DNA of 62,595 bases from a virus (Duplodnaviria > Caudoviricetes), in IMG/VR virus record IMGVR_UViG_3300021963_000130, positions 1 to 62,595 of that record; one strand, written 5' to 3'. The notes beneath the pieces were generated by a model. It did not search any database and was not told the DNA's origin. It saw only the letters and a list, made by a program, of their open reading frames with translations. The stretch's first letter is position 1, and every line of letters begins with the position of its first letter. A program made the position numbers and the translations under genes. This document shows positions 1-62,595 of the stretch, in pieces.

Positions 1-86
1 ACATTTGCTTCACGCAAATACTCTTTGTTGGGCTGGTTGTACACATCCACGGTCGGGATAGTTTTGGGTTGTTTGTATTCAGCCAT
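1..86 (-). CDS. Small hypothetical virion-region protein, 3' end truncated by window edge (MAEYKQPKTIPTVDVYNQPNKEYLREAN...)
   Basis: ATG at 86-84 right after the stop of the upstream gene; frame open to position 1. Confidence 0.6.
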   Translation of the reverse strand, partial: MAEYKQPKTIPTVDVYNQPNKEYLREAN

Positions 87-87
87 T

Positions 88-285
88 TCAGCCTCCGCGA
101 CCAACAGAACGCTGATTCATGACCTTGGCCATGTTGCGTCCGTACTTGAGCATGTCGCCGTTGGTTTTACCGCCAGCCTTGAGCTTTGTCATTGGCTTGC
201 CGGGGTGCATGTTCTTCTCATGCTTGCCAATCGCGGACTTAATCATCTTCTTGTCCTGTGCCAAATCTTTCTTGTCTTCTGCCAT
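88..285 (-). CDS. Small basic hypothetical protein (MAEDKK..., LKAGG motif)
   Basis: AAGGAG RBS upstream of ATG 285; part of late operon. Confidence 0.75.
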   Translation of the reverse strand: MAEDKKDLAQDKKMIKSAIGKHEKNMHPGKPMTKLKAGGKTNGDMLKYGRNMAKVMNQRSVGRGG

Positions 286-295
286 GATCGACTCC

Positions 296-724
296 TTATG
301 TCGTTGCAATCGTAACTGTACCAAGTTCCACCACTAAAACCAAGTTATTTGGTGTTAAAGCTGCGTCAAAGAACGCTGCTCCACCAACTGGGTTCCAGCC
401 CCACTGAAATATCCGGCTACCCCCACTGAGTATGCCTTGTGCGTCTTCAGCAGTGCTGTCTGTCTCAACCACTTGCAAACCTGTGCGCCCAGAAACTTGG
501 TAACTCAGGTCAGGACGCGGGTCACGCACCCCTTGCGGGTCATCCACTGGGTACATACCCAGCAACAACTGTGGCTGATCTGGTTCCCAGCACTCAGGGC
601 ACACTTTCAAGTCGTATGTCTTGGTTTTGACAACGAGCTTCTTGAGCGCCGTGAGCTTGAACCGGAAACCGCAACGGTCGCACTCGGCAATTGAGTTTTT
701 GCCACTGGCAAACCGATTTCCCAT
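296..724 (-). CDS. Hypothetical protein with CxxC...CxxC zinc-binding motif
   Basis: CDRC and CPEC pairs; coupled to upstream stop. Confidence 0.7.
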   Translation of the reverse strand: MGNRFASGKNSIAECDRCGFRFKLTALKKLVVKTKTYDLKVCPECWEPDQPQLLLGMYPVDDPQGVRDPRPDLSYQVSGRTGLQVVETDSTAEDAQGILSGGSRIFQWGWNPVGGAAFFDAALTPNNLVLVVELGTVTIATT

Positions 725-1653
725 CAGCCGCCCCCAATGAACATCTGTCTGGGCACAAGCCGCAAGGCTGCACGTTCTTGATCCTCATCAGCCGCCGACA
801 TCCAAGCCTCGTCATACTGGGCTTTCAGCACTACCAGCCTGTCCATGCCACCCGGAACCTTCAAAGCGATGTAGTAGGCCAGTCCAGCCACCATGCAGGG
901 CACAAATCGGAAGGGCACATCCATGACATTTACACCGCTGCCAGCATCCTGCACCCGGCGCATGCGCCAGTACACAAATTGATAGGTCTGGGAGCCATCA
1001 GGAGTGGGCCAGACAGTGATTCGGGGGAGGTTGGGTACGTAGACAGCCACACCAGCGGTGTGGGCTGCGGCGGTCGTGTTGTTCTGGGCACGAAAACAGT
1101 CGCCCAAGTCGTTGCCATCCACGTAGGTGTAGTAGATTGTCTCGGTGCCCAACGTGATGTAGCCAGATGTGGCCAGCCCAGTGGTACTGGAAAGAGTAAT
1201 TGTGGTGTCTGTGGACGTGATGGTGGTCGCCAAAGTTACGCCAGAGGGGGCATTCTGGCCATCCAGCCGCTGATACCAGACTTGAATTGGTCGGGCTTGG
1301 GTCAGTTTGTTGGGGATGGTTGCGTAGGTGGACACGCTGATGCGTGTGATTGTCAAATCTGACTGGGTTGCGGCCACGTTTGCATTGGTTCGGATCACAT
1401 GATCCAGCAAATCCACCGTATCGGTGGGGATGGCGTAGGTATTTAACCCTTGCTCAAAGGTAATCGTGCCCTGCTCAAACGTCCACATGTTGATGCCACG
1501 GTTTGCCCAGTCAGCAAACAGTAAGTTCAGTGATCGCCGAGCCGTTTTCAGGTCATAGCCCGTACGCAACTCTGAACCAGCACGCTCAAAAGCTTCCTCT
1601 ACCAGTTCGGTGAGGTCTAAATTGAAGCCTGTTGACCCAGAGGTGTTCGCCAT
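724..1653 (-). CDS. Putative head-tail adaptor / tail tubular-type structural protein
   Basis: 309 aa, helical termini with beta-rich insert, downstream of capsid genes. Confidence 0.6.
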   Translation of the reverse strand: MANTSGSTGFNLDLTELVEEAFERAGSELRTGYDLKTARRSLNLLFADWANRGINMWTFEQGTITFEQGLNTYAIPTDTVDLLDHVIRTNANVAATQSDLTITRISVSTYATIPNKLTQARPIQVWYQRLDGQNAPSGVTLATTITSTDTTITLSSTTGLATSGYITLGTETIYYTYVDGNDLGDCFRAQNNTTAAAHTAGVAVYVPNLPRITVWPTPDGSQTYQFVYWRMRRVQDAGSGVNVMDVPFRFVPCMVAGLAYYIALKVPGGMDRLVVLKAQYDEAWMSAADEDQERAALRLVPRQMFIGGG

Positions 1654-1886
1654 TATCTAAATCCTGCCGTTTTCTTTGCTATGCCTTTAGGCTGAGCCAC
1701 AAACTGCTTACCTGCTGCCTTACCCTTACGCTTGGCCTTGGTTGTCGCAGCATACTCTGCTGGAGACAACGACTTGATAGCCGCTTCTGGCAAATACCGT
1801 TCACCGGTTTTGCTGGAAGGCTTTCCCGACTTGGTACGCCACTTTTGGTCGCCCCAGTTTTTTAAGGACTGTTGCGGCGCTTTCAA
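1653..1886 (-). CDS. Small basic protein (DUF5872-like, C-terminal part)
   Basis: SLKNWGDQKWRT...ERYLP motif; TTG start overlapping upstream stop. Confidence 0.6.
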   Translation of the reverse strand: MKAPQQSLKNWGDQKWRTKSGKPSSKTGERYLPEAAIKSLSPAEYAATTKAKRKGKAAGKQFVAQPKGIAKKTAGFR

Positions 1887-2158
1887 TCTTTGTAGCCCCC
1901 GCCTGCCGCCTTGTACTTCTTGGCAACAAGTTGTGCTTTACGGGCTGACCATTGACCTGCACCAGTACCGTGGGTAGCCGCTGCCTTGACCTGAGACACA
2001 ATCTTCTTGCGCAGGGTAGGCTTGGTGTAGTTACCCGCCGCGTTGACTTTGCCGCCTTCTTTGTACTGAGTGAAGTCGGTGTCATCGCGGCGTGCTTTCT
2101 TCACACCGTTGGGCATTTTGGAGGGGTTGATGTCCCCCATTCCACGGCTGGCTCTCAT
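1883..2158 (-). CDS. Small basic protein (DUF5872-like, N-terminal part; YKEGG motif)
   Basis: NYTKPTLR...GQWSARKAQL...YKAAGGGY motif. Confidence 0.65.
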   Translation of the reverse strand: MRASRGMGDINPSKMPNGVKKARRDDTDFTQYKEGGKVNAAGNYTKPTLRKKIVSQVKAAATHGTGAGQWSARKAQLVAKKYKAAGGGYKD

Positions 2159-2159
2159 C

Positions 2160-2531
2160 TCAGCACATCTTTCCGCCGGATTTCATGGTAATCATTTTGC
2201 CTTTAGTTTTGCCTTTGGAAGCAATGCCGTCACGGCTGGGAGCAGCAGTTTTCACTGAGCCCATCTTGGCAGAAGTGATGCCGCCAGAGGCCATCTTCTT
2301 CATACCCATTTCTTTTTTGTCCATTGCTTTGTCTTTGGCAGATGCTTCAAACTTTGCAAACGGGTTCATTTTCTTTGTAGCCATATCACCACCTCTTTTA
2401 AAAGTTTTGCCTTTGTCGGCAGTTGAAAAATCCTTGCCCACAGACTGCGGGACTCCGACTTTCTTGGCAAACGATGGCGAGTGCGCAATCGCTTCCATGA
2501 AATTGTGTTGCTTCTTACTTGTGCTCGGCAT
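2160..2531 (-). CDS. Small basic K/M/G-rich protein with three x-x-x-GG motifs
   Basis: FKRGG, MASGG, MKSGG; tight operon packing. Confidence 0.7.
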   Translation of the reverse strand: MPSTSKKQHNFMEAIAHSPSFAKKVGVPQSVGKDFSTADKGKTFKRGGDMATKKMNPFAKFEASAKDKAMDKKEMGMKKMASGGITSAKMGSVKTAAPSRDGIASKGKTKGKMITMKSGGKMC

Positions 2532-2721
2532 CGTCTGCCTTCTTTTTACGAAGCAGCTTGTAAAAATCTTTACCTGTAGCCATTTCGTAAATGCGCATGG
2601 CTCCCACTACTGCGCCAATCAAGGCAAACAGTGGGTTAAACATTTCCAAGAACGCGCCAAACGTGCTGAAGATCGCCACGAAATCCAGTACATTTTTTAC
2701 GTTGTCTGTGTGTTCGGTCAT
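2515..2721 (-). CDS. Small membrane protein (holin-like topology)
   Basis: Hydrophobic segments followed by basic C-terminus. Confidence 0.55.
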   Translation of the reverse strand: MTEHTDNVKNVLDFVAIFSTFGAFLEMFNPLFALIGAVVGAMRIYEMATGKDFYKLLRKKKADDAEHK

Positions 2722-3068
2722 TACAAGTACCTACCTTTTGTTTTGCCTTTGACAGCACAGCCATCTGCACGAGAAGAAGCGCTGGAGACTTTGCCGCCTT
2801 TGGCCATTTGAATTGGGTTATCCAAACTTGGAGACTGGCCCGGTTTCATTCCGCCCCCTAAACTACCTCCACGCAATTGCAGAGATCGTAGTTTTTTCTC
2901 GGTGTCGTACCGTGGGTTGTTTTTGTACTCTTCAGCACCTTTTTTAATCTCATCCGCAGTACGTTTACTACGTTCAGCTTGTTGTTTGGCAACGGACTCG
3001 TCCGAAGCTTTTGGTGGTGAAACCATTTTTGACTTTTTACCGTCTTTTTCAAAGTCTGTGTCATCCAT
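2721..3068 (-). CDS. Small charged protein ending MAKGGKVSSASSRADGCAVKGKTKGRYL
   Basis: GAGG RBS; C-terminal motif shared with 2160-2531. Confidence 0.7.
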   Translation of the reverse strand: MDDTDFEKDGKKSKMVSPPKASDESVAKQQAERSKRTADEIKKGAEEYKNNPRYDTEKKLRSLQLRGGSLGGGMKPGQSPSLDNPIQMAKGGKVSSASSRADGCAVKGKTKGRYL

Positions 3069-3075
3069 GTTTACC

Positions 3076-3330
3076 TCAACATTTCCAAGCCCGAAGGCTT
3101 TTGTTAATCCTCGAATCGGGGTCTTTTGCGGTCTTCGTACTTGTCAGCTTCTTCTTCATGCCTTCCATACGGGCGCAGAAAGAGTCTCGGCGTTTGCCGC
3201 CCTCTGGTTGAGGAGCTTTCAGGCCCGGCTTGCCGGGGTTCGCCTTGTTGTAGGAAGCCCGACCTTTGGCGTTCAAGCCGCCCTTCTCGGATTTCCCTTC
3301 CTTGCGTGTCCATGCTGGTGACTTAGCCAT
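3076..3330 (-). CDS. Small basic protein (DUF6321-like)
   Basis: AWTRKEGK..GGLNAKGRASYN...SFCARM...SLRAWKC motif. Confidence 0.65.
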   Translation of the reverse strand: MAKSPAWTRKEGKSEKGGLNAKGRASYNKANPGKPGLKAPQPEGGKRRDSFCARMEGMKKKLTSTKTAKDPDSRINKSLRAWKC

Positions 3331-3622
3331 AAAACGCCGTCACGCCAGTAATAGCCGCAGACGTGGCAAAGTAGATGTTTGTGCTGAACTTGACACCTTC
3401 TCCCGGAATAAGGATGTACACCGCATTTGGGTTGGTGTTGGACACAATATCAAACTCCACCAGTGTGGTGCCGCCAGAACCGCCGTCTTTGAAAGTAATG
3501 GCCGATGCCGTGCTTGCCGCACCAACAATGACAAAACCCTTCAACCGCGCAGGTTGGCCAAAGATCGAACCGGACGTATTTAAGTGCGTTGACTTAACGT
3601 CATATTGCATTGTCATAATCAA
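3323..3622 (-). CDS. Small beta-rich virion structural protein
   Basis: AGGAG RBS, composition and context; exact start uncertain. Confidence 0.6.
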   Translation of the reverse strand: MIMTMQYDVKSTHLNTSGSIFGQPARLKGFVIVGAASTASAITFKDGGSGGTTLVEFDIVSNTNPNAVYILIPGEGVKFSTNIYFATSAAITGVTAFYG

Positions 3623-3633
3623 ACTCCTGATTT

Positions 3634-3654
3634 AACAGGGGCCGAAGCCCCGTT
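3634..3654 (-). other. Intergenic cUUCGg tetraloop hairpin
   Basis: AACGGGGC-TTCG-GCCCCTGTT on minus strand; no U-tract. Confidence 0.55.
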
Positions 3655-3661
3655 GGGTTGA

Positions 3662-4201
3662 TTAGGAAGTAGCGAACGGTGTGGCAACAGTGCCTGAACC
3701 CAACACAGTGCCTTTGACCATGTACTTCAGTGCAGCAATAGCAAAAACCTGAATCCAAGTACCTGCAATACCGCCAGTAGTGCTGCCGTTCAGGTTAATG
3801 AAGACATCACTTGCGCCAGCAACAAAACCACGGGCTGCGTCTGTTGAATCGGTATCAATAGACATGACCGCGCCAACATACTTGTCAGTACCATCAGTGC
3901 CGATTTTCACGGAGCTTGTGGCAACGGTTGTGGGAACCCAGATTGTGTACAGCACGCCTTGGTTGTTGGTGGTGCTTGGGTCTTGGCCGGGGCCAGAAGT
4001 TGTGGGATTAGTTGCAGCACTGATAGTGGGCAGAGTCAAAACAAGATTTGCTGCCAAAGTGCCGCCAACAGAAAGAATACGACCGCCGTGGTCGGTAGGG
4101 TTCAATGTGGTTGAAGCTGTGATTGCAACAACAGAGGCTGGGCCTTGTTGGTATGCGCCGCCCAATGAACGAACTGGGCCTTGAAACGTAGTGCGTGCCA
4201 T
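3662..4201 (-). CDS. Putative capsid decoration / virion structural protein
   Basis: T/G/A-rich 179 aa immediately downstream of MCP. Confidence 0.6.
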   Translation of the reverse strand: MARTTFQGPVRSLGGAYQQGPASVVAITASTTLNPTDHGGRILSVGGTLAANLVLTLPTISAATNPTTSGPGQDPSTTNNQGVLYTIWVPTTVATSSVKIGTDGTDKYVGAVMSIDTDSTDAARGFVAGASDVFINLNGSTTGGIAGTWIQVFAIAALKYMVKGTVLGSGTVATPFATS

Positions 4202-4204
4202 GAT

Positions 4205-4282
4205 GATTCCTTACATGCAAGTAGCGCATCTGTCTGCATGTCGTCAGCCGGGACTGTCAGATGCACCGGAAACCCCGGAATG
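4205..4282 (-). ncRNA. Candidate structured RNA leader (two hairpins with loop-loop pairing, CUGACGA linker)
   Basis: CCGGG/CCCGG, ACAUGCAG/UUGCAUGU and loop pairing GUGCAUCUG/CAGAUGCGC. Confidence 0.5.
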
Positions 4283-4296
4283 GTTTGAATATACCT

Positions 4297-4327
4297 CAAA
4301 AGAAAAAGGGGCGCTAGCCCCCTTTTC
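4297..4327 (-). terminator. Rho-independent terminator after major capsid gene
   Basis: G/C-rich stem AAAAGGGGC...GCCCCTTTT followed by U-tract on minus strand. Confidence 0.8.
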
Positions 4328-4336
4328 AGCTTTCGC

Positions 4337-5266
4337 TTACGCGCCAGCAGAACCCCACATACCGAGGGGATCAGACCAGCCGAAGCTATAACGTTCACGA
4401 GCTTTGTAACGGACGTTGCCGGTATCAAAGTCGCCGTCCATTGAGTTAGCCAGAGGCATACGCTCAAAGTGCTTCATGCCGTTTGGAACGTCAGTAATCA
4501 AATACCAGCCGTTGACATCGGTCAAGAAGTGATTGACGGTGTAGCCTTCAGGGATTGCACCCATCTGCTTCAACGCGTTGATGTCGTTGTCAGCAGTAGA
4601 GACACGCAGTTCAGTATCAAGCAAACGCTTGGCAACGAACATCAGTGAAGGTGGAATAACCATCTTGCGAGGCTTGGCGGCGATCAACAGACCACGTTCA
4701 TCAGTCCACGCTGCGATTTGAATCACGGCGTTTTCCAATGAAGTTTCGTTCAGGTCAACACCAGTGGTGGGGCTGTTGTAGTTAACAGAACCGTTCACCA
4801 ATGGGTGGCCAACACGAGTGCTGGAGCTGTTGTTACCGAACAAGGTAACGCCGTCACCGCCCAAGTAGGAGCCGTTGAAACCGTTGTTGATAACGGAAGC
4901 GGCTTTAACTTGCTTGGTGTAGGACATGGCACGGGCCAGAGCTTTGGTGTAACGAGCAGACAGGCTGTCGTACAAGTTATCTTCGACCGCTTCTTCAGTG
5001 ATCGAGAAACCCAGAGCAATGGTTTCGTGGTTGTAACGTGCGGTGAAAGCTTCCTGCGCATTGTCATAAGAAATTGCAGAACCTTCATTCTTTACGGGAG
5101 CGGCACCGAAACCAGCAAGCTTGGTCTCTTCTTCAAAGCTACGCTCAGATTTCTCTGTTTCGTAGATTTCTTTGTGCTCTTCGCCGTAGCGTGCGTACTC
5201 CATACCAAACAATGCGTTCAGTCCGGGGAGCAACTCTTTCAGTAGTTGTGCGCGTGAAATTGTCAT
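4337..5266 (-). CDS. Major capsid protein (Mu gpT-like HK97 fold)
   Basis: ISRAQLLKELLPGLNALFG...YKARERYSFGWSDP signature; strong RBS; terminator downstream. Confidence 0.9.
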   Translation of the reverse strand: MTISRAQLLKELLPGLNALFGMEYARYGEEHKEIYETEKSERSFEEETKLAGFGAAPVKNEGSAISYDNAQEAFTARYNHETIALGFSITEEAVEDNLYDSLSARYTKALARAMSYTKQVKAASVINNGFNGSYLGGDGVTLFGNNSSSTRVGHPLVNGSVNYNSPTTGVDLNETSLENAVIQIAAWTDERGLLIAAKPRKMVIPPSLMFVAKRLLDTELRVSTADNDINALKQMGAIPEGYTVNHFLTDVNGWYLITDVPNGMKHFERMPLANSMDGDFDTGNVRYKARERYSFGWSDPLGMWGSAGA

Positions 5267-5279
5267 TTTGAGTTACTCC

Positions 5280-5906
5280 TTACAGGCCAACTGCGTTGGT
5301 AAATGAGTGATAGCCGGGGTTAATTTTGACAAGGATGTCGGTGTAAGCATCGCCTACAGTCGAGAAGCCTTGCATATTAACGAACCCAACAACACGGAAA
5401 GCTGCGGTGGTAGTCACAGCAGAGGAACCAACCACGACAGAAGCCGTAGAGTTACCTGTTGATGTGCTGCCTGTTGCCACAGCGCTGGTTGAGAAGAATA
5501 TGTTTGCGCCCAATGCAGTTTGTGCAACAGTACCAGCGGACTGGACTTGGAACACAACACCGGGATCATCCACAACGTAAGCGTTAATCACGCCAGTAAC
5601 ACCTGTGGGGTAGTACTGTGCATAGATCACTTGACCTTGCGTGTTGATGTACGAACAGCCAACGAACACACCCACGATACCGGTATTAGCGGTGCCAGTA
5701 GGGAAGCCATTGGTGGTCGCGTCAGCGCCGGTTGCGGTTGCCACAGCCAGATAGCCAGACGCATTCACATACACGGGCGAACCGTTGTAAATGCTTGAGG
5801 CAGTGCCTGCGGGGTCGATGAGATAAGAACGGGTCGCACCTGCATATGGTGTGCCGCCCAACTCATTTACGGGTTTTAGGCCGTAAGGGGATGCTACTGA
5901 TGCCAT
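5280..5906 (-). CDS. Putative capsid cement/decoration protein
   Basis: PYGLKP N-terminus, beta-rich, directly upstream of MCP. Confidence 0.6.
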   Translation of the reverse strand: MASVASPYGLKPVNELGGTPYAGATRSYLIDPAGTASSIYNGSPVYVNASGYLAVATATGADATTNGFPTGTANTGIVGVFVGCSYINTQGQVIYAQYYPTGVTGVINAYVVDDPGVVFQVQSAGTVAQTALGANIFFSTSAVATGSTSTGNSTASVVVGSSAVTTTAAFRVVGFVNMQGFSTVGDAYTDILVKINPGYHSFTNAVGL

Positions 5907-5921
5907 TTAAGGACTCCTTGT

Positions 5922-6374
5922 TTATTTAGAACCTGAACCAAATCCGGCTCCGCGACTGACTGACGATTTTTTCTCGGCAAACAGCGGCATTATCGGATTG
6001 TTGTTTCGCATGAAGTGGTTGTCCACTGATTCCATCTGGTTCTGAGCTTGTTTGTCGTAGTACTCATTACGTGCATCCGCTTTATCGGAAGGCATCTTGC
6101 AAAGCATGAGGCCACCAATTTCAACGTTACCCGTTTTTTCACTACCAACAATCATTAACTCAGGATGATCTACTGCTTTCACCGGCTCCCAACCATCGCG
6201 GAACTTGCGTGACACGTTGGTCGGTTCGTGCTGACCCAAGACATGTGTAGCTACCCAACGGTAGATATATCCGGGTTCAGGTGTCGGATCGGGCAGTGCA
6301 GTCGGCGGTACGTATACAGCACGAGCTTGCTTTTCGCGTGACACATTGTCACGAGGGTTACGGTTTTCAGCCAT
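5922..6374 (-). CDS. Head-morphogenesis-region hypothetical protein
   Basis: YRWV...GWEPV...GGLMLCK motif between scaffold and MCP. Confidence 0.65.
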   Translation of the reverse strand: MAENRNPRDNVSREKQARAVYVPPTALPDPTPEPGYIYRWVATHVLGQHEPTNVSRKFRDGWEPVKAVDHPELMIVGSEKTGNVEIGGLMLCKMPSDKADARNEYYDKQAQNQMESVDNHFMRNNNPIMPLFAEKKSSVSRGAGFGSGSK

Positions 6375-7317
6375 TTTGATTCTCCAGTTTTAAAACTTCT
6401 GCAACATATTTTTTCGGGTCGAGGTTGTACTTTTTAATTAACGCAGCTTGAGTCGGCGTTAACTGTATCTTCCTTGTCCCGGTTGAACGTGATGCAGGGG
6501 CCACCACGGATGATGGACGCCTCGGAGTCTCACTCGACCTAGGCCTTTCGTCGTTTCCACCGAAAACTTCAGGGAACTTCGACTTCACGCGAGCATCTAT
6601 TTGCTCGAAGTAATCATCGCTGCGGGGATCGACCCCGTTGTTGACTAGTTTCTGGTGCAGCCCTAGTGCAAAGCTGGTAACTTCTTCAAACCCGTCTGTG
6701 CCAAACCACTGGTTTTTTGCTTGCCAGCGCAAGGTTTTTTCGTCAGCACGCACCGGTTCGGGTGCTTGTTGTCGCTGTTGTACCTCATAATTTTCGTTCT
6801 GTAAAGGGGGTGGACGAAAATTCTGCGCATTTTGCACTTTTGTTTTGGCTTCAAACAACGCTTCTTGGGCGGCAAGGATGGCATCAGAGTCAAAAGACTC
6901 CTGTGCGGCCTTGTAATCCCGGCGTGCTTTGTCCAATTCAGCTTCGGCAGCAGACTTGGCCATTGCGCCATACTGTTCTGTGCCGTTGCTTACGTACTGC
7001 TTTAGTTTGTTGTTTTCGCTGACGTAGTGCTGTGCAAGACGCTCAAGCTCTTGCTTTTCCCTCAAAAGGGTTTCTTTGGCTCGACGTTCGTCGTGACGGG
7101 CATGGGTCAACTCTTTGATGCGTTTTTGGGCACCTTGGGTGTATGACTCAATCTCATCATCGGTTGGGTCTGCTACCTCTTTGTCAAGGGGGCGGCGACC
7201 ACGATCCTGTTCAGGCGTGTCGTCAACGATTTCAATTTCAACATCCTCTTCGGTTTGAATTTCAACCTTCTGATTCTTGTTGTCATCAAGTTCGTCGGGG
7301 AACTTGTATTCGGCCAT
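6367..7317 (-). CDS. Putative scaffolding protein
   Basis: Acidic N-terminus, long coiled coil, between portal and MCP. Confidence 0.7.
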   Translation of the reverse strand: MAEYKFPDELDDNKNQKVEIQTEEDVEIEIVDDTPEQDRGRRPLDKEVADPTDDEIESYTQGAQKRIKELTHARHDERRAKETLLREKQELERLAQHYVSENNKLKQYVSNGTEQYGAMAKSAAEAELDKARRDYKAAQESFDSDAILAAQEALFEAKTKVQNAQNFRPPPLQNENYEVQQRQQAPEPVRADEKTLRWQAKNQWFGTDGFEEVTSFALGLHQKLVNNGVDPRSDDYFEQIDARVKSKFPEVFGGNDERPRSSETPRRPSSVVAPASRSTGTRKIQLTPTQAALIKKYNLDPKKYVAEVLKLENQNG

Positions 7318-7328
7318 ATCTACTCCTT

Positions 7329-7763
7329 TTAAGCGCGGGTAAGCCCACGAGGGTCTTGCACAACAGCGTCCACTTGGTCATCATTGATGAGCCGGAACTC
7401 TTTTCCAAAAATCTTAAAGCGCGTACCTGAATATGTACGCACGAGCACAAAGTCACCTTTCTTGCACCACGCTCCTGCGGGAAACTTGGTCTGGTCTTTG
7501 TACGCGTCGGGGCCAACCTTAAGCACAAACAGAACAGTTGTTGCATGTTCTTCTTGACGCATGGAGGAGGTGGCTTTCACGAGATCAAGCTCAGTACCGT
7601 CAATCCTTTCGGAGATGTCGGGTACGGCACACAGCAGCTTCCATCCTGTCGGCTCTGGCAGCATGGTGGCTTTTTCATCGTCTGTTGCGTCTTGCGCTGG
7701 CGCTTCGACGGGTTGGATTTCAGGCAGGGCAAATTGCCCCGGTTCTAGAACGAGTTCACTCAT
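7329..7763 (-). CDS. groES: GroES/Cpn10-like co-chaperonin
   Basis: PTGWKLL...VLKVGPDAY...WCKKGDFV...YSGTRFKI...RLINDDQVDAVV matches Cpn10 pattern. Confidence 0.85.
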   Translation of the reverse strand: MSELVLEPGQFALPEIQPVEAPAQDATDDEKATMLPEPTGWKLLCAVPDISERIDGTELDLVKATSSMRQEEHATTVLFVLKVGPDAYKDQTKFPAGAWCKKGDFVLVRTYSGTRFKIFGKEFRLINDDQVDAVVQDPRGLTRA

Positions 7764-7950
7764 CGGATTTTTCTACTTTCTCAGCAAGGTCAAGGAGATG
7801 GCGCTCTGCGATAGCTAGACCCTGAATAACACCGCAAAGTTTTTGATACTCTTCAAAAGTGCGACACCCACCACCAGCGCAGTCATCTGCGTAGTTGTTC
7901 ATGTCGGTACGTATTTTTTCGCGCAATACGCGTGCGAATTCGGAAATCAT
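7756..7950 (-). CDS. Small hypothetical protein
   Basis: EYQKLCGVIQGL helix; coupled to portal and GroES genes. Confidence 0.7.
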   Translation of the reverse strand: MISEFARVLREKIRTDMNNYADDCAGGGCRTFEEYQKLCGVIQGLAIAERHLLDLAEKVEKSDE

Positions 7951-10430
7951 TGTTTAGGCGGCTCCTTTTGTTTGTTGGCCAGATCATGAATGCGCTGCAC
8001 GGACTGCTGGCGCTCGGTCATCTGCATCTGTTCACGCTTGGTCTTTATGTCCCCAGCCTTGCCCATTGCAGAAATGTTTGCCGCTGACTTCTGCTGTTGC
8101 AGTTGACCGGCTTTGTTCATGGCATCAATCTGAAGCCGCTTGTTGTCCAGCTCCAGCCGACCCTGCATCTCTTGCGCCTTGAGCTGCATGTCTTGCTGCT
8201 TGAGCTGGAGTTCTTGTTGCTTGATCTGCAACTCTTGCTGCTGCATCTGGATCATCGGGTCTTGCTGTTGTTGCTGAGCTTGCTTCTGAGCTTGCTGAGC
8301 TTGGCTCTGCTGGAGCACTTGCTGTGCAGCTTGGGCCATCATGCCGGACAACTGAATCTCCATCTCAGGCGGCAGCTTGTCGTCTTCCGGTGGCAGGGGC
8401 ATACCCATCTGCTGCTCAATCTTCTGGCGGTATGCGTACCCAACGTGCTCAGCAACGTGGGCCATCATTGCGCCTTGAATCTGCGGAGCTTTGGGGTTCT
8501 GGCCAATCAGTTCCATGACGATGGGGTCTTGCATCGCCATCATGTGCACCTTGATATGGGACTCATGGTCTTGGTAGAAGAACGCCTTCAGTGGCTCCAA
8601 GCGCAGCGCAGCCATGTTCTCAGACACAGGGTCTTTCGGTTTCTGGTCGTCCGGCAGGGGCACAAGCTTTTCAGCATCCTTGATACCCAACACGCCAAGC
8701 ATCTGCCTGTGAAGCTGGGGCAAGTCGTAAATATCCGGTGCCATTTGAGCCATTTGTATGACTGCTTGGTACTGAACCACTCGTTGACTCATGGTGGCTG
8801 CGTTTGGATCGCTCACGGGGATGATGTCTACGTGGTCGTAGTCAGCAGCCTTGGCCTTGCGTGGGGCATCAATCGGATCGTAGTCATAGTCTGGGTCGGT
8901 GTAGTCGCGGATGATCGCGGCCAGCAGACGCAGCTCTTGTTTGAATGTGTAGTGCAGCCGCGCTTGCACGGCGCTCATGACTTTAAGCTGGCGCTCCAGC
9001 AGAGCCAGTGTGGTGCCCACAGGTGCTTGGGCAGACATGTCCGACACTTTCATGTCGGCAGTGGCTGCAAACCTGCGGCCTTCTTCTACTATCTGGCCAA
9101 GCAGACCCATCAGAACTTGGCTTGGCTCCTTGTACGGCAACGGCAGGATACTGTCGCGCAGCGCACCAGAGCCAATATCTACGTCACGCCATTCTCCGGG
9201 AGCGATGGGGGTGTCGTCGCCTTTGATGCGCATGCCGCGAGATTTAAGACCTCCGGGTAGGTTAGACAGCGTGCCAGCATCAACAAGCTGTCGCATGAGG
9301 CTGGTGGCTGATTTGGCATATCCACCAATGAGATGGAAAAGGCCGAAGCCGTACGCTCCAAAACCCGGAATGTATTGATAGTGAACAAAGTGTTGTCGTT
9401 TGATTTCAAGGGGGTCTTCCTGTTCCCAGTTTCTGCGGATGGCCAGAACATCGTTCGAGCCTTTGATTAGGGTAACTACGTATGGACGTGTAATGCCGGT
9501 CGGTTTGCCGTCGTCATCCTTGTCTTCATCGCCCCTGAGCACCAAGTCAACATGCGACTCATACAGTGTGTAGCGGTCGTCATTTATATCAGAGAAGCCC
9601 GTTTCTTTGTCCTTGGCCTTCTTGATGTTGTCTTGTTCCTTGCTGGGGTCAGGCAACTCAATGTCGCGGTAAAAGCCTGCCTGCTGGAGCTTAACAATCT
9701 CGTTTTTTGTCTTGCGCATGACGTGCGTCAGGCGGTAGCAAGTGTCCAGATCGGATGTGCCATAGGGCAGTAGGATGTCTTCAGCCGGTACAAATATTGA
9801 AATCTGGCGGCCAATGTTGGGGTCGTAGTACACCTTCTTGAACGCCGAACCGGTGGCTGGCAAGCTCCACAGCATGCGCTCATGCTCAGGACGGAACTCG
9901 CGCATGACTTCTGTCAGCTCGTAGTTCATGTCTTCTTCAACGCGGATGGACGCTTCTTTCTTCTCGGGGGTCTCTTTGCCCAGAATCTTTGTACGTACCG
10001 GCCCTTGGGCGGGGAATGTCTCGGTGATGGTCTCTGACTGGAACCGAACCACCGCCTCTGTAATCATGGGGTGGAACACACCAGATGCGCCGTTCCACGG
10101 CTCCGTGCGATCTTCGTACTGCAAGCCCAACAGCTTGATGCCTTCTGTATATGCGCGTTCCCAGTCCTTGCGGGAACTCTTGTCTTGCTCAATGTCTCCA
10201 GCCAACTCAGAAGCCATCTCCATGATGTCATCTTCGGATAGCGTGTCGGCCAAGTTTTCGTCAAACTCGTCGTCCTCGCCTTTACCAATACTGATGTCCA
10301 AGTCCCCGGCGTGGATGTTGACCGCTTCTGGGTCAATGATTTCAATCTCAATGGCTTCTTCCTCTTGGGCAAGGTCATCCATGCTTTGGGGTTGCTGGTA
10401 CAGCGCTTTATCTATATTGGTGGCCATCAT
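7947..10430 (-). CDS. Portal protein (P22-like, Q-rich C-terminal barrel)
   Basis: 827 aa after TerL; GSAFKKVYYD motif; Q-rich coiled C-terminus. Confidence 0.85.
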   Translation of the reverse strand: MMATNIDKALYQQPQSMDDLAQEEEAIEIEIIDPEAVNIHAGDLDISIGKGEDDEFDENLADTLSEDDIMEMASELAGDIEQDKSSRKDWERAYTEGIKLLGLQYEDRTEPWNGASGVFHPMITEAVVRFQSETITETFPAQGPVRTKILGKETPEKKEASIRVEEDMNYELTEVMREFRPEHERMLWSLPATGSAFKKVYYDPNIGRQISIFVPAEDILLPYGTSDLDTCYRLTHVMRKTKNEIVKLQQAGFYRDIELPDPSKEQDNIKKAKDKETGFSDINDDRYTLYESHVDLVLRGDEDKDDDGKPTGITRPYVVTLIKGSNDVLAIRRNWEQEDPLEIKRQHFVHYQYIPGFGAYGFGLFHLIGGYAKSATSLMRQLVDAGTLSNLPGGLKSRGMRIKGDDTPIAPGEWRDVDIGSGALRDSILPLPYKEPSQVLMGLLGQIVEEGRRFAATADMKVSDMSAQAPVGTTLALLERQLKVMSAVQARLHYTFKQELRLLAAIIRDYTDPDYDYDPIDAPRKAKAADYDHVDIIPVSDPNAATMSQRVVQYQAVIQMAQMAPDIYDLPQLHRQMLGVLGIKDAEKLVPLPDDQKPKDPVSENMAALRLEPLKAFFYQDHESHIKVHMMAMQDPIVMELIGQNPKAPQIQGAMMAHVAEHVGYAYRQKIEQQMGMPLPPEDDKLPPEMEIQLSGMMAQAAQQVLQQSQAQQAQKQAQQQQQDPMIQMQQQELQIKQQELQLKQQDMQLKAQEMQGRLELDNKRLQIDAMNKAGQLQQQKSAANISAMGKAGDIKTKREQMQMTERQQSVQRIHDLANKQKEPPKQ

Positions 10431-10436
10431 TTATCC

Positions 10437-11975
10437 TCAGTAGTACGCCGCCACGCGGCGCTTGAAAAATTGGGGTTCGTCTGGCTCATCTATGTCAACT
10501 CTGATGAAGCCGCCTTGTCTGACGCGCATCAGTGCTTGGGAGGTTGTGTCCACAAAGTCATCGTTGTCTCCGTTGGGAAAAGACGCAACCTCTTCAATGA
10601 CTTCGCGTGCCCAGCGTGTGTCAGGTGCCCATACCAACCCAGACGAGAACATGTCGGCAATAGCGTTCAGACGCACTATCTTATCGTTTCCACGGCTCGG
10701 TGTAAATTCCTGCACTGGGATGCCCATGTTGCGCAGCTCTTGGATCAGGGGTGCGCCAGCGGCTTTCTTCTCCACGATGAACGCATCTGGTTCCCACTCC
10801 TTCCAGTGCTTCAGGGCGCAGGCCTTGAGTTCCGGGAACTGCATCCGTTCTTTGAACGCGTCCAGCAGTATCACCTGCGCCTTGTTGTTCTCTTCCTCGT
10901 TGTAGAACACGCCCCATGTTGTACACGCGCTGTAGTCAGATGTGTTCTTTGTCTCGTGCGCCGTGTCCCAACTCTGGACAATGTACTCACAGGACGGCGG
11001 GGTTTCACTTTCCCAGACGCGCCAGCTCTTTCTAGAGATGATTGCCGCAGTGTCGCTGGTAGGCTGCTGCATGTACTGCGCGTTCCAGTACTTGGGATCC
11101 ATTGAGGACTTGGCGCTCAGGAGCGACTCCAGTGGCCACTGCTCTGGCCAGAGGGACTTCTCGTTGTCCGTGCCTTCGTGCAGGATGGCCGGTAGCTCCA
11201 CGATCTCCCATGTGGGGGAGTCAGGATTCTTAACTTGATAATCAATCAGCCGTCCGGTCAAATCCAGCTTGCCCCAGCGCGTCATGATGACAATGATCGC
11301 CCCGCCCGGCATCAGTCGTTGTAGGGGGCCGGTCTGGAACCACGACCACGCCGTGTCGAAGGCGAGTCGGCTATTGGCTTTAACATCTTGTTCAGAATGC
11401 GGGTCATCAATAACAAACAGATCAGCTCCGCGACCAGCCAGAGCACCACCAACACCGGCAGCATAATACTGACCACCAGCAGCAGTAGACCACTTTCCAG
11501 CAGCCTTCTGATCGTCTGCCACAAGCGTTTGAGGAAAGAGTTCATGGTATTGCTCATCGTCCAGTAAGTTTCTGACTCTGCGTCCGAAGTCCTCGGATAG
11601 CGATGCGGTGTGCGTTCCCATGATAATTTTCTTATTAGGGAAATTACCTAGGAAGTATGCGGGGAACAAGTAGCTGGAAAACTCGGACTTACCCATCCGT
11701 GGCGCAATATTGATGATGACGCGCTTCTTTTTACCGTCGATCACGTCCTGAAATATCTTGGCCAGCTTCCTGTGGTGCGGCCCGACTTTGAATCCGGGGT
11801 AGACGTGCTTGGCAAACTCAAGCACGTTGGTGCGCCCAGCCACCAACTTGTACCGCTTCTCGCGCTCCTCCAGCATGTCCATGAGTTCAATCTTCTCTTT
11901 GAGGCTCATGGTAGGAAGAGCACGCTGAATAGCTTGGATCTCTGGTTTGTTTAACGTTAGACTTTCAAGATTCAT
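10437..11975 (-). CDS. terL: Terminase large subunit
   Basis: Walker A APRMGKS, Walker B VIDD, nuclease motifs SWDTA and DDFVD. Confidence 0.95.
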   Translation of the reverse strand: MNLESLTLNKPEIQAIQRALPTMSLKEKIELMDMLEEREKRYKLVAGRTNVLEFAKHVYPGFKVGPHHRKLAKIFQDVIDGKKKRVIINIAPRMGKSEFSSYLFPAYFLGNFPNKKIIMGTHTASLSEDFGRRVRNLLDDEQYHELFPQTLVADDQKAAGKWSTAAGGQYYAAGVGGALAGRGADLFVIDDPHSEQDVKANSRLAFDTAWSWFQTGPLQRLMPGGAIIVIMTRWGKLDLTGRLIDYQVKNPDSPTWEIVELPAILHEGTDNEKSLWPEQWPLESLLSAKSSMDPKYWNAQYMQQPTSDTAAIISRKSWRVWESETPPSCEYIVQSWDTAHETKNTSDYSACTTWGVFYNEEENNKAQVILLDAFKERMQFPELKACALKHWKEWEPDAFIVEKKAAGAPLIQELRNMGIPVQEFTPSRGNDKIVRLNAIADMFSSGLVWAPDTRWAREVIEEVASFPNGDNDDFVDTTSQALMRVRQGGFIRVDIDEPDEPQFFKRRVAAYY

Positions 11976-12564
11976 CGGTGGTTGCCGGTAAGGGAACGCT
12001 AACTTCTATGTCTTCTATTGGCTCTGCGTCTTGCACGCCCATGAACTTGGCCAGCTTCTCTTTGAGCTTGCGGTCGATCTCTTCGTCGGTCAGGTCGGTC
12101 TTCTTGACTTCAATCTTGTCGGTGAAGAGGCCCACTTCGGTGACCTTGCCCAGTAAGCCCAGCGCTTTCAAGCGGATGTTGGCGTTGGGGTTCTCGCATT
12201 CTTCAAGGAGCTTGGCCACGGTGTAGCCACGGAGTTCACGGGCTTGATGCACAAACTCCCAGTCGTAGGCTGTGAGCATACCGACCAAATGCTGCACCGC
12301 AGCAGGCGTTTTGATCTGGGTAAGATGTTCGTGGGTAATTTCTGCTGGCGCGGAAGAGATGAGGTTGGTGAAAGATGCGCGTGCTGCTTGGACTTCGGCT
12401 TGGTTAACCACTGTCTCTGTATCTGCCGCACCCAGACCCTTGAGCCACTCGACCGTGTTTACTTTAGCGTCGATCACATCCGCCGGATGTTCTTTCTCAA
12501 GCGGCGTAGGTTTACCAGAGTGATTGCTCACTTCCGGCTCAAAATCAATAAGGTGGTCTAACAT
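11965..12564 (-). CDS. terS: Putative terminase small subunit
   Basis: Immediately upstream of TerL; RLKALGLLGK...LFT motif. Confidence 0.65.
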   Translation of the reverse strand: MLDHLIDFEPEVSNHSGKPTPLEKEHPADVIDAKVNTVEWLKGLGAADTETVVNQAEVQAARASFTNLISSAPAEITHEHLTQIKTPAAVQHLVGMLTAYDWEFVHQARELRGYTVAKLLEECENPNANIRLKALGLLGKVTEVGLFTDKIEVKKTDLTDEEIDRKLKEKLAKFMGVQDAEPIEDIEVSVPLPATTDES

Positions 12565-12579
12565 CGGCGCATAAGTCCC

Positions 12580-12608
12580 TTGTACCTGCGATGCGCGGAG
12601 TGTATACT
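12580..12608 (+). promoter_or_regulatory. Sigma70-type promoter for candidate sRNA
   Basis: TTGTAC-N17-TATACT. Confidence 0.7.
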
Positions 12609-12627
12609 AATTGTCAGCAGTTGCGCA
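12599..12627 (-). promoter_or_regulatory. Possible divergent overlapping promoter for terS/late operon
   Basis: TTGCGC-N18-TACACT on minus strand, overlapping the plus-strand -10. Confidence 0.35.
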
Positions 12628-12718
12628 ACCGTGGGCCTTGGCCCTGTTGTTCAGATGCTTCTCCTCAGTTGTGCTCCAACTGTTTAATCCCCCGTCAGCA
12701 ATGCCGGGGGATTTTTTT
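12615..12718 (+). ncRNA. Candidate anti-Shine-Dalgarno small RNA (~100 nt)
   Basis: Promoter, hairpin 12625-12650, unpaired AUGCUUCUCCU, hairpin 12666-12682, terminator; no credible ORF. Confidence 0.6.
12686..12718 (+). terminator. Rho-independent terminator
   Basis: AATCCCCCG...CGGGGGATT followed by T-run. Confidence 0.8.
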
Positions 12719-12727
12719 ATGGCTGTA

Positions 12728-12743
12728 TGTCTAGCGTTGGACA
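12728..12743. promoter_or_regulatory. Palindromic operator copy 1 (TGTCTA-GCGT-TGGACA)
   Basis: Same consensus at 20895 and 32245. Confidence 0.55.
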
Positions 12744-13051
12744 TAGGGTTCTTCCAAATTTTTTAGAAATTTTTATGGTGGGTGTGATTATCTTCATAGG
12801 GGGGGTAGTGTCTGTGGAACTCAAACAGGGGGGTTTGAGGTATCTGCGGTATTAAGTATTACAGAAGTGCTGAGAATCGGTGGGGAATAGTGTTCATGTC
12901 AGGCACGACCCAGTTCTACATACAGGGGTGATGGGGGTACGGTGGGGTCTAAGGTATTCGATTATCTCCCATTTTCAGGGTCAGCTAGTACCTCCGTTTA
13001 CCCCCATCTTTACAATAGAGGCATCGGTTAGGGATTGGCTCTGATCGGTAC

Positions 13052-13068
13052 GGGGAACTCACTTCCCC
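13052..13068. repeat. GGGGAA-N5-TTCCCC palindrome copy 1
   Basis: GGGGAACTCACTTCCCC. Confidence 0.9.
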
Positions 13069-13092
13069 ATTCGTTCTTGAAAGGAACACACC

Positions 13093-13518
13093 ATGAAACT
13101 CGCAACACGTACAACCATGATTCACGCTGCTCTTGACTCTGCATTCACCTATGCGGAGAAAGTCGCACTCTTACAGAAAGCATTCGAGGGTAAGGCTGTC
13201 GAAGATATTCGGAATGCAATTCGCCCTGATGTCGCAAGCTACACGAAATATCAGGTGCCGATGATTGACGGCAAGGGTAAGGCTGTCGGCACTAAGGTGC
13301 TGGATAAAGAGCACCCACAGTATGAGAACTGTCGCAAGGCCGTGACGAATCTGGCGAATGACATTGCAGGTAAGACCTCAGAGTCTGTCGAGGAAATCGA
13401 AGTCCCCGAGGAAGTCCTGAAAGCCGCCGAGCGTCTGGCTAAATTGTGCGCTCAGTATGAGGAGTCACGCAAGCTGGCTTCGACTGCTGTTGCTCAGGCA
13501 TTCGCTGCTGCTAAGTGA
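13093..13518 (+). CDS. First early gene, hypothetical protein
   Basis: AAGGA RBS, 141 aa. Confidence 0.8.
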   Translation: MKLATRTTMIHAALDSAFTYAEKVALLQKAFEGKAVEDIRNAIRPDVASYTKYQVPMIDGKGKAVGTKVLDKEHPQYENCRKAVTNLANDIAGKTSESVEEIEVPEEVLKAAERLAKLCAQYEESRKLASTAVAQAFAAAK

Positions 13519-13520
13519 AT

Positions 13521-13537
13521 GGGGAAGTCAGTTCCCT
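13521..13537. repeat. Palindrome copy 2
   Basis: GGGGAAGTCAGTTCCCT. Confidence 0.85.
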
Positions 13538-13551
13538 GTTCTTTTTTATCG

Positions 13552-13588
13552 GGCGGCGTAGGCGCGATGCCTTGCCGCTGTTTCTTTC
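13552..13588 (+). terminator. Possible terminator hairpin
   Basis: GGCGGCGTAGGC/GCCTTGCCGCT stem then GTTTCTTTC. Confidence 0.45.
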
Positions 13589-13622
13589 CTTGTCCAACCA
13601 AAACCAATCGGAGATTATTCCC

Positions 13623-13862
13623 ATGAGTTACAAATCAAAAACCGAGCGTGAATACGCTTACTACCAGAAACAGTTTGGCTCTGCTCAGGCAGAGCTAGAC
13701 GCATTCGATGCGTGGGCAGGCTTTCCACGCACGGACAAAGCCCATGCAAAGGTCATGGAACGTCAACAGGCAAAGAACCGCCCATCATGGGCGCAACTCA
13801 AGGCTGAGTTCGGCACTGAAGTAGCTTGTGCCAAATACGAGCAAGCCATAGGCGCTAAGTAA
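13623..13862 (+). CDS. Early hypothetical protein (MSYKSKTERE...)
   Basis: GGAG RBS upstream of ATG 13623. Confidence 0.7.
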   Translation: MSYKSKTEREYAYYQKQFGSAQAELDAFDAWAGFPRTDKAHAKVMERQQAKNRPSWAQLKAEFGTEVACAKYEQAIGAK

Positions 13863-13929
13863 GGAAACTCTGCAAGCTCATGCACTGCGTGGGTTTGCGG
13901 GGCAATCCTGCCCGATAAGGAGAAACATC

Positions 13930-14157
13930 ATGCGTTCAACACACTTCCCCCTGCTCAAAGACGTAGGCACACTGACAATCAAAGGCACAGAGTGGCGCTT
14001 GCAAGAGTACTACCCCAACCCATCCATGCGGAACTACAAGTTCATCACGGCGTACAGCATCAGGCTCAGCGAGAAGGCAACCTTCGTATCAGACGAGGCA
14101 TTCGAGGCATGGCTTGAGCAACAGCAAGCACCTGTGCAACAACGCTTTACGTACTAA
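13930..14157 (+). CDS. Early hypothetical protein
   Basis: AAGGAGA RBS. Confidence 0.75.
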   Translation: MRSTHFPLLKDVGTLTIKGTEWRLQEYYPNPSMRNYKFITAYSIRLSEKATFVSDEAFEAWLEQQQAPVQQRFTY

Positions 14158-14158
14158 C

Positions 14159-14175
14159 AGGGAACTCAGTTCCCC
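14159..14175. repeat. Palindrome copy 3
   Basis: AGGGAACTCAGTTCCCC. Confidence 0.85.
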
Positions 14176-14565
14176 GATGTCACAAAAAGTGGGTAAAATC
14201 TTCAGCTTCCATGATTTTACCAAGTATCCGACCCCAAAGTCAGCGATTACCCCAGTGAACACGGGCAGTCCACATTTTCTGTCCATACTATCTACTTTTC
14301 TATTTATATATTTATATATAGGAGTGTATGTATGTGCGTGCTCTCAAGTAATCGGCTGACTTTGGTTTGTTTAAGTCCATCCTTTTTTGGATTTTCCCAC
14401 AGGGTACTTTTTATGGACGCAACTTGCCCAACCCCAGAGTGCATAAGGCGTAGCAACAGACTTCGCTTTTGGATACCACCCTCGAATCATGGATAGTACA
14501 AAAAGCACGGCTATCTTTTTACCGAATATTCGTGTAGAATCATGGATACTTTTAACGGAGGTCTT

Positions 14566-15291
14566 ATGTTTGAACGAATCAAGAACAAGAAACAGCTTGA
14601 GTGGAACCTGCTTGCCGCCGAGTACAAGAAGGGCACGCCCGAGGTAATCATTGAGGCCATGCGGCGTGATGGTCTGGATTACTTGGCCAAGCGCAAGTCA
14701 GATAACGCAAGGCAAAAGCAGCTTGCCCGAATGTGGAACGAGCACCTACTGCCACTGCAAGATGAGCGCAAGCGGGTATTGGCATCCCTTGCCTACACGG
14801 GGCACAACCGAAACAATGCCGACCCTAGGCAGATGGCACTCAAGGCATACAAGAAAGTTCTTGATGAACTGATGCGCCGAATGAAGCGGGAAGCAAGCAG
14901 CATCCCTATGGCCGACAGACCAACGATGTCCCCGATTGAATACGCCAAGCACAAGAACGCACCGAGTGGCGGCGAGCACTGGACAGACTACGTGCCCATC
15001 CATATCAAGCAGAGGGTGCTTGCACTGTTCGATGCCATACCGCACACACCCAAGGCCAAGCGCAAAGTCCCATTCGAGCGTGTTGTGGGCGTTGAACTAC
15101 ACGAGCTACAAAAAGAACGCCTCATCAGGCGTACTGAGAAAGAACTAATCAAATGCAAACAGGATGTCCTGCTCAACCCGACAGATGCGGCCATGCGTGA
15201 GCGTGTCCAACGGATTGAGGATGTACTGGCCAAGATAGAAAGCATCGAACCCCGTGAACACGTACCGACTACGTGGCAAGGGATGCGTTGA
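14566..15291 (+). CDS. Early hypothetical protein, helical and basic
   Basis: GGAGG RBS before ATG 14566. Confidence 0.75.
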   Translation: MFERIKNKKQLEWNLLAAEYKKGTPEVIIEAMRRDGLDYLAKRKSDNARQKQLARMWNEHLLPLQDERKRVLASLAYTGHNRNNADPRQMALKAYKKVLDELMRRMKREASSIPMADRPTMSPIEYAKHKNAPSGGEHWTDYVPIHIKQRVLALFDAIPHTPKAKRKVPFERVVGVELHELQKERLIRRTEKELIKCKQDVLLNPTDAAMRERVQRIEDVLAKIESIEPREHVPTTWQGMR

Positions 15292-15295
15292 GAAC

Positions 15296-15312
15296 GGGGA
15301 ACCCAGTTCCCC
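15296..15312. repeat. Palindrome copy 4 (start of ~55-bp element repeated at 16761)
   Basis: GGGGAACCCAGTTCCCC. Confidence 0.9.
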
Positions 15313-15362
15313 ATTGGTTAGCGGTGTGCCATCTCACACCGCACTCGCAAGGAGAAAGCAAC

Positions 15363-15599
15363 ATGAGCAAGTATTGGTTTTTGAGAATTGGTAGTGACGC
15401 AGTTGAGGAAGCCCTGCGCTTTTCCAACAAGCGCGACGCAGTCGCTGAGTACAGGCGTGTAGCCAACGAGTTGGCGCAGTACGGACAGGCGATAGAAGCA
15501 ACGATACACATAGCACCACGCCGCGCCGAGGTTGTCGAGTACCCCGACTTCGTGCTGTCTCTCAATGAGAACGGCAGGGTTGTGACCGAGCAAGCCTGA
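15363..15599 (+). CDS. Early hypothetical protein
   Basis: AAGGAGAAAGCA RBS before ATG 15363. Confidence 0.75.
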   Translation: MSKYWFLRIGSDAVEEALRFSNKRDAVAEYRRVANELAQYGQAIEATIHIAPRRAEVVEYPDFVLSLNENGRVVTEQA

Positions 15600-15624
15600 C
15601 GGGTGTCAACCCTTTTTAAACATC

Positions 15625-15641
15625 GGGGAAGTCAGTTCCCC
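15625..15641. repeat. Palindrome copy 5
   Basis: GGGGAAGTCAGTTCCCC. Confidence 0.9.
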
Positions 15642-15725
15642 GTTCCCTGTGTGCAGCATTTCGTCAGGCGATGCCGCGCACTATCCCGAAACTAGCCTGA
15701 CTTTCGCAACCGAAGGAGAAGATAA

Positions 15726-16121
15726 ATGAGAACAAGTGAACTGACAGGAGCCGCCCTTGATTGGGCGGTGGCGAAGTGCGAAGGGCATAAAGTGTTTATT
15801 AAACACGCACCACTACAGGTTATGTACACGCCGGAACGTAAGCGAAGCTGGTACATATATCGCCCATCAACAAATTGGGCGCAAGGTGGCCCGATCATTG
15901 ACCGAGAAGCCATTGCCCTATCGCCCATGCCCGATGGGTTGTGTCGTGCATACGCCGCCGATGGAACGAGGTGGGCACCGAATGGTGATGAGGTGTTCAA
16001 CTGGAAGCACAAGCAACAGGGGTATCACCCACTCATCGCAGCCATGCGGTGCTATGTGGCAAGCAAGCTCGGCGATGAAGTCGAGATACCAACAGAGTTA
16101 ACACAAGGAGAGACAGCATGA
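15726..16121 (+). CDS. DUF2591/NinX-like phage protein
   Basis: ELTGAALDWAVAKCEG...PSTNWAQGGPII...LIAAMRCYVASKLG. Confidence 0.75.
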   Translation: MRTSELTGAALDWAVAKCEGHKVFIKHAPLQVMYTPERKRSWYIYRPSTNWAQGGPIIDREAIALSPMPDGLCRAYAADGTRWAPNGDEVFNWKHKQQGYHPLIAAMRCYVASKLGDEVEIPTELTQGETA

Positions 16122-16339
16122 AATACAAACACCTGCACACATGGGACACCATGATGGGAAGCTATGACTACTGGAAAGAGTTCACGCAAGCACTCGCAGA
16201 GCACGACAACGCACCGCTGGACTGCATCTACAAACGAAGCGAGGACAAGGGCGGTGACTGGGAGTGCGCTAGTAGTTTGACAACTACGCACAGATTTTGG
16301 GATACACACAGAGCAATACACGGAGAGGAGACAGTATGA
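16118..16339 (+). CDS. Hypothetical protein
   Basis: AAGGAG RBS, ATGA overlap. Confidence 0.7.
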   Translation: MKYKHLHTWDTMMGSYDYWKEFTQALAEHDNAPLDCIYKRSEDKGGDWECASSLTTTHRFWDTHRAIHGEETV

Positions 16340-16518
16340 ACGACACACACGACTGCGCACACGCAGGACAGTATTCATGGTGGGAACACGATGCACAGGG
16401 CATACCGCTGTGCCGAGTATGTGACCTGTGCGTTGAGATAAAGCTCAGCAAGTACCGCCCTGAGATTCTGACGGGATACACACAGGCAGATATTGATGAA
16501 CCGATAGAGGAGGAATGA
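16336..16518 (+). CDS. Small Cys-containing hypothetical protein
   Basis: GAGGAG RBS; CRVCDLC. Confidence 0.65.
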   Translation: MNDTHDCAHAGQYSWWEHDAQGIPLCRVCDLCVEIKLSKYRPEILTGYTQADIDEPIEEE

Positions 16519-16519
16519 A

Positions 16520-16759
16520 ATGAAACACCAATGGAAAACAGGCCGTCAGTATGACGAGCATGGGCAACGCATGGTTGCACTGGTGGAGGGAGACTGCATC
16601 AGGTTTAGCGACCTGTCACGCAACATAGATGGGGTTGTGCCCCTTGGCAACTACCTGCAAAACCATAGGCTTGACGCCTACACGCTGGAGGCTTTGGTCA
16701 TGGCTAACTATGACTTCGGCAACTACAGCGGAAGCAACACCACACTTAACTGGGAGTAA
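16520..16759 (+). CDS. Hypothetical protein
   Basis: GAGGAGG RBS. Confidence 0.7.
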   Translation: MKHQWKTGRQYDEHGQRMVALVEGDCIRFSDLSRNIDGVVPLGNYLQNHRLDAYTLEALVMANYDFGNYSGSNTTLNWE

Positions 16760-16764
16760 TGAAC

Positions 16765-16781
16765 GGGGAACTCACTTCCCC
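16765..16781. repeat. Palindrome copy 6
   Basis: GGGGAACTCACTTCCCC. Confidence 0.9.
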
Positions 16782-16838
16782 ATTGAGGGTTAGCGGTGTG
16801 CCCACTCACACCGCATTCGTAACTGAGGAGTATTAAAA

Positions 16839-18194
16839 ATGAAGACAAACTTCATAGAGTTAGTTGGACAGCTTTCAGACATCTTGGCTGGTAGGACATA
16901 CCATCGTGTGCCTGACATCTATGGTGGCTATGACCTTGTGCGACAGACTGCACCTGCTCGTGACTGGCACGCCAGAGAGCAGATGAAGTACCCGATGCAC
17001 CCCGCCGTGTTGAAAGCACTTGAGCTTGCACCTGAGCATCGTCCCGATGACTGGCACTTGCTCACGCTTGAGTGGCCGCACGTAGCAGCGACAGATACCA
17101 CACGCTTAGCCTACACACGGGACGAGCGTGCTGGCGAGGGCGACCGACAGGTCGTGACTACCGTGGGCAAGTATCTGACGCGGCACTTCAAGACTTTGCC
17201 TGACCATGTGATACGCAACCTCGTTGCGTTGTATGCCGCTGGTGAGTCGTGTAAGTTTGTGCATACGATGGCCGAGATGCTGCACCACCTGCATCGTGGG
17301 CCGCACTCGTGCATGGTCAGTGTGCATGAGGTACGCTGTCGTGACGGTGAGGTACGCCATCCGTATCAGGCATACGATCCGAAGTTCGGCTGGCACATGG
17401 CTGTGCGTATCGAGAACGATGCGACTGTTGGCCGTGCGCTGTGTATCGACAACGGTGTGCATGAGAAGTACTTCGTGCGTACCTATGCCAAGACGGGCGG
17501 GTACTCATACGCTGACGAGAAGCTGCACGCTTGGCTACTTGAGCAAGGGTATAAGCATCGCAACGGTTACATGGACGGCACGAAGATGGCGTACTTCGAG
17601 ACATCGGATGACTTCCTTGCACCGTACATAGACGGCAACCAGCAGCACGTAGAAATCTACAACGATGAGCTACGCATCGACAGCAACGGTGAGTACGAGT
17701 GTGGCAACACCTGCGGTGCACCATCGGGCGGTAATCGCATCGACTGCGAGGACTGCGGTAATCGCTTCGAGGATGGCGATGGGTTCTGGGTCGGTGCGTA
17801 TGAGGACAGCCATGTGTGCGAGTCGTGCGGCAATGACGACTACACCTATGCGTACAGCAGACGTGGGCATCAGCACTACATACGCAACGACAACACTGTT
17901 GCGGTTAACGGTGAGTACTACGATGAGGACTTTCTGTCAGACAACGAGATCGTGTGCTTAGAGAACGGCGAATACGCTTCGCTCGGTGACTGCGTAGAGA
18001 TAGACGGGGACTGGTATGTCAGTGATGACCCTGACGTGTGCTATGCCGAGGATGTCGAGGAGTACCGCTTGAAAGATGACTGCTGGCAGTGCGAGGAGTC
18101 TGGCAACTGGTACAACGATGACAGCAAGCAGGTAATGGTAGATTGCAAGTTCTATCACGAAGACCATGCACCTGAACAAACAACTGAGGAGTAA
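16839..18194 (+). CDS. Hypothetical protein with acidic Cys-rich repetitive C-terminus
   Basis: 451 aa; CEDC, CESC and other Cys motifs in D/E-rich tail. Confidence 0.8.
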   Translation: MKTNFIELVGQLSDILAGRTYHRVPDIYGGYDLVRQTAPARDWHAREQMKYPMHPAVLKALELAPEHRPDDWHLLTLEWPHVAATDTTRLAYTRDERAGEGDRQVVTTVGKYLTRHFKTLPDHVIRNLVALYAAGESCKFVHTMAEMLHHLHRGPHSCMVSVHEVRCRDGEVRHPYQAYDPKFGWHMAVRIENDATVGRALCIDNGVHEKYFVRTYAKTGGYSYADEKLHAWLLEQGYKHRNGYMDGTKMAYFETSDDFLAPYIDGNQQHVEIYNDELRIDSNGEYECGNTCGAPSGGNRIDCEDCGNRFEDGDGFWVGAYEDSHVCESCGNDDYTYAYSRRGHQHYIRNDNTVAVNGEYYDEDFLSDNEIVCLENGEYASLGDCVEIDGDWYVSDDPDVCYAEDVEEYRLKDDCWQCEESGNWYNDDSKQVMVDCKFYHEDHAPEQTTEE

Positions 18195-18197
18195 TCA

Positions 18198-19313
18198 ATG
18201 AATAAGAAATCAATTCTGTACAAGACCCTGACCCGTGCGCTGTCAGTCAAGCGGCCACACAATGGCAAGGGCGTAGCGATGTTTACGACATGGCTTGAAG
18301 CACACATACCTGAGCACCTGCATGAGTGGTATGGCTATGACGAGGCAGGTAACCTGCACGTTGATGCTCGTGTCGATGCCACTCACCGCACGCTGTTCGT
18401 AGCGCACGTTGATACTGTGCACCGTGAGGATGGCGCGAACAAGATCAGGAAGACTGCGGGTAAGTGGTACGCAGACGGTGCTGTACTCGGTGCCGATGAT
18501 GGTGCTGGTGTTGCCCTGCTCATGCACTTGCTGTGCGGCGGTGTACCCGCATACTATGTGTTCACACAAGGCGAGGAGTGTGGTGGTATCGGTGCTCGTG
18601 CGTTAGCTAAAGATGAGCTGTTGTTGTCCGAGTTTGATCGTGCCATTGCGTTCGACAGACGTGGGCTTGACAGTGTCATCACACACCAAGGGTATGGGCG
18701 TTGTTGTTCGGACGAGTTCGCGCAAGCCTTGGCCGATGAGCTGTGCTCGGGCAACGTGCTCATGTATCTGGGTGACGACACAGGTGTGTATACAGACACC
18801 GCTGAGTTTGTTGACGTTATCCCTGAGTGCACAAACATCAGTGTCGGATATAACTACGAGCACAGTGTGCAGGAGGAACTCAACATCCACCACTTCACTG
18901 CGTTGGCCGATGCTGTGCTGACTGTGCCGTGGGATAGCTTGCCGACAACCCGTGACCCCAAGGTCACCGAGAGTAAGTGGGACAGCATGGGCTACGGTGC
19001 GCCATCAGGTGCGTGGTCTAAGAACTGGTGGGCTGACTACAAGGACGATCTACCAGCGCCAGCGGTTAACGACACCTACGAGCAGGCAGTCGAGGATGCC
19101 CTGTATGACGCGATGCTAGGTATCTACACAGGGCTTGTTGACATCATCGCTGAGTGTGTGTACCCAGAAGACCCGACCTTGGCCAAGCGCAGCATACGTA
19201 GGTCATCGCTGACCGATGAGCTGTTGGCCGATGCCATGATGTCACTGCGTGAGGGAGAAGACCCAGAGAACATCTTGCTGTGGCTGTATGACGAGGCGTA
19301 CTGCGAGATTTGA
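18198..19313 (+). CDS. M28/M20-family metallopeptidase-like protein
   Basis: AHVDTV, GADDGAG, GEECGG, AFDR and late EH metal-binding motifs. Confidence 0.8.
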   Translation: MNKKSILYKTLTRALSVKRPHNGKGVAMFTTWLEAHIPEHLHEWYGYDEAGNLHVDARVDATHRTLFVAHVDTVHREDGANKIRKTAGKWYADGAVLGADDGAGVALLMHLLCGGVPAYYVFTQGEECGGIGARALAKDELLLSEFDRAIAFDRRGLDSVITHQGYGRCCSDEFAQALADELCSGNVLMYLGDDTGVYTDTAEFVDVIPECTNISVGYNYEHSVQEELNIHHFTALADAVLTVPWDSLPTTRDPKVTESKWDSMGYGAPSGAWSKNWWADYKDDLPAPAVNDTYEQAVEDALYDAMLGIYTGLVDIIAECVYPEDPTLAKRSIRRSSLTDELLADAMMSLREGEDPENILLWLYDEAYCEI

Positions 19314-19324
19314 CGGGTGTATTT

Positions 19325-19352
19325 TGCAGGGGTGGAATTCCCCTGCATTTTT
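19325..19352 (+). terminator. Rho-independent terminator
   Basis: TGCAGGGG-TGGAATT-CCCCTGCA-TTTTT. Confidence 0.75.
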
Positions 19353-19368
19353 AAAGAAAGGAATGCGT

Positions 19369-20103
19369 ATGACTCCTGCTATTTCAGAGATGGTTAAGCG
19401 AGTAGGGTTTGACCCTGCTTCGTATACATGGATGGACTTGTCTGTTCTGCCTGAAGGCTTCAACGCAGCAAAGCTGCTAACAGAATACGGCGTGTTGGAT
19501 CAGAAGATTTATCTTGATACGCTGCACTTTCCCTTTCCAAACACGGTGCTGGTATCCAACAAAGTTGAAGAAACAGTAATAACAATATCAACACGCAACA
19601 CAGGAGAAATAGTGGTTGAAATATGGGGAAAAGAAGCAGTACCAGTCGGTGCTTGGACACCTGAAGACGGGTTCAAGATGCACCCTGCATGGGTAGAGTT
19701 TGCAAAGGATAACCCGCATTTGTTTGACACACCTGAAGTGATAGGGGAAATAATTACATCCCGCATATCGGTCTTAGAAGCATTGATGTTGTACGCCGCT
19801 AAGAAAGGTTCTGTGGTGCAAGGCCATAAGTGTTTGAGTACCAGAGCAAGCAACATGAAGCGCATAAAGAAAGGCAAGAAGCTGGTGTATGAATGGAGCA
19901 CGATAGAAATCAAACCAGCAATGCACGTTGACAAAGCAACAGAAACAGGGAGGACACACGAGACACCGCGCCTACATGAAGTCAGGGGACACTGGGCGGT
20001 TAGAAAGAAATCAGGTAAGAGGTATTGGGTTAAATCCCATAAACGTGGCGACCCTACCAAAGGCGCTGTATTCCATGACTACACAACAGGAGAAGCACAA
20101 TGA
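19369..20103 (+). CDS. Phage hypothetical protein with C-terminal HxxRGHW...WVxxHxRG motif
   Basis: PRLHEVRGHW...YWVKSHKRGD; AAGGA RBS. Confidence 0.75.
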   Translation: MTPAISEMVKRVGFDPASYTWMDLSVLPEGFNAAKLLTEYGVLDQKIYLDTLHFPFPNTVLVSNKVEETVITISTRNTGEIVVEIWGKEAVPVGAWTPEDGFKMHPAWVEFAKDNPHLFDTPEVIGEIITSRISVLEALMLYAAKKGSVVQGHKCLSTRASNMKRIKKGKKLVYEWSTIEIKPAMHVDKATETGRTHETPRLHEVRGHWAVRKKSGKRYWVKSHKRGDPTKGAVFHDYTTGEAQ

Positions 20104-20336
20104 AACACATGACAGAGGCATACGACTTGCTGGTCGATGAGCTAAAACAAACAATTGATAGAAACCATAGGGAAATGAACGCCCAATCTCATGAGGCAAC
20201 CATGATTAGAGTACTGCTTACAAAGCAACTTGTAAAACACGCTGGAAAAAAAATAGTGCTGGAAGTTGCCTATGAAATTGACAAACAATTTGACGTAGGA
20301 TTTGCAGAATGGGTTGACGAAGATTTTCCAGATTAA
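20100..20336 (+). CDS. Hypothetical protein
   Basis: AGGAGAAGCA RBS. Confidence 0.7.
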   Translation: MKHMTEAYDLLVDELKQTIDRNHREMNAQSHEATMIRVLLTKQLVKHAGKKIVLEVAYEIDKQFDVGFAEWVDEDFPD

Positions 20337-20364
20337 AAACAATAACATTTTAAAAGGAACATTC

Positions 20365-20619
20365 ATGAAAAACTTAGACGCGCACTATGACGCACTGTTG
20401 GCCAAGCACTTGGCCGATGAGGATGTGCAGTGGAACGTGGTATGTAACGATGATGGCGAGGATGGATACCTTGTCATTGATGAGGATGGTGAGAGTGACG
20501 GTGGTGTGTACTCATCGTGGGATGAGGCACAAGAGCAAGCAGACAAACTTAACACGGAGGTGGATGATGACTTTGAAGAATCTGATTTACCTGTTGGCAA
20601 TCCTCACGATAACACTTGA
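20365..20619 (+). CDS. Very acidic small protein
   Basis: AAGGA RBS; about 26 of 84 residues D/E. Confidence 0.7.
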   Translation: MKNLDAHYDALLAKHLADEDVQWNVVCNDDGEDGYLVIDEDGESDGGVYSSWDEAQEQADKLNTEVDDDFEESDLPVGNPHDNT

Positions 20620-20642
20620 CCTTTTTGTATGGAGACCAGACT

Positions 20643-20891
20643 ATGAACCAGAACAACTACGACCTGCAAACCCCAGAGGGTATGGAGAACTCAAAGCTAT
20701 GGCTATCGCACGCTCTGACGCTGATTGGAGACAACGGCATCTGGGGCATCCCTCGATCAAGCACCGTCGTGCGTATCGACAAGCCGAGCAAGACTGCGAC
20801 AGTCATAGCCCAAGGCTCACCAGACGTGAGTATCGAGCTTGTCTTCGAGGCACTCGGCTGGACGGTGGAGTACGCCGATAGTGGACACTAA
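20643..20891 (+). CDS. Hypothetical protein
   Basis: GGAG RBS before ATG 20643. Confidence 0.7.
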   Translation: MNQNNYDLQTPEGMENSKLWLSHALTLIGDNGIWGIPRSSTVVRIDKPSKTATVIAQGSPDVSIELVFEALGWTVEYADSGH

Positions 20892-20894
20892 CAT

Positions 20895-20937
20895 TGTCCA
20901 ACAGTTGACAACCTCGGGAAACCGAGGTACATTTTTT
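20895..20937 (+). promoter_or_regulatory. Operator copy 2 overlapping sigma70 promoter whose spacer is a terminator-like hairpin
   Basis: TGTCCA-ACAG-TTGACA; TTGACA-N17-TACATT; ACCTCGG-GAAA-CCGAGGT then T-run. Confidence 0.7.
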
Positions 20938-20953
20938 ATTCAAGGAGAAAGCA

Positions 20954-21490
20954 ATGCCAGACTTAAAGAGTGAGATGAGTAAGGTTCTCGAAGCATGGGA
21001 ACAAGACGATCAACAAACACAGGAGAAGCAAGTGCAAAACACATCACCGCAGCTATTCAAACCAACTAACAACGTAACGCTTGAGACATTCAACTACGTG
21101 CGTGACAACCCGAACAAACTCAGCGGCGAGATACGTGCCGCAATGACAGCGCGAGGGTTCAACACAGGGTCAGTGGGTTCGCTCATCACGCAGTTCACAA
21201 AGCAAGGACAGTTTGCAAAAGACCACAACGGCAGGTATAGCGTCATCGTGCCCGAGTACACACCACTGAAGTCAACCAAGAATTTCAGAGCAGAGGGCAA
21301 GCGCACGAACAAGATCGTGCAGATCAAGAGCAAGCCAAAGAGTGCAGGCATCGCCGCTTTGCAGGTCGATACTACGCCAGTGAGTTTGTCGGTGTCGTGG
21401 GTAAAGAGAGAAGTAGAAATCATAAACAGTTTGAGTGTGATGCAAGCACGATCACTGTACGATGCCCTCAAGAAAATCTTTGGAGGTTGA
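20954..21490 (+). CDS. Hypothetical protein, possible winged-helix domain
   Basis: AAGGAGAAAGCA RBS; second RBS and in-frame GTG at 21032. Confidence 0.75.
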   Translation: MPDLKSEMSKVLEAWEQDDQQTQEKQVQNTSPQLFKPTNNVTLETFNYVRDNPNKLSGEIRAAMTARGFNTGSVGSLITQFTKQGQFAKDHNGRYSVIVPEYTPLKSTKNFRAEGKRTNKIVQIKSKPKSAGIAALQVDTTPVSLSVSWVKREVEIINSLSVMQARSLYDALKKIFGG

Positions 21491-21491
21491 T

Positions 21492-21611
21492 ATGTGGGAC
21501 GTACTTGTAACGATAACGTTGATGGGCTTCGGCGCAGTCGCGCTGATTGCTATCTGTGCCCTGATCGGATGGGCTGTATTCTGGATGCAAGAAGGGGGGC
21601 GAGATGAGTAA
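21492..21611 (+). CDS. 39-aa single-pass membrane peptide (not in ORF track)
   Basis: GGAGG RBS; MWDVLVTITLMGFGAVALIAICALIGWAVFWMQEGGRDE. Confidence 0.65.
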   Translation: MWDVLVTITLMGFGAVALIAICALIGWAVFWMQEGGRDE

Positions 21612-21810
21612 ATACAAAATCACATACAGCGATGGTTGCTTTGCCGATTGGGATGCTATGCAGAAAGACCTTGCATGGGGGTACAGGTGGGGCATCTTCT
21701 TGTATGCAATCCGTTTAAACATTGGCGCATGGAGAGCAGGACACAAGTCATTCAAGTATTGGCTGTACGTCCTACGCAGGAAGCCAAAGATTACAAAGGA
21801 GAAAGCATGA
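21604..21810 (+). CDS. Hypothetical protein
   Basis: Overlapping operon packing. Confidence 0.6.
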   Translation: MSKYKITYSDGCFADWDAMQKDLAWGYRWGIFLYAIRLNIGAWRAGHKSFKYWLYVLRRKPKITKEKA

Positions 21811-22025
21811 CTGAGTTCAACAGACCAACACCAGAAGACGAAGCGTTCAATGACATTGAGCGCATCAGCAAGATCAGGCAGGAGATTATCAAGCGGCAGA
21901 TGGAGCCACCGCAGACACGCAACAACATCATCGAAGAAGTGGCGCTGCACGTTGAGAAGCTCAAAGGCTTTGGCAAGGACACGACTGATTCGTTGGCCGT
22001 TTACATCAGGGAGATGAAGAAATGA
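21807..22025 (+). CDS. Hypothetical protein (MTEFNRPTPEDEAF...)
   Basis: AAGGAGAAAGC RBS, ATGA overlap. Confidence 0.7.
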   Translation: MTEFNRPTPEDEAFNDIERISKIRQEIIKRQMEPPQTRNNIIEEVALHVEKLKGFGKDTTDSLAVYIREMKK

Positions 22026-22387
22026 AAACAGAAAAAGAATGGACAACAGAAGCAGGGCTGAAGGCTCAGGTGATTGCAACACCGATGGGTCACCGCTGTG
22101 GGTATGTGGGTGTGCCAGAAGGACATCCGATGTATGGCAAACACTATGACGAAGTTAATGTTTACGTGCATGGTGGATTGACATTTTCACACGATGAGGA
22201 TGGGTTGTGGTGGTTTGGTTATGACTGCGCTCATTCGGATGATGCCAAAGACCCCGAGTTGATGAGTGCTGAATACAAGAAAGTGTTTAACGACTGGCCT
22301 CGGTTCAATGAAGGCACCATCAAGACGCTGGAGTTCTGCGTTGCTGAGTGTGAGTCATTGGCGAAACAACTTGAGGAGATGAAATGA
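22022..22387 (+). CDS. Phage hypothetical protein with CGYV/HGGLT/DCAH motifs
   Basis: Probable metal-binding motif set. Confidence 0.75.
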   Translation: MKTEKEWTTEAGLKAQVIATPMGHRCGYVGVPEGHPMYGKHYDEVNVYVHGGLTFSHDEDGLWWFGYDCAHSDDAKDPELMSAEYKKVFNDWPRFNEGTIKTLEFCVAECESLAKQLEEMK

Positions 22388-22668
22388 ACATTGATGAACA
22401 CAAGTTTTTACTTGAAGTAGAACACCGTGCAAAAGACCCAGAGACAGCAAGAGCCATCATTAACTTTGCCATCACTGGTATGCACAACAAGGCAGTGGAA
22501 AACCGTGAACACGCTATTGACATGGAAACAGTGGCTTGCGTTGCGCTAAACCATCGGCTGTTTAAAGACGGCAGCAGACTCATAGTTGACAAGCTGGAGA
22601 AATGGAAACACAGGAACGGCTTGCGCTGGGACGATCAGATCAAAGCATTACGGGAGAAAGCAAAATGA
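22384..22668 (+). CDS. Hypothetical protein
   Basis: GAGGAG RBS. Confidence 0.7.
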   Translation: MNIDEHKFLLEVEHRAKDPETARAIINFAITGMHNKAVENREHAIDMETVACVALNHRLFKDGSRLIVDKLEKWKHRNGLRWDDQIKALREKAK

Positions 22669-22886
22669 ACAACCCACCAGCATACCCAACAAACAACTGG
22701 ACGCAGATAGCACCGTACTCTAGCGGTTACAGCGAGGGCATGACCTTGCGTGATTACTTTGCGGCAAAAGCTATGCAAGGAATGCTTGCAGGGTTACTTG
22801 CTTACGGTCACGACATTATGTGGAATGAAATAGCCAAAGATGCGTACAGAGAAGCAGACGCAATGTTGAAAGCGAGGAATGAATGA
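22665..22886 (+). CDS. Phage protein with GMTLRDYFAAKAMQG motif
   Basis: Recognisable recurrent phage motif; GGAGAAAGCA RBS. Confidence 0.75.
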   Translation: MNNPPAYPTNNWTQIAPYSSGYSEGMTLRDYFAAKAMQGMLAGLLAYGHDIMWNEIAKDAYREADAMLKARNE

Positions 22887-23098
22887 GAGACACGGTAAGT
22901 AAATTCATCCGTGAGATTCTGCGCTCCCGTACTCTGCGGGAGATCATTGCCAAGGAACTGCGTGAAGCACACCAGAAGAAGCTTGAAGCTGAGTCTGCTG
23001 TGGAGTATGCAGTGTCCATTGTTAGCTACAACGAGAAGCGAATCAAGCGCCTTGAGAACAGACTGACAGAACATACACAAGAAGGGGATTACGTATGA
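22883..23098 (+). CDS. Coiled-coil hypothetical protein
   Basis: ATGA overlap. Confidence 0.7.
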   Translation: MRDTVSKFIREILRSRTLREIIAKELREAHQKKLEAESAVEYAVSIVSYNEKRIKRLENRLTEHTQEGDYV

Positions 23099-23316
23099 CA
23101 CAAGATGAAATTATTGATATGGCAAGACAGGCTGGTTTCAAAATGGAAAACTCAGCCGCAATTCAAGCCGCAGAAATCTTTGCCAATCTTGTAGCCGCCA
23201 AAGAACGTGAAGCATGTGCAAAGATTGTTGAAGAAAGTAGTTTGCCAGATGCTTACAGTGAAGACTGTTTGCCTGTAATTGCAAACGACATCAGAGCCAG
23301 AGGAAAACAAGCATGA
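23095..23316 (+). CDS. Hypothetical protein (EREACAK...IRARG motif)
   Basis: Recurrent phage motif; ATGA overlap. Confidence 0.7.
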   Translation: MTQDEIIDMARQAGFKMENSAAIQAAEIFANLVAAKEREACAKIVEESSLPDAYSEDCLPVIANDIRARGKQA

Positions 23317-23942
23317 CACAAGAAGCATTGAAGCTGGCGCTTACCGCATTGGAGATTAACCTAACATTGCTGGAAAAAATAACTCCTTACAAAGGGCAAG
23401 AAGATTTTTTATCTGATGCCATCGCCATAACGCAGAACACCACCACTTTCATTAAAAAAGCCTTGGCACAAGAGCAAGAGCCTGTGGCGTGGCGCACGTT
23501 TGACGGTGAAGGTGGTTACGACTACCGCTCGTATGAGGATAACGAAAGTTATGCGGACGATTGGAATAAAAGAAATCCAAAACATGTTGGATGGGTTGAT
23601 GAGCTTTACACCCACTCACCACAGCCAGAGCAAGAGCCTTGGTGCATGAAGATGAACGGCTGCAAAACGAAGTGCAAAGACTGCCCCGATGAGCCGCCAG
23701 ATATTTGCTGTCAGCAATACGATACTTGTTTAAAGCCTTGTACACCAAGAGGTGTGCATCTTGCACAGCGCACATGGGTAGGGCTGACGGATGATGAAAT
23801 GGAAGCGACATTTATAGAGTGCGGAGGCAAGTGGAACGGTGACTTTTGGAAAATTGAAGATGCTGACTTTCACCCATTTTTAAGAACAATTGAAGCCAAA
23901 CTCAAGCAAAAGAACGGCTTTGCCGAGGAGAAGAACACATGA
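23313..23942 (+). CDS. Mosaic hypothetical protein (EPVAW and WVGLT modules)
   Basis: Internal EQEP repeats. Confidence 0.7.
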   Translation: MTQEALKLALTALEINLTLLEKITPYKGQEDFLSDAIAITQNTTTFIKKALAQEQEPVAWRTFDGEGGYDYRSYEDNESYADDWNKRNPKHVGWVDELYTHSPQPEQEPWCMKMNGCKTKCKDCPDEPPDICCQQYDTCLKPCTPRGVHLAQRTWVGLTDDEMEATFIECGGKWNGDFWKIEDADFHPFLRTIEAKLKQKNGFAEEKNT

Positions 23943-24181
23943 GCTTTACAGAAAAACAATTGAAGTTAATTAAGCGTTGCAAAGAAACAGGTTATGGCTG
24001 GAAAGAATTTGCTGTGAGTGTTGAAAGTCAAGGAAGATGCTCACCCAAACAAGAAGAAGTGCTTGTTAGGATGGTGAAAAGAATTAGGAAATATGAAAAA
24101 TGGGTATACAGCATAGGGCCTCGTAGGCATAGTTACAGTATTAGCGATTGCGAAATCATGTCTTTTGGGTTGCACATTTAA
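23939..24181 (+). CDS. Hypothetical protein
   Basis: AGGAGAAG RBS; flanked by 18-bp direct repeat. Confidence 0.65.
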   Translation: MSFTEKQLKLIKRCKETGYGWKEFAVSVESQGRCSPKQEEVLVRMVKRIRKYEKWVYSIGPRRHSYSISDCEIMSFGLHI

Positions 24182-24198
24182 TTCAAGGAGAAGAACAC

Positions 24199-24411
24199 AT
24201 GAGACATCTACGAGTACACATAAATGCGACTGGGTGGCGAGCCAAACTGGTAGAAGAGTATGACATTGATGATGAACACCACAAGGCGGCTATGGCGGCA
24301 TTGATAGAGGACATCAAACAAGCGGCGGTTGTACGTAACTACTTCATTGACCATTCAGCAATTTTGGAAATGTACGACAGACACATGGCATACAAGGAGA
24401 AGACCACATGA
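24199..24411 (+). CDS. Hypothetical protein
   Basis: AAGGAGAAG RBS before ATG 24199. Confidence 0.65.
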   Translation: MRHLRVHINATGWRAKLVEEYDIDDEHHKAAMAALIEDIKQAAVVRNYFIDHSAILEMYDRHMAYKEKTT

Positions 24412-24590
24412 AAACCAAACAAGAAATCAAAGACGAAATCATTGAACTGTACGGGGCTACGCAAGCCTTGGGCGATGCAATGAACATACTACATGCACAG
24501 CGCATGGAGAAAAGCAAACAAATGATGGCGCTGAACCACATGCTCAAAGAGATGGATGGCGACGAATCTGAGGAGAAGATCAATGCTTGA
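24408..24590 (+). CDS. Hypothetical protein
   Basis: AAGGAGAAG RBS. Confidence 0.7.
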   Translation: MKTKQEIKDEIIELYGATQALGDAMNILHAQRMEKSKQMMALNHMLKEMDGDESEEKINA

Positions 24591-24750
24591 AGCAATCAGA
24601 ACATTTTGGGGTAAGCTGCGCGGCCAACATGGAGAGCGCAGCACAATCGTAGAGCAGGGGTTTGTGTACAGATGTACCAAGTGCCAGCTTATTTTCTTAA
24701 CACGAACAGCGGGGGAGGATCACAAGTGCCAAGACCAACGAGTGACCTGA
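24583..24750 (+). CDS. Small zinc-finger-like protein (CxxC...HxC)
   Basis: GAGGAGAAG RBS; YRCTKC...HKC. Confidence 0.65.
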   Translation: MLEAIRTFWGKLRGQHGERSTIVEQGFVYRCTKCQLIFLTRTAGEDHKCQDQRVT

Positions 24751-24923
24751 CGCGATCAGGCAAAGCAATAGGCGTTCGTTTAACAGAATGGGAGTATCAA
24801 GAATGGATGAAACTTGGGGGGACAAAATGGCTGAGGGCCGCGCTAAGAGAAAGCAAACAAAAGACCGTCCAGTCTACGATGGGGTACGGGAGTACAGCGA
24901 CTGGAACCCATTCGAGCGCGTAG
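24726..24923 (+). CDS. Putative ribbon-helix-helix DNA-binding protein
   Basis: GGAGG RBS and GTG; IGVRLT...LGGTKWLR. Confidence 0.55.
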   Translation: MPRPTSDLTRSGKAIGVRLTEWEYQEWMKLGGTKWLRAALRESKQKTVQSTMGYGSTATGTHSSA

Positions 24924-25015
24924 ACCCACTGGTCATTGAAGACATACACAAACGCCACGATCACAACAAGATCGTTCACACACTAGAAGACACAGAGGAG
25001 GAAGAACATGGATAA
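24827..25015 (+). CDS. Hypothetical protein (start uncertain)
   Basis: WNPFERVDP; fills gap to next gene. Confidence 0.45.
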   Translation: MAEGRAKRKQTKDRPVYDGVREYSDWNPFERVDPLVIEDIHKRHDHNKIVHTLEDTEEEEHG

Positions 25016-25247
25016 ACATTTCAACGGCACACGGGCTGATGACTTACAGATCAGCGGCAATCACTACAAGGAGATGGCGGTACAACCGTGGGAACTGATG
25101 GAGTCAGTGCTGACACACGAGGAGTTTGTCGGCTATCTGAAAGGCAACGTTATCAAGTACGCATTGCGTGCTGGACGTAAAGAGGGGAGTGATGACTTGG
25201 GTAAGTGTAGACATTACATGATGAAACTAAAGGAGATAACAGCATGA
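25008..25247 (+). CDS. DUF3310 (T7 gp1.7 nucleotide kinase-like) protein
   Basis: GNHY...QPW...GNVIKY..RAGRK...DLGKCRHY. Confidence 0.8.
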   Translation: MDKHFNGTRADDLQISGNHYKEMAVQPWELMESVLTHEEFVGYLKGNVIKYALRAGRKEGSDDLGKCRHYMMKLKEITA

Positions 25248-25435
25248 AGAGCATAACTGAACTGAACAACCACTTGACTGACCTGTACACGGCACTCAAA
25301 AATGGCACGATTGATGTGAAGACAGCGGCGGAGATGAACAACACCGCAGGTAAGATCATCAACGTGCAGAAGGTGCAGCTTGAGTACGCCGAACTTCGGG
25401 ACGAGAAACCCAACATAAACTTTTTGGAGGGCTGA
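25244..25435 (+). CDS. Hypothetical protein
   Basis: AAGGAG RBS. Confidence 0.7.
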   Translation: MKSITELNNHLTDLYTALKNGTIDVKTAAEMNNTAGKIINVQKVQLEYAELRDEKPNINFLEG

Positions 25436-25884
25436 TGATGGAGGCAACTAAACAATGTTGCCGATGCTTGGAGACAAAGCCGCTTGCTGCATTCAATTTG
25501 AAACCGCAAGCGGCTTGCAAATCTTGTATAAATTTATATCAAGTTGTCTACCGCGAACGCAACCGTGAACTCATAAGAGAAAAAGCAAAAGCGTACAGCC
25601 GTGCAAAACAAGAAGAACGCCGTGAATACCTTACCACTTACAGAAACACCCACCGCAAAAAGTTAAACGCTAACCAGCGTGTGTACTCAAGTAGCGAAGA
25701 ACGAAAAATAAAAGACAAGGAGTATTTTGTAAAGCGAAATGAGTTGCTGACGGATGGGGATGTTCGTCACGCATTGAGCAGAGGCACAGGGCTTAAGAAA
25801 GAAGCTATTCCGCCTGAACTGGTTGAAGCCAAACGTTTACAAATAAAAATTAGGAGGGCATTATTAAATGGCATTAACACCTGA
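25435..25884 (+). CDS. Basic protein with N-terminal CxxC/CxxC zinc finger
   Basis: CCRC...CKSC; R/K-rich repeats. Confidence 0.65.
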   Translation: MMEATKQCCRCLETKPLAAFNLKPQAACKSCINLYQVVYRERNRELIREKAKAYSRAKQEERREYLTTYRNTHRKKLNANQRVYSSSEERKIKDKEYFVKRNELLTDGDVRHALSRGTGLKKEAIPPELVEAKRLQIKIRRALLNGINT

Positions 25885-26170
25885 AGCGAAAGTGAAGAAG
25901 AAGGTCAAGGAGATACTTGACCAGATGGGGGTGTACCATTTCTCACCTATGCAAAACGGCATGGGTAGGGCTGGCATACCTGACATCATTGGATGCCTTG
26001 ACGGGTGTTTCATCGCAATCGAATGCAAAGCAGGAAAGGGGAAGACAACGGCCTTGCAAGAACGTGAACTTAACCGGATACTGAACGCTGGGGGCTACTC
26101 CCTTGTCGTCAACGAAGAAAACATTAACCAACTATGGGAGATCAAAGAATGGATACAGAACAAAACTTAG
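25868..26170 (+). CDS. VRR-NUC domain nuclease (resolvase-like)
   Basis: GIPDII...IECK...T.LQ motif. Confidence 0.85.
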   Translation: MALTPEAKVKKKVKEILDQMGVYHFSPMQNGMGRAGIPDIIGCLDGCFIAIECKAGKGKTTALQERELNRILNAGGYSLVVNEENINQLWEIKEWIQNKT

Positions 26171-26418
26171 AAGCGCGACTGGCGCTGATGTCAGACGAAG
26201 AGAAGCAGCACTTCAAGATGGTGGTGCTGGAACTCATCCAGTGCTACGGGCATGATGCAAAGCAAGCGGTCATCCTGTTCCACGGCAGCGACAAGCTGGG
26301 CGGTATCGTCACGCTTAACTGCAACGAGATGGAGGCGGCAGAACTTATGCTGGAAGCCAACGATTTTTTCGGCTTCTTGAACGTTATTGGCGCACCCCCA
26401 AAGGAGGCATTTAATTGA
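26149..26418 (+). CDS. Hypothetical protein
   Basis: GGAG RBS before ATG 26149. Confidence 0.7.
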   Translation: MDTEQNLEARLALMSDEEKQHFKMVVLELIQCYGHDAKQAVILFHGSDKLGGIVTLNCNEMEAAELMLEANDFFGFLNVIGAPPKEAFN

Positions 26419-26455
26419 GCTATAATAGATTTTCCAATATACTGGGAAATCAAAA

Positions 26456-26929
26456 ATGAAAAAGTCACACGGCGAGGTAACGCTAGTGAACGGTAAGCGG
26501 GTGGCATCTCTTGAATACCGTTCATGGCAGATGATGAAAAACCGTTGCTTAAACCCAAAGGCAAAAGACTATGCGTACTACGGTGGGCGAGGCATAACCG
26601 TTTGTAAAAAATGGCGGGATTCTTTTGAATCTTTTTTAGCTGACATGGGGCGACGCACATCACCTTTACACACGCTTGATAGAAAGGACGTAAACAAAAA
26701 CTATACCCCCAGCAACTGCCGTTGGGCAACTCGGCAAGAGCAATCACGTAACCGCTCGTATGCGTCAGTCAAGGCATGGCTGTTGGCAGAACGTCTTGGG
26801 GTTAAAGTTTCAACAGCGCGGCACATGATTGGGCAAGTACGCGCAAAAGACAAAGGCGACACTAGCTGGTTCGAGTTGTCCGCATTACGTGAAGCAGAAG
26901 TTCGTAAATTTATAAAGGAGAAGAAATGA
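26456..26929 (+). CDS. HNH-type homing endonuclease
   Basis: YGGRGITVC...LDRKDVN..Y.P.NCRWAT..EQ..N. Confidence 0.85.
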   Translation: MKKSHGEVTLVNGKRVASLEYRSWQMMKNRCLNPKAKDYAYYGGRGITVCKKWRDSFESFLADMGRRTSPLHTLDRKDVNKNYTPSNCRWATRQEQSRNRSYASVKAWLLAERLGVKVSTARHMIGQVRAKDKGDTSWFELSALREAEVRKFIKEKK

Positions 26930-28893
26930 CAAAACCATTTGATCGGATATTAACGATTGATCTAGAGACTCGGTGGGACAAAAAAGAATATACGTTATCA
27001 AAGATGACGACAGAGGAGTACATACGTGACAAGAGATTCAAAGCATTTGGAGTATGCGTACATGAATTCGGAACCGATGATCCTATTGAATGGATTGGAG
27101 GAGATGGACTATCTGAATACTTTTCTGGAGTCGACTGGGGACGAACCGCAGTGCTTGCGCATAACGCACAGTTCGATGTCTCAATTATGGAATGGGTATA
27201 TGCCGCTAAACCCGCCTTCATCTTCGATACATTATCAATGGCACGAGCTTTACGTGGCGTGGAAGTTGGTAATTCCCTCGCCAAACTTGCAGCAGATTTT
27301 GGACTGCCTGCTAAAGGAACCGCTGTCAACAGCACAAACGGTTTACTACAGTTGGGACTGGACATTGAACAAGAACTTGCCGAGTACTGTGCGCATGACG
27401 TGTACCTGTGCGAAGAAATCTTCAAGCGACTCTCAGCAGGTTATCCCAAATCCGAACTGCGTCTGATAGACATGACGCTCAAGATGTACACACGACCACA
27501 GCTTGAGCTTGACAGCAAGATGCTCATCAAAGCATTAACAGAAGAAGGAGAACTACGTGAAGGATTACTTCAACGACTCGGCATACAAGAGGCTGAGCTT
27601 GCATCGAACCCGAAGTTTGCTGACGTACTTCAAAAACTCGGGGTTACTCCCCCGACTAAGGTCAGTAAAACTACCGGCAAAGAAGCGTTCGCTTTCGCCA
27701 AGAATGATGCCATGTTCCAAGCGTTGCTCAACAGTGAACGTGAAGATGTTGCCCTCCTTTGTGAAGCACGCCTTAAAGTTAAATCCACGACAGAACGAAC
27801 AAGGGCACAGCGATTTCTTGACATCAGTCAGCGCGGCAAACTACCGGTTCCGCTATCGTATTACGGTGCTCTCTCGGGCCGCTGGACGGCAGCAAAGGGT
27901 AGTGCCATCAACATGCAAAACCTCAAGCGCGGAAGTTTCTTACGCAAAGCAATTATGGCTCCCGATGGCTACCAACTCGTCGTCGGTGATCTTTCGCAAA
28001 TTGAGCCGCGAGTCCTCGCGTGGCTCGCAGACTATGCAGATATGCTTGACATCTTCCGCGCTGGTGGTGACCCTTATGCGGCATTCGGTAGCCAGATGTT
28101 CAACATACCCGATCTCACCAAAGAGTCTCACCCCGATCTCCGTCAATCGGCGAAGAGCGCACTGCTTGGCTGCGGCTATGGATTGGGTTGGGCTTCGTTC
28201 GCGTCGCAACTTCTCGTAGGGTTCCTTGGTGCGCCGCCGGTACGGTACGACAAAGCGTTTGCCAAGAAGCTGGGGGTCGATCAGGCGTACGCCGAACGCT
28301 TCCTTGACTGGGATGACAACGTGACCAAGATGCTGGAGATACCGCACACCTGTACACAGCAGGAGCTGTTGACCCACTGCCTTGCGGCTAAACGGATCAT
28401 CGACATCTACCGCGCCACTGCCCACCCCGTTACTACCTTCTGGGACATGTGCTCACAGCTTATCGAGGACAGTTTGTATGGGGGTAAGGTGTACCAGTAC
28501 AAGTGTTTGACATTCAGCAAGGAACGTATAGAATTACCAAACGGGATGAGCTTGCTCTACCCCGAACTCAGACGCACAAAAGATGACAAAGGTAGGAGCC
28601 AGTGGGTATACGGGCCAAACGCTACCAAGCTGTATGCAGGAAAGTTGACCAATAACGTTACGCAGGCCGTAGCGCGTATTGTCATGACCGATGGAATGTT
28701 GAGGGTATCGAAGAAGTACCCCGTGGTAGGCACAGTGCACGATGAACAGATCGTGTTGGTGCCTGATGCAGAAGTCGTTGAAGCCAAGCCTTGGGTCTTG
28801 GGCCAGATGACATTGGAGCCAAAGTACTTGCCGGGGATACCTCTGGCCGCTGACGGTGGTGCACACCGTAGATATGGAGAAGCAAAACAATGA
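26926..28893 (+). CDS. polA: Family A DNA polymerase with 3'-5' exonuclease
   Basis: ExoI DLET, ExoII HNAQFD, ExoIII YCAHD; motif A DLSQIEPR, motif B RQSAKSALLGCGYG, motif C VHDE. Confidence 0.95.
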   Translation: MTKPFDRILTIDLETRWDKKEYTLSKMTTEEYIRDKRFKAFGVCVHEFGTDDPIEWIGGDGLSEYFSGVDWGRTAVLAHNAQFDVSIMEWVYAAKPAFIFDTLSMARALRGVEVGNSLAKLAADFGLPAKGTAVNSTNGLLQLGLDIEQELAEYCAHDVYLCEEIFKRLSAGYPKSELRLIDMTLKMYTRPQLELDSKMLIKALTEEGELREGLLQRLGIQEAELASNPKFADVLQKLGVTPPTKVSKTTGKEAFAFAKNDAMFQALLNSEREDVALLCEARLKVKSTTERTRAQRFLDISQRGKLPVPLSYYGALSGRWTAAKGSAINMQNLKRGSFLRKAIMAPDGYQLVVGDLSQIEPRVLAWLADYADMLDIFRAGGDPYAAFGSQMFNIPDLTKESHPDLRQSAKSALLGCGYGLGWASFASQLLVGFLGAPPVRYDKAFAKKLGVDQAYAERFLDWDDNVTKMLEIPHTCTQQELLTHCLAAKRIIDIYRATAHPVTTFWDMCSQLIEDSLYGGKVYQYKCLTFSKERIELPNGMSLLYPELRRTKDDKGRSQWVYGPNATKLYAGKLTNNVTQAVARIVMTDGMLRVSKKYPVVGTVHDEQIVLVPDAEVVEAKPWVLGQMTLEPKYLPGIPLAADGGAHRRYGEAKQ

Positions 28894-29222
28894 CAACACT
28901 ACATGAAGGGCTTGCAATAGGCCACGCAAGGGCAAACGATGCGGCACTGCACGCAGGAGATAGCTGGGTCTCAACGGCTGTCGAGGCATTTAGGGCACAC
29001 GCGCTTACCAACCAGTGGTTTACAACAGAACAAGTTAGGCAAGCGTACCCCGATCTGCCTGAACCACCTGACAAACGTGCATGGGGCGCAGTGCCTCGGC
29101 TTGCACAGCGAGAAGGAATTGTCACGCCACATGGTTGGGTACGCGCCAGCAGCCCGACAGTGCACGGCATGGTAGTGACGCTGTGGAAATCAAGTACATA
29201 CAGAGGAGAAGCAAAACAATGA
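28890..29222 (+). CDS. Hypothetical protein
   Basis: GGAGAAGCA RBS; flanked by 18-bp direct repeat. Confidence 0.7.
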   Translation: MTTLHEGLAIGHARANDAALHAGDSWVSTAVEAFRAHALTNQWFTTEQVRQAYPDLPEPPDKRAWGAVPRLAQREGIVTPHGWVRASSPTVHGMVVTLWKSSTYRGEAKQ

Positions 29223-29539
29223 AGACAAAAATAAAAACACCGCTACCAAGCCGCATACGTGTGGGCGCTAAGCAGTACTCAATCGACATCGTGGAGACCA
29301 TGCTGCGCAAGCGGTGCATGGCGCGTATCTACTACGACCACAGCAAGATTGAGATCGGACAGTTCAGCAACGTGACAGGTAAGCAGTTCGATGACGACAA
29401 GGTGCAGGAGAACTTCTGGCATGAAGTAACGCATGCCATCCTGCACGACATGGGCGAGAACAGACTCAACGGCAACGAGAAGTTTGTGGTCGAGTTCTCA
29501 AAGCGTTTATCACAAGCAATCAAGTCTGCGAGGTTTTAA
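29219..29539 (+). CDS. Small zincin-like (HExxH) protein
   Basis: FWHEVTHAIL; GAGGAGAAGCA RBS before ATG 29219. Confidence 0.7.
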   Translation: MKTKIKTPLPSRIRVGAKQYSIDIVETMLRKRCMARIYYDHSKIEIGQFSNVTGKQFDDDKVQENFWHEVTHAILHDMGENRLNGNEKFVVEFSKRLSQAIKSARF

Positions 29540-29719
29540 ATGATAGTAGAAATTTTTGACGACGGTGAAGAGTTAACACCAAAAGAGAAAAAAATGATGG
29601 AAGCATTCATGCACGGCGGCATGCTCAAGTACAAATACACAAAAGACGGGCAGGTAGAACTGGATGTCATTCCAGTTCACGACCTTTATCCCGACGCGCC
29701 AAAGGATGACATTCAATGA
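29540..29719 (+). CDS. Small hypothetical protein (MIVEIFDDGEEL..., not in ORF track)
   Basis: GAGG RBS; fills gap, ATGA overlap with next gene. Confidence 0.55.
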   Translation: MIVEIFDDGEELTPKEKKMMEAFMHGGMLKYKYTKDGQVELDVIPVHDLYPDAPKDDIQ

Positions 29720-30381
29720 AACAAGTAACGTGGAGCCACAGTGCCCTGAAAGATTTTGAAGGATGCCCACGCAGGTATCACGAAGTCAAGGTGCTTAACA
29801 AATACCCGTTTCAGGAAACTGAGGCTACGCATTACGGCAAGGAGTTTCACACCGCTGCTGAACTGTATATCCGTGACGGCACACCACTGCCCAAGCAGTT
29901 CTCATACGCGCAGGAAGTTCTTGATGCACTGTTGGCCAAGCCGGGCAGGAAGCTGTGCGAGTACGAGATGGGCATCATGCCTGATCTTCAGCCGTGCAGT
30001 TTCAATGAGAAGAAACGCTGGGTGCGCGGTATTGCTGACTTGCTCATCATTGATGACGACAACCTGACCGCCACTGTCGTGGACTACAAGACGGGCAACA
30101 ACCGCTACCCTGACCTTGACCAGTTAAAGCTGATGTCGATGATGGTGTTCAAGCACTTCCCGCACATCCGCAGGGTCAAGTCAGCGTTGCTGTTCGTGGT
30201 CAAGAATGATATGGTTAAGTTCAGCATGGCGCTGGACGATGCCGATGCTGAGTGGTGGAAGTACCGCGAGCGTGTGGCTAAGTTAGAGCAGTGCTTTGAT
30301 ACAGGCGTGTGGAACCCGAAGTCCTCCGCGCTATGCCCGTGGTGCCCAGTTAAATCATGTGAGTACAACCCAAAACATTAG
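29716..30381 (+). CDS. Cas4/RecB-like PD-(D/E)XK exonuclease
   Basis: SHS...CP, RGIAD, DYKTG, CPWC...C cluster. Confidence 0.85.
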   Translation: MKQVTWSHSALKDFEGCPRRYHEVKVLNKYPFQETEATHYGKEFHTAAELYIRDGTPLPKQFSYAQEVLDALLAKPGRKLCEYEMGIMPDLQPCSFNEKKRWVRGIADLLIIDDDNLTATVVDYKTGNNRYPDLDQLKLMSMMVFKHFPHIRRVKSALLFVVKNDMVKFSMALDDADAEWWKYRERVAKLEQCFDTGVWNPKSSALCPWCPVKSCEYNPKH

Positions 30382-30390
30382 GAGTGAATC

Positions 30391-30633
30391 ATGGCAACAA
30401 AGAGAGTAAGAGATTACAAGGCGGAATACAAACGTGACTTGGAGACCGGTAAGTCCGGCCCCGGCTCCGACCAATCAGAGCGCCAGCGTGCGCGGCAGGC
30501 ATACGACAAGAAGGGCATTGACCGTGCTGGTAAAGACATTGACCACATCACACCGCTTCGCAAAGGCGGTAAGTCAACGACAGGTAATTTGAGACTACGT
30601 GCGAAGAAAGCCAATCAAGGCGACAACAAATAA
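30391..30633 (+). CDS. Minimal HNH endonuclease-like protein
   Basis: DIDHITPLRKGG....NL......N. Confidence 0.75.
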   Translation: MATKRVRDYKAEYKRDLETGKSGPGSDQSERQRARQAYDKKGIDRAGKDIDHITPLRKGGKSTTGNLRLRAKKANQGDNK

Positions 30634-30651
30634 AACAATCGGAGAAGCATT

Positions 30652-32211
30652 TTGGAAATCCTTGAAGACAAGGCACTAATATTCAGAACCAGAAACCCAG
30701 ACAAGTACAGCATCATTCCAAAGCACAAAGTCATTGAACGTGATGACGGTGGGTTCGATGTCGCTGTCTACTGGGGACTGGACGAATGCAGAGTGCTACG
30801 CAACCTCGGGGTGAAGGACGTACCTTCACCAATCACACGCCGCTATAAGTGGCCGGGCAGGTACAAGCCTATGCAGCATCAGATCGAGACGGCAGCGTTC
30901 TTGACGATGCACCGCAAAGCGTTTGTGTTCTCAGAACCCGGCACAGGTAAGACGCTTGCTGCACTGTGGGCGGCTGACTACCTGATAAGCATTAAACACG
31001 TACGCCGTGTTTTGATCTTGTGCCCACTATCCATCATGCAGTCTGCATGGCTGGCTGACCTGAGCAACAGTATCATCCATCGCTCTGCCATCGTCGCGCA
31101 CCACCCCCAAGCTAGTCGCAGGATTGAAATGATCCAGCAGGACTACGAGTTCGTCATCGCTAACTACGAAGGACTGAACCTAGTAGCTGATGAGATCAAC
31201 GCTGATGGGCGCTTTGATCTGGTGATCGTGGATGAAGCCAACGCATACAAGACGGTGACAACCAAACGCTGGAAGGCACTGAAGTCAATCATCAAGCCAA
31301 GCACGCACGTATGGATGATGACCGGTACTCCAGCATCGCAGTCGCCAGCAGATGCGTACGGCTTGGCCAAGATCGTGAACCCTGAAGGTGTGCCCAACTT
31401 CTACACGTCATGGCGCGACAAAGTGATGAACAAGATTACGCTGTACAAGTGGGCACCGAAAGCCAACGCAGCCGATCTGGTACACGAAGCACTGCAACCA
31501 GCGATACGGTTCAGTAAAGCGCAGTGCCTTGACTTGCCGCCCGTGCTGACCACAACACGCGAAGTACCACTGACACCACAACAAGCCAAGTACTACAACT
31601 TGTTGAAAGATCGTATGCTGGTGCAGGCCGCTGGCGAGACGATCAGCGCAGTCAACGCTGCCGCTGGTGTAAGTAAGCTCTTGCAGATCAGTTGCGGTGC
31701 TGTGTACACAGACGACAAAGAGGTTGTCGAGTTCGATGCTGGCCCACGGCTTGGCGTGCTGGAAGAAATACTGGATGAGACAGATCGCAAGGTAATCATC
31801 TTCGCGTTGTTTCGTTCAAGCATCGACACCATACAAACGCATCTGACAAAGAAGAACATCCCCAACGAGTGCATACACGGCGGCGTAGCTGCCAACAAAC
31901 GCGCTGACATCATTCACAGGTTCCAGCATGAAAAAGAACCAAGGGTGCTGGTGATGCAGCCACAAGCAACGGCACACGGGATTACCCTGACTGCTGCCGA
32001 CACGGTGGTGTTCTTTGGGCCGCTGATGAGCGTGGAGCAGTACATCCAGTGCATAGCAAGGGCTGACCGCAAGGGACAGAACTCAGACAAAGTTACTGTT
32101 ATTCACATCCAAGGCTCACCAATTGAAAAGAAAATGTTCAAAGCACTGGAAGGGAAAGTGAGCGATAACTTACTTTTGACCCAGATGTTTGAGATAGAAA
32201 TAAATTCTTGA
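30652..32211 (+). CDS. SNF2-family helicase
   Basis: PGTGKT, DEA, MTGTP, Q..AR..RKGQ. Confidence 0.9.
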   Translation: MEILEDKALIFRTRNPDKYSIIPKHKVIERDDGGFDVAVYWGLDECRVLRNLGVKDVPSPITRRYKWPGRYKPMQHQIETAAFLTMHRKAFVFSEPGTGKTLAALWAADYLISIKHVRRVLILCPLSIMQSAWLADLSNSIIHRSAIVAHHPQASRRIEMIQQDYEFVIANYEGLNLVADEINADGRFDLVIVDEANAYKTVTTKRWKALKSIIKPSTHVWMMTGTPASQSPADAYGLAKIVNPEGVPNFYTSWRDKVMNKITLYKWAPKANAADLVHEALQPAIRFSKAQCLDLPPVLTTTREVPLTPQQAKYYNLLKDRMLVQAAGETISAVNAAAGVSKLLQISCGAVYTDDKEVVEFDAGPRLGVLEEILDETDRKVIIFALFRSSIDTIQTHLTKKNIPNECIHGGVAANKRADIIHRFQHEKEPRVLVMQPQATAHGITLTAADTVVFFGPLMSVEQYIQCIARADRKGQNSDKVTVIHIQGSPIEKKMFKALEGKVSDNLLLTQMFEIEINS

Positions 32212-32217
32212 AAGGAG

Positions 32218-32260
32218 TTGCAAACCAGAATTTACTGTGTACACTGTCCAACCTTAGACA
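32218..32260 (+). promoter_or_regulatory. Promoter plus operator copy 3
   Basis: TTGCAA-N16-TACACT followed by TGTCCA-ACCT-TAGACA. Confidence 0.6.
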
Positions 32261-32279
32261 AACAAAACAGGAGAAGCAA

Positions 32280-32684
32280 ATGGACGAACAACAAGTCCCG
32301 TTCGATAAACTGGTGAAGGTCTACCGCAAGATGAAGCTGGAGATCGACACGCTGACACAAGAGTACGACACCAAGGTGGAGTTACTCAAAGCGCAACAAG
32401 ATGAAATCAAGTTCGCTATCAAAGACCAGATGAAGGCACTCGGTGTCTCATCTGTAAAGAGTCCCTTTGGGACGGTATCCATGATGACGAAGACGCGTTA
32501 CAACACGCAGGACTGGTCGTCGTTCAAGGAGTTCATCCTTGAGCACGGCGTAGTTGATCTGCTGGAGAAGCGCATCGCTCAAACCAACATGGCTACCTTC
32601 CTTGAAGAGAATCCGGGGGTTGTACCTCCGGGATTGAATTCAAACACTGAGTTTGAAATCCGTATCACCAAACCAACCAAGTGA
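32280..32684 (+). CDS. Replication-region coiled-coil protein (possibly Gam/Gp157-like)
   Basis: AGGAGAAGCA RBS before ATG 32280; coiled N-terminus. Confidence 0.6.
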   Translation: MDEQQVPFDKLVKVYRKMKLEIDTLTQEYDTKVELLKAQQDEIKFAIKDQMKALGVSSVKSPFGTVSMMTKTRYNTQDWSSFKEFILEHGVVDLLEKRIAQTNMATFLEENPGVVPPGLNSNTEFEIRITKPTK

Positions 32685-32691
32685 GTTTTAT

Positions 32692-33666
32692 ATGTCAAAC
32701 ATAACGCTTTTTTCCCCCTCAAACGTACCTGCATTCGCTCGTAACAACGAACTGTCCGACACAGCCAAAGCCCTCACAGGCGGCGGTGTATCCAACACCA
32801 AGCGCATCTCTATCAAAGGCGGCGTGTTCCGTCTGGTAGCTGGTGGCAAGGAAGTTGCCGCGATTGATGACCGCCATCTGGAGATCATCATTGTGAAAGC
32901 TGCCCCCAAGGTCAGCCGCATCTTCTACATTGCCAAGTACGATGCCGACAACATCACCGGCCCTGACTGCTGGAGCAACGATGGCGAACGCCCTGACGCT
33001 TCTGCACAGAACAAGCAAGCCGACACCTGCATGAGCTGCCCACAAAACATTGCGGGTTCTGGTCAGAACAACAGTCGTGCTTGCCGCTACCAACAGCGCC
33101 TTGCTGTTGTGCTGGCCAACAACCCATCAGGGGATGTGATGCAGTTGACCCTGCCAGCCACTTCGGTGTTCGGTAAGGAAGAAGGTGATAAGCGTCCGTT
33201 ACAAGCCTATGCACGCTACTTGGCGGTGCAGAACCCTCCGGTCAATCCTGAGCAGATCGTCACTGAGATGCGCTTCGATACCAAGGCCGAGTCTCCCAAG
33301 CTGTTCTTCAAACCTACACGCTGGTTGACTGACGACGAGTACGAGATCATCAAGGAGCAAGCCGAGTCCGATGATGCCAAGCGTGCTGTTGTTATGACCG
33401 TGGCGCAGAGCGATGGTGTGAAGACCAACGCTCCCAAGATGGATATTCCCGGCAAGCCTGTCAAAGCAGCAACAGCGCCTGTTGTTGACGAAGATGCAGC
33501 AGAGGAAGTACCGGCCAAGCCTGCCGCAAAGAAAGCCAAAGCCGAACCTGTGGCCGAGGACGATGGTGCTGAACCTGAAGTTCGCAAGGAAGCTGCCAAG
33601 GGTTCTGCCGTGCCTGCCAAGAAGGGCAAGCTGGCTGATCTGGTGTCCGATTGGGACGATGAATAA
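32692..33666 (+). CDS. Putative ssDNA-binding/annealing protein
   Basis: PDCWS, CxxCP, ACR motifs; low-complexity linker and acidic aromatic tail DWDDE. Confidence 0.6.
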   Translation: MSNITLFSPSNVPAFARNNELSDTAKALTGGGVSNTKRISIKGGVFRLVAGGKEVAAIDDRHLEIIIVKAAPKVSRIFYIAKYDADNITGPDCWSNDGERPDASAQNKQADTCMSCPQNIAGSGQNNSRACRYQQRLAVVLANNPSGDVMQLTLPATSVFGKEEGDKRPLQAYARYLAVQNPPVNPEQIVTEMRFDTKAESPKLFFKPTRWLTDDEYEIIKEQAESDDAKRAVVMTVAQSDGVKTNAPKMDIPGKPVKAATAPVVDEDAAEEVPAKPAAKKAKAEPVAEDDGAEPEVRKEAAKGSAVPAKKGKLADLVSDWDDE

Positions 33667-33678
33667 ATAAGGAGTTTC

Positions 33679-33754
33679 GGGGGGAAAGCGGATGCTGTGG
33701 TTTAAAACAATTGAGTCTTGAACCCATGCGGCCCACAGTGCAGCGAGTACCCCC
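33679..33754 (+). ncRNA. Candidate structured RNA hairpin with GAA/AGUA internal loop
   Basis: GGGGG/CCCCC, GC/GC, UGC/GCA, UGUGG/CCACA stems. Confidence 0.5.
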
Positions 33755-33765
33755 ACCCAAACAAT

Positions 33766-34044
33766 ATGGCCTACTCACAAAAAACAATCGACGCAATCAT
33801 GCGTGCACCAAAAACCCCGGGCAATCAGCTTGGGCGCTGGGCAGTGCATCTCAACTTTTCAGTTGTGCGTATTGCAAAAGCATTGGGCGTGTCACGGCAG
33901 ACTGTTTACAACTGGTTTGAAGGCGGTGAAATTTTTGTTGCCTACGAACACCGAGTTGAAACAATGCTCACGTTCTTGAAGAATTCCAAAACAGCAGATG
34001 AAGCATGGAGAAAAATATGTCAACACTACGACCTCGCACCCTGA
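33766..34044 (+). CDS. Cro/Xre-like helix-turn-helix regulator
   Basis: SVVRIAKALGVSRQTVYNWFEG. Confidence 0.8.
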   Translation: MAYSQKTIDAIMRAPKTPGNQLGRWAVHLNFSVVRIAKALGVSRQTVYNWFEGGEIFVAYEHRVETMLTFLKNSKTADEAWRKICQHYDLAP

Positions 34045-34205
34045 GCAACACAGAACTCATCAAGTACTTCGCCATGTACGTTGATGACAATCCTGAAGGC
34101 GCACCCATTGACTGGCAGATCGAATTGCTGCGCCGCTTCACTGCCGTAGCCCCAGAGAAAGAGTTCCCTCTGCACGACGAACGCCAGCTCGACCTGTTTA
34201 AATAA
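34017..34205 (+). CDS. Hypothetical protein ending QLDLFK
   Basis: GGAG RBS; beta-clamp-binding-like tail. Confidence 0.65.
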   Translation: MSTLRPRTLSNTELIKYFAMYVDDNPEGAPIDWQIELLRRFTAVAPEKEFPLHDERQLDLFK

Positions 34206-34222
34206 CCCAACCGAGGATACAC

Positions 34223-37114
34223 ATGAACCCGCTTGAATTTCTAGCGGTTGTTTTGCCGTCCCCGGATAATGGGTTGTACTGTGCGGCAGAGCTAACTACA
34301 AAAAAGAAGGAGCACAATTTTGTTGAACATCTGGAGGAACTATCCGCTACCGTAGCTAAGTGGGGCGACAAGAAGGACATCTACTTCGCGCTGTCCACGT
34401 TTGAGAACAAAGGCAAGCGCACAGCCGAGAACGCACGCTTCATCCGGTCGCTGTTCATTGACATGGACGGCTATGACACCAAGAAGTCAGCGGCACTGTC
34501 GCTCAACGATTTCATGGTCAAGACGGGTCTGGACTTGCTTGGCACCCCGTACATCGTGGACTCAGGCGGTGGCTTGCATTGCTACTGGCCGTTCACCAAA
34601 GACGTGGCTGTTGAAGAGTGGAAGCCTATTGCTGAGAACCTGAAGCGCCTGTGCAAGCAAGAAGGCTTGAGCATTGACATGACGGTGACCGCCGACTCTG
34701 CCCGAGTACTGCGCTTTCCCGGCACGTACAACAACAAGGCCAAGTACGCTACGCCGCGCCCAGTGCGCATACTGGCCGAGGGCGACACGTTTGACTTTGA
34801 AGACTTGGCCCAGCACATTGAGAGCCAGCTCAGGTCGATGCCGATGCTGCCGCGCCAGCAGAGTACAACCCTTGCACTGCCCGGCCAGCGCCCTGACGCA
34901 CCCCACACCCCCACCACGGTCAAGTTGTTTGAGAACAGTGTCACGCTGTTCAAGAACATCTACAAGAAAACCCGCGATGGCACAGGCTGTGAACAACTCA
35001 GGCACTATGCCGAGAACGCAACCGATGATGGTATGGAACCGTTGTGGCGTGGCTGGTTGAGCATTGCGCAGAAGTGCAACGATGGCGAGAAGGCTGTGAT
35101 CTGGTTGTCTGACCTGCACCCATACCCACACGAGCGCATGCACCAGAAACTGGCAGAGATCAGGGGGCCATACCCATGCGTGAAGTTTGACTCAGAGAAT
35201 CCCGGAGTCTGTGACGGGTGTATGCACAGAGGCAATATCACAAACCCATTGGCACTTGGACGTGAGACCGCCGTGGTCACCGCCGAGACTACGCTGGAGT
35301 TACCCACTACGGAGGGCAAGCCAGCAAAAAAAGTCATCCGCCCTGAAGCACCCAAGGGTTATGCGTACGGTGTTCGGGGCGGCGTGTTCATGGAGAAGGA
35401 AGACACTGACGCTACAGGTAACGTGACAAAACGACAGATCATGTTGCTACCCTACGACTTGTTTCCTGTGGACATCTTGAACCATAACGGTGAACATCTT
35501 GTGCATATGTTGGCGGTGCGTGAATATAGGATTGTGGACATTTCCTTTCCACAGAAAGCCGTGGTCAGCAGGGACGAAACAATCAAGGCGCTGGCGCAAC
35601 AAAACATCATGGCCAGCTTTGGCTCCGGCAACGACAAGAACCTGTATGACTACGTGCGTGCCTGTGCTGAAAAGATGAGCAGCGAGAAGCGACCGATTGA
35701 CGTGCCAGACAACTGCGGCTGGCAACCCAACGACACCTACGTATGGGGTGGCAAGATTTACGCACCCAACAAAGAAGCAATCGAAGTGCCCATGCCCGGC
35801 CTTGAGAACATCACAATGAATTCCAAGCCTGTGGGTACGTTGGAAGATTGGCGCAAGTTCATTGAACTGCTGGTGCGAAGAAAGTTGTGGGATCACTTGG
35901 CCATCGTCCTGATTGGCGCTGGCTCACCGCTGATGCGCTTTACAGGGCTGCATGGTTTGACCATTCACTGCGCTTCGACCGACTCTGGTACTGGCAAGTC
36001 GCTGGCGCTTGAGGGTGCTGCATCAATCTGGGGTCATCCGGTTCACTACCGCACTGGTGCGGGTACGTCACCTGTTGCCATGCAACAGCGCCTTGGTTTA
36101 CTGCACAGCAACCCACTCATCACGGACGAGATCACCAGCAAGAATCGTGAGGAGTTTGAGTGGTTCCCTGCATTCCTGCTCAGTATGACCGAGGGTCGCG
36201 GCAAAGAACGCATGGAGTCTGGTGCCAACAAAGAACGCCTGAACCTGTCCACATGGGCGGCAATGGCGATCATGTCATCGAACACACACGCGGTTGACTC
36301 ACTTACTGGTACGCGCAAGCATGCTGCCGAGGGCGAGCTTCGCCGCCTGATTGAGTACATCATGGATGACAAGCTGGAGTGGGATGCGGATGAGATTGAA
36401 GTCATTAAGTCTTTGCGCAACAACTACGCTGTAGCTGGCGCTGTACTGTGCCAGTACATGGTGGACAACATTCAGATGCTTGAGACGCTGGTGAAACAGA
36501 CTGTGCGCCAGATGTACACCGAGTACCGTGCGCCCAACGATGAACGGTTCTGGATGGCTGGTGTTGGCTGCGCTATAGCTGCTGGCATTTTGATGAACAA
36601 CGAACACGCTAAGATTGCCGAGTTTCCACTGGTTGAAGTAATTGAGAGTTTCCGTAAGCGCATCAATCACCAGCGCGGTTGTATCAAGGGCAGTTACCGC
36701 ACAGCCGAAGACGTACTCAACGCATTTGTGCAGGAGTATCAGGGCAAGTTTGTGGTGGTCAAGTACGGCGCTCAAGCTGGCCCACTGGCGCATCTGGGAG
36801 ACGGCTCAATGGTGGACAGGAACACGACACGATCCGAAGTCATGGGGCGCGTGGAGCACGGTGTCACGCTAGGGCATGTAGACTTCTTCATTGAAGAGCG
36901 CCTACTCAAATCGTTCTGCTCGAACATGAGCTTTGGCTACGCCAACTTGGTGCGGCAGTTGAAAGACATATTCACTGTGTCCTATGTCCAGAAGAAGGAC
37001 ATGATGTCCAAGACCAGTGCACCGCCGATGAGAGTGTCGGCCATACACATCAGCCGAAAGATAACGGAGACCGATGAAGCAATTATCAATCCGCTATCCG
37101 TGGAAGGGTCTTGA
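34223..37114 (+). CDS. Primase (AEP/RepB-like) fused to DUF927 and P-loop helicase
   Basis: FIDMD, SGGGLHCYW, RVLRFPGT; Walker A SGTGKS, Walker B ITDE. Confidence 0.85.
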   Translation: MNPLEFLAVVLPSPDNGLYCAAELTTKKKEHNFVEHLEELSATVAKWGDKKDIYFALSTFENKGKRTAENARFIRSLFIDMDGYDTKKSAALSLNDFMVKTGLDLLGTPYIVDSGGGLHCYWPFTKDVAVEEWKPIAENLKRLCKQEGLSIDMTVTADSARVLRFPGTYNNKAKYATPRPVRILAEGDTFDFEDLAQHIESQLRSMPMLPRQQSTTLALPGQRPDAPHTPTTVKLFENSVTLFKNIYKKTRDGTGCEQLRHYAENATDDGMEPLWRGWLSIAQKCNDGEKAVIWLSDLHPYPHERMHQKLAEIRGPYPCVKFDSENPGVCDGCMHRGNITNPLALGRETAVVTAETTLELPTTEGKPAKKVIRPEAPKGYAYGVRGGVFMEKEDTDATGNVTKRQIMLLPYDLFPVDILNHNGEHLVHMLAVREYRIVDISFPQKAVVSRDETIKALAQQNIMASFGSGNDKNLYDYVRACAEKMSSEKRPIDVPDNCGWQPNDTYVWGGKIYAPNKEAIEVPMPGLENITMNSKPVGTLEDWRKFIELLVRRKLWDHLAIVLIGAGSPLMRFTGLHGLTIHCASTDSGTGKSLALEGAASIWGHPVHYRTGAGTSPVAMQQRLGLLHSNPLITDEITSKNREEFEWFPAFLLSMTEGRGKERMESGANKERLNLSTWAAMAIMSSNTHAVDSLTGTRKHAAEGELRRLIEYIMDDKLEWDADEIEVIKSLRNNYAVAGAVLCQYMVDNIQMLETLVKQTVRQMYTEYRAPNDERFWMAGVGCAIAAGILMNNEHAKIAEFPLVEVIESFRKRINHQRGCIKGSYRTAEDVLNAFVQEYQGKFVVVKYGAQAGPLAHLGDGSMVDRNTTRSEVMGRVEHGVTLGHVDFFIEERLLKSFCSNMSFGYANLVRQLKDIFTVSYVQKKDMMSKTSAPPMRVSAIHISRKITETDEAIINPLSVEGS

Positions 37115-37262
37115 ACGGGGGCAGGGGTTCTTTGTACCCTGCCTCGACACGGAGGCAATCAAACGTGAAGGCTTGAACAAGGCGCTATCTCTGCGCCTGT
37201 TCGATGCCCGAGCCATACCGTGCGTTCGAGGTGGCCTTATCGGGGTATGGTTCTATCGGTAG
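37074..37262 (+). CDS. Small hypothetical protein (YPW...FFVP)
   Basis: GGAG RBS; last gene of early arm. Confidence 0.6.
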   Translation: MKQLSIRYPWKGLERGQGFFVPCLDTEAIKREGLNKALSLRLFDARAIPCVRGGLIGVWFYR

Positions 37263-40200
37263 CTTTTTCGACCGATGCAGCAAACTGGGTTTTCATCTGT
37301 CGAATTTTTGTAAGCTGCGCACGTTTTTCTTCAGGAGATATGTTTGAAGCACGGATGGCGTTTTCGTACTGCGTCAACTCTCGCATGGTGCTTGTGTAGT
37401 AGTCCGCAACTTCGGCCATTGCATACTCAGTACCGCGCTTGTTAAGCAACTCAATCGCATCCGCTTTATACCCACGGCTCATCAAGTCGTCAACCGACTT
37501 TTCAACTTGCTTAAATTCCGTCATTCGGTCGTAGACACGAGTGCTGATTGCGCCAGCATCGTTGGGCTGGAACGCAGAACCAATAACCGGCATATCAGAC
37601 AAACGCTTGACTGCTGCCTCTGGGCCTTCGCGTTTGGTAACGCCCATACTAACGGCCTGAACAAACGCCAGACCCATAGTACCTGTGTAGCCTTGCACCA
37701 ACTGGTCAAGAATGATTGGAGACACACCTGCTACACGGCCAATAGATTTGGATACTTCAGAAGTTTTTTCACGGAACTGGTGTTCTGGAAGCAGCTCTTT
37801 CTCATGCGCAGACAAAATGTCGCGGCCTGTGTAGAACGATTTACCCAGACCAGCTTCAATAGCGGGGCGCATGGCTTGAGGAATGCCATAGGACGAACCG
37901 CCGGGGATAACTTGCTTAAGGATGCTGGTAAATGCTTTAACCGCTTCTTCCTTGCCGTGCTCGTTGACCATTGAGTTGTACAAAGCTTCAGGCAATGCTT
38001 TGAAAAAATAACCAACTTCAAAAGGAATAGGCAAACGCACAGGCTCGTCAAAGCCGGGAACACGAAGGAACCAGTTACCGTACTTTTCTTCAGGGCGTGC
38101 ATTCTTGTAGGCTTCATCGTCCTGCATCATGCCTGCATACGCTAACGTACCCGCAGCAAGCATGCCGCCACGCAGCAGCAACTTCTGTTGAATCTTCAAC
38201 TTTTCATTAAACGGCAGCTTACCTGTCAGTGCTTTGTACAACACGTTGAGTGACTGAATTTGCGCGTTGAAGAACGGAATCAACGAGTTGGCCATGTGGA
38301 TGCTGGGGGACGCGCCGCGCTTGTTAAAGTTCATTGACTCCAACGACATCAGGGTAGCTTCCATTTCTGACAAGCCTTGGTTGATGTAGCTGTTGTACTG
38401 AGCGCGGCGGGTAGTAGCATCCGCTTCCATGTTGATGGCTTCCAGCTTACCCAGCGCCTGTTTCCAGCCAACCTTGTCGCTGGCGATGTCGTGCAGAATG
38501 CGGCTAAGGTCTTCGCTTGTGCCAGTAAAAATTTGACCGCCAGTGATACCACGGCGCTCCAGCACATCTTTGGTTGTGGACTTACCCAACTGACGCAAGG
38601 CTCCAGTAACGGGCATGAAGTCGGCACCGACAAGAATGGGCGCTGCCAAAGAGTCACGGAACAACTGTTTGGCCGCGTACAACGGCGATGCTGTGACAGC
38701 CTTACGCAAAAACGTAGCTGGCATACCCATCAAGCGCATAGCTACAGGCATCTGGGTGGGGATACCTTCCATGCCTTTAACCAGAATGTCAGCAGGAACG
38801 CCTGCATCATCCGTGTTGATGATTGCGTAGCGGTCTTCGCCGTCTATCTTGAAACGCACAACGTCCGTACCTTGGATGGGTTTGGGTGTGATCTTGGCCA
38901 AGTTCAAGTTGGCCAGCTCAATGACGGCGTTCTTGGTAGACAAGTTGCGCAGACCCATATCGGTCAACATATTTGTGTTCTGCACAGAACTGGTCATAAA
39001 GTCAAGGATAGGGCGCTCACCACCGACCAACTCATGCAAGTACGGCTGTTCGGTAATATTGCCGATACGAATGGGAGACTCAGCACCGATCACCATTTCG
39101 GCAAAGCCGTTGCGCTCACGATACCAAGGGATGTAGTCGTTGTTCTTTGTCAGGTCAGCAGCCACTTGCTTAGAGATAGCGCCAGTCTGTGCAAGGAAGT
39201 TCATCATGTCCTTGTTGTACTGGTTGTATTCAGCACGGGCTGCATCAAAAGTATTCTTAACCTCTGGATATGAATCAACCGTAGCCTTTGCAGCTTTCAA
39301 GTCCGCTTCTGTCAAGTCAGTACCGAAGTGCAGCGCGGCAAAGCCTTTGTCCTCGGCACGGATGGCAGACATGTACATCGTAAACAACCTGTTTACAGCT
39401 TCGCCGTTGCCGACAATGGGTGTAGCCTGCTTCAGAATATTTACCACGTTCTTGATACTGGCTCCGCCACCAGCTTCAATTACACGCTCAATGCGGCCAT
39501 CAGCGCGTTCTTTTTCAATAATCTTAAGTGCGCCATTGGTAACAGACTGTGCCACAAAGTTCATGCGCTGGTCATACATGCGCAGGTAGTACATCATCTG
39601 GGTGCCGACCAACGGCTCCATCAGTTTCTTTAAACGCTCAAACCCAGCAAACCTATCAACCAGCATGGTCTCAAACGTCAGGCCAGAACCTTCGGCTCGG
39701 ACTTTTTCAGCAAATGTTTTTTGCTTGGCCACAAACTTGTCGGTTGTACGGCCAGCAGCGGCAAAGTCTGCGTTGGCGTAAGTAGCTCTGGTGCTGTACA
39801 TAATTTTTCCAGAACCAATAGATACCGACTCGACGTTAGGGCGTTTGCCTTCCATCACGTACTTGCGTGCGTTGGCTACTAGTTCCTTGACTTCGTTGTC
39901 TGAAACCTTAAACCCATTACCAGCAAACCAGTTCTTGATTGCGTCAATGATCTTGCGCAAGGCGCTACGTGTATCCGGGTCAGGGGACACCCCCTGCTCG
40001 GCCATCTCAGCCAACACTTCTTCAACCGCAGTGTTGCGGTCAAGGTTTTTTTCAGTACGCAACTTAGCGTCTGCCTGTTTACGGACGGTCTCGTTGCCGT
40101 TGTACAGGTTGTCCATAGTCTCAGCATAGTTTCTGCCAAGGAGTTGCTGCAAACCAAAGTGACCGGCAATTTCGTGCGCCAACGTAAAGGCGACATCGTC

Positions 40201-43200
40201 GCCGTCTTTTAAGTTTTCTGCAACCAGATACACCGTACGTGTGCTCGGATCGTACAAGCCGGGGATGCGGCCAGTCTTCTCGTCTTTGGCAGCTTGCTCT
40301 TGAATCCGTCCGGGCAAATCCTTTTCAGTAGCAACAATTTTAATGTTGGGTTTGATCGTCCAGTCTTTTGTAATGCGATCAACACCTTCCTGAATGTTGT
40401 TAATCTTAAGACCGGGGCCAGTCTTCTCAACTGTGCGGTACTTAACTGGAGCGCCTTCCAAGTCTTCCTCTTCGCCAACACGGTTGCGCACACGTTCTTG
40501 CTGTTCAGCAATTTGCGCAGCGGTCATGCTCTTGGTTGGCTTGGGGACATACGACATTGTTTTTTCAAGTTCGTCGTATTGCTTATCCAGTTTTGCTTCC
40601 AACGCGTTCAAGTTTTTCAAACGTTCAGCGTCGTTTTCAGCTTCAGCTTTTTCAATGGCCACAGCAATCTTAGGACGCATGGCATCAATTTCATCCATGC
40701 GCTTTTCAGCTTGTTGTTTGGCCACGTCCTTGGCAGCGCCGCGTTGAGCCTGCAAACTAGTAATCGGTCGTGCTTGTCCGGCTTGCGTTGGTTTATTTTT
40801 GGTGGAGAGCATGCGCTCCCCCAAAGTGCTGGTTTCGCCTGTACGAATATTGCCAGCGGTAACGGTCTTTACAACTACAGGGCCAATCTTACGTGCGGCC
40901 AAATATGAACGCACATCTTCAATGGCGTAGGTGCGACCTTTGTATTCAACCTCTGTAGCATCGTCCTTGACTGCGGCTTCGTAAGCTTCGCGCAACTTTT
41001 TGGTAGCTCCAATTTCTGGGGCTGCGCCTTCTTTGCGGTCAATAGGCACAAGCGTTCTGGCTTTGCCTTCAGCAATGTCTTCCACGTAACGCTGAGTACC
41101 AACTTCTTGGCGCTCGATGCCGCGCTTAACGTCGCGCTTGGTTTTAAGTTCTGCCAACTCACGCTTGTATTTGTTGAGTTCTTTGACGCGCCCATCCTTA
41201 AGCTTTTTCTTACTTGCAACAGCCGCTTCACGATCTGCTTTGGATAAGCGTTTCTTTTCAAGGATGGTGTCGTATTTGTCAGGCGACTGCAAACGCTGCG
41301 TAATATTCTTGATGTTCTCTTCAATTTTGTTGATTCGATCATTAAGCAAACCAGTAATAGTTTTAGCCACTTCAGGATCATTGGACAGCAGTTTGCCAAT
41401 CTCATCTGCCTTGGCTTCCAATCGCGTCTTAGCACTGGTGGCTTCTGCTACATCTTTGGCTGGCGACTCCTCATCATTGATGATGGAGTCCAACTCAGAC
41501 AAACGCTCAGGCGTTGCGTCCAACGTTTCAATCAGTTTGCGACGGCCTTCAAAAGAAACCTGTTCTCCGGGTATAGCTTTTAATCTGGCGGTCTGTTCGT
41601 TTTCAAGACGCTTTTGCACCTTGTCACGTTCTTCGCGTTGGGCTTGGGTTTCTTGGCCAAGCGACTGCGCTCTTTCACGACGAGCAATAAACGCTTGCAG
41701 TGCGCGAGACGGTACATTGGTGCCTTCAGAAATCTGGGTGCGGATTGCAGCCAGTTGGTCTTCAAGTTCTTTGGTGTTGGTAAGCGCATCAAAGATTACA
41801 AGCTCAGACGCGTCATCCGTCATGCGGTGACGGATTGTTTTGCGCTCAATACCAAGCTCTCGTTCCAACTGGTCAACAGCTTCGGCACGGCCTTCTGTTC
41901 GTTTTTGTACTTCAGAAACAATTTCTTTGGCGGTGCTAATTTCTGTGTAGGCTTGTTTTAGATTTGTTTTATCTTGTTTTTGTTTGGCCAAGTTGAGTGC
42001 AGTACCGGCGTTCAACAAATTCTTAGCAAGCGTATCCATTTCTGCCGCTTCTTCTTGAAGCTGCATTTGAAAATTTAAATCTTGATCCAAGAACTTGACT
42101 ATGCGGTTCTCAGATTGATTCAAGTTAAAGTTGGCACGCCAACGTCGTGTGGCTGCAAGGACTTCATTTTGCAACTCCAACACTTCTGGACGATTTTTAA
42201 AAGAAGAAAGACGTGTAGCCCAGTCGGTGTTAGGGCCGACTTCTGCAAACCCTTTGTTGCGACCGCCGGGGTAGTCATCTGACTTAAGCTTTTCAAATAA
42301 GTCAGTTAGATTTTTCTTAGCCTTAAGCACATCGGCTATTGCGGCCATTTCAGCTTTTGTAAAGTCTGATGTGTTGGCTGCAATAGCTTTGGTAATGTCT
42401 TCAGACACTTGCACGGAATAACTGAACGCTTGTTCGGCTTCAAGATAAGCTGTTTGTAATTCACGCAGTTCTTCCGCCAACGTTGCTTTGGCATCTTTAA
42501 CTTTAGCTTCTGCTTCCTTGAGCATTTCCTCCGCAAGAAGTAGCTCTTTCTTTTCTTGCGCGGCTTCTTCACCTGTCAACTTTTCCAACTCAGCAAACTG
42601 TCCTTTGCGTTTGTCCAAGATAGCGTCATACTGACCTTGCAAGTCATCGACTTTTGTTTGTAAGTCGGCGGCACGTTTCAAGAACGGGGCCATACGCGCC
42701 ACCAAACGAGACAACGTAGGCGCGGTCATACCTATGGTCGAACGCATCTGCTGCAAAGCATCGCTGGCCAAGTATTGCTCAAACGCTTCGGGGGTATCAA
42801 ACACACGACCGCGCAAAACTTCATCACCAAACAATTCTTTTTGAATTGCAGACGTTACTCTTGTGGCAACACCTGTTTGTGATGGAATTTCTTTTTCTGG
42901 CACTAAACTGCGCTGTTTTTCTTCTTCAGTAAGTTTTACTTTAGTGCGAGGAGCAAAACCGCTGGGGGTGGTCTCTATTTGTGTTTCAGAACGTTTGCCC
43001 TGTTCCATAGCGGCCAACATGTCTTTGACATCTTTGGTAATGGCAGGGTCGATTTGCAAACCGTTGCTGGCGCGGTACGTGTATTCAGCAACAAGGTTGC
43101 GCTTTTCAGGGTTGAGGTTGATGGCCTTTAAGTTGTCAGCCACTTGCTCCAACAGATTGCGTTGTTCTGCGGACAAAGCATCGGGGCCTTTGGCAAACGC

Positions 43201-46200
43201 ACGATCAAGCTCAGTACGCAAAGCTTCAGGTGTGGTTTGTTCAGGGGTAATCGTGCGGTCAACCGTAGTAGCGGCTTTGGCCACGGCTTTGTTGCGTATG
43301 TCGTCCAAACCTTCTTTGATGGCCAGCGCAGCAGCATGTGGATTGGCAAACGTTTGCCGTCCGGGAGCGCGAGACTCCACGGTGGGGTACTGCGCTTCGC
43401 TTGTAAAGTTTCCTTGGGAATCTTGCGCAGGAATAAATAACGGGCGCTTTTCTGTACCTTTTTGGGTCAGGTTGCGGGTATCCCCAAAGCGGGTAACCAA
43501 GTCATACAGCATTGCGTTTGCGTCACGGCGAATCTGATCCGCTTCTTCTTTCTCAACAGGTGCGCCGCGTGTAGCTTCAATGTCACCAATCAAATTCTCA
43601 ACTAGCGTGCCCCGTGCAGTTTCCAGCTCAGAAAGCTTGGCTTTGCCTTGGTTGTACTTGGAAACAATCGCCACCATGTCGGCGTATGCTTTGGCACGTG
43701 CATCGGCGTAGGCTTGTTGCTGTTGTGTGCGTAATGGTTGCTGTCCGGGCATAGCCGGTTTTGCAAACGGCACCGTAGGCTGCGTAAGCCCTTTGGTGTC
43801 CATTGTTTTGCGGTCACCTGTGGTTTCGGTGGTTTTAGCTGCGCCTTTTATTTCATTGGCCATGCCCCTACGGGTTACTGGCTCAGCGTTGAATTCGTAA
43901 AAAGCATCGGTGTAGGCTTTTTCAGCGGCTTCTAATTTAGGCAGCAGCTTTTCACGCGCATCCGCAGTCTTTGCCGCTTTGTATCTGCTGTCCAATTTGT
44001 CGCGTGCATCCCGCAAAGCAGTCAACTTTTGCATGCGTGCTTCGTTAGAAGCTTTTTGCGTTTCTTGTGCGGTTTTCGCTGTGGTAATTGCTTCGGTTGT
44101 TTTTGTTTGGTTTGCAGAACCTTTGTAGCCTACAGTTTCGGCATCAAGATTGCGAAGTTGTTCAATGAGGTCAGCAGCGGCTGCACGGTTACTTGTGGTT
44201 CGGGCAATACGCAACTCAGCTACCAACTCAGCACGGGACTTGGGCGCTGCTGTTTTCTCCCCCGTTACTACCCCGCCAGCCAATGGATAACCAAACATAT
44301 CCAATTGTTCCGTAGCGCCTGTTGGGATACGCTTCTTTTCCATTGCGTCAATCTCAGCCTGTGTACGGCCTTCTTTACGCATCTTGTCCAGTTGTTCTTG
44401 ATCGCTTAAATACCCAGCATACGGTTGTTCCAACAAAGAAGTTTGCTGGTCTTCGGCGTAGCCTTGAGGCGCATACGTGCGCTGGTTAAAGTCTTTTGCT
44501 GACTCCGACACTTGTTCTTTGGTAGCTTTACCAAAGTCAAGCCCAGCTTGACCGGGCTTAGCTGTCTTGGCTTTTTCTTCCAGCGCACGGATGGTGTTGA
44601 TTATCTTGTCGGCTTTTACAGGATCGTAGCCTTCGCCGCCCAAACTTTGAAGCTGCGCTTTTTGTTTGTCAATCTTGGCACGGATAGCGTCCAAAGAGTC
44701 TTCCGCAGGTTCCGCACCCATCTCACCTAACTGTTTGGCAAGGTACTCCTGCTCATTAAGCAGCATCTGGCGCTGAGGGCGCAGTTTGTCAATTGCGTCT
44801 ATGTCACCTTTGGCGGCAGCGTCAGATTCTTTCCGCTGATGGGCTTCCATCAGTTGCGCCAGCTCTTGCTGTTTCTGCATGAATTCTGACCGCTTGGCAG
44901 TCAAGTCTCCTGCTGGCTTGGGCGCAACGTTCTCTGTCTCCATTGGCGCAAGGCCGGGGATGGTTTGTTGGAAGCCCCGTACTTGCTTCATTCCAGCAAG
45001 CTCGTCCTGTATTGCTTTTTGTCTGTCTGCTTCAGCTTTTTGTTTGTCAGCTTCGACTTGTTTTCGTGCTTGTTCTTCGCGTTGCTGTTTCAGCTTAGCG
45101 CGTGCGCCAGAAGTTTGCTGGTAGTCGTCCATGACAGACTTGTACTCGTCCGTCTTTTTAAAATTTCTAAAAGTAGCTTTGGCAGCATTCTGTGCTTCAA
45201 CAGCCGCAAGATCATTGGGGTCAACTTTGGTGCTGACTTGTTTGCGCAAAGCAGCATACTGCGTTTGCATTGCAAGGTATTTGTCTTCTGCTTGCTGGGC
45301 AAACTCAGGATCATTGAGCTGTTCTTGACGGCGCTGGGCAGCTTTTGCTGTTTCAGCTTCCTGTGCAACGCGGTTTTGTTCTTCCTGATCCAACTGTTCC
45401 ATGCGCTTTTGGCGCATGTCAAGGGCAGATTCTTTCTCGACTTGCTGACGTGCACCACCAACTTCAGACATGCGACCGACCGCACCCAAGGGGCCAAGCA
45501 AACTGACCTGATACGCTGTCTCGCCGTATTCTTTCAGTGCATCTGGAGTTGTTAGGGGTAACCCTGCTTGCGCACGTTCCAGCATTTGCTGGGCAACTTC
45601 CGTGGGAATCTCAGTTATCACACCAGTAGCGGTGCCTTTAGCTAGTGTGGCCAATAAACGTTCTTCGGCCAACTTTGCAGCCTGTGCGGATGTGCGACCA
45701 AGAAGTGCTTGAACAGGGAGTCCAGTCAGTTTACTGACCAGTCTGCCGCCCAAGGGGATGAAGCTGCCAGCGACATCCAACCCGCCTTGCAGTGCTGCTG
45801 CTGGCAGTGCGTTGCCAACATTTACTTTTTGACCCAAAGCTGCTTGGCGCTCGACGTTACCGCCCAGTGCTTGAATTACTGAAGGCGCAACAAGACCTGC
45901 GCCCCCACCGATAACTGAACCCACAGGCCCAAATGGTGAGCCTGCCAAAGCGCCAAGACGTGCACTTCCAATATTGGCGGCTAAATTAGGGAACTGTTCA
46001 GCAAGTGCGTAAGGAGCTTGGCTGATGGCTTCGCCAGCGGCGGACAGCAAACCCTTATCGTTATACGCTTGTTTGACTTTTTCAAGGCTTACTTGTTCAG
46101 CGTACCGCTTGTTGATGTCTTCGCCGCGTGCAAGTCCGGCCCTAGCCGCTTCGTCACCTGAACCAAATATGGAGCCAATACCAGAACGTAGCTGGGAAAG

Positions 46201-46374
46201 GGTTGACTCTGCACCTTTTTCAAGTCCAGCAATCAAACCCTCTTTGGGTTTCTGTTCTGGCTGTTCAGCAAGATGCTGTTGAAGAAAAGCAATGACTTGC
46301 TCATCAGAAGCGCCAGCAGGCCCCTCTACGTCATAAATGCGACCGTCGGGGCCTTTAACGCTGTATATGGGCAT
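37237..46374 (-). CDS. Large polyvalent internal virion/ejection protein with zincin-like and LPD38-like domains
   Basis: 3045 aa; LAHEIAGHFGL...EEVLAE; C-terminal RLPIPFEVG..FK.LPE; long coiled coils. Confidence 0.75.
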   Translation of the reverse strand: MPIYSVKGPDGRIYDVEGPAGASDEQVIAFLQQHLAEQPEQKPKEGLIAGLEKGAESTLSQLRSGIGSIFGSGDEAARAGLARGEDINKRYAEQVSLEKVKQAYNDKGLLSAAGEAISQAPYALAEQFPNLAANIGSARLGALAGSPFGPVGSVIGGGAGLVAPSVIQALGGNVERQAALGQKVNVGNALPAAALQGGLDVAGSFIPLGGRLVSKLTGLPVQALLGRTSAQAAKLAEERLLATLAKGTATGVITEIPTEVAQQMLERAQAGLPLTTPDALKEYGETAYQVSLLGPLGAVGRMSEVGGARQQVEKESALDMRQKRMEQLDQEEQNRVAQEAETAKAAQRRQEQLNDPEFAQQAEDKYLAMQTQYAALRKQVSTKVDPNDLAAVEAQNAAKATFRNFKKTDEYKSVMDDYQQTSGARAKLKQQREEQARKQVEADKQKAEADRQKAIQDELAGMKQVRGFQQTIPGLAPMETENVAPKPAGDLTAKRSEFMQKQQELAQLMEAHQRKESDAAAKGDIDAIDKLRPQRQMLLNEQEYLAKQLGEMGAEPAEDSLDAIRAKIDKQKAQLQSLGGEGYDPVKADKIINTIRALEEKAKTAKPGQAGLDFGKATKEQVSESAKDFNQRTYAPQGYAEDQQTSLLEQPYAGYLSDQEQLDKMRKEGRTQAEIDAMEKKRIPTGATEQLDMFGYPLAGGVVTGEKTAAPKSRAELVAELRIARTTSNRAAAADLIEQLRNLDAETVGYKGSANQTKTTEAITTAKTAQETQKASNEARMQKLTALRDARDKLDSRYKAAKTADAREKLLPKLEAAEKAYTDAFYEFNAEPVTRRGMANEIKGAAKTTETTGDRKTMDTKGLTQPTVPFAKPAMPGQQPLRTQQQQAYADARAKAYADMVAIVSKYNQGKAKLSELETARGTLVENLIGDIEATRGAPVEKEEADQIRRDANAMLYDLVTRFGDTRNLTQKGTEKRPLFIPAQDSQGNFTSEAQYPTVESRAPGRQTFANPHAAALAIKEGLDDIRNKAVAKAATTVDRTITPEQTTPEALRTELDRAFAKGPDALSAEQRNLLEQVADNLKAINLNPEKRNLVAEYTYRASNGLQIDPAITKDVKDMLAAMEQGKRSETQIETTPSGFAPRTKVKLTEEEKQRSLVPEKEIPSQTGVATRVTSAIQKELFGDEVLRGRVFDTPEAFEQYLASDALQQMRSTIGMTAPTLSRLVARMAPFLKRAADLQTKVDDLQGQYDAILDKRKGQFAELEKLTGEEAAQEKKELLLAEEMLKEAEAKVKDAKATLAEELRELQTAYLEAEQAFSYSVQVSEDITKAIAANTSDFTKAEMAAIADVLKAKKNLTDLFEKLKSDDYPGGRNKGFAEVGPNTDWATRLSSFKNRPEVLELQNEVLAATRRWRANFNLNQSENRIVKFLDQDLNFQMQLQEEAAEMDTLAKNLLNAGTALNLAKQKQDKTNLKQAYTEISTAKEIVSEVQKRTEGRAEAVDQLERELGIERKTIRHRMTDDASELVIFDALTNTKELEDQLAAIRTQISEGTNVPSRALQAFIARRERAQSLGQETQAQREERDKVQKRLENEQTARLKAIPGEQVSFEGRRKLIETLDATPERLSELDSIINDEESPAKDVAEATSAKTRLEAKADEIGKLLSNDPEVAKTITGLLNDRINKIEENIKNITQRLQSPDKYDTILEKKRLSKADREAAVASKKKLKDGRVKELNKYKRELAELKTKRDVKRGIERQEVGTQRYVEDIAEGKARTLVPIDRKEGAAPEIGATKKLREAYEAAVKDDATEVEYKGRTYAIEDVRSYLAARKIGPVVVKTVTAGNIRTGETSTLGERMLSTKNKPTQAGQARPITSLQAQRGAAKDVAKQQAEKRMDEIDAMRPKIAVAIEKAEAENDAERLKNLNALEAKLDKQYDELEKTMSYVPKPTKSMTAAQIAEQQERVRNRVGEEEDLEGAPVKYRTVEKTGPGLKINNIQEGVDRITKDWTIKPNIKIVATEKDLPGRIQEQAAKDEKTGRIPGLYDPSTRTVYLVAENLKDGDDVAFTLAHEIAGHFGLQQLLGRNYAETMDNLYNGNETVRKQADAKLRTEKNLDRNTAVEEVLAEMAEQGVSPDPDTRSALRKIIDAIKNWFAGNGFKVSDNEVKELVANARKYVMEGKRPNVESVSIGSGKIMYSTRATYANADFAAAGRTTDKFVAKQKTFAEKVRAEGSGLTFETMLVDRFAGFERLKKLMEPLVGTQMMYYLRMYDQRMNFVAQSVTNGALKIIEKERADGRIERVIEAGGGASIKNVVNILKQATPIVGNGEAVNRLFTMYMSAIRAEDKGFAALHFGTDLTEADLKAAKATVDSYPEVKNTFDAARAEYNQYNKDMMNFLAQTGAISKQVAADLTKNNDYIPWYRERNGFAEMVIGAESPIRIGNITEQPYLHELVGGERPILDFMTSSVQNTNMLTDMGLRNLSTKNAVIELANLNLAKITPKPIQGTDVVRFKIDGEDRYAIINTDDAGVPADILVKGMEGIPTQMPVAMRLMGMPATFLRKAVTASPLYAAKQLFRDSLAAPILVGADFMPVTGALRQLGKSTTKDVLERRGITGGQIFTGTSEDLSRILHDIASDKVGWKQALGKLEAINMEADATTRRAQYNSYINQGLSEMEATLMSLESMNFNKRGASPSIHMANSLIPFFNAQIQSLNVLYKALTGKLPFNEKLKIQQKLLLRGGMLAAGTLAYAGMMQDDEAYKNARPEEKYGNWFLRVPGFDEPVRLPIPFEVGYFFKALPEALYNSMVNEHGKEEAVKAFTSILKQVIPGGSSYGIPQAMRPAIEAGLGKSFYTGRDILSAHEKELLPEHQFREKTSEVSKSIGRVAGVSPIILDQLVQGYTGTMGLAFVQAVSMGVTKREGPEAAVKRLSDMPVIGSAFQPNDAGAISTRVYDRMTEFKQVEKSVDDLMSRGYKADAIELLNKRGTEYAMAEVADYYTSTMRELTQYENAIRASNISPEEKRAQLTKIRQMKTQFAASVEKATDRTIPR

Positions 46375-46392
46375 TGCTGCGCATCCTAATTT

Positions 46393-49017
46393 TTAACTGG
46401 GGCGTGACCCCACAACTGAAAATCCTCCAGCCGGAGCTGGAGCACCTGCCGCCATTGTAGGCGTAATCCCAAGTTGTTGGTAGATTGCTTTTCTCACCCG
46501 ATCTTCTTCTCTGGCAGTTTCGCCCTTTGAAATTGTTTCTGCAAATTTGCCGGGGCCAGAAAGCCATTTTTCCATGCGCTGTTGCACAAGCGTTTCGGCT
46601 TGCAACTGCAAGTTCTTATCCTTGGCCCCACGGTCAAGGTAATCCGCTTCGGCAAGCGCTTTCTTGGATGCTGCTTGTTTGTAGCCGATATCGGACAAGT
46701 TAAGTGCTTGAACTTGCTTGGCTTTTTGTTCGGCTAGTTGCGCATCCAGAGCGCCAAGTCCTGCTTTGCCTACGTTTACTGAAGCGTACTGTGACTCCCC
46801 CGCCATCAAACCTAAACCAAAACGAACCAAGAAACTGTTCCAGTCCATGCCCATGTCGTCGGCTTGCTTTTTAAGTTCCTCAGAAGATTTACCGGTTTTG
46901 TCTTCCAGCTTGTCCACAATAACTTTTTCAGGTAAAGGCAGCTTTCCACCGTAGGTAGGATCAAAAACACTTTCATCAATGTTTTCGTTGGGTGCCAAAC
47001 CCTGCGCTTTGTCTTCAACAGGCTGGGCAGGAAGTGCCTGAGCTGCTCCGGGCAGTCCTGCTTGTACCGCCGTTTGTCTATTACGAATGACGTTTGCTTT
47101 TTCCTGTTGTAGTTCATACGCCCGAGCACGGTCAAGCTGTTCGGCTACGGACATGGTTGGTTCTTTTGCAACTTCGGGGGGAATACCTTCTTTGGGCTTA
47201 GTGGCTTCTTCCGCCAAACGCGCGGCATCTGCTGCTTGGTTTTTGGCAATTCGATCTTGTGCTACTGCGGCAAGACCCGTATCTTGCGGGTTTATATCGC
47301 CGCGTTCTACTCCGGGTCGTACACCGCCTACGTCTTCAGGAATTGCATCCGGTTTAATTTCTGCCCCACGTGCTGCTTCTTGTTTGGCTGCTACATCCGC
47401 CGCTTGTTCTAAGGCAATTTTATTCCGGGCTGCTGCTTGTTTTGCTGCAAAGTCGGCGAAGGATGCTTCGGACAGGGGCAACGGATTGAATGCCGGGGCG
47501 GGAGCCGCTGCTGGCGCAGTCTGAGCTGTTTCTAATTCAGGGAACAACGGTAGTTGATCCCCCACTTTTGGTTCTACTTTTGCAGTCTGCGCTTCTTTCA
47601 AACCGGGCAAGCCGGGTTTGACCTGTTTGGGATTTTTGCCGGTAAATGGAGCCGCTTTAATTGATGTAGGACGGCCAGACACCATGTGTCCCACGTATGG
47701 TGATATACCGCTGAGAAACTTGTCTTTTTGTTCGTTGTAATACTGACCTTCAGGCGTGCGTGGATCGTATATGGCTTCTTTTTGACGATCCGTCATTCCC
47801 TTATAAAAAGCAGCGCCTTCTGGTTTATTTTGTATAGCTGCGGCTGCGGCTGAAGGGTTGTCAATTACAGACGCTATAGCCGCAGTGGGGTATGTCGTTA
47901 ACTGTCCAGCTAAATTTAAACCAGCTTCGCCCAAGCCCAAAAGACCTCTTCCAACGCGTTTGGTTTTATCTACAAAGCCTTCTTTTTGCAGTTGTTTAAC
48001 TTCGGCATCGTAAACCGCTTGTTGGGCTGCTTGTTCTTCTTTGTATCCAGCAGGGGTTGAACGGTCTACGGTTTGTGCGGCTGGCTCAACCGTTTCTCCC
48101 GGCGCAAGAGCTGCGCTATCTGGAACTTTTGTGGTTGCTAATCTGTTTAAGTAGTTAACAGGCTCCGCCGCACGTTTTGCAATTTGTGCGTCAGTCAAAC
48201 CGCCTTTATCTTTAAGTTTTGCTGCAATCTCTTGTGACAGCTTTTCAGGAACAAGTTTGCCCTTGTTGTTGCGTAAATGCGCATCCAGCGTTGGCTCGCC
48301 TTGGTTATACGCCACGGCTATCAATTGCTCATTGCCTTTGTATTTTTTGTTTAAGTCCACCAAATGCGCCAGTGAAGCGTCAATGTTCATGATGGGGTTC
48401 CAACGCTCATCACGAGTTGCGTCATTTGTTTTTACATTTTTTGGCGGGACTTTAAGCCCGTAGTGACTGGCGGTACTTTTTATCAACTGACCGACGCCGG
48501 TAGAACCCGAATCTGATTTTGCAAGCGGATCATATCCAGATTCAATTTTAAAAATTTTGTCAACAAGGGTGGGGTTTAATCCCAGCTTTGCTGCTTTTTG
48601 CAACGCGTATGCGCGGTAATCTTCAGACGTTCCGGGGCCAGTAAATGTACCGCCAGCATAGCCCGGCACACTGCCGCCGTCATCAAACGCAACGATACCG
48701 CCTTCAGCCATGTGCTGCATGTTGGGTGCAGGAAGCTGGCCAATGCCTTGATCTTCTGGCAGGGCTTGTTGCGGTGCAGCAGCCATCCCTTGCTGTGGGT
48801 GCGGGGCCATCTGTGACAGCTCTTGGTCAACCACTTTAGGCTGCGGCTGCATTCCCGCTTGGCCCTCTTGTCCGGCCTTCATCTGTTTTTTCTGGTTTGC
48901 AATAGACAGCGCCAGCGTCACAATGTAAGGATCATTCTTGTGCAAAGTCGCATACTGCTGCAACTCAGGCAACGGCATGCGGGACAACGTATCGGTAATT
49001 GTTTTTACATTAAGCAT
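46393..49017 (-). CDS. Internal virion protein with lytic transglycosylase (SLT) domain
   Basis: IES...GVGQL...AYNQG motifs. Confidence 0.8.
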   Translation of the reverse strand: MLNVKTITDTLSRMPLPELQQYATLHKNDPYIVTLALSIANQKKQMKAGQEGQAGMQPQPKVVDQELSQMAPHPQQGMAAAPQQALPEDQGIGQLPAPNMQHMAEGGIVAFDDGGSVPGYAGGTFTGPGTSEDYRAYALQKAAKLGLNPTLVDKIFKIESGYDPLAKSDSGSTGVGQLIKSTASHYGLKVPPKNVKTNDATRDERWNPIMNIDASLAHLVDLNKKYKGNEQLIAVAYNQGEPTLDAHLRNNKGKLVPEKLSQEIAAKLKDKGGLTDAQIAKRAAEPVNYLNRLATTKVPDSAALAPGETVEPAAQTVDRSTPAGYKEEQAAQQAVYDAEVKQLQKEGFVDKTKRVGRGLLGLGEAGLNLAGQLTTYPTAAIASVIDNPSAAAAAIQNKPEGAAFYKGMTDRQKEAIYDPRTPEGQYYNEQKDKFLSGISPYVGHMVSGRPTSIKAAPFTGKNPKQVKPGLPGLKEAQTAKVEPKVGDQLPLFPELETAQTAPAAAPAPAFNPLPLSEASFADFAAKQAAARNKIALEQAADVAAKQEAARGAEIKPDAIPEDVGGVRPGVERGDINPQDTGLAAVAQDRIAKNQAADAARLAEEATKPKEGIPPEVAKEPTMSVAEQLDRARAYELQQEKANVIRNRQTAVQAGLPGAAQALPAQPVEDKAQGLAPNENIDESVFDPTYGGKLPLPEKVIVDKLEDKTGKSSEELKKQADDMGMDWNSFLVRFGLGLMAGESQYASVNVGKAGLGALDAQLAEQKAKQVQALNLSDIGYKQAASKKALAEADYLDRGAKDKNLQLQAETLVQQRMEKWLSGPGKFAETISKGETAREEDRVRKAIYQQLGITPTMAAGAPAPAGGFSVVGSRPS

Positions 49018-49026
49018 GAATGTTCC

Positions 49027-50181
49027 TTACTGCATTTTCATCAGTGCCAGCTCAGCCAAACCTGCTGGGCGTTTCTTTTCTTTGACAGAGCCGCCCTTGG
49101 CTTTTGCCGTTGCTGCTGGAGCGCCCATCTGGGACAGGCCGTAGGCTGCGGTGCCAAGACCCGCCAGTTGAGAAGCCATGCTTGGTGCTGCTTGGTACAT
49201 CTGCGTAGTGCCGGACTGCATTGGTAAACCACGGGTCAAGGCGCTCATATTGGCCAACTGCAACATGGGGTACTGTTGCGCCGTAGCGTAATCTTGAATC
49301 TGCTGGTTAATCTTGGATTGCTCCATTGCTTGCTGCTGTGCGCCGTATTGGTTTTGCAACTGGTTGATGCCCATTTGCTGGCCGTAGACATTTTGGCCAA
49401 GCTGACCCAACTGGCCTGCGGCGGATAAACCAGTCTGAAGCCCTTGCATACCGAGGTTAGCGCCAAACTGTTGTTGGCCAATATTGGCTTGCTGTGCTTG
49501 CATTCGTTGCTGTTGGTCAGCATTAAACTGCTGTTGGGCTTGGCCAAAGGCTGTGTTCAGACCCTGCGCTTGGATAGCGTTCTTTTGGTCAGCCAACGCC
49601 CGGTTAGCTTCGGCATCGGTAATTGCTTGGCGAGCGCCGCCAAAAGCACCTACTTGCGTGGCTTGTGCATTGCGTCCTGTTGTTGCAATGTCCGCTTGGC
49701 GTTGAGCGGCTTGTTGCTGTACGTTCACCACATTCTGCATGTAGGGATTCATGTACTGGTCGGCTTGCTGTTGGCCAAACTGTTGGGAGTACGCGCCCAT
49801 CGGGTTGTATTGTGTACCCAAAGCACCCATGCCAGCGCCAAGAGTCATGCCAGCAGCCATACCCGTTTCAGGAGTGACCTGCATGTTTTGCGCTTGTTGT
49901 TGCGCTTGCCGCTGCATAGGTGAGAACCCAGCAAAGTAGGCGTTGGGGTCGTTGCTAAACGGTTGGTATGGTTTTATGCTTGTGGGGTTGCCGGAAGCAT
50001 CTTTGTTATAAATCTCCCCTTGCGCAGAACCAAGCATTTGCTCAACGTACGGCTGCGCATACTCAGGGATGTTGGAAGTCTGGGAGTATGTGGTGTTTGG
50101 CTGGCCACCACCACCACCGCCCATGTACAAGGTGAACTGCTGACCTGTCAGCCAGTGAAATAGGTTCTTGACGATATTCAT
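49027..50181 (-). CDS. Q/G/A-rich ejection (pilot) protein
   Basis: YMNPY, GAFGG motifs; composition and position. Confidence 0.7.
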   Translation of the reverse strand: MNIVKNLFHWLTGQQFTLYMGGGGGGQPNTTYSQTSNIPEYAQPYVEQMLGSAQGEIYNKDASGNPTSIKPYQPFSNDPNAYFAGFSPMQRQAQQQAQNMQVTPETGMAAGMTLGAGMGALGTQYNPMGAYSQQFGQQQADQYMNPYMQNVVNVQQQAAQRQADIATTGRNAQATQVGAFGGARQAITDAEANRALADQKNAIQAQGLNTAFGQAQQQFNADQQQRMQAQQANIGQQQFGANLGMQGLQTGLSAAGQLGQLGQNVYGQQMGINQLQNQYGAQQQAMEQSKINQQIQDYATAQQYPMLQLANMSALTRGLPMQSGTTQMYQAAPSMASQLAGLGTAAYGLSQMGAPAATAKAKGGSVKEKKRPAGLAELALMKMQ

Positions 50182-50585
50182 ATCTTCATCCTCATTACAT
50201 GATGGGTTTCTTCCATGCCCATCTTTTTATACATGGGAACCAATTCGTCACGACACCAGCACTGGGCTACCGTAGCACCGTGAGTTTTCATCCAAGCCAG
50301 CAACTCTGCAAGTACATGTGGCTTTACTACACTTTTTCCGCCAAGCAAAGTTCCGTGGCCAACACGATAGCGTGGGTAATCAATAAACTCAATTACTGCT
50401 GCGCCAGTAATGCCCTCATCCGGCTCATCCCAAACCATCAAGAACATTTTGCCTGTACGTATGGAGAACTCCACCTGCTCAAGCGTCATAAAGTCAGGTT
50501 CAGTATCAATACTTTTTTGCAAAAGCGGAGCAGCTTTATCCCACACAAGTGGGAGTTGGTTTGGGGGGATGTGGTAAAGCGGCAT
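50178..50585 (-). CDS. GNAT-fold protein (P22 gp14/T7 gp13-like position)
   Basis: GAAVIEF...LLGG...MYKKMG pattern. Confidence 0.55.
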   Translation of the reverse strand: MPLYHIPPNQLPLVWDKAAPLLQKSIDTEPDFMTLEQVEFSIRTGKMFLMVWDEPDEGITGAAVIEFIDYPRYRVGHGTLLGGKSVVKPHVLAELLAWMKTHGATVAQCWCRDELVPMYKKMGMEETHHVMRMKI

Positions 50586-50587
50586 GT

Positions 50588-51778
50588 TTAAGCGAGGTAC
50601 TTCTCAGGGTTGATCTGCTTGCCTTGTTTCTTGTTGCCAGTACGGGCTTGACGAACTCTGTCCATCATCTTGTACAGCACTTTGGCCCCAGCTTCAGAGG
50701 AGCCATTACCAAGGTGGGACACGACATCGGCGGGTACTACAAACTCTTCGTTGGCCAAACGTGCTGGTTGCTTGTTGGCGATTGTCGCAGGAATGTCGTC
50801 AGACATACCGTCTCCCGGCCCTTTGAGCATGCGCCCACCATCTGAGTAGCCGCCCAGATCAGCCAGACCGCCTTGCGCATAGTTTGGCTTATACGGGGTT
50901 GGTTGTACTGGTTGATAGCCTGAATACAAACCGGGCTTAAAAGTGGACTTGTAACTTGGCTTTTCATACGGTTTTTTTGTCAACGTATCGTACGCACTGG
51001 AAGCTGCCATGCCTGTCAGCAGTTTATTTGGTACCGACATGCCTTTGAAATCTTGCCACAGTCCTTGCAAAAAGTTTGGTTCTGCTGCGGGAGCACCTGT
51101 GGTTGAACTCCCGTACGCAGTGTTGTTTACATACTCATACGGTTCGGGCTGGCCACCACTAACGTTGCGCATTTGCTCACCGCCGGGAGTAGCGTTGGTG
51201 GGGGGCGATAAATCAGGAGTAGCTGGGGTTTGCGCAAGCAGTCTGTCTGCGCCTCCGGGTTCAATTGGTTGTGGAAGGTTTGAACCCATGCTAGCTAAAT
51301 CTGTTTGCAATCCGGGCAGTCCGGGGACAGTTGGGGCAGGTGGGATAGCGGGGGGTAAAGCTGACGGCAACGCTGAAGACTCAAGCGCACCGGGAGCGTA
51401 CTGTGTCAGCGTAGGTGCAGTATTAAACGCACTTGTTGCGCCAACTTCATTTGCCAACGCTTGAATACCTGAGCCACTACCAAGAACCGTACCAGCAGGT
51501 GCTCCACCCAAACCCACAGTAGCTGGGCCTGCGGCCATTGGAGTAGCGGCTGCTGGTAAAGCACTGGCAGCAGTAGTAGCCGCAGTAGTGGCCGCAGGAG
51601 CACCGGCTGGCGCTATGGCGCTAAGAACGGATGCGTTTGTTGCTGCTTGAGCTGCGGCTGCTGCTTGAGCTGCTTGGGTAGCGGCAAGGGCTTGGGCTGC
51701 GGCTTGGGCTGATGCAATCTCTGCGGCTGTTAAGCCCACTGCACCTTCTGCCGCTATGGGTACTACTGCTTCTGGCAT
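50588..51778 (-). CDS. A/P-rich internal virion protein with C-terminal GPG..SD.IPA...EFVVPADVV domain
   Basis: Low-complexity N-terminus, distinct C-terminal domain. Confidence 0.7.
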   Translation of the reverse strand: MPEAVVPIAAEGAVGLTAAEIASAQAAAQALAATQAAQAAAAAQAATNASVLSAIAPAGAPAATTAATTAASALPAAATPMAAGPATVGLGGAPAGTVLGSGSGIQALANEVGATSAFNTAPTLTQYAPGALESSALPSALPPAIPPAPTVPGLPGLQTDLASMGSNLPQPIEPGGADRLLAQTPATPDLSPPTNATPGGEQMRNVSGGQPEPYEYVNNTAYGSSTTGAPAAEPNFLQGLWQDFKGMSVPNKLLTGMAASSAYDTLTKKPYEKPSYKSTFKPGLYSGYQPVQPTPYKPNYAQGGLADLGGYSDGGRMLKGPGDGMSDDIPATIANKQPARLANEEFVVPADVVSHLGNGSSEAGAKVLYKMMDRVRQARTGNKKQGKQINPEKYLA

Positions 51779-51779
51779 A

Positions 51780-52091
51780 TCAAACTCCTCGTTTCATCAC
51801 AACAAGCCCTTGCTTGCGACTAAGTTCTTTAAAGCCAAACATGGCTATCAGTTTCTGTGCTTTGACATCGTTCTCAAAGGGTGTAGCATACACTTCCTTG
51901 TAACTTTTGTCTCTCAAAAATGGCAGGATTTGCTCGGCAAAGATGCCTTTGTACCGCTTGAATTTACTGGGAGTCCATGCCCCCGCGTTAAGGTGCAAGT
52001 GCAAAGTTGCCGTTGTCCGATCCAGTATGTGGTCACAGCAGACACGCGCATCCGCATCTTCGTATATCTTTTCTCTTACTGGCGGCATCAT
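51780..52091 (-). CDS. Small GNAT-like protein
   Basis: VYAT...KAQKLIAMFGF pattern. Confidence 0.5.
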   Translation of the reverse strand: MMPPVREKIYEDADARVCCDHILDRTTATLHLHLNAGAWTPSKFKRYKGIFAEQILPFLRDKSYKEVYATPFENDVKAQKLIAMFGFKELSRKQGLVVMKRGV

Positions 52092-52726
52092 GTTGGAAGC
52101 GCCGATACAAAAGTTGCGGTCAGAATGGCAGAGGGAATGGCTGGCACAGGTGCAGCGGCTGCAACAGCTTTAAGCTGGATATTGGTGTCATCTACGCTCC
52201 ACATGAGCTGAAAATAGTCCAAGGCGTTCATGGACAACACAAAATTCCAAGCAGGAATGGCTTCCGCCGTAGTTCCTTGGATAGCCACTTCGCTGGCTGA
52301 ATTGGCGACATCTACCCCGTTTACCCGCGCCCAGATGTATGTGTGGCCTGCTGCGCCTGAAGATTTGTCCAGTTGTAGAGAAAACTGGAAGTTATAGATG
52401 CCCGCGTTAGCTACAACAATTTTAGATGTTGGAGACCCTATGCTTACATCGTTGCTCAAGTCTGTGGAGTTAAACGTAACTGCATACGCTGTGCCGGTTG
52501 CCGCTGCTGTCTGAGTCGTGGTGTCATGGAACGCCCCATAAGGGAACCGCACATATCTGCCACCAGACTCCCCCAGCAATGCTCCGGTCAGGCTATCCAG
52601 TTGGTTGAAATACAGGCGCAGAATGTTGGAGTACTGCTCAATGAACTGAGCGTCATACTGAATGGGGGCCGCAGGCAGGCGCGGCGCAACCACCGGCCTG
52701 TAACGATTGATGATTGTTGTTGCCAT
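52088..52726 (-). CDS. Tail-associated protein with C1q-like C-terminal beta domain
   Basis: LRLYFNQLD helix then GIYNFQFSLQ beta-sandwich. Confidence 0.55.
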   Translation of the reverse strand: MATTIINRYRPVVAPRLPAAPIQYDAQFIEQYSNILRLYFNQLDSLTGALLGESGGRYVRFPYGAFHDTTTQTAAATGTAYAVTFNSTDLSNDVSIGSPTSKIVVANAGIYNFQFSLQLDKSSGAAGHTYIWARVNGVDVANSASEVAIQGTTAEAIPAWNFVLSMNALDYFQLMWSVDDTNIQLKAVAAAAPVPAIPSAILTATFVSALPT

Positions 52727-52737
52727 AAGGGTTTACC

Positions 52738-54981
52738 CTACCTACGCCCATCAGGGCGAAGGTCAATACGAGGGATGCCCAACTGCCACTGCACCCCCAA
52801 CGTGTCTGAGCTTACTTGGAACGCCATCTGACGACCGCGAATCCTGACATACACCTGCTGAGTAAACTGCTGGATGGCATAGGTTCTTTGGCCTTGGTAG
52901 TTCTGCGTGCTGATGACAGACGGATCGTTGGATGGGCCGTAGTTTGCACCGGGATTGGCGCGGGGCAGCACGGTAAACATACATGATGGTAGATTCACGC
53001 TTGAGCCATCAAACGACAAGTCAGGTATCAGTCTCCAGACAAAGCCAAAGTTATGCCCGTCCCCAATATCGAAGTCAGACGATGTAACAGTAGAGGCAAT
53101 AGGAACTGAAGGGTTTACTGTACCGTCATCAACACCGCTTTCATGGTAAACAAGCAATGTATTTGCACTTCCGCCAGCTACACCATAGGTTGCTGCCACT
53201 GGGTATGCGCGAAGCGCACTGTCCAACCAAGCTGTACGACCTTGAGGTGAGCCTAGATAGTTATTCCAATCACCGTAGTACCAAACATTATCCACATGGT
53301 TGTAGATCACATAGCGGTCGATCACGGTCGAATTAGCAGAACAGTACTGCCACCAGACTTCGTTGTAACCTTCGTTCGTTCCCGCCATAAATTGATATGA
53401 CTGAGTAAGGTTGATGTCACTATAAACATATTCACGCAAGGTAGACACTAGCGTCTGAACTCGACCTGAGTACATATAGAACTTATCCGTACCCATCCAA
53501 TAGGTAATATTGTTGGCGGTCGCTATTGCATTTGGCCCAGCAATAGATATGTTGTCGCCCATGATCTGGAAGCCCCAGACATACGGTGGGCCAAGGTACT
53601 GCATGGAATAAATAGCTGAATCAGTCAGCACCAAAATCTCTTGGCGGGTCTGGATGGCAGTCACAATGGTAGAGCCGTGGCTCAATCGGTAGCTACCTGC
53701 TTGGTTTGTAACAGCCGGATACCACGTAATAAAACTTTCTTGGTTCGACCAGTAAATTAACAGCGGGTCTTGAACTAAGCTGCTGGCTACAGAGTCGTTG
53801 CACCCAAAGGCAATAACAAAGCGTGAGGCATCAGATACCATCACAAAGTTGGCTACTGTTGGGCAGTAAGCATCCGCAGTAACAGTTCCTGCTTTGGTAA
53901 CTATAGAAGCACTTGGGCCAAGTAACTGACCCCGGTTGAATGTGCTGGCTGACGCAGAGTTTGCCCAGTAGTACAACGCGCCACCACGGGCGTTAAAAAT
54001 TAAATCTTCACCAAAGTTTGAATGGCTCCACAGGCGAAGCTGTACGCCAATGCCCACTGTAGCAGGCGAACCCCAGCCAATAAAGTTTGTAGATTGAACA
54101 ACAGATGTTCCGTTTGTATGGGTAGTAGCTGCGCCTGAGCCTGTACCGCTTAAACCGCGAGTACAGCCCGTGAATGTTGTAGCAGTTACGCCGGTATAAC
54201 TAATAGTCTCTGAGTCAATTAAAATCCTGCCAGTGGTCGTAAAGCCCGTGGTCGATGTCACCGTCACTGTAGTGTTTGAGTTAGATAGTGTGCCGCCAGA
54301 AACTACCGTTGTCACAGCACCTGTGATGATGCCGCCCCAAGTACCAGCGCCCCAGCCTACGTTCTGTGAAAAAACATCCTGACCTGATGTAAGCTGGTAT
54401 GCGCCTACAACCGAAGCGCCGCCAGTACCTGTATCACTTGCATTAGCAGCAACTGAAGACTGGATCGTGTATTGGTTGGAGCTTACATAGGTAATCTGAA
54501 ACTCAGCATTGAGTATGGTGGCTGTAATAGTTCCACCCAAAGATACCGCGCCGCTAAAAGTCACAAAGTCGTTGGTCTGTGCGCCGTGGCCTGCGTCAGT
54601 TACTGTGATTGTTGTTGACCCGTTAGAAGCAGCAAAGGTCACCTCACCTGCGGTGGTGGTGCTGCGCAATGGTGTTACGTCATACGACAAACCATTTGTG
54701 CCGTTTTGAATGTAGTACTTTAAGTTTGTGCCTACAGCCAGCAGGTTATATCCCGCTAAGTTAAGCCAGTTCCACATGCCTCGGGCAACACCCCACAGCG
54801 TGCCAGTTGTTGGTTTTAGCGTAGAGTTGTTTGTACCAGTGTCGGCCGTCCAGCCGCCAATCTTTTCTGCCTGACCAGAACGAAAACGGATTTTGTTGGA
54901 CGCATAGTACCCGCCCTCATTGGCGTAAGAGGTGCTTTCTCTGTTTACACCGGGACGAAGGGCAAGTTTCTGGATTGGCAT
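52738..54981 (-). CDS. Tail nozzle / DNA stabilisation protein (P22 gp10-like)
   Basis: 747 aa beta-propeller-like; ends R..LRPDGRR; upstream of ejection genes. Confidence 0.7.
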   Translation of the reverse strand: MPIQKLALRPGVNRESTSYANEGGYYASNKIRFRSGQAEKIGGWTADTGTNNSTLKPTTGTLWGVARGMWNWLNLAGYNLLAVGTNLKYYIQNGTNGLSYDVTPLRSTTTAGEVTFAASNGSTTITVTDAGHGAQTNDFVTFSGAVSLGGTITATILNAEFQITYVSSNQYTIQSSVAANASDTGTGGASVVGAYQLTSGQDVFSQNVGWGAGTWGGIITGAVTTVVSGGTLSNSNTTVTVTSTTGFTTTGRILIDSETISYTGVTATTFTGCTRGLSGTGSGAATTHTNGTSVVQSTNFIGWGSPATVGIGVQLRLWSHSNFGEDLIFNARGGALYYWANSASASTFNRGQLLGPSASIVTKAGTVTADAYCPTVANFVMVSDASRFVIAFGCNDSVASSLVQDPLLIYWSNQESFITWYPAVTNQAGSYRLSHGSTIVTAIQTRQEILVLTDSAIYSMQYLGPPYVWGFQIMGDNISIAGPNAIATANNITYWMGTDKFYMYSGRVQTLVSTLREYVYSDINLTQSYQFMAGTNEGYNEVWWQYCSANSTVIDRYVIYNHVDNVWYYGDWNNYLGSPQGRTAWLDSALRAYPVAATYGVAGGSANTLLVYHESGVDDGTVNPSVPIASTVTSSDFDIGDGHNFGFVWRLIPDLSFDGSSVNLPSCMFTVLPRANPGANYGPSNDPSVISTQNYQGQRTYAIQQFTQQVYVRIRGRQMAFQVSSDTLGVQWQLGIPRIDLRPDGRR

Positions 54982-54983
54982 TT

Positions 54984-55325
54984 TTAACCCACGTTACGCT
55001 CAAAATGAGGGCAGTCCACAAGATTGGAAAAGTTTCCGCCCCAGCGGTTTTTGATGTTCAATGACTCCCAGTATGCGCCCAGCGGAGCAATGGTCGCCTT
55101 GTCCCAGATTATCTTCCCATCCGCAAAGAAGTTCAAGTCTATGGCGCACCGCTTGAGGTGGATGGACTTCATGGTCTTAGACCGGCCTGTCTTAACATAG
55201 ATAGCTTGCTGTTCTGGGGTACGAGCAAGTTCACCACCTGTGACTTTAAAACCTAACGCAGTGGCGTAGGTAATGAGTTTGCAAGCATCCAGTAGGAATG
55301 CGGCTTGTTCGTCAGATAGGCTCAT
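54984..55325 (-). CDS. Endolysin, peptidase M15 family
   Basis: RTPEQQ...S.H....AID...WGG....D.PHFE. Confidence 0.85.
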   Translation of the reverse strand: MSLSDEQAAFLLDACKLITYATALGFKVTGGELARTPEQQAIYVKTGRSKTMKSIHLKRCAIDLNFFADGKIIWDKATIAPLGAYWESLNIKNRWGGNFSNLVDCPHFERNVG

Positions 55326-55819
55326 TTATTACCCTTTCGCAAATTGTCTACTGCTGGAATTACTCTCAGGTTTTCATAAACATGGAACCCGCCACGACTC
55401 AAAGGAATTATGTGGTCAACATGAAAACGCTCTCCCAAAGACATCGCTTGATAGAAATCTCTTAAAACATACAGCTGTCGTATTTCAGCAGAAGTTTCTC
55501 CAGCAAGCAAAGTTCTGCGTTTTGCGCAATTGGCAAGGATTCTTGCTTTGTTTTCTGTTCTATCTTTCTTTTTCCACTGCTGTACTTTTTCAGGGTTGTT
55601 TGCTCTATAAAGGTTGTTTCTTTCTAATTTTGCTTTGTAATTCTTTTTTGTGCTTTTTTCTACCGCTTGTCTATGGGCTTCTGGATTTTTTGCTCTTCGC
55701 TCACGCATTATTTGAGCAAAGCACATTTTGCAGCGTGACTGCACTCCTGATGGCTCTCGTTTGTCGGGGCTAAAATCTGTAAAAAGTTTTTGTACTTTAC
55801 ACAAAGAGCAAATTTTCAT
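55322..55819 (-). CDS. HNH endonuclease with N-terminal zinc finger
   Basis: CSLC/CKMC; HVDHIIPL..GG.H..ENL......N. Confidence 0.85.
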   Translation of the reverse strand: MKICSLCKVQKLFTDFSPDKREPSGVQSRCKMCFAQIMRERRAKNPEAHRQAVEKSTKKNYKAKLERNNLYRANNPEKVQQWKKKDRTENKARILANCAKRRTLLAGETSAEIRQLYVLRDFYQAMSLGERFHVDHIIPLSRGGFHVYENLRVIPAVDNLRKGNK

Positions 55820-56331
55820 CGGGCTTTACTCCGAATTTCTGTAATTTTTTCAACTGTTCTTGAGCCAAAATAAGCGCCAAACACAAGCATACCCCAGTTT
55901 CCAAGCAAGGTGACGTAGGACTCATTTGCGTTTAGACCGTAGGCAGACATCATGGCAAACAGGAAATATCCCAAAAAAATGGCAATTAAACTCATAGGGC
56001 GTATGTTTTTGGACAGCCAAGAGTCGGATGCCATATCGGCCTGCCAGCGATCTGTGATGTTGTCAGCATCGTTTTGCGCAGCCTTAGCCAGTAAATCGAT
56101 CTCAGCTAATTCCAGCTTGGCTTTTTCAATGCCCAGTTCAAGGAGTTTTTCTTCGTGGTCAAACTGAAGCTGGCGCAGCTTGGAGACATCTTCCGGCGTT
56201 GGATTATCTGGAATCTTCACGCCCAGCGTGTTCTCAACGACTTCTTTGCCTTTGGCTTGAATGGCAGATGACAACAGGCCAAGCCCGTTTTCAGCGAGGC
56301 TACCAAGGAGGGATGCAATTAAAGGCAACAT
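55816..56331 (-). CDS. 3TM-type holin
   Basis: SWLSKNIRP, transmembrane helices, YFGSR. Confidence 0.75.
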   Translation of the reverse strand: MLPLIASLLGSLAENGLGLLSSAIQAKGKEVVENTLGVKIPDNPTPEDVSKLRQLQFDHEEKLLELGIEKAKLELAEIDLLAKAAQNDADNITDRWQADMASDSWLSKNIRPMSLIAIFLGYFLFAMMSAYGLNANESYVTLLGNWGMLVFGAYFGSRTVEKITEIRSKAR

Positions 56332-56489
56332 TATTTTTCCCGTTCTTTCTGTTCAAGCTTTTGCCTGAGTTTTTCTATCTTCTCCACCTGCGCTTTGACC
56401 TCATGCTTGGCTTCTAGTATGTCCATGTATAACATTCCAAGCAGTGGCAGCATCAGCCCAACCAAAACCAAAGCAGCGATCCAGCCCAT
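56331..56489 (-). CDS. Small membrane-anchored coiled-coil protein (lysis region)
   Basis: GGAGAAG RBS and TAATG coupling favour ATG 56489 over 56612. Confidence 0.55.
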   Translation of the reverse strand: MGWIAALVLVGLMLPLLGMLYMDILEAKHEVKAQVEKIEKLRQKLEQKEREK

Positions 56490-57196
56490 TATGTCTTCTC
56501 CCACCGATTCAGCAGGAGGAGCCACGCCCAGAGATACAGGAGGAATATAGTAGTCGCTATCAGGTACGCGGACTTTGCTTGGAGGCTTCTTTGCTTTTCC
56601 CGCCGTAGCCATAGCTTGTACCTCTGCTGTGCTTCCTGTTTCAGCCTTGCCTGTTCCTGCTCCTGACCAATGATCTCCCGCATCTCAAACACTTTGCTGT
56701 ACAACGCGCCCATCTCAGGCGGGGATTGGTACACCATCGTTTCCCTGACCGTCACTATCAATGCTGCCATCTGCTGCTGCGCCATCACTCTTTGCAACGC
56801 AGCCTCCATCAAGTTGGCATCGGGGTCGTAGACGTTTCTGAACTTCTCTTCTTCCTCCCGGATGTGCGTTGCTAGCTGTTCTTCAAGCCTGAATAGCTTT
56901 GTAAGCTGACTGACAATGTCCGCCATGACTTGGGTTTCGTCAACGGCAACGAACTTCTCCGTCTTTTTCGCCACAGGCTGGGGCGATTTTCCCTGTGGGA
57001 CAGGTGCAGCACTTGCACCAAACATTTCTGCCAACTTTGCCCAGAAACCCCTAACCTCTTTTGCGATTCCAATGACTTCGTTAACAGTGCTTTTGACCTC
57101 CATAAAGGAAGTCTTAGCTTGCTTGTACAGACTGCATCCCTGCTTGATAGCAGCAACACAGGCATTTGCGGCAAGAAGAAGGCTGATCGGATCAAT
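56489..57196 (-). CDS. Coiled-coil protein with C-terminal TM; possible ATT start at 57196 (first ATG 57103)
   Basis: GGAG 7 nt before ATT; frame open back to upstream stop. Confidence 0.6.
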   Translation of the reverse strand: MDPISLLLAANACVAAIKQGCSLYKQAKTSFMEVKSTVNEVIGIAKEVRGFWAKLAEMFGASAAPVPQGKSPQPVAKKTEKFVAVDETQVMADIVSQLTKLFRLEEQLATHIREEEEKFRNVYDPDANLMEAALQRVMAQQQMAALIVTVRETMVYQSPPEMGALYSKVFEMREIIGQEQEQARLKQEAQQRYKLWLRREKQRSLQAKSAYLIATTIFLLYLWAWLLLLNRWEKT

Positions 57197-57208
57197 TTCA
57201 TATCTCCG

Positions 57209-58300
57209 TTATGCCGTACGTTCCCACATATACACAACGATATATGGTTGCAGGTTTGCGTTTGTTCCGCTGACACCTGTTGTGGAGTTTGCGACTGTAA
57301 CGCCTGTTGTGGCGGCATTCATATCACCAAGGAAATAGTTTGGGCTTCCACCAGCAAAAATAGTAGGGGTAGCCGTTCCGTATGGGCCTAATACACCTTT
57401 ACCACCATTTGCATTTTGGTGCTGGTGGCCCGGATCAGTTACTGTTGCAGTATGGGTGTGAGATACAACAACTGCATCTGCACTACCACCAGTAGCTCCA
57501 GCAGTAAATCCGCCGCCATTACCAACCATTACCTTGCCTGCGCCAAAGGCCGTCCATGTGCCAAAGCCTAAAGATGTGCCGGGGTTGGTAGCGGCTGTGC
57601 TGGAATAAAGAGCGCCAATGGGGAACAGTAAGTTACCAACCAAAATAGTCAGTGCCGCTGCTGTTGTTCCGCCTGTACCACCATTTGCCAGTGGCAGAGT
57701 ACCTGTAACGTCTGTGGTCAGCACTGCCTGAGCAAACGAAGTGTTTGTACCGTCTGATTTAAGCAGTCGGTTAGCTGTTTGCGCCGGGGCTAAAGCGTTA
57801 AATGCTGCGTTAGCTGTGGTTTGTCCTGTACCACCATTTGCAATAGCCAAAGTTCCAGTTAAGCCTTGCGCCTTTACATCGTATACGTTTGTACCATCTG
57901 ACCAGACCATGATCTTGTCTGCGGCGGCAAGAGATATTCCTGTTCCAGCAGCCGTGGTATTACCAATGACCGTAGAGTTGTAGATCGTAATAGCATAGCT
58001 GGTGTTGTTCCAGACAATGTACTGTTTAGATGAAGGCGGGATGTAAACGCTTGTTGCCGCAGAAGCGCCGGTGAACTTCAGCATGGCGTACACCGCTTGG
58101 TTTAGGTTGGCGGTGGATGATGGCCCGTTGACATAAGTCAGGGCTTGGCTGGTGGACGTAATTGGCACAGCCTGATACCCAGCGATTGCCGTGTCCAGAA
58201 TGTAGGCGAGGTTGCTGTCTGTGGTTGCACCCCATGCACCGGCTTGGTCGCCAGAGCCGATCAGTTCGATCCGCAGATTTGAGGAATAGGTACTACTCAT
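57209..58300 (-). CDS. Tail fibre with HxH-type C-terminal tip domain
   Basis: GTL.IANGGTG repeats; SHTH...GHQH...NLQPY.VVYMW.RTA. Confidence 0.75.
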   Translation of the reverse strand: MSSTYSSNLRIELIGSGDQAGAWGATTDSNLAYILDTAIAGYQAVPITSTSQALTYVNGPSSTANLNQAVYAMLKFTGASAATSVYIPPSSKQYIVWNNTSYAITIYNSTVIGNTTAAGTGISLAAADKIMVWSDGTNVYDVKAQGLTGTLAIANGGTGQTTANAAFNALAPAQTANRLLKSDGTNTSFAQAVLTTDVTGTLPLANGGTGGTTAAALTILVGNLLFPIGALYSSTAATNPGTSLGFGTWTAFGAGKVMVGNGGGFTAGATGGSADAVVVSHTHTATVTDPGHQHQNANGGKGVLGPYGTATPTIFAGGSPNYFLGDMNAATTGVTVANSTTGVSGTNANLQPYIVVYMWERTA

Positions 58301-58309
58301 GGTGTTTCC

Positions 58310-60844
58310 TTAGTTTACTGTTGGAATAACCGACCAGCCTGTGTCAGGGTCAGTATCAATTGGCGACCAAGTTGTTCCGGGGCTACTGTTTATATTTTGC
58401 CATGTAACAGACTGGCTGTCATCTATCAGATTCCACAAGTACGCGCCTAAAACCAAATCAGAAATTGTTGCAGTTTCGGATACAGGGGCGTTGTAAATAC
58501 TACCGGGCGGGGATACGGCGTCTGTGGCTGTAGCTGTTTCTTCTACTGGGGCGTTGAATGTGGATGGCGCTACAAGTGGGGAGTCGGTGGCTGTGGTGGC
58601 CTCGGACAAGGCGGCGGAGAAATCTGCAAAACTCAAGACAGCATCTGTGGCTGTAGCGGTTTCAGCCAAGGCGGCGGAGAAATCTGCAAAACTCAAGACA
58701 GCATCTGTGGCTGTAGCGGTTTCAGCCAAGGCGGCGGAGAAATCTGCAAAACTTATAACGGAATCTGTGGCTGTCGCGGTCTCAAACAGGGTGGCATAGA
58801 AATCCGCGAAACTCAAGACAGAATCCGTGGCAGTGATGGTCTCGGACAGGGCGGCGTAGAAATCCGCAAAACTTAAGACAGCATCTGTGGCTGTAGCTGT
58901 TTCAGCTACAGGGGCATTGAACGTGGATGCGGCTACGCTTGGGGAGTCCGTAACTGTAGCCGTTTCAATTACTGGGGCATTAAATGTAGATGCCGCCACG
59001 CTTGGGGAATCAATGGCTGTAGCAGTTTCTGCTATTGCCGCCGCATATACTACAGCACCAAAATCCCAGCCTGTGTTGTTCCCACCATTTACGTTGCCAT
59101 TGGTTGTAAGTGCTTGCCACGTTGCCCCGCCAGTAGCTGATGATTGGCTGATTGAGCAAAAAGAAACGGAGACAGTGCCGCTTGCCTTGGATAACGTGTG
59201 GCTTGCCGCAGTTGTAGAGCCAATGGTTATCAAGTTTCCTGCTGTGCCTGACAAACTGAAATTGCTGAATGTGTTGGTTGTTCCTGCTACAAACAGGATA
59301 GATGCTGGTTGAACAGTATTGGTGATGTTGCTAAATGTGTTTGAGCCTGTAATAGTCAAATCACCAGCACCACCTTGATTAAGTGTGCAGTTGAATGTAG
59401 AACCACCACCCACAAACCTCTTGGCGGTTGCGGCAGTCATGGAGATCGTGCCAGTGCCTGTACCTGCTGTGGTAGTGAAGTTAGTAGCGGAGCTGTTGTT
59501 AAACGCATTTACATTGGGGTCAGGACAAACTAATGTGCCACCATTGAAGGTCAAATTCTTTGTTCCTGCGTTGGTTGTAAATCCTGTGCCAACAGTTAAT
59601 GTTTTCCCAAACAGATCAATAGTGCCGTTGATTAGAGTGGCGGTTCTTGTAGAACCCATCGTCAGCGCATCTTGAAGTTGAAATGTTCCACCAACTCCAT
59701 TAAAGATAATTGGTCTATCTAATGTCTTTGCGTTAGTGGTAATTGTTTTTGTTCCGCTAGTAGTTCCAAATGTCCATGTACCTGTTCCAGCAGTCAGCGT
59801 CATCCCCGAAGATATTTTTAAATTTCCATAAATAAATACGTTTGTGCCAGATGTGTCATTCCATGTTCCAGCATAGCCTGTAAAGTCAATATTTCTTGCG
59901 GAATGAGTTCCAACTGATAAAAATGTTAACGCATAAGTGCCGCCAGTAAAGTTATAACTTATGGAGTTTGCTTCTGATAATGCACCAGCGTTAATTTGCA
60001 TAGCACTAGAACCTGCTGACGTAACATTAACTACTTGAGTACCTGTTGTTGTTAAATTTGTAGCTGTTAACGTATTCCATACATTACCTGTACCAGTACA
60101 AGTAATATTTCCTGTGCCAAAAGCAATAGTTCTACTGTTTGAGTTGGTAGAGTTAAATCCACCTGTGCTTAGTGTGTATGACTGAAGGTCTAATGTGCCA
60201 TTGGTTAGCGCTGTATTAGATGTTAAGCCTGCTGTAAAAGCGCTTCCTAAAGTCCATTCTCCACCAACGCCATCAAAAGTTATTGCGCCACCAAATGCAA
60301 CCCCATTGGTAGTTACTGTTTTACCTGTTGTCGTAGCGTTAAATGTAGTAGTGCCTGTATATGTGCGAGTAAAGTTTGTGGCTTGAAATGTAAGACTGCC
60401 AGATACTGTCAATCCAATACTTGCACCCGCAAGCGTCATCGTTCCATCAAGACCTGACGCTGTAAAGTCATTACAGACCCTTGGCGTGTTTGCCATAGTG
60501 CAAGTAAATGCCGTTGTTCCACTATTTGAGTTAGCATCAAAAAATACGTTATCTGCCGCAGTAGGGACAGATGCGCCAACAGTAGCCGCACTCATGGCTT
60601 GAGAACCGTAAGTTCCCCCAATAGTTACAACCCATGTATTGACAGCGCCACTAACAATTGTTCCAAGCGACGTATGGTTGTTTGCATATACAGTCATGCC
60701 AGCTACAAGTGCTGGTGATCCAACAGTCGTTAATGTAGTACCTGTACAACTAGCGGTAAAAGATAAACCAGTGGCCGCAGACCAATTGGTTGTTTGAGTG
60801 CTACCCCAAGTACCTGTACCACCTACCCAATAGCGATTAGCCAT
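58310..60844 (-). CDS. Large T/G-rich fibre/spike protein with C-terminal 20-21 aa repeats
   Basis: RYWVGGTGTW start; ETATATD repeats. Confidence 0.75.
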   Translation of the reverse strand: MANRYWVGGTGTWGSTQTTNWSAATGLSFTASCTGTTLTTVGSPALVAGMTVYANNHTSLGTIVSGAVNTWVVTIGGTYGSQAMSAATVGASVPTAADNVFFDANSNSGTTAFTCTMANTPRVCNDFTASGLDGTMTLAGASIGLTVSGSLTFQATNFTRTYTGTTTFNATTTGKTVTTNGVAFGGAITFDGVGGEWTLGSAFTAGLTSNTALTNGTLDLQSYTLSTGGFNSTNSNSRTIAFGTGNITCTGTGNVWNTLTATNLTTTGTQVVNVTSAGSSAMQINAGALSEANSISYNFTGGTYALTFLSVGTHSARNIDFTGYAGTWNDTSGTNVFIYGNLKISSGMTLTAGTGTWTFGTTSGTKTITTNAKTLDRPIIFNGVGGTFQLQDALTMGSTRTATLINGTIDLFGKTLTVGTGFTTNAGTKNLTFNGGTLVCPDPNVNAFNNSSATNFTTTAGTGTGTISMTAATAKRFVGGGSTFNCTLNQGGAGDLTITGSNTFSNITNTVQPASILFVAGTTNTFSNFSLSGTAGNLITIGSTTAASHTLSKASGTVSVSFCSISQSSATGGATWQALTTNGNVNGGNNTGWDFGAVVYAAAIAETATAIDSPSVAASTFNAPVIETATVTDSPSVAASTFNAPVAETATATDAVLSFADFYAALSETITATDSVLSFADFYATLFETATATDSVISFADFSAALAETATATDAVLSFADFSAALAETATATDAVLSFADFSAALSEATTATDSPLVAPSTFNAPVEETATATDAVSPPGSIYNAPVSETATISDLVLGAYLWNLIDDSQSVTWQNINSSPGTTWSPIDTDPDTGWSVIPTVN
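58460..59040. repeat. Intragenic tandem repeat, 60-63 bp unit
   Basis: Lines 58621-58680 and 58681-58740 are identical; flanking copies degenerate. Confidence 0.9.
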
Positions 60845-61023
60845 TAGACTTCCTCAGTAGGAGTTTCTTCAGATGGAGGAGCAGTAATCACAGCAATCCA
60901 GTTATCAAACCTTTGCTGTTTCATGGCTTCAATCTGCTCATCAGACAATCCATGATCGTCAGGCAAATGCAAAGCATCTGAAAATGTTCCGTGCTGAGAT
61001 GGAAAAGAGAAATCAATTTTCAT
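60844..61023 (-). CDS. Small hypothetical protein (possible fibre chaperone)
   Basis: GGAG RBS before ATG 61023. Confidence 0.65.
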   Translation of the reverse strand: MKIDFSFPSQHGTFSDALHLPDDHGLSDEQIEAMKQQRFDNWIAVITAPPSEETPTEEV

Positions 61024-61040
61024 GGACGGCTCCGCAACAA

Positions 61041-61619
61041 TCAACCAGCAAGGCTCAAGGTGTAAGTCACGTTCAGGGTGTCGCCAGAAACAACAGAACG
61101 GTCTCCGGGGGAAGAAAAGTCAGCAGCCGAAAACAAAGTTCCAGTAGTACCAGACTTGGCACTACCGCTAGTCAGAAACGCACCACCAACAGTTGAAGTT
61201 GCATTGATGGTAAATGCCGCCACTGAAGCAGAGTTTGTTGCAACCGAGGGGTTAGCTGTCGTAGCCGTGGCAAACGTACAGGCTACGCGCGTGGCGTTAC
61301 TATACGGAACAACTTCAGTCCAGCCAGCATGGGAAGCCATAGTGTCGCCAGCCGCAGGGGTGTTAGAAGCACCAGCGCCATACAGACCAATATACCAAGT
61401 GGTTATTGCCGTAACGCTAGTCAGCGCAGAACCGGCCATATAAGCCAAACCCGTGTTAACCACAAGATTGTCTTCTTCGGCTTCCCACTTTAACGCGCCA
61501 TCTTTGTCATAGCACGCCATTTTAAATCTGCCAAGCGCAAGTGCGTTATCGCCAGAACGTGTTCCTGCAACTAAACCGCTTGTAACAGTGTCAGTGCTTT
61601 TTACTTTTTCGTTAAACAT
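61041..61619 (-). CDS. Virion structural protein
   Basis: AAGGAG RBS; NLVVNTG...GDTLNVTY. Confidence 0.7.
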   Translation of the reverse strand: MFNEKVKSTDTVTSGLVAGTRSGDNALALGRFKMACYDKDGALKWEAEEDNLVVNTGLAYMAGSALTSVTAITTWYIGLYGAGASNTPAAGDTMASHAGWTEVVPYSNATRVACTFATATTANPSVATNSASVAAFTINATSTVGGAFLTSGSAKSGTTGTLFSAADFSSPGDRSVVSGDTLNVTYTLSLAG

Positions 61620-61630
61620 GAGAGTACTCC

Positions 61631-62056
61631 TTAAATGATGCGAATAATTGCTGATGTGTTTGACACAGCCGGAAACTGTACCGTGAATGTTGTTGTCGAA
61701 GTCTTGTTGGAGCCAAAGTCTAGCACGCATACGGCATCATTGGCCCCGGCTTTGTAGATCAAAGCTCCACGCGCAGTGAGTGCGCCTGTCCACGATGTGT
61801 TTGCAAAAGAAATGTATGCAGTCGTGTTGGGTGAGTTCCCTGTTGTGGGGGTCTGACTTATCGTAAGCACATTGCCCCCAGCCGTATACCCAGTGCCCAC
61901 AACCTCGCCCGTAGTCGTATAAGCCGTGGTAGCGGCATCAAGCGTGGCTGCATTAGTGTACAGAGCCATGTAAAACGTACCGGACGTAAAGTCGAACGTG
62001 CCGTTCAGCAGGCCCGTACGGAACGTATTGCAGGTGTAATTTCCCGTGAACGCCAT
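61631..62056 (-). CDS. Virion structural protein
   Basis: ALYT...GYTAGG...ARGALIY...VLDFG. Confidence 0.7.
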   Translation of the reverse strand: MAFTGNYTCNTFRTGLLNGTFDFTSGTFYMALYTNAATLDAATTAYTTTGEVVGTGYTAGGNVLTISQTPTTGNSPNTTAYISFANTSWTGALTARGALIYKAGANDAVCVLDFGSNKTSTTTFTVQFPAVSNTSAIIRII

Positions 62057-62595
62057 TAACGGACTCCATTATTCTGAGGTAACGGAGCTTGACGGTACTG
62101 GCCGCTACGGTACGCATCGCTGCGTTCCATGCCGTCGCCCAGACGTTTTGCAAGAGCCAAGGCTTCTTTGTACTTGGCATCGTAACCAGTAATGATGTCC
62201 ACTTCACCCTTCATGAAGGTGTATGCTTCCACCAAGGAACCGTAGAGCAGTACTGAATCAAAGTTATCGCCAAGCCATGTTTGACCTGAAGATGCAGTAG
62301 TGATTGACTCTGGGTAATAGTAGTAGTGCAGCTCAACGTTGTACACCGCATCGGGTGTTGGGCCAAGAATAAAGCTCAACTCGTTTGAGATAGTTACACC
62401 GCTTACTGTTGGGCCAAACAATGCGTAATACTTGGGGATGGCTGTATCTGTTGGGGTTGGGTATGCCTGCCGGATAAAATTTACATCTTTATTTAACAAG
62501 TACTCGTAAGCGCCCGTAGCATCAATCACAGCCATTGAATAGGTAGCTAAGAAGTCAGATGGGCATGACAAATACTTGTTGCTGCTAGTTGTTGT
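62056..62595 (-). CDS. Head-tail adaptor-like protein, 5' end truncated by window edge
   Basis: Frame open to 62595; LGPTPD, LLYGSLVEAY. Confidence 0.65.
   Translation of the reverse strand, partial: TTTSSNKYLSCPSDFLATYSMAVIDATGAYEYLLNKDVNFIRQAYPTPTDTAIPKYYALFGPTVSGVTISNELSFILGPTPDAVYNVELHYYYYPESITTASSGQTWLGDNFDSVLLYGSLVEAYTFMKGEVDIITGYDAKYKEALALAKRLGDGMERSDAYRSGQYRQAPLPQNNGVR

Follow-up and report, generated by a model that had tools for sequence, protein, structure and literature searches.

A stand-alone RNA gene between the two arms

Phage temporal control is usually put down to transcription and, in T4, also to proteins that cut or mask early messages. The phage DNA analysed here (IMG/VR record IMGVR_UViG_3300021963_000130, 62,595 nucleotides, hereafter the window) carries a non-coding unit between its divergent early and late arms. 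A sequence-only reading had picked the unit out as a candidate sRNA antisense to the extended Shine-Dalgarno (SD) of early genes. The stand-alone RNA gene occupies 12580-12718 of the window on the + strand, and the following features were assigned to it and to its late neighbour.

11965..12564, - strand: terS, the first gene of the late arm, named from its position before terL (no PHROG hit)
12580..12608, + strand: sigma-70-like promoter, with -35 TTGTAC at 12580-12585, a 17-bp spacer and -10 TATACT at 12603-12608
12614..12718, + strand: predicted sRNA of about 105 nt, with a 5' end placed by reference to the -10 box
12616..12659, + strand: hairpin 1, 5' and variable, with core GGGCC/GGCCC at 12633-12644, from folds and relatives
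12656..12666, + strand: seed UGCUUCUCCUC, complementary to GAGGAGAAGCA
12666..12682, + strand: hairpin 2, CAGUUG-UGCUC-CAACUG, arms 12666-12671/12677-12682, then U-rich UUUAAU
12686..12718, + strand: intrinsic terminator as folded, 9-bp stem 12686-12694/12705-12713 and U7 tail

The promoter, the CAGTTG/CAACTG hairpin and the U-tailed terminator were all located where they had originally been described. Relatives were gathered via the terS protein, and 412 and at least 585 related stretches encoding it were present in IMG/VR, all from uncultured aquatic phages. Among 90 distinct promoter regions (137 loci), TTGNNN stood 17 bp from TATACT or TACACT in 87 and 18 bp away in 2; the geometry was therefore kept in 89, with L075 the one outside the pattern. 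The spacer varied in sequence by clade while its length was constant. At the other end of the unit, the GC-rich hairpin at 12686-12713 leads into a T7 run at 12712-12718, and at least six T were found in this run in nearly all relatives. Read on the - strand, the same hairpin leads into ATTAAAC, which makes the terminator a one-directional one. A generic promoter and terminator scan called neither element in the region, which, judging from its stated criteria, is explained by a -35 hexamer that matches 3 of 6 consensus positions and by a terminator loop above the limit of the scan.

No conserved ORF was seen by eye at the locus in relatives, on either strand. Coding on the minus strand was considered, as an ATG follows an SD-like complement in some clades only (for example the L056 group and L010), and was rejected because the ORFs there comprise 8-24 codons and appeared unconserved by eye.

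A covariance model of the RNA (R1) scored 82.2 bits at 12614..12718, its sole match in the window, and found a single copy in each phage record, in every case upstream of terS (84 sources, 1.01 Mb). The unit was also recovered by pattern at 77 of 80 relatives' loci; of the three misses, two had flanks shorter than 130 nt, and the covariance model recovered the remaining one, L062. Outside this family the RNA had no counterpart in the collections searched: Rfam 15 gave no match at gathering score across the whole window, ARAGORN called no tRNA or tmRNA in it, and blastn of 12400-13200 against 50,697 phage records returned nothing. The closest named phages by TerL (DSL-LC04, 023Pt_psg01, HTVC027P and others) share at most 53% identity and differ in layout around terL, and the covariance model found no match in two 8-kb pieces taken from them.

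None of the runs listed as containing the stretch is recorded as RNA. Four possible-RNA runs, two of them flagged as probably DNA, were compared with the region as contigs. Short contigs from these runs covered 12541-12700 (X19), 12550-12770 (X20) and 12583-12722 (X23); they carry neither strand nor transcript ends, and those of X19 and X20 begin upstream of the predicted 5' end.

Secondary structure and strand of the RNA

The predicted fold of the window copy was unusually stable (dG -40.7, z = -3.56), and none of 200 shuffles was as stable. Across 79 distinct copies, 95.6% of pair cells could pair, compared to 71.5% in shuffled and 46-63% in slid controls, and compensatory changes were found at 10 of 11 pairs; no shuffle out of 500 matched any of these measures. 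In hairpin 2, all five pairs showed changes on both sides and 93.8% of cells paired, while the terminator had compensatory changes in 5 of 6 modelled pairs, with 97% of cells pairing. Hairpin 1 was expanded, shortened or deleted among relatives and was absent from some (L024, L041, L048); its form in relatives is GGCAA-GCAG-UUGCC, with or without an inserted GGCC-loop-GGCC tip. The alignment contained 56 G-U cells and 4 A-C cells, which identifies the + strand as the RNA. The conservation, the structural covariation and these strand-specific G-U pairs together support the original proposal of a stand-alone sRNA of about 100 nt, as far as sequence comparison can do so.

An accessible, lineage-specific seed

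The seed tract contains columns, TTCTC.T, that were invariant across 54 variants. Its unpaired probability exceeded 0.5 in 78 of 80 copies, with a mean of 0.54 in the window and a family median of 0.69. The core had been described as unpaired throughout; this holds for UCUCCU, which is free, but not for UGCU, which pairs with AGCA at 12616-12619 in the minimum-energy fold of the window. At least eight seed variants were found in more distant relatives.

The order of promoter, UGCU-pyrimidine box, 5-6 bp hairpin and terminator resembles that of boxA, boxB and a terminator, and the unit faces the early arm, 375 nt before its first ORF. It might thus be a leader or attenuator of the early operon, or a nut-like antitermination site (in which a linear box serves host Nus factors and a phage N-like protein reads the boxB hairpin), rather than a free regulator. 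We regard this as extremely unlikely. Eight variants of the box occur across the clades, which is not what a site read by conserved host Nus factors would show, and the terminator is strong and strictly conserved. A distinct conserved palindrome with TTGACA lies downstream of the unit, as does an A/T-rich block, and these could serve the early arm. Neither a leader nor a nut-like site explains the co-variation with distant start regions described below, and the region has no Rfam match.

Complementarity to early start regions

The sequence complementary to the seed recurs at the starts of early genes. AGGAGAAGCA occurs in the window four times on the + strand (20088, 21021, 29204 and 32269) and once on the - strand, at 12665, which is the seed itself. 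The corresponding + and - counts were 6 and 1 for GGAGAAGCA, 4 and 0 for GGAGAAAGCA, and 10 and 1 for AGGAGAAG. On recount, the motif numbers and the start codons previously named downstream of the motifs proved right, as did the single late case, GGAGAAG at the 56489 start, which belongs to a 52-aa membrane-like ORF. With gene starts taken from a simple in-house caller, the predicted targets are dispersed at 2.6-20 kb from the sRNA gene and number about 10-25 start regions, including those below.

16821..16841, + strand: start region with AACTGAGGAG (10 nt), start 16839
18180..18200, + strand: start region with ACAACTGAGGAG (12 nt), start 18198
20088..20102, + strand: start region with AGGAGAAGCA, start 20100
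24568..24585, + strand: start region with CTGAGGAGAAG (11 nt), start 24583
28876..28892, + strand: start region with GGAGAAGCA, start 28890
29203..29221, + strand: start region with GAGGAGAAGCA (11 nt), start 29219; type B orthologues have AAGGAGAAAG
30641..30654, + strand: SNF2-helicase start region, GGAGAAGCAT-tTTG, start 30652; the best-supported target
32269..32282, + strand: start region with AGGAGAAGCA, start 32280 of a 134-aa protein with a weak Mu Gam-like match

The site at 18180..18200 pairs with the 3' half of the seed together with the 5' arm of hairpin 2. Orthologues of the 16839 start region in G001 and G002 read AACCGAGGAG, fitting their own seed flank CUCCUCGGUU, and type B orthologues of the 32280 start region read AGGAGAAAGCA.

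Counting against the pairing, only one of the window's six GGAGAAGCA sites continues with the U that its own seed flank (GAUGC) would pair with; the other five do not.

Early and late start regions were compared by seed duplex energy, as had been suggested when the unit was described. A dG of -12 or lower was reached by 26 of 54 early but only 2 of 40 late start regions; at -14 the numbers were 11 and 0, and at -16 they were 7 and 0. Permuted seeds gave a mean of 4.4 early regions at -12, and none of 1000 reached 26. With CUCC fixed and only the flanks permuted, the mean rose to 7.1 and again none (of 500) reached 26. The two classes also differed in the base after GGAG, which was A in 23 of 34 early sites, compared to T in 9 and A in 1 of 12 late sites. 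Duplexes calculated with a 32-nt piece of the sRNA had very low energies that arose through opened hairpins, and these were excluded from the evidence.

SD strength alone accounts for part of the difference between early and late genes, since early genes pair better with the canonical anti-SD tail (median -8.5 versus -6.1 for late genes). Most early sites share just 7-8 nt (AGGAGAA or AGGAGAAG), matches that are hard to separate from an SD followed by an A-rich spacer. Some cassettes are identical well past the seed complement (GGAGAAGCAAAACAATG twice and GGAGAAGAACACATG twice), and their identity beyond it is unexplained by pairing.

Co-variation of seed and target among relatives

The seed variants allowed each sRNA to be set against its own and foreign start regions. 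In five genomes with a CUUCUCC seed, the counts of GGAGAAGC:GGAGAAAGC were 7:4, 7:2, 6:2, 6:3 and 4:0, whereas in 13 genomes or loci with a CUUUCUCC seed they were 1:4, 1:6 and 0-1:1-2. Pooled over representatives, the ratio was 20:9 for CUUCUCC and 2:10 for CUUUCUCC (Fisher p = 0.005).

In a matrix of own and foreign duplexes over early start regions, the own sRNA fitted better than foreign ones, with a diagonal residual of -1.49 kcal/mol; 4 of 40,320 permutations were as low, and with six distinct seed types the figures were 1, 9 and 1 of 720, although the relatives are non-independent and these permutation figures overstate the number of evolutionary events. The late-gene control gave 176 and 697 of 5,040 and, given the former, was not flat. 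Two seed types showed no advantage of the own sRNA: type C, where it ranked 3 of 6 (L103), and type G, where it ranked 5 of 6 (L119).

The clearest single case was the SNF2-helicase start region. In eight of nine genomes it matched its own sRNA exactly over 10, 10, 11, 12, 12, 10, 10 and 12 nt, compared to 5-6 nt with sRNAs whose seed is of a foreign type and 8-11 nt with flank variants of the same type; the match was equalled by 2 of 720 permutations. The site thereby tracks seed types A (in three flank variants), B and E. In the ninth genome, G009, the seed match was only 4 nt. The enrichment at early starts and this co-variation lend support, at the level of sequence, to the earlier claim that the core addresses a shared extended ribosome-binding site (RBS) of early genes, and to its expectation that the seed would co-vary with the early RBS of each genome.

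An alternative is that the sRNA aims at host messages, as a host shut-off device, and that the early genes merely copy the RBS taste of the host in each clade. A CU-rich seed would indeed pair with any strong AGGAGAA-type host site, and clades with different seeds may have different hosts. Such an explanation nevertheless appears very unlikely. Late genes of the same phages use GGAGU, which such a host taste would not predict, and the flanks tracked at the SNF2 start (GCAU, GCAAC, GCAAAUG, GAAAGCA and GAGAGAGAAACA) are too specific for a general preference. Self-targeting would moreover be costly unless wanted.

Proposed mode of action

We consider it probable that 12614-12718 (+) encodes a trans-acting base-pairing sRNA that silences the early class by pairing with its RBSs. 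In this proposal, host RNA polymerase would transcribe the sRNA from its own sigma-70-like promoter, and the transcript would end at its own intrinsic terminator. With a dispensable hairpin on its 5' side and a conserved module of hairpin, U-rich linker and terminator on its 3' side, the pyrimidine stretch UGCUUCUCCUC would be exposed. It would pair with the SD and the bases flanking it on either side (GAGGAGAAGCA or shorter forms) at many early and replication starts of the + arm, the SNF2 helicase being the most conserved predicted target, while late structural genes with GGAGU-type sites would escape. Pairing at the RBS would block 30S binding, and translation of the early class, probably also its stability, would decrease as the RNA accumulates. 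The outcome would be a feedback or early shut-off device. The gene, its strand and structure, the accessible seed, the early-specific complementarity and the co-variation were established in silico; from them we infer transcription, repression, its timing and the part of any chaperone. If correct, this would be an RNA-only route to control of the early class, through an address carried in its RBSs.

A candidate for a phage RNA polymerase was also sought, but the 3045-aa ORF and eight other large proteins had no such PHROG match.

Comparison with known systems

In T4, the start regions of early genes are cut at GGAG by the nuclease RegB (consensus GG*AGRAYARAA), late messages escaping, and RegA binds about 30 start regions (PMC3014915). 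The likeness to RegB (with S1) and RegA lies in the use of an early extended SD, GGAG with an A-rich 3' side, as a class address for post-transcriptional shut-off, but the effectors there are proteins and the candidate effector here is an RNA. This precedent, and the A-rich sequence that follows GGAG here too, allow for the possibility that the extended early RBS is the address of a protein, either a RegB/S1-like nuclease or a RegA-like repressor, and that its copy in the sRNA gene is a - strand decoy or operator in the late leader. We give that only a slender chance. The promoter, the U-tailed terminator and the G-U pairs (as against A-C) all lie on the + strand, which makes the strand antisense to the motif the functional RNA. 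Furthermore, the 49 early or + strand proteins, most of which had no family, gave matches to 17 Pfam families, and neither RegA nor RegB was one of them.

The favoured sRNA is closer in kind to the c4 RNAs of P1 and P7, in which exposed stretches pair around an RBS and block translation (PMC12197685 and PMC8198154). The specificity of c4 rests on a few bases that differ between related phages along with their targets, giving rise to heteroimmunity, and c4 lies in the operon of its target (c4-icd-ant), which it controls in a temperate plasmid prophage (PMC12197685, PMC8198154). Both are phage small RNAs with an RBS-directed exposed stretch and target-linked variable bases, which are predicted in the present case. 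Unlike c4, the RNA here has a gene, a promoter and a terminator to itself, dispersed targets and no Rfam match, and occurs with no lysogeny genes seen among the 49 proteins. Since integrase, recombinase and partition families were all absent from the 17 families found in these proteins, the carrier-state role once suggested for the RNA, or a role in lysogeny, found no support.

A similar layout is known from mycobacteriophages of Cluster K, whose start-associated sequences (SAS) are AGGAG-containing repeats 3-7 bp before start codons in the non-structural half of the genome. They have one orientation save for a single reverse copy, and their discoverers did not decide between an RNA and a protein as the reader of the motif (PMC3203893). 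The likeness is one of layout only: the SAS motif GGGATAGGAGCCC is 13 bp long, nearly invariant and found in temperate phages, compared to (G)AGGAGAAGCA here. When seven of the phages were aligned, four of them (Anaya, Adephagia, Niklas and Biglebops) had the reverse copy in a hairpin loop within conserved non-coding sequence. This loop was diverged or deleted in Amohnition, Krueger and Yuna, while the forward motif was unchanged. Searches of five records (Anaya, Amohnition, Krueger, Biglebops and Yuna) gave 13-18 forward copies each. No co-variation was seen among these phages.

A bacterial parallel can be found in sRNAs of the RsaE/RoxS type, host metabolic regulators with C/U-rich seeds that pair, through short UCCC motifs, with the SD of many messages. 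An unpaired pyrimidine motif, a terminator-ended small RNA and a regulon reached via the RBS are common to both. The present RNA differs in coming from a phage and in having a 10-12 nt seed that reads the SD and flanks of the phage's own genes.

A phage sRNA aimed at many of its own early start regions was not found described in Rfam or in the literature consulted, which included part of the review PMC12197685. If the proposal is right, an RNA stands in place of RegB or RegA, and RNAs might be sought behind other unexplained start-associated motifs.

Possible type-specific exclusion

The address differs by lineage, with at least eight seed types and matching flavours of start region, and the RNA could therefore act as a type-specific exclusion device. 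In a cell already infected by one type, a second genome of that type would then have its early genes silenced on arrival, and other types would be spared. It is a tentative suggestion that the RNA and the early ribosome sites form a co-evolving lock and key of this kind, which would be heteroimmunity based on an RNA in phages that appear to be lytic. Seed and target vary naturally at the SNF2 helicase (types A, B and E) and so provide ready-made compensatory mutants, and orthogonal pairs of seed and RBS are possible parts for synthetic translation control.

Position of the RNA gene relative to the late transcript

The ATG of terS at 12564 lies 16 nt from the -35 box at 12580. To include the terS start, a late transcript must begin beyond 12580 on the - strand and run through the sRNA gene in the antisense direction. 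The main job of the RNA could then be in cis, as an antisense to the late operon or through promoter interference with late transcription; head-on transcription and an RNA duplex of full complementarity would hold the late genes back. Several features fit such a role. No conserved - strand -10 box was seen by eye within the sRNA gene, no U-tail follows the terminator hairpin on the - strand, which would allow leftward read-through, and a - strand promoter-like site is present at 12814-12787.

We nonetheless judge a main role in cis to be unlikely. Complementarity in cis does not depend on sequence, and the constancy of the 11-nt stretch amid drifting hairpins would be unexplained, as would the co-variation of the seed with start regions 4-20 kb away. 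The GATAAT box of the promoter-like site (12792-12787) is kept only in near relatives of the window; this candidate block is missing from other clades, and the late promoter was not placed. Lambda OOP and P22 sar are short, terminator-ended, cis-antisense phage RNAs that act only on the overlapping transcript. The RNA here resembles them in being antisense to the late leader and differs in that its conserved part co-varies with distant sites.

A cis role is compatible with the trans-acting role that we favour. The geometry itself, which the sequence-only reading did not mention, means that every late transcript with the terS start on it must have the sRNA as its antisense.

Location and fold of the sRNA unit

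The window is an IMG/VR virus record in full (62,595 nt; estimated completeness 97%). A simple ORF map divided it into two arms, with late genes on the - strand and early/replication genes on the + strand. After the portal gene the late arm continues with structural genes and then across the ends of the record as far as 37237, and the early/replication arm spans 13093 to 37262. The sRNA unit sits in the 528-nt divergent gap, adjoining the terS start.

Features of the sRNA unit and of the two arms
12580-12585, + strand: -35 box TTGTAC (from sequence)
12603-12608, + strand: -10 box TATACT, after a 17-nt spacer (from sequence)
12666-12682, + strand: hairpin 2, CAGUUG/CAACUG (from sequence)
12686-12713, + strand: GC-rich hairpin leading into T7 at 12712-12718 (from sequence)
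start 12564, - strand: terS, 199 aa, first gene of the late arm (named from its position)
10437-11975, - strand: TerL (PHROG 38, E 5e-102)
7947-10430, - strand: portal, late arm
26926, + strand: DNA polymerase, early arm
30652, + strand: SNF2-type helicase, early arm
34223, + strand: primase/helicase, early arm

The promoter, hairpins and terminator described in the sequence-only reading were all found in place, and its motif counts were recovered from the window. AGGAGAAGCA occurs once on the - strand of the record, opposite the proposed seed. For the RNA at 12614-12718 the fold energy is -40.7 kcal/mol (z = -3.56), and none of 200 shuffles was as stable. Of the 15 bases previously taken to be unpaired, only UCUCCU stays free in this fold, because the seed's UGCU is paired with the RNA 5' end. 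A generic promoter/terminator scan of the window did not list the unit; going by the scan's criteria, this is because the -35 box matches the consensus at 3/6 positions and the terminator loop exceeds the permitted size. The unit had no match in Rfam and no tRNA was found.

Two further features of the late arm were observed. An upstream ATG, 9 nt before that of terS, opens a 4-codon mini-ORF (ATG CGC CGA TGT TAG, 12573-12559, - strand) which overlaps the terS start and lies in a stretch kept in relatives with the window's seed type (type A); translational coupling may operate here, where the late operon begins. The arm is closed by a 3045-aa ORF (37237-46374, - strand), which matched no PHROG family at E <= 0.001 and has counterparts of 2461-2708 aa in relatives.

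Conservation among relatives

A terS protein search of IMG/VR returned 412 related stretches, of which the best 80 (64-98% identity) were kept. The unit was extracted by pattern from 77 of these 80 loci, giving 56 distinct sequences with the window included. Two of the three misses had under 130 nt of flank, and a covariance model, constructed on 54 variants, later recovered the third (locus L062). When a 64%-identical terS served as query, a second scan found at least 585 relatives, of which 80 were kept, and added more distant clades. Across 1.01 Mb of sequence the model found a single copy in each record, in every case upstream of terS; in the pieces of the nearest named phages that were searched it found none. 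At E <= 0.01 it matched 80/81 sources, a locus truncated by a contig end (L125) scoring E 0.19, and 79 distinct copies formed the pairing set.

Standard pairs occupied 95.6% of pair cells in the 79 copies, compared with 71.5% in shuffles and 46-63% with slid partners. Ten of the 11 pairs had changed on both sides, and 0/500 shuffles reached any of the five measures. This alignment was fitted to the covariance model; RNAalifold on a plain MAFFT alignment already gave 9/11 compensatory pairs. G-U cells outnumbered A-C cells by 56 to 4, an excess expected only if the folded molecule is the + strand, which places the RNA on that strand. The distance from TTGNNN to TATACT/TACACT was 17 bp in 87 and 18 bp in 2 of 90 distinct promoter regions (137 loci), this geometry being kept while the spacer sequence varied between clades. 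As judged from these comparisons, the unit in the window is a genuine phage sRNA gene, conserved and not filed before. Its constant module, on the aligned copies, is the seed, hairpin 2, the U-rich linker and the terminator; the 5' hairpin (hairpin 1) is left out because it is expanded, shortened or absent depending on the relative.

The base of hairpin 1, GCAAGCAGTTGC, is widely kept. Its tip carries an optional insert, TTGGCC-TTTG/TTCG-GGCCAA, in several separate clades (e.g. L014, L023, L047, L056 and L124), which represents either repeated expansion or a small mobile hairpin.

Complementarity of the seed to early start regions

The seed columns TTCTC.T were invariant in the first 54 variants. 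Unpaired probability had a median of 0.69 in the tract and 0.31 in the remainder of the RNA; the tract was above 0.5 in 78/80 copies. Its complement on the - strand is an SD-like sequence; inspected by eye, no start codon or ORF followed it consistently among relatives.

Start regions were taken from our own caller, which relies on canonical SD words to choose a start and makes no use of the seed. At a duplex energy of <= -12, the 17-nt seed region bound 26/54 early and 2/40 late start regions, in keeping with the earlier claim of an sRNA antisense to early-gene RBSs; at <= -14 there were 11 early and 0 late duplexes, and at <= -16, 7 and 0. Random-order seeds of the same composition gave a mean of 4.4 and a maximum of 23, with 0/1000 reaching 26. 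When CUCC was fixed and the flanks permuted (mean 7.1, maximum 20), 0/500 reached 26; therefore the seed flanks fit those of early SDs. The base after GGAG was A in 23/34 early sites, and at late sites T in 9/12 and A in 1/12; neither base lengthens pairing with 16S rRNA. The longest exact seed match was 12 nt (18180), followed by 11 nt (29203 and 24568) and 10 nt (20088, 21021, 30641, 32269 and 16821). Counting against the seed reading, the canonical anti-SD tail also binds early genes better, most early sites have just 7-8 nt in common, and some RBS cassettes are identical past the seed complement.

ORF 20954-21490, whose own start is GGAGAAAGCA-ATG, contains a perfect AGGAGAAGCA (21021-21034) and, after it, an in-frame GTG located 26 codons in, at 21032. 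This GTG could be where translation truly starts, or else a second, internal start. The one late start of GGAGAAG flavour, 56489, has an RBS of early type and belongs to a 52-aa membrane-like ORF (MGWIAALVLVGLML..., 56489-56331 region, - strand); this lysis-region gene may share the early address.

Co-variation of seed and targets

More distant relatives carried the seed types CUUUCUCCUU (B, a large clade), ACUUCUCCUUU (C), GCUUCUCUUGG (D) and GUUUCUCUCUCUUGG (E), as well as F, G and H. Ten fuller records were retrieved. In the early arms of 5/5 type A genomes, GGAGAAGC outnumbered GGAGAAAGC (7:4, 7:2, 6:2, 6:3 and 4:0), whereas GGAGAAAGC was the commoner in 13/13 type B genomes or loci (1:4, 1:6, then 0-1:1-2). 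After pooling of representatives, the counts were 20:9 for A and 2:10 for B (Fisher p = 0.005). From type A to type B orthologues, the start region of gene 32280 changed from AGGAGAAGCAA to AGGAGAAAGCA, and that of gene 29219 from GGAGAAGCA to AAGGAGAAAG. Gene 16839 has AACTGAGGAG with seed flank CUCCUCAGUU in the window, and AACCGAGGAG with seed flank CUCCUCGGUU in two relatives (G001 and G002).

In 8/9 genomes the exact match between the SNF2-helicase start region and the genome's own sRNA was 10-12 bases long (GGAGAAGCAT, GGAGAAGCAAC, GAGAAGCAAATG, GGAGAAAGCA and GAGAGAGAAACA), compared with 5-6 bases for sRNAs of foreign seed type and 8-11 for same-type flank variants; the exception, genome G009, matched over 4 nt. 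The SNF2 match sum was reached in 2/720 permutations of six representatives, a figure which, like those below, counts sites and not independent events, because related genomes share ancestry. In a matrix of sRNAs against early start regions, with row and column means subtracted, the own pair was better by 1.49 kcal/mol (4/40,320 permutations as low, eight representatives); with six distinct seed types, 1, 9 and 1 of 720 permutations were as low. The own sRNA ranked first in 4/6 of the first set, type C being third and type G fifth. Late start regions gave a weaker signal (176 and 697 of 5,040) than early ones in the same seven genomes (1/5,040).

Seed and target flavours shifted together in ratios, orthologues, the SNF2 site and the matrix, with types C and G and G009 as exceptions, which supports the shared RBS address of the sequence-only reading. 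Taken together, this is strong comparative evidence that the sRNA reads early-gene ribosome sites, and the several distinct states seen at one orthologous site (SNF2) are its strongest single argument. Three other readings were weighed: a host-directed sRNA, an early RBS serving as an address read by a protein, by analogy with T4, and a leader or nut-like element. None of the three accounts for both the SNF2 tracking and the + strand signals. Any late transcript that includes the terS start has to run antisense through the sRNA gene, which makes a cis role likely as well, either by head-on interference or by duplex formation with the late leader; on its own, such a role accounts for neither the seed invariance nor the co-variation with distant sites.

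Proposed mode of action and comparison with known systems

The reading to which we commit is that the phage RNA, presumably transcribed from this unit, would be a trans-acting anti-RBS sRNA. Pairing over the SD and its flanks would keep 30S subunits off early and replication messages and repress them, with the SNF2 helicase message as the foremost target and GGAGU-type late messages spared. The 3' module consists of a hairpin, a U-rich linker and a terminator with 7 or more U, the usual arrangement in chaperone-dependent sRNAs; we infer both any chaperone use and the timing of action. Lysogeny-type immunity found no support in the gene content, because no integrase, recombinase or partition family was present among 49 early or + strand proteins. 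Early shut-off or feedback would fit better, and type-specific exclusion between co-infecting relatives is possible.

GGAG with an A-rich 3' context marks T4 early messages for RegB/S1 cleavage, and RegA acts at about 30 start regions (PMC3014915). The c4 RNAs of P1 and P7 show type-specific pairing at an RBS (PMC12197685, PMC8198154). The present sRNA would share with T4 the class address of early messages, and with c4 the RNA effector and type specificity; in the portions of the literature covered, a review included, the two were not found described together.

In Cluster K mycobacteriophages a start-associated motif, as yet unexplained, has one copy in reverse orientation (PMC3203893). In Anaya (L188, JF704106.1) the single reverse motif lies at locus 39871-39883 (about 59870-59882 of the record), in the 385-nt gp96-gp97 gap, within the loop of a GCGCGG/CCGCGC hairpin; an invariant TAGACT box and covarying hairpins lie upstream of it. 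The surrounding region was conserved in 182 mycobacteriophage records. An anti-motif RNA is possible in the Anaya group, and co-variation does not support it, since the loop is diverged in Amohnition and Krueger and deleted in Yuna while the forward motif is unchanged (13-18 copies each).

Other elements in the divergent gap and early arm

A palindrome, TGTCTAGCGTTGGACA (12728-12743), comes directly after the sRNA terminator. Most relatives retain it in the form TGTCyAnCGnTnGACA, and an A/T-rich block resembling TTTTTATAAAATTT comes next, reaching about 12779. One half reads TTGACA/TTGGACA, and for the early arm the palindrome is a candidate for both operator and -35 box. An exact 22-nt repeat (13050-13071 and 16763-16784), comprising the hairpin GGGGAA-CTCAC-TTCCCC and ATTCG, lies 20-55 nt before the early starts 13093 and 16839. 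In relatives a different but still paired hairpin precedes the first early gene, and the repeat may stabilise the 5' end, or else act as a terminator or as part of a promoter.
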